Shown here one piece after another: positions 1 through 28,055 of a DNA stretch of 28,055 nucleotides. The notes below the pieces were generated by a model. That model was not told the DNA's origin, made no database searches, and saw only the letters and a list, made by a program, of their open reading frames with translations. Positions within the stretch are counted from its first letter, which is position 1; every line of letters starts with the position of its first letter. Made by a program: the position numbers and the translations under genes. This DNA comes from a bacterium (GTDB taxonomy: Bacteria > Hinthialibacterota > Hinthialibacteria > Hinthialibacterales > Hinthialibacteraceae), in contig JBHGBC010000075.1 of assembly GCA_041946805.1 (NCBI GenBank), positions 1-28,055 on the forward strand, in the 5' to 3' direction.

Positions 1-875
1 ACTGGCTGGCCCGCGCCTGGAAAACCTGGAACCAGGCGGCCGCCGGGATCCGTCAGGCCGGCGGCGAATTTTGCGCGTTGTCCGGCACGCTGGAATCGAT
101 CTTCACGCGGATGTCCCAGCACCTGGTCCCGGCTCCGGCGTACCGGGACGCCACGGCCGTCCGGGAATATGTATACAAACCCCGCCGCCGGGCCATCGAA
201 CCGGCCGGTCTTCCCGTATTCAGCCCCCTTTTTTGCGCTTCCGTGGAGCCGGACGCAAAGCCGTTCACCATCACCGGCCTGGTATCCGGCCTGACGTACC
301 GGTTTTCCTTGATCAGCATCGAGGACAACCGCCTTCGGCAGGATTTTTCGCTTCAGGCCAATCCGGAGGGGAAACTGGAGTTGGATCTGGCCCGCTGGAT
401 CCACCCGCTGCAGGAAAAGCAGGGCCGGCCAACGGACTTCGCCTGGTTTCTCCATGAGATCAAGGAAACCGGGATTCCGGGAGACCATTGGGCGTCTGGA
501 TTGGTCTGGCTGGAGCCGGAAACCTCACGCCAGATGACGGAGGAATTCAAACAGGCGCTGGACCAAATCACCGGGACCGAACAAAAAGAGAACCGGATCG
601 CCTCCTTTTTCGATTTGAATTGTCTGGCCGCCCGGGGAGCCTATGTCCAGGCCTACGAACAAGCCCGGCAGGACCTGCTGTTCATTGCCAACCGGTCCTG
701 GGAGGAGAATCCGGTTCTGTACAAGGAAGCGCTGTGGCAATTCATCCATCATGTGGTGACGCAAATGATCGAGCGCATGGCCCGGGCGGAAAGCACGTTT
801 CGCGGTCAAAAACCGGATTGGAAGGCGCTGGCATCCTTGCGGGAGTTGGAAAGCGGTTTAGTGGAGTGGGATTGA
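1..875 (+). CDS. Hypothetical protein, 5'-truncated by the window edge
   Basis: The frame of ORF 78..875 is open back to position 3 (WLARAWKTWNQAAAGIRQ...), so the start lies upstream of the window. Protein-like composition, TGA stop at 873-875. No family recognised. Confidence 0.75.
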   Translation, partial: WLARAWKTWNQAAAGIRQAGGEFCALSGTLESIFTRMSQHLVPAPAYRDATAVREYVYKPRRRAIEPAGLPVFSPLFCASVEPDAKPFTITGLVSGLTYRFSLISIEDNRLRQDFSLQANPEGKLELDLARWIHPLQEKQGRPTDFAWFLHEIKETGIPGDHWASGLVWLEPETSRQMTEEFKQALDQITGTEQKENRIASFFDLNCLAARGAYVQAYEQARQDLLFIANRSWEENPVLYKEALWQFIHHVVTQMIERMARAESTFRGQKPDWKALASLRELESGLVEWD

Positions 876-883
876 AAAATCCT

Positions 884-918
884 CCCTCACCCTGGCCCTG
901 CCCAGAGGGAGAGGGGAG
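884..918 (+). repeat. REP-like GC-rich palindromic repeat, copy 1
   Basis: CCCTCACCCTGGCCCTGCCCAGAGGGAGAGGGGAG just after the stop codon; similar to the reverse complements of 1134-1168 and 22275-22306. Confidence 0.75.
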
Positions 919-1133
919 TGAACAGCCGGGCGTGTGAATCTCCTGATGAACCAGTAAAAAATAGAAATACTCGATCCAACGTTTGGTTCGGCGGGAGCCT
1001 CGCCTGCCTATCCTTTACCCAGATCCTCCATCGGCCAGAATCAATTTATCCTGATCATCGCCGAAAAAAGGATCACGCCTATTTTCTTCTGTTCGATTCA
1101 CGTATCCGGATACACTCCAAGCTCTCCTATCTG

Positions 1134-1168
1134 CTCCCTTTCCCTCTGGGAGAGGGCCGGGGTGAGGG
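1134..1168 (-). repeat. REP-like palindromic repeat, copy 2 (inverted relative to copy 1)
   Basis: Reverse complement reads CCCTCACCCCGGCCCTCTCCCAGAGGGAAAGGGAG. Confidence 0.75.
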
Positions 1169-1272
1169 AAGACGTATCAATGCCCCATCGGTGTCGCGGT
1201 TTTTCTGAATTCTCAGGACTCACATCCGCTACTTGCCACCAATTGCCTTATTCCGGATCCATATTTCAATTC

Positions 1273-1322
1273 AAATAAAAAAGGGAAACTGAACTGGTCT
1301 TGAACCAATCCAGCTTCCCTTT
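1273..1322 (-). terminator. Intrinsic terminator of the giant gene
   Basis: Minus strand AAAGGGAAGCTGGATTGGT-TCAAG-ACCAGTTCAGTTTCCCTTT followed by TTTATTT. The stem is fully paired only with G-U pairs on the minus strand, and lies ~60 nt downstream of the stop at 1380. Confidence 0.8.
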
Positions 1323-1379
1323 ATGGGATTAAATCCATCTACTCCAATTCAAGCCGGACAGCCTGAAGCGCCGAAGCGC

Positions 1380-4300
1380 TTACGGGGCGATAATCGACTG
1401 ATAAATACTGTCCGTGCCCCACACCAGGTATTGCACGCCGTCCGTGATCCTCGCCCAGACTTCCAGGTAGAAGTTATACGGGCAGGTCTGCCAGGGCATG
1501 ATGTCGCCATTGCCATCCAGCGGCAACAAGGGGGACAGGGTGTAGCCCGACACGCCGTTCCAGACCGGCGGCGCGGCGTCGTGCGACCCGGTGTACTGGT
1601 CGTAGGTGAACTGCCCGCCGTAGCGGTTGTTGCCCCAGTAGCAATTCAGCCGGTAATTCATCAGGAATCCGTCGGGATGCCACGCCGTGATCGTGAAGAT
1701 CAGGCTGGAGTTTCCGTTGTGCGGGAAGGTGACCTTCTCGCATTCCATGATTTCCGTCCCGTCCGCGTAGGTGATCTCATCGATCCGCGCCTGCACGGGA
1801 TGGTTGTTGATCTCGATGGTGAAGCGGTCCGAGGTGTTGCGCGGCAACGCCACTTCTTCCACGGAATCGGGGCCCGTCTGGCGGTAGGCCTTGAAGCTGA
1901 CGCTGTATTTCCCGTTGAGGCCGGCCGTGTTCCAGATCATCCGCAGGTCGGTGAAGGTCCAATAGCCCGCCTTGTTCAGAAGGTACAGGTTGGGTACGCC
2001 GCCGATGGTGTGCGGCCCCATTTTCACGGTGGTGGTGGTGACCGTGTTGTCCGGATTGATCGTGAACTGGATCTTGGACAGCGGATCGCTCAACGCGGCG
2101 GTGGCCGACGTGCCGTAGGGCGCGGCCACGATCTGGTAATAGTCCACCGGATCGGACGGGCCGAACAATCCGCGCAGTTCCAGGGCGCCGCCGAACGCGG
2201 TATCCCAATATTTCGGAACGTGCAGGCTGCTTACCACGCTGTCGGAGACCCGGAGCAAGCCATGGGCGGGATGCGCCTTGTCCTTCACGATCTCGGTGAT
2301 GGGGATCTTGCCGATGCTCGTGAAAACAAAGCCGCTGGCCGGGCCCAGGGCGCCGCCGAGGTTGTAGCGGATTCCGCCGAAGGCCCCCATGTCGTTGCGC
2401 GTCCCGTCATTGTCGTTATACTGCGGCGCGGGATTGCCGGCATCGATGCAGGGAGAGGTCGATGCCAGGAAGAAATATCCGTTCGCGGCGTCCACGAAGA
2501 CCGGATCGGCGGAGAGGGCGCCCGCGCCGCCGGAGACCTCGGTCCAAGTGGTTCCGTCACTGACCGCGTAGTAGGAGCCGCCGCCCGTGACGTTGGCGGG
2601 ATCGTAGACATCGTTATACGAAATGACAGGCGCCGCCGGGATCCGCCACAGGATACCGCCGACCGGCGAGGTGTTCCCCCGCACGATGATGTTGTTCATG
2701 ATGACGGGCGCGACCGCGCCGATGTTGAGGGCGGCGAACGAAATGCCCGCGTAATACCCGTAATCGCAGATCGTGTTGTTGACGATCGTGGGCTGGCAGT
2801 TGCCTTGGGCGCGGATGCCCATGCCGCCCACATGGAAAATCACGTTGTTCTGGATCGTGGGAGACGAATCATCCATCCGGATGCCGTCCGCCGCGAGAGA
2901 GGCAAGGTCCATTTCCGTGATCAGGTTTTCCCGGATCGTGAGGGAGGCGGTATGGCAATAGATGCCCAGATCCGCGTTGCGGACGGTAAAGCCGCTGAAG
3001 ATTGTATCGGATCCGATGCCGATGCAATCCACCGCGCGGGTAGCCCCGCCCGCGTCGATGAAGGTCGTGTCGGCGCCGGAGCCCAGGACGCTGAGGCCGT
3101 TCTTCATGACCACGGCTTCCTGGTACTGGCCCGGCATGACCCGGACGATCTGCCGGCGGATGCCCGCGTTGACGCCCTCGGCGATGGTGTTGTAGGGATG
3201 GGTTTGCGTGCCGTCCTCCACCCCTGAGTTATTGTCGTCATCCACCCAGAGGGTCCGGCGGACGAGCAGGTAATCCGTCTCATACCCGCCGCCGCCCGAG
3301 AAGACCACGCTGTCGTGGATCTCCAAGATCGCCGCGCTGCTCATCTGGAGCGTCAGTGTCCGGGTTTGGAATCCGAAATCATACACGGCGGTGAAGGGAT
3401 TGCCGGTGTAGGGAACCGTGATCTCGCCCCAATCGCAATCCGTGGGCACGCAATTCCCGTACGCGTGGAGCGTCATCTGGTTCCCGTCGCGCGTGATGAG
3501 GATTTTCGTCATGCCGCCCGTGTCCGGATCGGCGTTGACCCATTCATCCACGAAACTGCCGGCGGTGATCAGCGGGATAAACGTCACGTCGATGATCGGT
3601 CCCGAGATGATGGGCGTGGGTTTGATCACGGGCGGGATGGAAAAGGTCGGAATGATGACCGGCGTGATCCGGATCGAGGGAAGAATGGGGATGATGGGCA
3701 GCGCCGCCGTCTCGAGTTGCGCGGGCCGCGCGGAAGCGGTTTGGACGCGCGGGGAATCGATCGGTTCGGGAAGGGCCGCGGCCGCCGTGGAGGAAGCCCG
3801 GGTCGTCCCGTCCGCGCCACCCGTTTTCACGAGCGTGACCGCGCCGCTGGTGACCGAATGATACACGCTGTACGTGCCGTACTGCAGATAGACGAATCCA
3901 TCCGTTGTGCGCGTGCCCGCTTCCAGGTAGAACCGGTAGGCGCAATCTTCCCAGGCCATGGGATTGCCGCTCAGGTCCGTGGGCGAGAGCGGAGGCAGCA
4001 GCTGGTCGTTCACGCCCGGCCATAGCGGCGGGGCCGCGTCATGGGATCCCACATACTGGTCATATACGAACCGGCCGCCGAAACGGCTGTGCCCCCAGTA
4101 ACTATCCAACACATAATACCGCAGGAAACCGTTGGCGTGATTGGCGGTGATGTCGAACTGCAACTGCGAGGAGCCGGCGTGCGGGAAGGTGATGTCCTCG
4201 CATTCCACGATGGGGTCGTTGTTCGCGTACAAGACTTGGTTGATCGCGACCTCCAGGGGCGAGTTGTCGAGCCACAAGGTGACATGATCATAGGTGTTGG

Positions 4301-7300
4301 GCAGCAGGTTCACGAGCGCCACCGCGTCCGGCCCCGTCTGCTTGTAGGCTTTGTAATCGAGGCGGTATCGCCCGTTGCGCCCGCCCGTGTTCCAGATCAT
4401 GCGCAGATCCTGCTGGCTCCAGTACCCGGTCTTGTTCAGCTGGTACAAGTTCTGAACTCCGCCGAGGGTTTGAGGTCCCAGTTGGATGCTGGTGGACGTG
4501 GTCGAGCCGTCGGGATGGATGACCGTCAGCGTCTTGACCAGCGGATCACTCAGCGCGAACACCTCCGATCCGTCTTCCGACGTGGCGATGATCTGGTAGT
4601 AATCCACGTCATCGGCGGCCCCGAACAGCCCCCGGAGCCACAGATACCCGCCGAAGGGGGAATCCTGGTATTGCGGAATCGAAAAATCGCTGGCCGCCGC
4701 GGCCGAGACATCCGCCAAGCCGAAGGAAGGATTGCCGGAATCCTGGACGATTTCCGTGATGGGAATCCGGCCCACGGAGGTGAAGAGGAAACCGGTGCCG
4801 GTGTGGGCAATGCCGCCGAGGTCGATCCGGAGGCCGCCGTACGCGCCCATGTCGTTGCGCGATCCGTCGTTGTCGTTATAGGACGGATCGGGATCGCCCG
4901 CGTCGATGCACGGCGAGATGGGAAGCAGGTAGAAATACCCGTTCAGCGCGTCCACGAAGCGGGGATCCACCGCCAGGGCCCCCGCGCCGCCGGACATTTC
5001 GGTCCACGTGGCGCCGTCAGACCGCGCGTAGGCGGAAGTATCGCCCGTGACGTTGGCGGGGTCGAAGACATCGTTGTAGGAGATCACCGGCGTGGCCGGG
5101 GTCTTCCACAAAACGCCCCCGACCGGCAGGGTGTTACCGCGTTGGATGATGTTGTTCTTGATCACCGGCGAAACCGCGCCGATGTCGAGGGAGGCGAACG
5201 AGATCCCCGCGTAGTAACGGTAATCGTAAATCGTGTTGTTGATGATGGACGGCGCGCTGCCGCCCTCGCCGCGGATCCCCATCCCGCCGACCCGGGCGAT
5301 CACGTTGTTCCGGATCTCGGGCGAGGAATTCTGCAGCCGGATGCCGTCGCCCGACGTCGAACCCAGGTCGATGTTGGTGATGACGTTCTCCCGGATTTTG
5401 GGCGAGGCGTTCAGGCAATGGATTCCGGCCGCGAAACCGTTGATGGTGAATCCCGAGACCTCGGTATCCGCTCCGGCTCCGGAACACGAAATCCCGTCGC
5501 CCGCGCCGCTCCCCTTGATGAGCGTGGAATCGGCTCCCGCGCCGATCAGCTTGACGCCGGGCTTCAGGGTCACGGATTCCGGATACGTGCCGGCCCGCAC
5601 GCGGATCGTGTGGTTCACCGCGGCGTCCATGGCTTCCGCGATGGTGTTGAAGGGATAGGCTTCCGATCCGTTCTCGAATCCGCTCTGGTTGTCATCGTCC
5701 ACCCAGAGGGGATCGGCGAGCGCCACGGTGGGATCTTCGATCACGCGGAAGCGGTAGCCGCTCAGGTAAGGACTGCGTTCATCCCCGGTAATCCCGTTGC
5801 AAACATTGTTGACATCACACGTCAAGGTCAGCGGCCAGCCCAGTCCCGTGGCCAGCCCCGTTTCCCCGCCGGAGACGCACTTGTCGAAGGCTTCCGGTCC
5901 CTCGATGCGCACCAGGCCCGGCCCCACTTGGATCGCTGTCCAGGCCCCGTTCCCGAATTGGTTGATGCCGCTCACCAATTGGTCCACCAGGCATTGCACC
6001 GCGGCTTCGCACGACTGGCTGACGCATTGCTCGCAGGAGATTTCCACCCGCACGCTGGCCAGGGCGTCGCACTGGAAGGGATCGCAGCTGGTTCCCGTCC
6101 GGGGAATCAGGGAGAAGATGAATGCGCCGCCATGCTGTTGCGCTTCCCGGCAGGAGATTTCGATGATGTTGTACCACGCGGGTTCCTGCGGCGTCGGCGT
6201 CTTGGTGGGCGTCGGCGGCAGTTGGGGAGTGAACGTGGCCGTCGGCGGCGTTTGGGGCGTAAAGGTGGCCGTGGGGAGGACTTCGATAAACTCACAAATC
6301 CAGCAGATTTTGAGGATGCAGATTTCCGCGCCCTCGACTTCGATCGTGCGGATGCCGCTCGAGCTGCCGAGCGTCAGCGTTTGCACCACCGGATCCGGCG
6401 AGGCGGTGGCGGTGTCCACCAGGTTGTTCGCGTCGTCATACGCGTACAGGGTGCAGGAAGCGGCATGCAAGAGCACCACTTCCACGAATTGCGGGGCCTT
6501 CCCCCGGCATACGTTGCCCGAGAAGGTGATCCGGGCTTTCTGCGCCGCGGTGGCCTCCGACCAGGGGATGGAGATATCCAACTGGTGGTCGCCGGAGCAA
6601 TCGATCACGCTCAAGGGCACGGGGGCCCCGGTTGCCAAGAGGGCCTGCGTGATTTCCACCCAGCCCAAATTGACGCGCGGAATGTCAACCGCCGGGGTGG
6701 TATACACATCCGACGCTTCCACGCATTCCTTCTCGCCCAGACCCCGCGTGGGGGTGGGAGTGGGCCGTTGGACCAGCGTATTCGTGGGAGTGGGAGTCGG
6801 CCGCTCGACCTTCGTGCTGGTGGGAGTCGGGATCCCGATGATCCGGCACACCCAGCAGACGCGCAGGATGCAGATTTCCGAACCGTCGATCTCGATTTCG
6901 CGGATTCCGGAGGGGCTCGTCAGCGTCAAGGTCTGAACCGCCGGACCCGCGGCGGCGGCCGCCGAATCCACGATCGCGCCGCCTTCATCGAAGGCCGTCA
7001 ATATGCAGTAATTCCCATGCATCAAAACCACTTCGACCTGCTGCGGGGCGAGTCCGCCGCAGAGATTGGGCGACAGGCGGATCCGGGCCTTCTGGACCGC
7101 GGTGGCTTCCGACCAGGGAACCGAGACGTCCAGGCGGCCGTCACCGGAGCAATCGGTCACGCTGATGGGCACGGGGCCGCCCGCCGCGGTATAGGCTTGT
7201 GTGATCGCCACCGCGCCCAGGTTGATCATGGGCACGTCCAACTGCGGGGCCGTGTACACATCCCCGGCTTCCACGCATTCCTTGCCGGGGGGCAGCGTGG

Positions 7301-10300
7301 GCGTGGGCCGCGTCACGGGGCCGCACGTCCAGCAAACCCGCAGGACGCAGATATCCCCGCCCTCGATTTCGATCCAGCGGATGCCGGTGGGGCTTTCCAG
7401 GGTCAACGTCTGCACGCCGGGAGCGGCGCCCACGGGAAGCACCACGGCGGCCGTGTCGACGATGGCGCCGCCGTCATCCCGGGCGTACAACGTGCCGGGC
7501 GACAGGGTCATCAATGTCACTTCCACGGTCTGCGGGGCTTGCCCTTGGCAAACGTTGGCCGAGAACACCATCCGGGCTTTCCGTAAGGCGCCGGCGTCCG
7601 GCCCGGGGATAAAGACATCCAGCGCGCTGTCCCGCGAACATTCCTCCACGCTCAGCAGGGCCTGAGTCCCATCGGGTTGGACCGCCGCGAAAAATTCCAC
7701 CCAGCCCAGGTTCACCGAGGAAAGGTTGGCCGCCGGCGTGGTGTAGACATCCCCCGCCTCCACGCATTGTTTTTCGCCCAAGCCCGTTGTGGGAGTCGGA
7801 GTGATCCGCGGCGTGGGCGATGGCGTGGGCAGGAAGCTGGGAATGAATTCTTGCCAGCGGTACCGCTCGGCGTGGATGTCCACCTTGAGGACCTTGCCGG
7901 ACGGGACATCCGGCAGAATCAACACGCCGTCCTCGCTGGTGATGCCGTTGACCGAGGAGTCATCGGACAACGCCAGGTTCAACAAGGCCCCCGCAACCGG
8001 CTGGCCGTTTTCGCCCACCAACCGCAGCAAGGTCCCCAATTCATACGCCTCGAGGATCACCTTGATCGGCCCGGTGAACACGATCCCGTAGCGCCGGATG
8101 GTCAGTTCCGGATCGCCGAGCAGGATGTAGCAGAACGTGTTGTTATCCCAACTGCCCGAGTCGCCGGTGAGGTTCCAGGAGATTTGTTCCGCTTCGGCCA
8201 GGGCCGGCGACAGGCGGGTGAAGTTGGAATCGTAGATGGCGCGGAAAACGCCCTTGGCGCGGTTGTGGTTTTCCGTGGTGTACGAATTGACGGAAGCGCC
8301 CCAATGCGCCACCGCCCCCGCGGCGCGGTTCATCCAGGCCTCGCCGATGCAATCGCTGGTCTTGATCCGCCCGTTCTGGCAGGCGATCGAGTAGATGATC
8401 GGATACACCGAGTTGTCCAGCAGGGGCAACTCGTTGGTCATGTCGAAGTCGTTGCCGTATGATGAGGAACCGTCCCATCCCGCGACCCACGAGGAAGTGT
8501 CCCCATGCCCGCGGTACAGCACCTGGCCGCGGCCTTCGTTGATGGCGTCGATCACGTCCTGGTTGATGGCCCGGGGCGTGGCCGAGGTCTTCGCGCCCGC
8601 GTGGAACACTTCGAAGGTGGGCGGGTTGGTGTACGCGCCGTAACTCGCGATTTCGTTGACCGCCGCCGCGTACTTGGAGGGATGCGACGAACAGACACCG
8701 AGGCAGCCGTCGTCATTCTGGCTGTTCGCGCACAGGGTGGCGGTGCTGGGCCAGGTCCCGAACGCGAAGCCTTGCTCGTAGCTGAGGATCTTGTTGAGTT
8801 GGAACTGCAGCTCGTCCGCGGAATTGCAGGAGAGCCGCCCCACGTACAGGCTCGGGAACCGGTCCGACCCGATGACTTCGTAGACGTGGTCCGAATCCGC
8901 GTCACTGAAGTCGGGGCTGGCGTCGATCCGGCTGGTCCGGCCGGCGGGGACTTCATCCACGTCGCCGATAATCAGCACATAAACACCCTTGCAGTAGTGT
9001 TCCTTGAAATAGTCCTCGATATAGGCGTCGATCGCGTTCCGGTCGGCGGCCACGTCCGCGCCGGCGCCGACCGTCACCACGTCCACGAACAGGCCTTTGG
9101 ACCGTTTGAAATTGATCAGATCCGTCAACTGGCTCTCATATTTCGAGGGAGTCAGGATCAGATAATGCGCTGAACGGGAGGCTTCGATCCGGATGCCCTT
9201 GGCCGTCAGCGATTCCCGCAGCGCCTCGCCGTTGATGAACGGCAGTTTGAAGATCCATGAATCCCAGGCGATCGGGCAGGGGAAATCCAGAATCAGATCG
9301 CCCAGCACGCCGCCCGGATGCAGCACTTCGATGTCGATCGTGGAGGCGATCTGCACCACCTTGGGCGACACGGCCTTCACCAGGGGCGTCCTCAGCTCCA
9401 ATCCGGAGAACGCGCCGGCATGGGTGATGTCGGACAGGTTCCGCTCCGGCCCGGTGTATTCACCCTTGAAGTCCGAGTAAAACGTCTCGTCCACCAGTTC
9501 CGGAGGCGTATAGCCGTACCGGCTCTCCTCCTGGGTTTGATCCAATCCCTCGAAGCCCGCGGGAACCAAGGGGAAGGGCAGGTTGACGGCGTTGACTCCG
9601 GCGGTCTGCGCGGTGAAGACAATCGAGTCCCGGTTGGTTTTCGAATTGACCGCCAGGATGCCGGCGAGGACCGGAATGCGCGGCCGCGCGCCACTGGGAT
9701 CGATTCCCAGCCGGAGCATCTCCTCCCCGGTCCGCGGGAAGGAAGTCTGCTTGGCGAGTTCTTCCGGGAATACCGGCTGGAAGGCCCGGACGGACAACGC
9801 CCGGCGGTATTTCTCCTTCGACAACGGCGGATGGCTGCTTTCCTTGGGGAACTCGTACCATTCCGCGCCGGGCTCGAAACCCTGGCCGTCCAGCTCCCCG
9901 ATATCCGGGAAGTCGATGCGGGAGAATTCCCGCCCCGCGTAATTGACTTTGGATACCCAGTATCCGGGAATCTGCAGGCGCAGGATCGTCCGGTCCTCGT
10001 TGGTCTCCAGCACGCTGACGTGGATCGGCGAGCCGGGTTCCAGTTTGGGATCGAAGGGCACCCAGGTCGGGGGCGCCACCGGTTGGGTGGGCGAGCAGTT
10101 CCAACAAATCCGCAGGATACAGATTTCCGCGCCGGTGATGGTGATCCGCTTGATCCCGCTGGCGCTGGTGAGGATGAGCGTTTGCTGCGCCGGTCCCGGA
10201 GCGGTCACGGCGCTGTCCACCAGCGCGTTGGAATTGTCATACGCCAGGAAGGTGGCGGAAGCGAAGCACACCAGGTCGATCCGCACTTCCACGGGACCCT

Positions 10301-13300
10301 TGCCTTCGCACAAATTCTCGGCGAAGAGGATTTGGGCTTTTTGAGCCATTGATTCATCCGACAGGGGAAGGAAGATCCCCAGACGGCCGGTGTCCGCGCA
10401 ATCCCGGATCTGGATGGGAATGGGTTTGCCCGTGACGTCCACGGGCGCCTGGACCCGCACGAGCCCCATCGCCGCGGTTTGCGTTTCCGATTCGCCGGTG
10501 AAATACGCGCTGGGCTCCACGCAGCCTTCCGCCGCCGGAGGCAGCGTGGCGGTGGGCGTCACCGTGGGTGTGGGGCGTACGGTCGGTTTACCGGTCGGCG
10601 TGGGCGTGGGCAGGAAGGGTCCATACGTTTGCCGGATGACGCCCAGAAACACCGATCCGGTGGGCGGATTGGCGTCGCCGATGAACGCGGGGAAGCCGTC
10701 GTTGGGTCCCACCGCGGTTGCCACATCCAGCACCGCCGCGCCGTCGAACGTCACCTTGACGATGCGGTAGCGGCTTTCGGGAGCGGATTTTTGGGCGATG
10801 AATTGCCGGCCTTGCATTTCGATATACGCGCCGGTTCCGAACACCAGTTCCTGTCCGGTTTCCGGATTGCCGTCGAATTCGCCCGCGGCCACGCTCACCA
10901 TGCCGGAGGGATTGACCGCGTCGCGGAAGACGTTGAAGACGGCCCGGCCCGTGGCGCGGCGGAAGCCAATGACCTGCCCGTTCTCCACCACCGGGATGAT
11001 GACGGAGACCAGGTTCAGGGGCACCGTGTCGCGGTCATCGCCGAAGTTTTTCAGGTTGCCCATGCTGGCGGCGATGATCTCGTTCCAGCCATCGCCATTC
11101 AAATCGGCCACCGCCAGGCTGACCCCGCCATGGCCTTGGAATTTTGCCGGGAATCCGGTGAACGGAGTCCGCTTGGCGATGCCGCCTTTCTCGTTGATGT
11201 CCAGCGCGTGGAAAATGGTCTTCGAGGTGGGGCCGTTCATCTGGCCGACGAGCAGTTCATCCCGCCCGTCGTTGTCCAGGTCGCCCGCCGCCAGGGTCAT
11301 GCCGATATTGACCGTGAGCGTAACGCCGCTGACGGTCTGATGGATCAAGTTGTCGGGCAGGCCGTTGAATTGCCCCACGACTGACCAGGCGTTGGGCGCC
11401 GGCTGGCCGGTGTATTGATACAACCGGATGATCCCGTTGCCGCCGCGTCCCTGGGCCGCCGCGATCTGCGGCAGTCCCGATCCGGTGAAGTTGCCCACCG
11501 CCGTCCGGACATCCCCGCCGTTGTATTGCACCGGCGTGTCCGAGCCGGAAGGGAACGCCACGAACGAATGCCCCAGCACTTCCCGCGTCTCCGCGTTCCG
11601 CGCGACCAGAATGTTGGGGAAGAGGGCGTCTCCCAGAATGGGACCCAGCGTGATCACCACTTCCGGCGAGCCGTCGTTGTCCAAATCGCCGCTGGACAGG
11701 AACGTGGGACGCCCGTCGCCGCCGCCGATCTTCTCCAGGAATGATCCGGCCGCTCCGCTGAAGGAACGCAGAACCGAAGTCAGCGGGCCGGCGTCGGGAT
11801 CGAAGTTCTTGATGTTGATGATGGTGCGGCCGCCCCAGCCCTGCGCCAGGATCAGTTTGTCGAAGAACCGGATGAATGGCTTCCGCGTGGCGGTCGGCGT
11901 GGGGGTGGGTCTCGTGATGCCAATGGTGGGAGTGGCCGTTGCCGCGGGTCCGCCCGGATAGTTGCCGGGATCGTTGGGATTGGTATGCTGTGTCAACTCC
12001 ACGTTGTCGTCGAATCCGTCTCCGTCTGTGTCTTTCTTCCAGGGATCCGTGCCCGCTGTCTGCTCCTGCAGGTTGGTCAGGGTATCCCCGTCCGGATCTT
12101 CCTTGTCATCGGAGATTCCGTTGCGGTCCGAATCCTTCTCATAGGGATTGGTGTTCGACTTGTACAATTCGAACAGGTCCGTCAGCCCGTCCCCGTCGTT
12201 GTCGGGATCCGCGCTGTTCTTGAGGCCGTCCCCGTCCGGATCTTCATCGGGGACCAGCCGGACGGAGTCGTTGTACAGGACCGATTCGTTCCCCGCCGCG
12301 TCCCGGAATTTTGCGTACACGTAGGCGAAATTGCCCTTGGAATTGGGCTGGATCACCCAGTTTTGCACCACGGGCGCGATGGCCTTCCAGGCGGCGCCGG
12401 ATTGCGGCGCGTCGTTGCTGATCCGCATCTCCTTCGCGTCGTCGCTGGTGTCGAGGTCCAACTTGACCTGCAGGGAATCGGCCAGCCCCGCGCCGTTGTT
12501 GATCTTGATCCATCCCTTGGGCGGCACGGGATCATCCTTGGCCGTTCCCGCGAACACCCGCGAGGGGGCGCTGAGCGCGCCGGATTCGCCCTCGGCCACG
12601 ATTTGGTAATAATACGTCTTCCCGTTGGTCAGCCCTTCATCGGGCCAGACGCCGTTCTTGACGTCTCCCACGTCCAGCACCTTGAATTCCACCAGGTTGT
12701 TCGGGGAGTCGCCGCGGAAGATGTGAATCCGCCGGTACGCCTTGGACAAGGGGAAATAGACCAGGTTCGTCTTGGGCTGGGGAATCTGGCTGGGAATGTC
12801 GATCACCACGTCCACCACGCCGCAGTCGATGGGCCGCGGCAGCTGGTCGTCCCGGGGATCGTAGTTGTTCCGGTTGTTTCCCAGTTCCGACCGGTCGTTC
12901 TCGCCGCCGTGATCGCTGTCCGGATCGTTGGGGATCGTGCCGTTCACGTATTCATCCAGGTTGGGCAGCTGGTCCTGGTCCAAATCGCCCTTGGCGTCAT
13001 CCACGAGCGGATTGAGGCCGTACAGGTTTTCCCAGCGGCTGGGCATGCCGTCCTTGTCGGGATCGGGATCCAGATCTTTCCGGTCGAAGAAGTCGAAGAA
13101 CTCGTAGACTTGGAATCCGCCCTTGGTGAGGCGGATGAACCGCTTGCCTTTCGAGTCCTCGCCCGTGGCGTTCACCAGGACCAGGTAACTGCCGTTTTGC
13201 CCGTCGGCCGTCAGGTTGTCCGCCACGCCGTACTGGCTGGCCATCGTGGTCCGGCGGAACACGCCGTAAAAGATGCCGTCTCCCGCCCGGCTGTCCCCGT

Positions 13301-16037
13301 TTAGGCCGTCATCGAAGAGGGGAACCTGTTCCACGCGCCCATCCGGCGAGTAGACGTGGGCCAGGACTTCCGCCCGGACGATCGGCCCGCCGATATCGGC
13401 GAGGGTCACTTCGATGGGCATGGGCAGCCCGCGCAGAAAGAGGGCATTGATGATCCGCTGCTTATCTTCCAGTTTGGGGATTTCCTGATGGGCCGGGAAG
13501 CGCAGCCGGATCCGCAGGCCGTTGCCCGCCTGGCCCGACAACATGGCGATGAAATCGGTCTCTTCTTGAGCGGTCAAGCGCAAGCTCCAGGGGCCCGGAT
13601 CCAATTTGTCCATGTGGAAGACGATGTGATTTCCGGACGTGAAAATCCGCACGCCGGGCTGGCCGTCGTTGACCGTGGAGCCATCGGGACGGCGCAGCTC
13701 CGCCTTCACATCCGCTTTGGCATTCGACCAGAAGACGGCCAGCGCGGCCTGGGTGATGCCCTCCTCGTCCACCGTGAAGGGAATGTTTTGCGTCACGCCC
13801 GCCGGCAGGACGCCGGCATTCTCCCAGATCCGGCTTTGGCCGTTGACGAATTCATGGGACAACTTGTAGACGTCCGCCAGCCGGACAGGATAATCCAAGT
13901 TGGTGTAATCCACGGCTTGCGCGGCCAGCGTGGGACCGCCGGGGGCCCTGCGCTTGGCGGAGGCGCCGAGGTTCAAATCGACATAGTAATAGAAGCCATC
14001 GGTTTCCAGGGCGATGTCCTGCATCAGCGCCTGATCGGACGTGGGACCGAGGGCGATGGAAATCACATGCGTGCCGGCGTTTTTGATCCGGCTCTTGACG
14101 CTGGGGCTGCTTTCCCAATACCGCGCCTCGTTCTCCATGCCGTCGCTCAACAGGACGATGAAGGGAATGGCGTCGGGAATGGGAGACGCGTCCAGTTCAT
14201 TCTGCGCATTGTTCAAGCCGTCGCCGATCGAGGTCAGCACCGAAGGCCCGGCGATGGAAATGGAGGAGACGGCCGTGCGGATCGCGTTGCGGTTGGGTCC
14301 CACCTCCCGCAGCGTGAGTCGGGTGGTGGCGTCCTCGTTGGGCTCGGTATTGTCTCCACCGAACGAAACCACGGCCATTTGATCGTTGTCCGGCGCGCTG
14401 TCGGCGTACATCAACGCCGCCGCCTTGGCCGCGTCGATCTTGGGATAATCCTCGGGATCCAGCATGCTGCCCGAGCCGTCCACGACGATGACTTCATCGC
14501 GTTGGATCTTGGCGTAGATCACCGCGCTTTCCTGGGTGGCGCTGAGGTCGCCCAGCTTGACCTGCAGGTTGTAGAAGGGCCCTCCCGAGGTCTGTTTCGG
14601 GGCTTGGACAAGCAGCCAGAACTCCCCTTGCACATACGATCCGCTGACCACCGTGGCGTCCTGCACTCCCACCTTGGCGGTGAAGTCGTCGGCTTGCAAT
14701 CCCCAAACCGTGCCGCCGCCCAGGTCCGCCGGTCCGGTCACCTGCATCCGGGCGATGAATTTATCCGGATTGTCCGGCTCGCCCACGTAGGCCAGGCGGG
14801 TGAAGGTCGGCTCGACGATGCTCATCGTCACTTCGCCCGCCGCGAAGGTGTAGGAGTAGTCCGCGCCGCTGTCGAGACCCGCCACGACGGCCGCGATTTC
14901 GGTCAGTGGGGTCTTGCGGGAATTGAAGAACGACCGGGCGTATTCGGTTCCCACGCCGCGGTGCAGGCTGATCACCTTGCCCGAGCGGATGGCCATGACC
15001 GAATAGGCCGCGCGGTTGCCCGTGGATTTGAATCCGACCACCTGGCCCGCGGTGTTCGCCGCCGGCTCGCCGATGTAATATTTCGCCGCGTAGTCGTTCA
15101 CGTGGGCCGCCGTGGGGCCGATGGTGGGGGGAAAGGCCTTCCGCAAGTGCGTCTGGACGTCCGGATACGCCGCCGCGTCATCGTCGATGTAGCGGTACCG
15201 GACGGCGTTGGCGATGGAACTGAGGTCCAGGTCTTTCGTGTAACTGGCCACGGCGAAATCCCGGAACAGGTCATCCAGTGAACGCGAGGATGTGAAATGG
15301 CTGATCATCCGCTTGATCGCGCCGAGGCTGTCCGGGCTTTCCCCGTCCGTCTCTTCCCAGAACCGCCGGATCACGTCCACGCCGTATTCCGGCTCCGTGT
15401 GCACGGTCCCCAATTGCTCGCACAGGTATTGCCAGAACAGGCAGGCGGAATACGACTGGTCCACCAGCCGCACGTCGGTTTGGGCCATGTAGTTGCTGAT
15501 CTCCCCCCAGAAGGTGAGCATCCCGCCGTCGGCGTCCAGGTCGTTCCACAGCTTGTCCTGCATCAACCGCGCGGTGCCTTCGACCGTCCACCGCCCCCAG
15601 CTGGGCCAATCGTTGAAATTGATATAGTGGTATTGGGTGTGATGAAAATGCTCGTGATCGGTCACGGCCCGCAGGCTGGGCTCATTGCGCCCCCGCAGGC
15701 TGGGTGAATCCAGGGTGATGCTTCCTTCCGGCGCGGCCCCGATGTTCTGCGAGTCGTACATGTGGACCTCGCCCGGCGAGTACGAAAAATGGGGCGTGCC
15801 GAATCCCAGCCCGGTGATCCGGGTCACGAAGGGATCCATGGTATCAGCCACGTCGTTGGCCTCGGCGTCGGCCATGACATCCACGGTGTTGTTCGGGTCA
15901 TTCGTGTAATAAATCTCATAGCCGTTGCCGGGCGTGGTGATCATGTCATCCAAGTCACCGGGTTCGTGACCGGCGAAGACCACCAGCGACAACAACATGA
16001 AAAAGGCCAGCACATAAGAGGATCGCGGCATGTTCAT
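1380..16037 (-). CDS. Giant (4885 aa) secreted multidomain protein: Zn-metallopeptidase + vWA + FG-GAP + peptidase C25 (gingipain-like) + repeated Cys-rich and beta-helix modules
   Basis: Uninterrupted ORF with a hydrophobic N-terminal signal (YVLAFFMLLSLVVFAG) and purine-rich upstream sequence (AGAAGGTACGGGAAG-ATG). Motifs: HEHFH (aa128-132) with WTVEGTA (E153); DGSGS (aa520-524); LFDDGLNGDSRAGDGIF; DxDxDG repeats; GDLDNDG-type repeats; YVLIIGD, VGRL, RGHG, IACQNG, LLGDP; paired LWVDDDN...DMGAxGG beta-helix blocks; PT linkers. Confidence 0.95.
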   Translation of the reverse strand: MNMPRSSYVLAFFMLLSLVVFAGHEPGDLDDMITTPGNGYEIYYTNDPNNTVDVMADAEANDVADTMDPFVTRITGLGFGTPHFSYSPGEVHMYDSQNIGAAPEGSITLDSPSLRGRNEPSLRAVTDHEHFHHTQYHYINFNDWPSWGRWTVEGTARLMQDKLWNDLDADGGMLTFWGEISNYMAQTDVRLVDQSYSACLFWQYLCEQLGTVHTEPEYGVDVIRRFWEETDGESPDSLGAIKRMISHFTSSRSLDDLFRDFAVASYTKDLDLSSIANAVRYRYIDDDAAAYPDVQTHLRKAFPPTIGPTAAHVNDYAAKYYIGEPAANTAGQVVGFKSTGNRAAYSVMAIRSGKVISLHRGVGTEYARSFFNSRKTPLTEIAAVVAGLDSGADYSYTFAAGEVTMSIVEPTFTRLAYVGEPDNPDKFIARMQVTGPADLGGGTVWGLQADDFTAKVGVQDATVVSGSYVQGEFWLLVQAPKQTSGGPFYNLQVKLGDLSATQESAVIYAKIQRDEVIVVDGSGSMLDPEDYPKIDAAKAAALMYADSAPDNDQMAVVSFGGDNTEPNEDATTRLTLREVGPNRNAIRTAVSSISIAGPSVLTSIGDGLNNAQNELDASPIPDAIPFIVLLSDGMENEARYWESSPSVKSRIKNAGTHVISIALGPTSDQALMQDIALETDGFYYYVDLNLGASAKRRAPGGPTLAAQAVDYTNLDYPVRLADVYKLSHEFVNGQSRIWENAGVLPAGVTQNIPFTVDEEGITQAALAVFWSNAKADVKAELRRPDGSTVNDGQPGVRIFTSGNHIVFHMDKLDPGPWSLRLTAQEETDFIAMLSGQAGNGLRIRLRFPAHQEIPKLEDKQRIINALFLRGLPMPIEVTLADIGGPIVRAEVLAHVYSPDGRVEQVPLFDDGLNGDSRAGDGIFYGVFRRTTMASQYGVADNLTADGQNGSYLVLVNATGEDSKGKRFIRLTKGGFQVYEFFDFFDRKDLDPDPDKDGMPSRWENLYGLNPLVDDAKGDLDQDQLPNLDEYVNGTIPNDPDSDHGGENDRSELGNNRNNYDPRDDQLPRPIDCGVVDVVIDIPSQIPQPKTNLVYFPLSKAYRRIHIFRGDSPNNLVEFKVLDVGDVKNGVWPDEGLTNGKTYYYQIVAEGESGALSAPSRVFAGTAKDDPVPPKGWIKINNGAGLADSLQVKLDLDTSDDAKEMRISNDAPQSGAAWKAIAPVVQNWVIQPNSKGNFAYVYAKFRDAAGNESVLYNDSVRLVPDEDPDGDGLKNSADPDNDGDGLTDLFELYKSNTNPYEKDSDRNGISDDKEDPDGDTLTNLQEQTAGTDPWKKDTDGDGFDDNVELTQHTNPNDPGNYPGGPAATATPTIGITRPTPTPTATRKPFIRFFDKLILAQGWGGRTIINIKNFDPDAGPLTSVLRSFSGAAGSFLEKIGGGDGRPTFLSSGDLDNDGSPEVVITLGPILGDALFPNILVARNAETREVLGHSFVAFPSGSDTPVQYNGGDVRTAVGNFTGSGLPQIAAAQGRGGNGIIRLYQYTGQPAPNAWSVVGQFNGLPDNLIHQTVSGVTLTVNIGMTLAAGDLDNDGRDELLVGQMNGPTSKTIFHALDINEKGGIAKRTPFTGFPAKFQGHGGVSLAVADLNGDGWNEIIAASMGNLKNFGDDRDTVPLNLVSVIIPVVENGQVIGFRRATGRAVFNVFRDAVNPSGMVSVAAGEFDGNPETGQELVFGTGAYIEMQGRQFIAQKSAPESRYRIVKVTFDGAAVLDVATAVGPNDGFPAFIGDANPPTGSVFLGVIRQTYGPFLPTPTPTGKPTVRPTPTVTPTATLPPAAEGCVEPSAYFTGESETQTAAMGLVRVQAPVDVTGKPIPIQIRDCADTGRLGIFLPLSDESMAQKAQILFAENLCEGKGPVEVRIDLVCFASATFLAYDNSNALVDSAVTAPGPAQQTLILTSASGIKRITITGAEICILRICWNCSPTQPVAPPTWVPFDPKLEPGSPIHVSVLETNEDRTILRLQIPGYWVSKVNYAGREFSRIDFPDIGELDGQGFEPGAEWYEFPKESSHPPLSKEKYRRALSVRAFQPVFPEELAKQTSFPRTGEEMLRLGIDPSGARPRIPVLAGILAVNSKTNRDSIVFTAQTAGVNAVNLPFPLVPAGFEGLDQTQEESRYGYTPPELVDETFYSDFKGEYTGPERNLSDITHAGAFSGLELRTPLVKAVSPKVVQIASTIDIEVLHPGGVLGDLILDFPCPIAWDSWIFKLPFINGEALRESLTAKGIRIEASRSAHYLILTPSKYESQLTDLINFKRSKGLFVDVVTVGAGADVAADRNAIDAYIEDYFKEHYCKGVYVLIIGDVDEVPAGRTSRIDASPDFSDADSDHVYEVIGSDRFPSLYVGRLSCNSADELQFQLNKILSYEQGFAFGTWPSTATLCANSQNDDGCLGVCSSHPSKYAAAVNEIASYGAYTNPPTFEVFHAGAKTSATPRAINQDVIDAINEGRGQVLYRGHGDTSSWVAGWDGSSSYGNDFDMTNELPLLDNSVYPIIYSIACQNGRIKTSDCIGEAWMNRAAGAVAHWGASVNSYTTENHNRAKGVFRAIYDSNFTRLSPALAEAEQISWNLTGDSGSWDNNTFCYILLGDPELTIRRYGIVFTGPIKVILEAYELGTLLRLVGENGQPVAGALLNLALSDDSSVNGITSEDGVLILPDVPSGKVLKVDIHAERYRWQEFIPSFLPTPSPTPRITPTPTTGLGEKQCVEAGDVYTTPAANLSSVNLGWVEFFAAVQPDGTQALLSVEECSRDSALDVFIPGPDAGALRKARMVFSANVCQGQAPQTVEVTLMTLSPGTLYARDDGGAIVDTAAVVLPVGAAPGVQTLTLESPTGIRWIEIEGGDICVLRVCWTCGPVTRPTPTLPPGKECVEAGDVYTAPQLDVPMINLGAVAITQAYTAAGGPVPISVTDCSGDGRLDVSVPWSEATAVQKARIRLSPNLCGGLAPQQVEVVLMHGNYCILTAFDEGGAIVDSAAAAAGPAVQTLTLTSPSGIREIEIDGSEICILRVCWVCRIIGIPTPTSTKVERPTPTPTNTLVQRPTPTPTRGLGEKECVEASDVYTTPAVDIPRVNLGWVEITQALLATGAPVPLSVIDCSGDHQLDISIPWSEATAAQKARITFSGNVCRGKAPQFVEVVLLHAASCTLYAYDDANNLVDTATASPDPVVQTLTLGSSSGIRTIEVEGAEICILKICWICEFIEVLPTATFTPQTPPTATFTPQLPPTPTKTPTPQEPAWYNIIEISCREAQQHGGAFIFSLIPRTGTSCDPFQCDALASVRVEISCEQCVSQSCEAAVQCLVDQLVSGINQFGNGAWTAIQVGPGLVRIEGPEAFDKCVSGGETGLATGLGWPLTLTCDVNNVCNGITGDERSPYLSGYRFRVIEDPTVALADPLWVDDDNQSGFENGSEAYPFNTIAEAMDAAVNHTIRVRAGTYPESVTLKPGVKLIGAGADSTLIKGSGAGDGISCSGAGADTEVSGFTINGFAAGIHCLNASPKIRENVITNIDLGSTSGDGIRLQNSSPEIRNNVIARVGGMGIRGEGGSAPSIINNTIYDYRYYAGISFASLDIGAVSPVIKNNIIQRGNTLPVGGVLWKTPATPVISYNDVFDPANVTGDTSAYARSDGATWTEMSGGAGALAVDPRFVDALNGYFYLLPISPCIDAGDPDPSYNDNDGSRNDMGAYGGLRIDLGGIAHTGTGFLFTSVGRIPITEIVQDSGNPSFGLADVSAAAASDFSIPQYQDSPFGGYLWLRGLFGAADDVDYYQIIATSEDGSEVFALSDPLVKTLTVIHPDGSTTSTSIQLGPQTLGGVQNLYQLNKTGYWSQQDLRMIWNTGGRNGRYRLDYKAYKQTGPDAVALVNLLPNTYDHVTLWLDNSPLEVAINQVLYANNDPIVECEDITFPHAGSSQLQFDITANHANGFLRYYVLDSYWGHSRFGGRFVYDQYVGSHDAAPPLWPGVNDQLLPPLSPTDLSGNPMAWEDCAYRFYLEAGTRTTDGFVYLQYGTYSVYHSVTSGAVTLVKTGGADGTTRASSTAAAALPEPIDSPRVQTASARPAQLETAALPIIPILPSIRITPVIIPTFSIPPVIKPTPIISGPIIDVTFIPLITAGSFVDEWVNADPDTGGMTKILITRDGNQMTLHAYGNCVPTDCDWGEITVPYTGNPFTAVYDFGFQTRTLTLQMSSAAILEIHDSVVFSGGGGYETDYLLVRRTLWVDDDNNSGVEDGTQTHPYNTIAEGVNAGIRRQIVRVMPGQYQEAVVMKNGLSVLGSGADTTFIDAGGATRAVDCIGIGSDTIFSGFTVRNADLGIYCHTASLTIRENLITEMDLASLAADGIRMDDSSPTIQNNVIFHVGGMGIRAQGNCQPTIVNNTICDYGYYAGISFAALNIGAVAPVIMNNIIVRGNTSPVGGILWRIPAAPVISYNDVYDPANVTGGGSYYAVSDGTTWTEVSGGAGALSADPVFVDAANGYFFLASTSPCIDAGNPAPQYNDNDGTRNDMGAFGGIRYNLGGALGPASGFVFTSIGKIPITEIVKDKAHPAHGLLRVSDSVVSSLHVPKYWDTAFGGALELRGLFGPSDPVDYYQIVAAPYGTSATAALSDPLSKIQFTINPDNTVTTTTVKMGPHTIGGVPNLYLLNKAGYWTFTDLRMIWNTAGLNGKYSVSFKAYRQTGPDSVEEVALPRNTSDRFTIEINNHPVQARIDEITYADGTEIMECEKVTFPHNGNSSLIFTITAWHPDGFLMNYRLNCYWGNNRYGGQFTYDQYTGSHDAAPPVWNGVSGYTLSPLLPLDGNGDIMPWQTCPYNFYLEVWARITDGVQYLVWGTDSIYQSIIAP
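8100..10060 (-). other. Domain: peptidase C25 (gingipain-like) catalytic domain (~8100-9170) preceded by a probable propeptide (~9300-10060)
   Basis: HYLILTP, YVLIIGDVDEVP, SDHVY, LYVGRLS, KILSYE, LYRGHG (His2511, nt 8505-8507), YSIACQNG (Cys2553, nt 8379-8381), IGEAWM, GAVAHWGAS, YILLGDPEL, in the order expected for family C25. Upstream GARPRIP resembles the G-x-P-x-L/I-P propeptide motif. Confidence 0.88.
10640..11865 (-). other. Domain: FG-GAP-like repeat region (probable beta-propeller)
   Basis: Five repeats: SSGDLDNDGSPEVVI, AVGNFTGSGLPQIAA, AAGDLDNDGRDELLV, AVADLNGDGWNEIIA, AAGEFDGNPETGQELVF; PT linkers on both sides. Confidence 0.8.
13970..14500 (-). other. Domain: von Willebrand factor A with MIDAS
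   Basis: VIVVDGSGSM (DxSxS), LTSIGDGL (Thr), VLLSDG (Asp632), then VISIALG...LMQDIALETDGFYYYV. Confidence 0.9.
14840..15970 (-). other. Domain: N-terminal HExxH...E zinc-metallopeptidase-like region (boundaries approximate)
   Basis: HEHFH at 15642-15656, with a downstream Glu in WTVEGTA at 15579-15581; gluzincin-like spacing. Confidence 0.75.
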
Positions 16038-16159
16038 CTTCCCGTACCTTCTTTCTGGATGATTGACAGGGAATTGGTCGATAGGACGCGGCTGAGATGT
16101 GGCTTTTTGAATTCCCCCCTGGACGCCAAAAACATTCGCTACACTTTTGGGCCGATCAG

Positions 16160-16189
16160 CTTATACAACAAAACGGCTTGCAGTGTCAA
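16160..16189 (-). promoter_or_regulatory. Candidate sigma70 promoter of the giant gene
   Basis: Minus strand TTGACA (16189-16184), 18 nt, TATAAG (16165-16160), preceded by A-tracts (16190-16210, UP-element-like). Confidence 0.6.
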
Positions 16190-16683
16190 TTACTTTTTTC
16201 ATTTTTTTTTCAGTAACTTTGACAATGAATCAATTTGGTAAAGTCTTTGAATATACGGATTTGGATTCACTGGAATTCGGGAAGGCAAGACATGGGCGGA
16301 TCCCGGCGGAGATGGCGATTGAAAACAGGATACGAATGTAAATAAATTTACATTTTTGGCGACTTTATGCCTTGCCTTGGAGCAGATCTCGATTTATATT
16401 TTCCAATGACGTTATTTCCGCAAGATTCAAATACCGCATGGATTTTCGTTCTCGAACTACATCGATTTACTCGATTGAATTGGTAATTTATTATAGGCTT
16501 CCCGATAGGTTTCCCGAGTTTTTCTGGTCTGGAATCATTGGATTTTCGCAAATTTTTATGATATATCATATTTCCAGTATTGTATATGTAAATTTGTATA
16601 ATTACATTTTTATCTCATGGTAAATCATGAAAAAGCCCACCGGTAAATCCAGGTGGGCTGGGGAGTCAATTCACGTAGGGATT

Positions 16684-17577
16684 TCAGGCCAGTCCCCACG
16701 ACTTCATGTTTCGCAGGCTGATGGCGATGCTCTCCATCGGGTCCCGTTGGCAGGTGTCCTGCTCCACGATGTAATACTGCACCTTCGCGGCTTTGGATGC
16801 TTCCAGAATCGCCGGCCAGTTCAGGTTGCCCTCGCCCACCTCCGCAAACACCCGCTTGGGATGGAACTCCTTCTCTACGGGCAGCATGGCCATGTCTTTC
16901 ATGTGCACCATCCGCACGCGCCCCGCCGCCTTGCGGATCCAATCCGCCGGATCGGCCCCGCCGTCCTGCACCCAGTACGTGTCGATTTCAAATCCAAAAT
17001 ACTTGGGATCGCTGGCGGTGCGGAGGATCTCCTGTCCCGTCTGGGCGCCGTATTTCACAAACTCGAAACTGTGATTGTGATATGCCAGGAACATGCCCGC
17101 GTCCGCCAGTTTCTGCCCGATGCCGCTGGCCACTTGGGCGAATTGATGGAAGCCTTTCGTGCTCCGGAATTCCGTGGGCAGGGCGCTGATGACCAGGTGG
17201 TTGCACCCCAGCTCCTTGTACTGGTCGATTTCTTTCTGGATTTCCTTGGTCAGGCCGTCCCACGAGGCATGCGCGGAGATCACCGTCAACGCGTTGTCCT
17301 TCACGATCCGGGCCAGCCGCGCGTTGTCGATGGGGCCCAGCCCGGCCAGCTCGATGTTGTCATAGCCGATTTGTTTGACTTTCGCGAGCGAGCGGGCGAT
17401 GTCGTCCGGGGTTTTGAGAAAATCCCGGATGGTGTAGAGAATCATGCCGATGCGGCTGCCACCGGCCGCTCCCGCGCTTTCGCCGGCCCGGGCGGTGAAG
17501 GGTAGGCCGGTTTTCAAAGCCAGCGCGGCGGCCGCGCCGGTTCCCCAAAATTGACGCCGATTCATGAGCGTAGACAT
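16684..17577 (-). CDS. Tat-exported sugar phosphate isomerase/epimerase (xylose-isomerase-like TIM barrel)
   Basis: NRRQF twin-arginine leader; YHNH, FEIDTYW, HMKD, EVGEG, IVEQD motifs. ATG at 17577 has GAGGA 8 nt upstream, preferred over the TTG at 17598. Confidence 0.88.
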   Translation of the reverse strand: MSTLMNRRQFWGTGAAAALALKTGLPFTARAGESAGAAGGSRIGMILYTIRDFLKTPDDIARSLAKVKQIGYDNIELAGLGPIDNARLARIVKDNALTVISAHASWDGLTKEIQKEIDQYKELGCNHLVISALPTEFRSTKGFHQFAQVASGIGQKLADAGMFLAYHNHSFEFVKYGAQTGQEILRTASDPKYFGFEIDTYWVQDGGADPADWIRKAAGRVRMVHMKDMAMLPVEKEFHPKRVFAEVGEGNLNWPAILEASKAAKVQYYIVEQDTCQRDPMESIAISLRNMKSWGLA

Positions 17578-17698
17578 GATGGAGGTCCTCGTTTCCAACA
17601 GGATGGAAAAACGGATTATTGTACCATACTCCCGGGAAGCCGTTTAAGGCTGGGGCGGAGATATGGCTGGTGATGGCTCCGGATGGGGAAAGCCAGAT

Positions 17699-18031
17699 TT
17701 ACTGGCTGATTTTCGAGTTTTTTTTGCGAAAGACCGCGTTTTTGGTGAGCACGAATTCTTCTTTTTTGGGTTCCATCAGCTGATTCTTGTACCAACTGCC
17801 ATTTCGGACGATGTATTCGGGCAAATAATTCGCTCCGTACGTGTCGCCATCCTGGCAGAGGTAAATCATTCCCTCCGAATATTCGCCGGCGTCGTCCTCG
17901 CTTTCCACCGCCGCGGTTCCATCGCCGGCGGAGATCACGATGGTCCACTCCGTGCCGCGTTCATCGGTAAACGTGGTGCCGGATTTAAGCAGGGAATCCG
18001 GCTTGTTCGCGCGAATGGTTTTCACTTTCAT
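17699..18031 (-). CDS. Small hypothetical protein (~110 aa)
   Basis: Fills the gap between two minus-strand genes and has protein-like composition. Start uncertain (ATG 18031 or the ORF-track start at 18064); a TATAAT lies on the minus strand at 18079-18084. Confidence 0.6.
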   Translation of the reverse strand: MKVKTIRANKPDSLLKSGTTFTDERGTEWTIVISAGDGTAAVESEDDAGEYSEGMIYLCQDGDTYGANYLPEYIVRNGSWYKNQLMEPKKEEFVLTKNAVFRKKNSKISQ

Positions 18032-18151
18032 AATCGGGATCCGATCTTTCTCTCGTTTCACCAAAATCGTGTGTTTTCATTATATCCACCTTGGGGAGAA
18101 ATGGGGAATGGAAAACGGTTCCCTTCAGCCATTCTCCTGCCGGATCGGGTC

Positions 18152-19450
18152 TCATTCCCGCCGTAAAAAAACGACTGTCTCCAAATGGTGGGTTTGGGGA
18201 AACATGTCGAAGGGCTGCAGACTATCGATCGCATACCCCGCGTTCACCAGGGCTTTCACGTCCCGGGCCAGGGCGGCGGGATGACAGGAAATGATCGCGC
18301 ATTCCGGCGGCCGGTGACGGATCACCGCGGAAAGCGCCTCGGGCGAGAGTCCCGCGCGGGGGGGATTCAACACCCACGTGTCGAAGGTTTCCCGGCATTT
18401 CGCCAAATAATCCTCCAAGGGCTCGGCATGAATCTGAAGCCGATGGCCTAATCCCCCGTCTTCCGCTTGCTTGGCTGCCAGGAACGCCGCGTTTTGATCG
18501 AATTCCACTCCCACTACCTTCTCGAAGCGGTCCGCCAGCCGCCGGGTCAAGAGACCCGTGCCGCAGTAGCCATCGAGGACGCTTCCAAACCCCCGGAAGG
18601 GAAGATTCACGATGTGGTCATACAATTTCTCCCGCACCGCGTCGTTCACTTGCCGAAACACCTCCGTGGTGAAGTTCCCTCCAGCCTCCTTTTTCCCGGA
18701 GCGGGTGAAAACGCGGGGGGGACCGCCCAGGGAATCACGCAGGATCAAGCCATCGACCGGAGTGGGCTTCCCTAGCCAAACTTCAGCCAACTGTTCCTGG
18801 GCGGGAGGGGATAGTTTCACGTCCACGACCGACAAAATGAGTGTTGATTCTCGTACCTGGATCACCACACGGGAACCTTGGGGATGCGGGGAGGAGGGAG
18901 AAATGATTTCCGCGGGAAGGTAGTTAAGCCCTTCCCCGATGAGGGGAATGCATTTCCGGATGAGCGGATGGGCGATGGGACAATCGGTGATGGGCAGCAG
19001 CCGGTTCGGTTGGTAAATCCGGTGATAGCCAAGGGCGATATTTCCCTGGACTCGCTTGGCATGCAAATTGACTTTGTTGCGGTATTCCCAGGGCGGGGAG
19101 GGAACCGTGGCCGCCGCTGCCACCTCCAGGTGGGCGACGCGGCGGAAGGTTTCCTCCAGCCACTGCCGTTTCCATCGCAGCTGGTCCTCGTATGGCATAT
19201 GTTGCAGATGGCACCCCCCGCACGAGCCGAAATAGGGGCATGGGGGTTCGTTGCGGCCGGCGGGTGGATTGGCGGGAGTAATCATCATCCGGGGCAGGGC
19301 GCGGCTGTAATTCTTTTTCGATTCGATGACCTCCGCGCTCCAGGTTTCCCCGGGGAGGGTGAAGGGGATGAAAGTCACCCTGCCGCCCGCGCGGGAGATC
19401 CCCTCGCCGTGCGTGGAAAGCGTGGAAATGAGGTAGGCGGTTTCGGTCAC
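18152..19450 (-). CDS. rlmD: RlmD/RumA-family 23S rRNA (uracil-C5)-methyltransferase with TRAM domain
   Basis: TRAM-like N-terminus (HGEGI...FIPFTLPGE), CPYFGSCGGC plus DC Fe-S ligands, YRNK, FRQVN, LDGYCGTG SAM motif, NPPRAG, ISCHP catalytic Cys, DMFPQTHHLE. Start overlaps the alaS stop. Exact target base not determinable. Confidence 0.88.
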   Translation of the reverse strand: MTETAYLISTLSTHGEGISRAGGRVTFIPFTLPGETWSAEVIESKKNYSRALPRMMITPANPPAGRNEPPCPYFGSCGGCHLQHMPYEDQLRWKRQWLEETFRRVAHLEVAAAATVPSPPWEYRNKVNLHAKRVQGNIALGYHRIYQPNRLLPITDCPIAHPLIRKCIPLIGEGLNYLPAEIISPSSPHPQGSRVVIQVRESTLILSVVDVKLSPPAQEQLAEVWLGKPTPVDGLILRDSLGGPPRVFTRSGKKEAGGNFTTEVFRQVNDAVREKLYDHIVNLPFRGFGSVLDGYCGTGLLTRRLADRFEKVVGVEFDQNAAFLAAKQAEDGGLGHRLQIHAEPLEDYLAKCRETFDTWVLNPPRAGLSPEALSAVIRHRPPECAIISCHPAALARDVKALVNAGYAIDSLQPFDMFPQTHHLETVVFLRRE

Positions 19451-22104
19451 GGCTGCAACGCCACGGCCACGAGGTCTTTCACTTTCTCAAGGGCCTCGGG
19501 CAATTTGCCGGGATCCTTGCCTCCGGCTTGCGCGCGGTTTTTGCGCCCGCCGCCGCTGCCGCCGGTGATTTTCGATATTTCCTTGACGATCCGCCCGGCG
19601 TCGAGTTTATGCGTCAGGTCGTCGCTGACCCCGCATACGAACGTGACTTTATCGCAGTCGCGGGAGGCCAGCACCGCCACCCGGTGTTTCGTTCCGTTGA
19701 TCAACGCATCCATGGCTGTCTGCAGGTCGTCTTTGCCGGAGTTTTCGAGTTCGTTGGTGATGACCGTGACAGAGCCGATCTCGACCGCCCCGGCCATCAG
19801 GTTCGTGGTTTCTCCCTTGAGCAGCTTTTGCCGCAGCTCCCGGTTTTCCTTTTCCAGTTGCCGAATCTGGTCCGCCATCCGGGTAAGCCGGGCGGGAATC
19901 TCTTCGGGCGCCACTTTCAACTCCATCGACAACGCGCGCAGCAGGCCGTGTTCGTTTTGCGTATGTTCCACCGCCCGGGGGCCGGTCAGGGCCTCGACGC
20001 GCCGGTTGCCCGCCGAGATCGAACTTTCCGATAGAATCCGGAAGCAGCCGATCTCGCCCGTCGCCCGCACATGGGTCCCGCCGCAGAGTTCCAGGCTGAT
20101 GGGGTGTTCCGGATCCCGTTCGTTCACCACTTCCACCATGCGGACTTCGTCGCCGTATTTCTCGCCGAACAGGGCCATGGCCCCTTTTTGCCGGGCGTTC
20201 TCGAGGGAAGTGATCTGCGTGCGGACCGGGTGATTCTCGTAGATCCACCGGTTGACCATGGCTTCAATCTTCCGCAGATCGTCCACCCCCACCGCCTCGT
20301 AGTGGGTGAAATCGAAGCGCAGATAGCCCGGTTCGACCAGGGACCCGGATTGCTTGATATGGCTGCCCAGCACGGACCGCAGCGCGGCGTGCAGCAGGTG
20401 CGTGGCGGTGTGGTTCTTCAGGGTAGGGAAGCGGGATTCCAGGCTCACGCTCAACCGCGCCGGGCTGCCCTCGCGGATGGTCCCGCGCTCCACCATGCCG
20501 AAATGCACGTACACGTTGGACGCGGTTTTGCGGGTGGTTTCCACCTCCACCAGCCAGTCTTCCTCCAATCCCTCGATGGTTCCCTTGTCCCCCACCTGGC
20601 CGCCCGCTTCCGCATAGAAGGGAGTCTTCCCGGCGACAATCTCCACCTCCTGCCCGGCGACCACCGCGTCCACCCGCCGGCCGTTTTGGAACAGGGCGGT
20701 CACCCGGCTTTCCTCCGCGTCCGCGGTGTATCCCGTGAAGGTGGAAGGCGGAATGTCGACATCCACTTCCACCTTGGTCTCGCCCGAGCCTTGCCACGCG
20801 GCCTGCGCCCGTTTCCGCTGTTCCGCCATGCAGGCATCGAAGCCCGCCTCGTCGAAGCCCTTGAAGCCCCACTCTTGCAGAATTTCCAGGGTCGAATCGG
20901 TAGGAAATCCGTAAGTATCGTGCAAGATAAACACCTTTTCCCCTGAAAGCACCGACTCGCCCTGGGCGCGCGACTCGACCATTATTTCCTCGAGTTTGGC
21001 CAGGCCGCGGCTGAAGGTGCTGCGAAACGCCTCTTCCTCCGCGATGGCGATCCGCCGGGTGTAGTTGAGCCGCTCCAGCAGATCGGGATACTCCTTGCGG
21101 TTCACCTCGGCCACGACCTCCATGGCGGGGGCCATCAAGTTGCTTTCGATCCCCAGCTTGAGGCCGTGCCGGACCGCCCGGCGCATGATCCGCCGCAGCA
21201 CGTAGCCCCGGCCCGTGTTGGCGGGCGTGACCTGGTCGGTCAGCACGAACAAGGTGGCTCGGATATGGTCCGCCAGCACCCGGAACGAGACATCCAGCGC
21301 GGGATCCTGACGGAACTGGAATCCCGTCCGCTCCTCGAAATAGCGGATGATGGGATAGAGCGTGTCCGTCTCGAAATTGGAATGCACGCCCTGCATGATG
21401 GCCGCCAGGCGTTCCAGCCCCAAACCGGTATCGATATTCTTGCGCGCCAGCGGTTTCAGGGATCCGTCTTCCTGCCGGTCGTATTGGGTGAACACCAGGT
21501 TCCAATATTCCAAAAAGCGGGCGTCTTCCGACTCATCGGCAGGCGTGGCGTTTTCTTTTCCGGTTCCATATTCCGGGCCGAAATCGTAATACAACTCCGA
21601 GCAGGGGCCGGAGGGGCCGAGAATCCCCGAGGCGGGCCAGAAGTTGTCCTTCTCGCCCATGCGCACGATCCGCTCCGGCCGGATATTGGTTTCCTTGAGC
21701 CAGATGTCCGCCGATTCTTCATCTTTTTCGTAGATGCTGACCCAGATTTTGTCCTGGGGCAGTTTCATGACATCGACCGAGAATTCCCACGCCCAGCGGA
21801 TGGCGTCCTGCTTGAAATAGTCGCCGAACGAAAAATTGCCCAGCATTTCAAAAAAAGTATGGTGGCGTTCCGTATGGCCCACGTTCTCGATGTCGCTGGT
21901 CCGGAAGCACTTCTGGCAGGTCGTGGCCCGCTTGAGCCGGTCGCCCATCTCGCCCCGGAAATAGGGCTTGAACTGCACCATCCCGGCACTGGAAAACAAC
22001 AAGGTGGGATCGTTCTTGGGGACCAGCGAATCGCTGGGCCATGCTTCGTGTCCCCGTTGGACGAAAAATTCACGATACTGGTCGCGTATCTCCTGGCTCT
22101 TCAT
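19447..22104 (-). CDS. alaS: Alanine--tRNA ligase
   Basis: DPTLLFSSAGMVQFK, HHTFFEMLGNFSFGDYFK, NIDTGLGLERL, GRGYVLRRIMRRA, TPFYAEAGGQVGD; editing motifs HTATH and ELCGGTH; C-terminal GGSGGG..AQAGG. Confidence 0.99.
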   Translation of the reverse strand: MKSQEIRDQYREFFVQRGHEAWPSDSLVPKNDPTLLFSSAGMVQFKPYFRGEMGDRLKRATTCQKCFRTSDIENVGHTERHHTFFEMLGNFSFGDYFKQDAIRWAWEFSVDVMKLPQDKIWVSIYEKDEESADIWLKETNIRPERIVRMGEKDNFWPASGILGPSGPCSELYYDFGPEYGTGKENATPADESEDARFLEYWNLVFTQYDRQEDGSLKPLARKNIDTGLGLERLAAIMQGVHSNFETDTLYPIIRYFEERTGFQFRQDPALDVSFRVLADHIRATLFVLTDQVTPANTGRGYVLRRIMRRAVRHGLKLGIESNLMAPAMEVVAEVNRKEYPDLLERLNYTRRIAIAEEEAFRSTFSRGLAKLEEIMVESRAQGESVLSGEKVFILHDTYGFPTDSTLEILQEWGFKGFDEAGFDACMAEQRKRAQAAWQGSGETKVEVDVDIPPSTFTGYTADAEESRVTALFQNGRRVDAVVAGQEVEIVAGKTPFYAEAGGQVGDKGTIEGLEEDWLVEVETTRKTASNVYVHFGMVERGTIREGSPARLSVSLESRFPTLKNHTATHLLHAALRSVLGSHIKQSGSLVEPGYLRFDFTHYEAVGVDDLRKIEAMVNRWIYENHPVRTQITSLENARQKGAMALFGEKYGDEVRMVEVVNERDPEHPISLELCGGTHVRATGEIGCFRILSESSISAGNRRVEALTGPRAVEHTQNEHGLLRALSMELKVAPEEIPARLTRMADQIRQLEKENRELRQKLLKGETTNLMAGAVEIGSVTVITNELENSGKDDLQTAMDALINGTKHRVAVLASRDCDKVTFVCGVSDDLTHKLDAGRIVKEISKITGGSGGGRKNRAQAGGKDPGKLPEALEKVKDLVAVALQP

Positions 22105-22274
22105 CTCGGCACCTGGCGGATCCTTTTGAAATTCATGGAATCATTTTACTTGAATGAAGAAAACGGGATGAGTATAGAAGCGATGGATCCTAGCGGCAAT
22201 CTCCACCGCGGGCGGTTGATAATCCGGCAGGTGGAGTATCTATGTTCGTTTCCCATTGCCTCTCGCAAAACAAT

Positions 22275-22306
22275 TCCCTCCCCCCAGGAGAGGGATAGGG
22301 TGAGGG
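22275..22306 (-). repeat. REP-like palindromic repeat, copy 3
   Basis: Reverse complement CCCTCACCCTATCCCTCTCCTGGGGGGAGGGA, in the divergent intergenic region upstream of alaS. Confidence 0.7.
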
Positions 22307-22450
22307 AAAGTCTTTCAGCTAGGTATCAACCCTCGGGACTTTTTTCTCCGGCTTTCATTCTTTGGCAATGATTCCGGATATGGTAGGATGGGACCGGACC
22401 GATTTGCTCGTCTCTTGGTTGCATTCGAATATCCCTAGAAGGAGAAATCC

Positions 22451-23494
22451 ATGAATCCACTTTTATCCCCCAACCGCCGTGAGTTTCTTTCCGCCGCCTC
22501 GCTGGCCGTCTTGGGCGCGGCCGCCGCCTCTCCGGGAAGGGCCGCGGAATCATCCCAGCCGGTGATTCCTCCGGGTTTCAAGCCGGGCGAGATGAAGATC
22601 GGCTGTGTCAGTTGGAATTTCCGGGGTATCGGCGACGCGTTTCCGTTTGATGAGCCTATAGAGATCGTCGGCGGAATGGGCTTCGACGCCATCGAACTGA
22701 TTGTCTCCCAGCCCGGCGACCTCGACGCGTACTGGAAGAAGGAATCCGTCATTTCCGGCCTCCAGAAAAAACTGAAATCGTACAACTTGGCCGTTTCCCA
22801 ATTCGTGTTGTTCCAGAACGCGGTGGCGGACCTCTCCAGCCTGGACAGCGACCGCCGCAACCGCAGCCTGGACGTTTTCGAACAAAGCTGCCAGATCGCC
22901 GCCCGGCTTAACGCGCCCTTCATCAACATGGTCGCCCCGTGGGCGCGGGAACTTACGGGCCCCAGCGATTATCTCCCCCGGTATTTCGCGGTCTCCAAGA
23001 ACGACAAAAATCCCAAATTTCACATCGATATCGCCCCGGGATTTGATTACGAGGCCGTGTGGGATACATTTGTCCATACCATGAAGGGCTGCGCCGAACG
23101 GGCGGCCCACCATGGCATCCGCTTCTCGCTGGAAAACCACACCCACACCCTGGTACACGATTCCACCGCGTTCCTGCGCCTCTGGGACCAGGTCCGGCAT
23201 CCCGCCCTGGGGATGAATTTGGACATCGGCTGGATTCAACTGCAACGCGAGTATCCGCCCTTCGCCATACACAAGGTCAAGAATCATTTGATGAATTTGC
23301 ACGTGCGCGACATCGACAGCCCCGGCCTGGTGTTTGTGGGCATCGGCGAAGGGGTGATGGATTTCAAGGCGGTCATCGAAACCCTGAAAACCATCGGCTA
23401 CACGGGCTATCTCACCTTCGAGCAGGATGGCGTGCCCGACATGCGTAAAACCCTCGCGAATGGGAAGAAGATGATCGAGGAATTAATTGGGTGA
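22451..23494 (+). CDS. Tat-exported sugar phosphate isomerase/epimerase (xylose-isomerase-like TIM barrel)
   Basis: RBS AAGGAG; NRREFL twin-arginine leader; GFDAIEL, LENH, NLDIG, HVRD, IGEGVMDF, GYLTFEQ. Confidence 0.9.
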   Translation: MNPLLSPNRREFLSAASLAVLGAAAASPGRAAESSQPVIPPGFKPGEMKIGCVSWNFRGIGDAFPFDEPIEIVGGMGFDAIELIVSQPGDLDAYWKKESVISGLQKKLKSYNLAVSQFVLFQNAVADLSSLDSDRRNRSLDVFEQSCQIAARLNAPFINMVAPWARELTGPSDYLPRYFAVSKNDKNPKFHIDIAPGFDYEAVWDTFVHTMKGCAERAAHHGIRFSLENHTHTLVHDSTAFLRLWDQVRHPALGMNLDIGWIQLQREYPPFAIHKVKNHLMNLHVRDIDSPGLVFVGIGEGVMDFKAVIETLKTIGYTGYLTFEQDGVPDMRKTLANGKKMIEELIG

Positions 23495-23529
23495 TTACTG
23501 CGACCCAATATTCTAAGGAACAGGGAATC

Positions 23530-24903
23530 ATGGATTTATTTTTTTATCGGCATATTTATGTATTTTTCATTTTCCTCCTTCCCCTCACCGGTCTCTCGGA
23601 CCGGTGCCCGCTGCCGGAATCCTTCGACGCTCACGCGGTATATTCCCGCACGGTTTATGCGTCTCCCGCCGGCAGCGATGCCAACGGGGATGGTTCGGAA
23701 AACCGTCCGTTCCGCACCTTAAGCCGCGCCGCCCAGAATGCACAACCGGGAACGCGGATTCTCTTGCGTTCCGGCGAGTATCCCACGGGAACGTTTTTAA
23801 CCAACCTGCAAGGCACGGCGGAGTCTCCCATCCTGATATCCGGCGCGCCAGGAGAAGAACCACCGGTCTTCAAGGGTGGTATGGAAGGCCTGCACCTGGT
23901 TGATCCCCGGTATGTGGTCTTGCAGAATCTCCACGTGACCGGGGCATCGGGCAACGGCATCAACATCGATGACGGGGGATCTTACGACTCACCCGCCGAG
24001 TTTGTCATTTTACGGAACCTCACCGTCACCGACATCGGCCCCTCGGGCAACCATGATGGCATCAAACTATCGGGGCTGGATCATTTCCGGGTGGAACGCT
24101 GTACGATCGTCAATCCCGGCGACGGCGGGTCGGCCATCGACATGGTCGGCTGCCATGAGGGAATCCTCGCGTTCAATCAGGTAGGCCCGTGCCAAGGTTC
24201 GGGCATTCAGGCGAAGGGAGGCGCCAGCCGCCTCCTGATCTACGCGAACCGGTTTGAAAAAGCGGGATCGCGGGCCATCAACGCGGGCGGCTCCACCGGC
24301 ATGCAATTTTTCCGCCCCCGGGACGCCCCCTTCGAAGCCGCCGAACTCACCATCTGGGCGAATACCTTCACCGGTTCCCAAGCCCCCGTGGCGTTTGTGG
24401 GCAGTGAAAAATGTCTGTTCGCTCACAACACCATTTTTCAGCCGGGAAAGTGGGTGATCCGGATTCTGCAAGAAAACCTGGATGCCCAACTCATCCGCTG
24501 CCGGGACAATGTGTTCGCCAACAACATCGTGATCGTCGATGGCCAGGTCAACACCTTCGTGAATATCGGCCCCAACACCCATCCCGAGACGTTTCTCTTT
24601 GCCCGCAACCTGTGGTATCACCTCACCGTGTTGTCCTTCCGGGGGCCCGATCTGCCCACGCGCGAAACGGAAGGGCTGATTCAGAAAAATCCCCTGCTGA
24701 ACGATCCTGAACAGGGCGATTTCCACCCTCGATCCGGCAGCCCGGCGCTCGGCGCGGGAACGGACCTGACCGAGATCCTCAAGCCGCTCGGCCTATCGGT
24801 TTCCCCCGTGGGGGATGGGGATGAAAATTGTTGGAACGTTCCTCCGGCCCTCGGCGCATACGAGCTGCCGGCCACCACCGCGGTGAAGGACGAATGGCCC
24901 TGA
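23530..24903 (+). CDS. Secreted right-handed parallel beta-helix (pectin-lyase-like fold) protein
   Basis: Hydrophobic leader (IYVFFIFLLPLTG); N-cap motif VYASPAGSDANGDGSENRPFRTL..A...AQPG..I.LRSGEY; Asn/Gly/Asp repeats (GNGINID, HDGIKLSG, SAIDMVG, AHNTI, FANNI); C-terminal DFHPRSGSPA...LGAYE. ATG 23530 chosen over GTG 23491. Confidence 0.85.
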   Translation: MDLFFYRHIYVFFIFLLPLTGLSDRCPLPESFDAHAVYSRTVYASPAGSDANGDGSENRPFRTLSRAAQNAQPGTRILLRSGEYPTGTFLTNLQGTAESPILISGAPGEEPPVFKGGMEGLHLVDPRYVVLQNLHVTGASGNGINIDDGGSYDSPAEFVILRNLTVTDIGPSGNHDGIKLSGLDHFRVERCTIVNPGDGGSAIDMVGCHEGILAFNQVGPCQGSGIQAKGGASRLLIYANRFEKAGSRAINAGGSTGMQFFRPRDAPFEAAELTIWANTFTGSQAPVAFVGSEKCLFAHNTIFQPGKWVIRILQENLDAQLIRCRDNVFANNIVIVDGQVNTFVNIGPNTHPETFLFARNLWYHLTVLSFRGPDLPTRETEGLIQKNPLLNDPEQGDFHPRSGSPALGAGTDLTEILKPLGLSVSPVGDGDENCWNVPPALGAYELPATTAVKDEWP

Positions 24904-24967
24904 TTGCGGATGAACTGGATTTGAATTCGTGTAGACAGTTGATTTTGTTGGGATTTCGCGGGGAGTA

Positions 24968-25009
24968 TGGAGCGCAAGGGATTCGAACCCTCGACCCCTA
25001 CCTTGCGAA
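24968..25009 (-). pseudogene. 3' fragment of tRNA-Ala(CGC), interpreted as the att junction of an integrated element
   Basis: Minus strand: TTCGCAA (anticodon loop) GGTAG GGGTC GAGGG-TTCGAAT-CCCTT (T arm) GCGCTCC-A (acceptor 3' strand with U70, discriminator A). No D arm or 5' acceptor strand upstream, and no CCA. Confidence 0.88.
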
Positions 25010-25099
25010 AGTGGTATAAGTGTAAAAAATATTTCTTCTAATATCAGTAATATCCTCATTTATCTGCACTTATAAATCTACAATTTTCGTTAATTTCCC

Positions 25100-25128
25100 T
25101 TGAAAACTGCCGAAAAGTGATATAAATT
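25100..25128 (+). promoter_or_regulatory. Candidate integrase promoter
   Basis: TTGAAA, 17 nt, TAAATT; also an overlapping TG-A-TATAAA. Confidence 0.4.
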
Positions 25129-25130
25129 GG

Positions 25131-25160
25131 TGGGCAGAGGTGGGTAAATCTGGGTAAAAA
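25131..25160 (+). repeat. Three 10-bp phased TGGG repeats (candidate integrase arm-type sites)
   Basis: TGGGCAGAGG TGGGTAAATC TGGGTAAAAA, ~120 bp inside the att core. Confidence 0.55.
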
Positions 25161-25210
25161 ACGAACCTTACTTTTCGAGTCATATTTTATCAATATTTTT
25201 GCATAAATAG

Positions 25211-26332
25211 GTGACCAAAATGGGTGAGCGTGGAAGACAAGGAAAATTACCTTTGGGATATTTGGTTCTCCGCCCGGAGACAAATCATTTTTATTGGCGC
25301 TTCCTTGATATTCAGGGAAAGCGGAAAGAGCGCCGGCTTTATGCCGCGAACCGTGCGGAAGCCATAAAGATGGCGGGGCGGCTGGCGGTTGAGGAACTGG
25401 CGCGCCGGCAGGGCCTCATCCGCGAGAAAAATATTGGAAAGCGAACACTGGGCGAAGCCGCGGCCGCATTCTTTGAATATGCCGAACTACATTGCACTAC
25501 CAAGACAATCGAGCTGGTGGCGCATCACATTCAAAGGAAAATCCTTCCGTTTTTTGGGGCAGAAACACCTATCGAGTTGATTACCGTGGCTGAGATTCAG
25601 CGTTTTAAAAAGCATCTCATCGAATCAAAACAAAAGCCCCAGACCGTAAACAGGACCTTGACTACCATATCAGGCGTTTTCAAGCAAGCGCTGGAGACCG
25701 GATGGATTGAGACTATGCCCTATATCAAACGCTTGCCGGTGGATGAGGAAGAGCATGGATACGTACTCAATGATGCGGAAATCACCGCCCTGGTGGAATC
25801 AGCCCGGGCGATTTCACCTACGGCGCTGCGGTATCTGGCTCTGGGCTTGTATTGCGGCCTGCGGCATGGGGAAGCGGTGGGGCTGGAGTGGAAGAATATT
25901 GAATTCTGGCCGGATCCCTCCGGGGCCGTGCGCGGCCTGATCCACTTGAGCCGGCAGAAGCATCGTAAAAGCAAAATGCCGCGGCCATTGACTACCCAGG
26001 CGCGCGCGATACTCGATGAAACTCCAGAGGGAGAGCGGGAAGGCTATATCCTTATATGGGGGGGAAAGCCCGTACAGCAACTTCGGAAGACCTGGCGGAG
26101 CATTCTCTGTGGCGCTGGGCTGGATGACCTGGTCAAGCCGGATGGCCGGCGGCTTGGCTATCATGACTTGCGGCATACGTTCACTTCTCGCTGGTTCGCG
26201 GCGCTGGGTTACGATGCGCGGTTTTTCTCGGGGCATTCATCCGCGGATGGCTTCCGGCGCTATCTGCACGGATCACCAGAGCGGGTCTTTCGCAACGCGC
26301 GAAGTCCTTTCGAGCAAGAATTTGAAAAATAA
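25211..26332 (+). CDS. int: Phage-type tyrosine integrase
   Basis: N-terminal arm-binding-like segment (FYWRFLDIQGKRKERRL), core-binding helices (PQTVNRTLTTISGVFKQA), catalytic CGLRHGE (R), Lys-rich loop, HDLRHT, SGHSS, RRYLH (Y). Start GTG 25211 or ATG 25220. Confidence 0.95.
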   Translation: MTKMGERGRQGKLPLGYLVLRPETNHFYWRFLDIQGKRKERRLYAANRAEAIKMAGRLAVEELARRQGLIREKNIGKRTLGEAAAAFFEYAELHCTTKTIELVAHHIQRKILPFFGAETPIELITVAEIQRFKKHLIESKQKPQTVNRTLTTISGVFKQALETGWIETMPYIKRLPVDEEEHGYVLNDAEITALVESARAISPTALRYLALGLYCGLRHGEAVGLEWKNIEFWPDPSGAVRGLIHLSRQKHRKSKMPRPLTTQARAILDETPEGEREGYILIWGGKPVQQLRKTWRSILCGAGLDDLVKPDGRRLGYHDLRHTFTSRWFAALGYDARFFSGHSSADGFRRYLHGSPERVFRNARSPFEQEFEK

Positions 26333-26341
26333 ATTTTCTCC

Positions 26342-26371
26342 TTGACTCTTTTCTTCTGCTGATGCTATGGT
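26342..26371 (+). promoter_or_regulatory. Candidate sigma70 promoter downstream of int
   Basis: TTGACT, 18 nt, TATGGT, with extended -10 TG at 26363-26364. The predicted start site falls at the beginning of the structured leader (~26378). Confidence 0.6.
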
Positions 26372-26377
26372 TATACC

Positions 26378-26549
26378 TGGAACCTCATACAGTCGAAATT
26401 GCTAGGTGACCGTAGTAAAAAATCGTCCAGGTGGCCTAAGCGGTTCGTCTGGTCGATAATTTTTTAAAAGCCCGGATCATTTCCGTCTCCATAATCGCCT
26501 GGCGCGACTGTGTGAGGTTCCAACGGGATGATCCGGGCCGAACTTTTTT
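26378..26549 (+). ncRNA. Candidate structured leader RNA with interleaved pairings A-B-A'-B'
   Basis: A 26378-26395 pairs with A' 26505-26522 (18 bp, one G-U). B 26470-26486 pairs with B' 26523-26538 (11 perfect bp plus 5 more after a bulge). A U-tract follows. Confidence 0.6.
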
Positions 26550-26566
26550 AAAGAAAGGAATGGCGA

Positions 26567-26818
26567 ATGGATGAAGTGGTGAAGATGTTTGAGGACCGTT
26601 TATTGGGCCGGCCGGGCTCGGAATCCTGGCGGGAACTTTCCCGGATGCTGGAAGGCGCTCCGCCTTGGCGGCAAGAGTTAGATCGCCGGTGGGCGGGGCG
26701 GGAGGATTGGCAAAGATTCATAGAATGGGAAAGGAATCAGAACCATGAAGAAGAAAGAACGAAAAATGGAAGGCCGCGGCGTCTCCGGGAAGAGCAGCAA
26801 CCGCGGCCAGGTGGTTGA
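26567..26818 (+). CDS. Hypothetical protein (83 aa)
   Basis: RBS-like AAAGGA upstream; charged, Trp-rich, helical-looking; first ORF after the structured leader. Confidence 0.55.
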   Translation: MDEVVKMFEDRLLGRPGSESWRELSRMLEGAPPWRQELDRRWAGREDWQRFIEWERNQNHEEERTKNGRPRRLREEQQPRPGG

Positions 26819-27068
26819 GATACTCAACCAACTTGATTATAGCATCGATTGCGGGCTGAAGAAATATTTCGGAGATGACTTCGAATGGCCCGGGCTGGAT
26901 GGGGAGGCGGCCGCGGCCTTCATGCGGGAAGAAGGGGGCTTCCTGAAACAAAGCGATGCCTTCACCTTTGCCGTGAATGTCTTGGCCGGTTTCCCGCCGG
27001 CGGTCCGGCATCTCCTTCGGGCGCGGTATCACCTGGCGCGGGCGCAAGCCCTGGAAGGGAAACGGTGA
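26745..27068 (+). CDS. Hypothetical protein (107 aa)
   Basis: AAAGGA upstream of the ATG; followed by a clear terminator; overlaps the previous ORF by 74 nt. Confidence 0.6.
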   Translation: MKKKERKMEGRGVSGKSSNRGQVVEILNQLDYSIDCGLKKYFGDDFEWPGLDGEAAAAFMREEGGFLKQSDAFTFAVNVLAGFPPAVRHLLRARYHLARAQALEGKR

Positions 27069-27094
27069 TCTAACAAGTGATAGATTCAGTATCG

Positions 27095-27119
27095 GCCCCC
27101 AGGAATGGGGGCTTTTTTT
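27095..27119 (+). terminator. Intrinsic terminator
   Basis: GCCCCCA-GGAA-TGGGGGC followed by TTTTTTT. Confidence 0.9.
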
Positions 27120-27137
27120 ATGGATCAATTAGACCAC

Positions 27138-27191
27138 TTGATGATGTATGTAGTAAAAATGATGCTCTTTGATGATGTATCTAGTAAAAAT
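27138..27191 (+). repeat. Two 23-bp direct repeats, 31-bp period
   Basis: TTGATGATGTATGTAGTAAAAAT (27138-27160) and TTGATGATGTATCTAGTAAAAAT (27169-27191), 22/23 identical. Confidence 0.9.
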
Positions 27192-27260
27192 AATTTTATC
27201 GGGTTTGAGAAAGCGGATTAGCTGTTACTATAAAACATCCTCATTAGGAGAATATGTGAA

Positions 27261-27791
27261 ATGGAAATGCGCTCAATTAAACAAATCAATCGAGAGATAA
27301 AGAAGTTGCGACTTGAGCAGGCTGTCGAAAGCGTGAAAAAGGAAATCTTTCGTCTCAAAAAACGAATCGAGATCAATGCTCCACCTGTGATTTTGGGGCT
27401 GCTCAAAATGGGCGTTTCGGATGGTGTTCTGGCTGATTTTTTGGGAATTTCAAGACCGCTGGTATGCCACTGGCGGAATGGAATTCGAAGGCCTTCCCCA
27501 CATTTTTTAATCGCTCTCAACCACTTGCTCGGGCTTCTCATCCAAAAGGCGAAATCGGATTTTGGCGACACGGCGGAATTTGTGGAGATTTTTAAAACTG
27601 CCCGGGCGGCCTACAACCTGCAGCATGATGAAATCCAGGGATTTCCTGCCTCAGAAAAAATCAAGGCTGAGGAATTTTTCCAAGCCAAAACTGGCCGCGA
27701 AAGCGAGACGCTTAGAAAGTTGACCTACGGGCATTCCCAGGAAAATCCTCTGTTGATTGACCTGGATGATGAATTCGAATGGGCTGAATAA
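27261..27791 (+). CDS. Cro/CI (XRE)-type helix-turn-helix protein with N-terminal coiled-coil-like segment
   Basis: RBS AGGAG at 27246-27250; GVSDGVLADFLGISRPLVCHWRNGIRRPS matches the XRE HTH pattern (LA..LGIS...V..W.NG.R.PS). Confidence 0.8.
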   Translation: MEMRSIKQINREIKKLRLEQAVESVKKEIFRLKKRIEINAPPVILGLLKMGVSDGVLADFLGISRPLVCHWRNGIRRPSPHFLIALNHLLGLLIQKAKSDFGDTAEFVEIFKTARAAYNLQHDEIQGFPASEKIKAEEFFQAKTGRESETLRKLTYGHSQENPLLIDLDDEFEWAE

Positions 27792-27803
27792 CCGGGGAGG
27801 CAA

Positions 27804-27879
27804 CCACTCGGCGAGCCGGAGACCACTCAGCAAGTCGGAGGCATCCACTTGAGGAGCCGGATCCACTCGCCGAGCCGGG
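27804..27879 (+). repeat. Four 17-bp imperfect direct repeats (CCACTY-nnn-nAGYCGG)
   Basis: CCACTCGGCGAGCCGGA (27804), CCACTCAGCAAGTCGGA (27823), CCACTTGAGGAGCCGGA (27845), CCACTCGCCGAGCCGGG (27863). Confidence 0.85.
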
Positions 27880-27888
27880 CCTGCCTAC

Positions 27889-27934
27889 AAAAATAAAAAC
27901 CCGCGCGGTTTCCTTGGCTGGGTCCGCACGGGTT
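27889..27934 (-). terminator. Hairpin plus T-tract on the minus strand (candidate terminator)
   Basis: Minus strand AACCCGTGCGG...CCGCGCGGGTT (one G-U) followed by TTTATTTTT. Confidence 0.5.
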
Positions 27935-27959
27935 AAACACTAAAAAGGATGGAAAAATC

Positions 27960-28055
27960 ATGTCTCAGAATCAAGAAAAAGTCAAGGGACTAAGCGAAGA
28001 TGTTTTGCATGCAAAACAAGAGAATGGCAATTTCCAGGGTGGGGATGAATCGGCG
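27960..28055 (+). CDS. Start of a CDS truncated by the window end
   Basis: AAAAGGATGGAAAAATC-ATG, open to the end: MSQNQEKVKGLSEDVLHAKQENGNFQGGDESA. Confidence 0.5.
   Translation, partial: MSQNQEKVKGLSEDVLHAKQENGNFQGGDESA

Follow-up and report, generated by a model that had tools for sequence, protein, structure and literature searches.

Described C25 zymogens and the P0001 gene

The closest described systems are the gingipains RgpA, RgpB, and Kgp (family C25) of Porphyromonas gingivalis (PDB 1CVR, 4IEF), zymogens in which a propeptide with an inhibitory loop is followed by a His/Cys C25 domain and then by binding modules. C25 is given as Arg- or Lys-specific (PMC4357240), and the inhibitory loop corresponds to the specificity of the enzyme (PMC4357240, PMC4138498). 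In RgpB, Arg126 of this loop occupies S1 and is the first site to be cleaved, and the second cut, at Arg229, depends on it; both cuts are required for full activity (PMC4357240). C25 enzymes are common among the secreted peptidases of anoxic MAGs (PMC8359207). A clan CD peptidase also lies within a giant precursor in the case of the MARTX cysteine protease domain (C80), which has Leu specificity and is activated by a ligand (PMC4357240). Giant multidomain proteins of Omnitrophota have been proposed to be cut by internal peptidases and suggested to leave by type II secretion (West-Roberts et al. 2023, bioRxiv 2023.11.21.568195).

The protein considered here, P0001, appears to share the order propeptide, C25, binding modules with the gingipains. 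It is encoded in a 28,055-nt window, the whole stretch of DNA analyzed, which is a complete contig (G000:C289) of genome G000 (6.7 Mb; 96.8% complete); the phylum, OLB16/Hinthialibacterota, is described as a biopolymer degrader rich in peptidases (PMC9324843). The ORF at 1380..16037 (minus strand, as are all features of the gene given below) encodes 4885 aa, is the longest in the genome, has no internal stop, and starts with a signal peptide judged by eye, in agreement with the single secreted chain reported in the first-pass annotation. A Logan contig of 15,698 nt, assembled from run X1, spans 1143-16840 with 0 differences, 0 gaps, and flat depth; run X1 is probably the same sample as G000, so this contig is a second assembly rather than a second sample. 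A chimeric assembly was rejected on the basis of this gapless contig, and the fusion described below is also present in the sister genome G001 and in P0003. Runs X2 (sludge) and X4 (digester), the only small-share runs considered, contain fragments of about 85-98% similarity distributed over the full length of the gene, none of them spanning it, and raw-read run X24 gave partial matches only. Against G001, dN/dS is 0.09-0.25 in 15 comparable segments; aa ~2197-3489 are outside this comparison because G001 lacks those residues. The ORF is real and under purifying selection.

The sequence also agrees with the reading of the gene as monocistronic, with its own promoter and terminator. A sigma-70-type promoter was found by reading at 16160..16189 (-35 TTGACA at 16189-16184, 18-nt spacer, -10 TATAAG at 16165-16160), while a consensus promoter scan listed none near the gene start; its hexamers and spacing are identical in G001, where the flanking genes differ and map to other G000 contigs. 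An intrinsic terminator-like hairpin with a T run lies after the gene (1280..1322). A 37-nt REP-like repeat at 1134-1170, also present near 899, has 574 matches in the genome. No tRNA was found within the 28,055-nt window, and a phage-type integrase and an HTH gene, in DNA of lower GC where the contig ends (25211-27791), are probably the edge of an integrated element.

The chain begins with a Sec-type signal peptide (aa 1-22; 15972..16037; hydropathy 1.81), a layout alike in P0003 and P0090. A zinc metallopeptidase (15168..15971) is followed by two conserved unnamed domains (aa 291-511; 14505..15167; matched in 91/120 and 114/120 homologues), a vWA domain with a DxSxS motif (aa 512-690; 13968..14504; PF00092 at 516-687, E 3e-12), a beta domain with choice-of-anchor X in a CLCA BSR/ID-like order (aa 735-985; 13083..13835; NF041940 above cut-off), and TSP3-type Ca-binding repeats (PF18884, TSP3_bac) with two beta-rich domains (aa 990-1360; 11958..13070), which are weakly Fn3/Ig-like and to which the family profile gives weak Fn3 PDB matches. 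The FG-GAP domain (aa 1391-1801; 10635..11867; PF01839, PF13517) is mobile, with 36-61% identical copies at other chain positions in three other G000 proteins. The first Cys-containing repeat (aa 1839-1981; 10095..10523) precedes the propeptide and C25 domain, and the other three (2758-2905, 2921-3064, and 3105-3249) stand with Pro/Thr linkers at aa 2758-3249 (6291..7766); copy 4 led to unnamed Atlas clusters only (0.91-0.95). Between C25 and these repeats is a conserved domain (aa 2655-2735; 7833..8075) kept in the subfamily and standing where gingipains have their IgSF domain. A second Cys-rich domain (aa 3285-3440; 5718..6185) had no Pfam family above cut-off and was matched only in P0003, and appears genus-restricted. 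The rest comprises beta-helix module 1 with an Ig-like region (aa 3444-4064; 3846..5708; PF13229), where Atlas led to Ig-like families for the post-helix part (<0.9), a low-complexity linker (4066-4180) and small conserved domain (4180-4262) delimited by comparison with relatives (3252..3842), and beta-helix module 2 up to the stop (aa 4263-4885; 1380..3251). Tile-wise self-comparison shows the four Cys repeats and the two ~620-aa beta-helix modules, 48-67% alike over the tiles. Pfam families above cut-off are Peptidase_C25, VWA, FG-GAP, Beta_helix (twice), and TSP3_bac, and five Pro/Thr-rich stretches occur. Every domain listed at first pass (HExxH...E, C25 pair, vWA, FG-GAP, Cys repeats, two beta-helices, linkers) was thus recovered; the internal propeptide, choice-of-anchor X motif, and TSP3 repeats were additions to that list.

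A probable internal propeptide and the predicted specificity of C25

The C25 domain (aa 2284-2650; 8088..9188) matches PF01364 at 2292-2646 (E 6e-51; 174 bits against a cut-off of 23) and RgpB at E 3e-20, with H2511 and C2553 aligned with the RgpB dyad. The region ahead of it (aa ~1990-2283; 9189..10070) had no direct Pfam (including PF08126) or PDB match and was identified as a probable gingipain-type propeptide by profile-profile alignment. A profile of the P0001 subfamily (A3, 45 rows), compared by hhalign with a profile of six canonical pro+C25 domains (A5), gave a probability of 100 in an alignment that continues through the propeptide with an insert of ~70 aa; the propeptide alone gave 94% over 81 columns, and A5 matches the RgpB prodomain 4IEF_A at E 3e-30. 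Transitively, by way of the six-sequence A5 profile, D2166 (9540..9542) aligns with RgpB Arg126, and the published loop numbering, Lys121-Tyr135 (PMC4138498), agrees with this printed alignment. Asp occupies position 2166 in 60/60 subfamily copies, although the pattern used to collect them did not require it; in 53 of the 60, the Arg229-equivalent is followed by an acidic residue. Asp2166 is the predicted inhibitory-loop P1 residue and first self-cleavage site.

P0001 is a variation on the gingipain zymogen plan, real and intact, with a giant size that results from a genus-level fusion. It differs from the gingipains in that the propeptide lies inside the chain, preceded by 1990 aa that include a second peptidase, in that the loop residue is Asp instead of Arg or Lys and the S1 Asp is not kept, and in that there is no T9SS C-terminal domain. 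Stand-alone and tandem C25 proteins (P0128-P0188, uncharacterized and mostly Verrucomicrobiota) have the propeptide-C25 unit and loop Asp in common with P0001, and their catalytic domains are ~50-67% identical to that of P0001; unlike P0001 they lack the metallopeptidase, occur as one to four copies per locus, and mostly end in a short RFYR-type tail. The giant Omnitrophota proteins are much larger, membrane-spanning, and carry C39/S8 peptidases, and the term "C25" is absent from that text (bioRxiv 2023.11.21.568195). The analogy with the MARTX cysteine protease domain drawn at first pass did not survive, as P0001 has no C80, RTX, or effector match. Neither this architecture, which was not recognized as described at first pass, nor an Asp-specific C25 was found described in the full-text literature searched, a body with few subscription papers.

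In the catalytic domain, RgpB S1 Asp163 aligns with H2452 (F/W/H in the family), so the S1 aspartate is not kept. K2455 is invariant (44/44) and lies on the same helix, three residues from the Asp163 position and not on it; R2509 stands two residues before the catalytic His, and H2591 and R2593 are nearly invariant. These four basic residues are predicted to lie near the S1 pocket. The relation between loop residue and Arg at position 2509 was compared in the top 150 A5 hits among 1.84 billion representatives; 149 were used (P0144 is in the query and was left out), and of their 154 domains six with a missing loop or His region were dropped, leaving 148. Where Arg is at this position (123/148), 90 domains have an acidic loop residue, 5 a basic one, and 28 another residue; in the 25 domains without it, the loop residue is basic in 24. 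With both this Arg and an intact catalytic His (24 of the 123), it is acidic in 22 and basic in none. On a FastTree tree the Arg changes three times, and all three independent pairs are concordant (sign test p 0.25), so that the covariation is clean but thinly replicated.

Judged from these residues, an Asp(/Glu) specificity of the P0001 C25 domain is fairly probable. We give about an even chance to the wider proposal that the specificity of any C25 can be read from its propeptide loop, that many environmental C25 enzymes, including P0001, would cut after Asp/Glu like caspases, and that self-cleavage at Asp2166 would be the switch turning one secreted chain into two active peptidases. If true, the charge-swapped clade would bring to the gingipain fold a caspase-like activity that is both bacterial and secreted, and two residues would give a rule predicting specificity across a large family (33,017 cluster representatives match A5 at E up to 0.001). 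In 99 of the 148 canonical pro+C25 domains (P0239-P0387), the catalytic His is missing, with W/Y/F etc. after YRG, and the loop is still mostly acidic; these make up a large clade in which the gingipain fold is altered or inactive. G000 itself has a third C25 protein, of 1281 aa (G000:C259:5788-9633). Another genome of the class encodes a second dual-peptidase chain (P0144; L033:7027-14673, G020:C14), a 2548-aa ORF with two C25 units, one of the Asp-loop subfamily and one with an Arg loop. Verrucomicrobial loci with three or four tandem propeptide-C25 units, motifs intact in each (L046; P0128, P0129), offer natural tests of internal activation.

Because the propeptide is mid-chain, ordinary zymogen activation would split P0001 near its middle, into halves predicted by sequence at 232-244 kDa and 279-291 kDa. 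The reading we favor, with slightly better than even confidence, is that P0001 is an exported zymogen activated by a cut after Asp2166 that splits it into two protease halves. A stand-alone metallopeptidase-vWA protein would have been fused to a C25/beta-helix protein, giving a monocistronic gene for a ~520 kDa zymogen; after Sec export and then probably type II secretion, the internal propeptide would hold C25 latent with Asp2166 in a basic S1 pocket. The chain would be cut after Asp2166 and a second time close to where the propeptide finishes, at one of the acidic residues D2251, D2259, or E2275. Of the two halves, one (~230-245 kDa) would contain the metallopeptidase and the other (~280 kDa) a peptidase of gingipain fold that prefers Asp. 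They may remain non-covalently bound, and both would digest extracellular protein, positioned by their binding modules.

The first-pass annotation had proposed a self-processing polyprotein. Propeptide homology argues for that idea in the form of a single mid-chain cut, while its fragmentation into many subunits was not borne out. In that version C25 would cut many linkers and so produce a complex of several subunits, in the way that RgpA and Kgp are broken into fragments held together non-covalently (PMC5445135). The long linker at 4066-4180 is acidic in P0001 and in three out of four relatives with which it was compared; a conserved site in the linkers was not observed, however, and we regard the version as quite unlikely. 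The seven Pro/Thr linkers have 0 Asp in 195 residues, a count that is uninformative because Asp makes up 1.1% of such linkers genome-wide, and it was dropped as evidence. The proposed single cut after Asp2166 has the merit of naming one residue and defined products, in a field where cleavage of giant secreted proteins is still an open question (bioRxiv 2023.11.21.568195); an internal propeptide with a predicted charge-swapped specificity is the main interest of P0001.

The metallopeptidase-vWA module and its likeness to CLCA

The N-terminal peptidase is of the HExxH...E type (H128, E129, H132, and E153), MXAN_6640/M30/DUF6055-like, and its four zinc-site residues are invariant in 107/107 aligned sequences; the HExxH and downstream Glu pattern occurs in 110 of 120 homologues of the module. 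NF045524 (MXAN_6640-type HExxH metalloprotease) matches P0001 at E 2e-12 and 47 bits, below its cut-off of 140, and relatives match PF10460 and PF19527.

CLCA1 has the domain order peptidase-vWA-BSR-ID with a cleavage loop at Gly680-Cys727 (bioRxiv 2025.10.18.683246), and exchange of the N-terminal peptidase (for M10 or CHAP) on CLCA scaffolds of bacteria is known (Lenart et al. 2013, PMC3650047). P0001 appears to have this order too, its peptidase being followed by vWA, beta-sheet-rich, and Ca-binding ID-like domains, and the CLCA1 vWA (PDB 6PYO) is the second-best PDB match of the family profile. The differences are that the P0001 peptidase is HExxH...E rather than CLCA_N, that two extra domains lie ahead of vWA, and that the autocleavage extension appears absent from the family. 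By sequence, the scaffold of P0001 appears CLCA-like, but P0001 is not a CLCA member.

This likeness raises the possibility that the metallopeptidase cuts its own chain by means of the vWA-BSR-ID scaffold. Besides the domain order, a TIGR00868 match over vWA-BSR-ID in the relative L018 (positions 308-682) and a variable loop with a conserved Asp in the ID-like domain (D940 in 86/97) are in its favor. On P0001, however, TIGR00868 matches over vWA only, CLCA_N had no Pfam match in P0001 or 14 homologues, and the L018 profile match stops at 682; at the place of the CLCA1 loop the family alignment has, at the level of sequence, a short hairpin only. CLCA-type self-cleavage is largely ruled out by these features, and a cut of this kind is very unlikely; cleavage after Asp2166 stays the favored route.

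Origin of the fusion and export

P0001 joins families that are separate elsewhere: module A (metallopeptidase, vWA, choice-of-anchor X, and TSP3; aa 23-1360), module B (propeptide-C25), and module C (Cys repeats and two beta-helices). Homology to stand-alone genes for the N-terminal module stops at aa 1360. Module A has 120 homologues of <2686 aa among 8000 scored candidates, and the sources named for them include Chloroflexi, Bacteroides, Nocardioides, and Phycisphaerales; the C25, FG-GAP, Cys-repeat, and beta-helix modules are all missing from these 120 proteins, whose ends are assorted short tails. Module B has 61 homologues among 8000 scored candidates, the named ones mostly Verrucomicrobiota, in single or tandem arrangement with a full propeptide ahead of every copy (e.g., P0128, P0129). 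Module A was absent from 31 module-B loci and from 149 further C25 proteins, and C25 from 85 module-A loci; these homologue and locus sets are samples, not a census. Module C occurs with C25 in P0005 and L032 and without it in P0004. Pilin-like genes with an FTLIELL start lie near several stand-alone homologues (L012-L014, L019, L032, L033) and may be common in such genomes.

The co-occurrence of metallopeptidase, vWA, and C25, a check proposed at first pass, was searched among 35 genomes of the class: module A is in 10 and module B in 5, and the two are in one ORF only in G000 and G001, which belong to one genus. G016 has both, A being a complete separate gene. A metagenome scan gave at least about seven long matches to the N-terminal module among the 77 loci listed, the others being mostly vWA only. 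Among the genomes searched the fusion is confined to one genus, in which it probably formed; its range is narrow, and it is less important than the enzyme.

The sister-species cluster has 32 members. Of the 15 listed, 6 finish at the counterpart of N3450, and the contigs that encode these are 12-108 kb long. Sister proteins of 402 and 1005 aa, which stand apart, cover 3470-3871 and 3880-4885, and P0189 and P0193 continue through 3872. The window codons at the two break positions, CAG and TAC, are each one change from a stop, and we infer that the sister-copy ends are true stops. Since several copies stop at residue 3450, the beta-helix third of the chain looks dispensable or in decay; what is kept is the part with the two peptidases. 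In G001, the beta-helix tail shares one reading frame with a Tat-type metallophosphoesterase-like protein unrelated to it (L157; G001:C5), a joint that may be a rearrangement or misassembly. Some sister proteins carry the NCBI label Ca. Omnitrophica.

Truncated sister copies and the separate occurrence of the modules are what would be expected if recent module shuffling merely tethers peptidases and binding domains, the chain staying whole or being nicked only by other proteases, with C25 activated without release or latent; the low-nM Ki with which gingipain prodomains bind (PMC4138498) is in keeping with this as well. Against it, propeptide, loop Asp, and dyad are kept in P0001, all six long sister copies checked (6/6) keep both active sites and the loop Asp, and RgpB needs its cuts for full activity. 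We consider a whole chain unlikely and retain activation by the cut after Asp2166.

No secretion genes were seen among the window ORFs, nor any sorting tail or membrane helix in P0001, as previously noted; the highest 19-aa hydropathy beyond the signal peptide (1.82) is in a Pro/Ile-rich stretch that is not a membrane helix. Type II secretion genes are present elsewhere in G000 (GspE above cut-off, eight secretin matches). A C-terminal tail, V-x-[DE]-W-x-L-[YF], is found in 108 of 11,131 G000 ORFs, against 2-5 in shifted controls, and 89 of the 108 have signal-peptide-like starts; NCBIfam gave no match on five tail-tagged proteins tested. Stand-alone relatives of both halves end in this tail or a variant, but P0001 does not. 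Its exit route is uncertain because it lacks the tag; P0001 may be released unanchored or exit by another route.

Identity as PorU or T9SS cargo is not supported. TIGR04183 matched neither P0001 nor the genome, and control genomes likewise had no match; PorP and Por_Secre_tail had no match in the genome, with controls equally silent and therefore weak, and SprA gave a 53-position fragment only. P0001 has no CTD, and NF033707 (PorU sortase) scores 39 bits on it against a cut-off of 420. A PorU-like C25 protein of ~1810 aa (G000:C251:31078-36558; L038) scores 212 bits with the same model, below cut-off, and occurs in 33 of the 35 class genomes; together with the tail it is a candidate for an undescribed sorting system without T9SS. 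Within the window, a secreted beta-helix protein (23491-24903) ends in a variant of the tail, ..VKDEWP. The tail is also carried by an OmcA/MtrC-family decaheme cytochrome (L042:6214-8262), so the tagged proteins include surface redox proteins.
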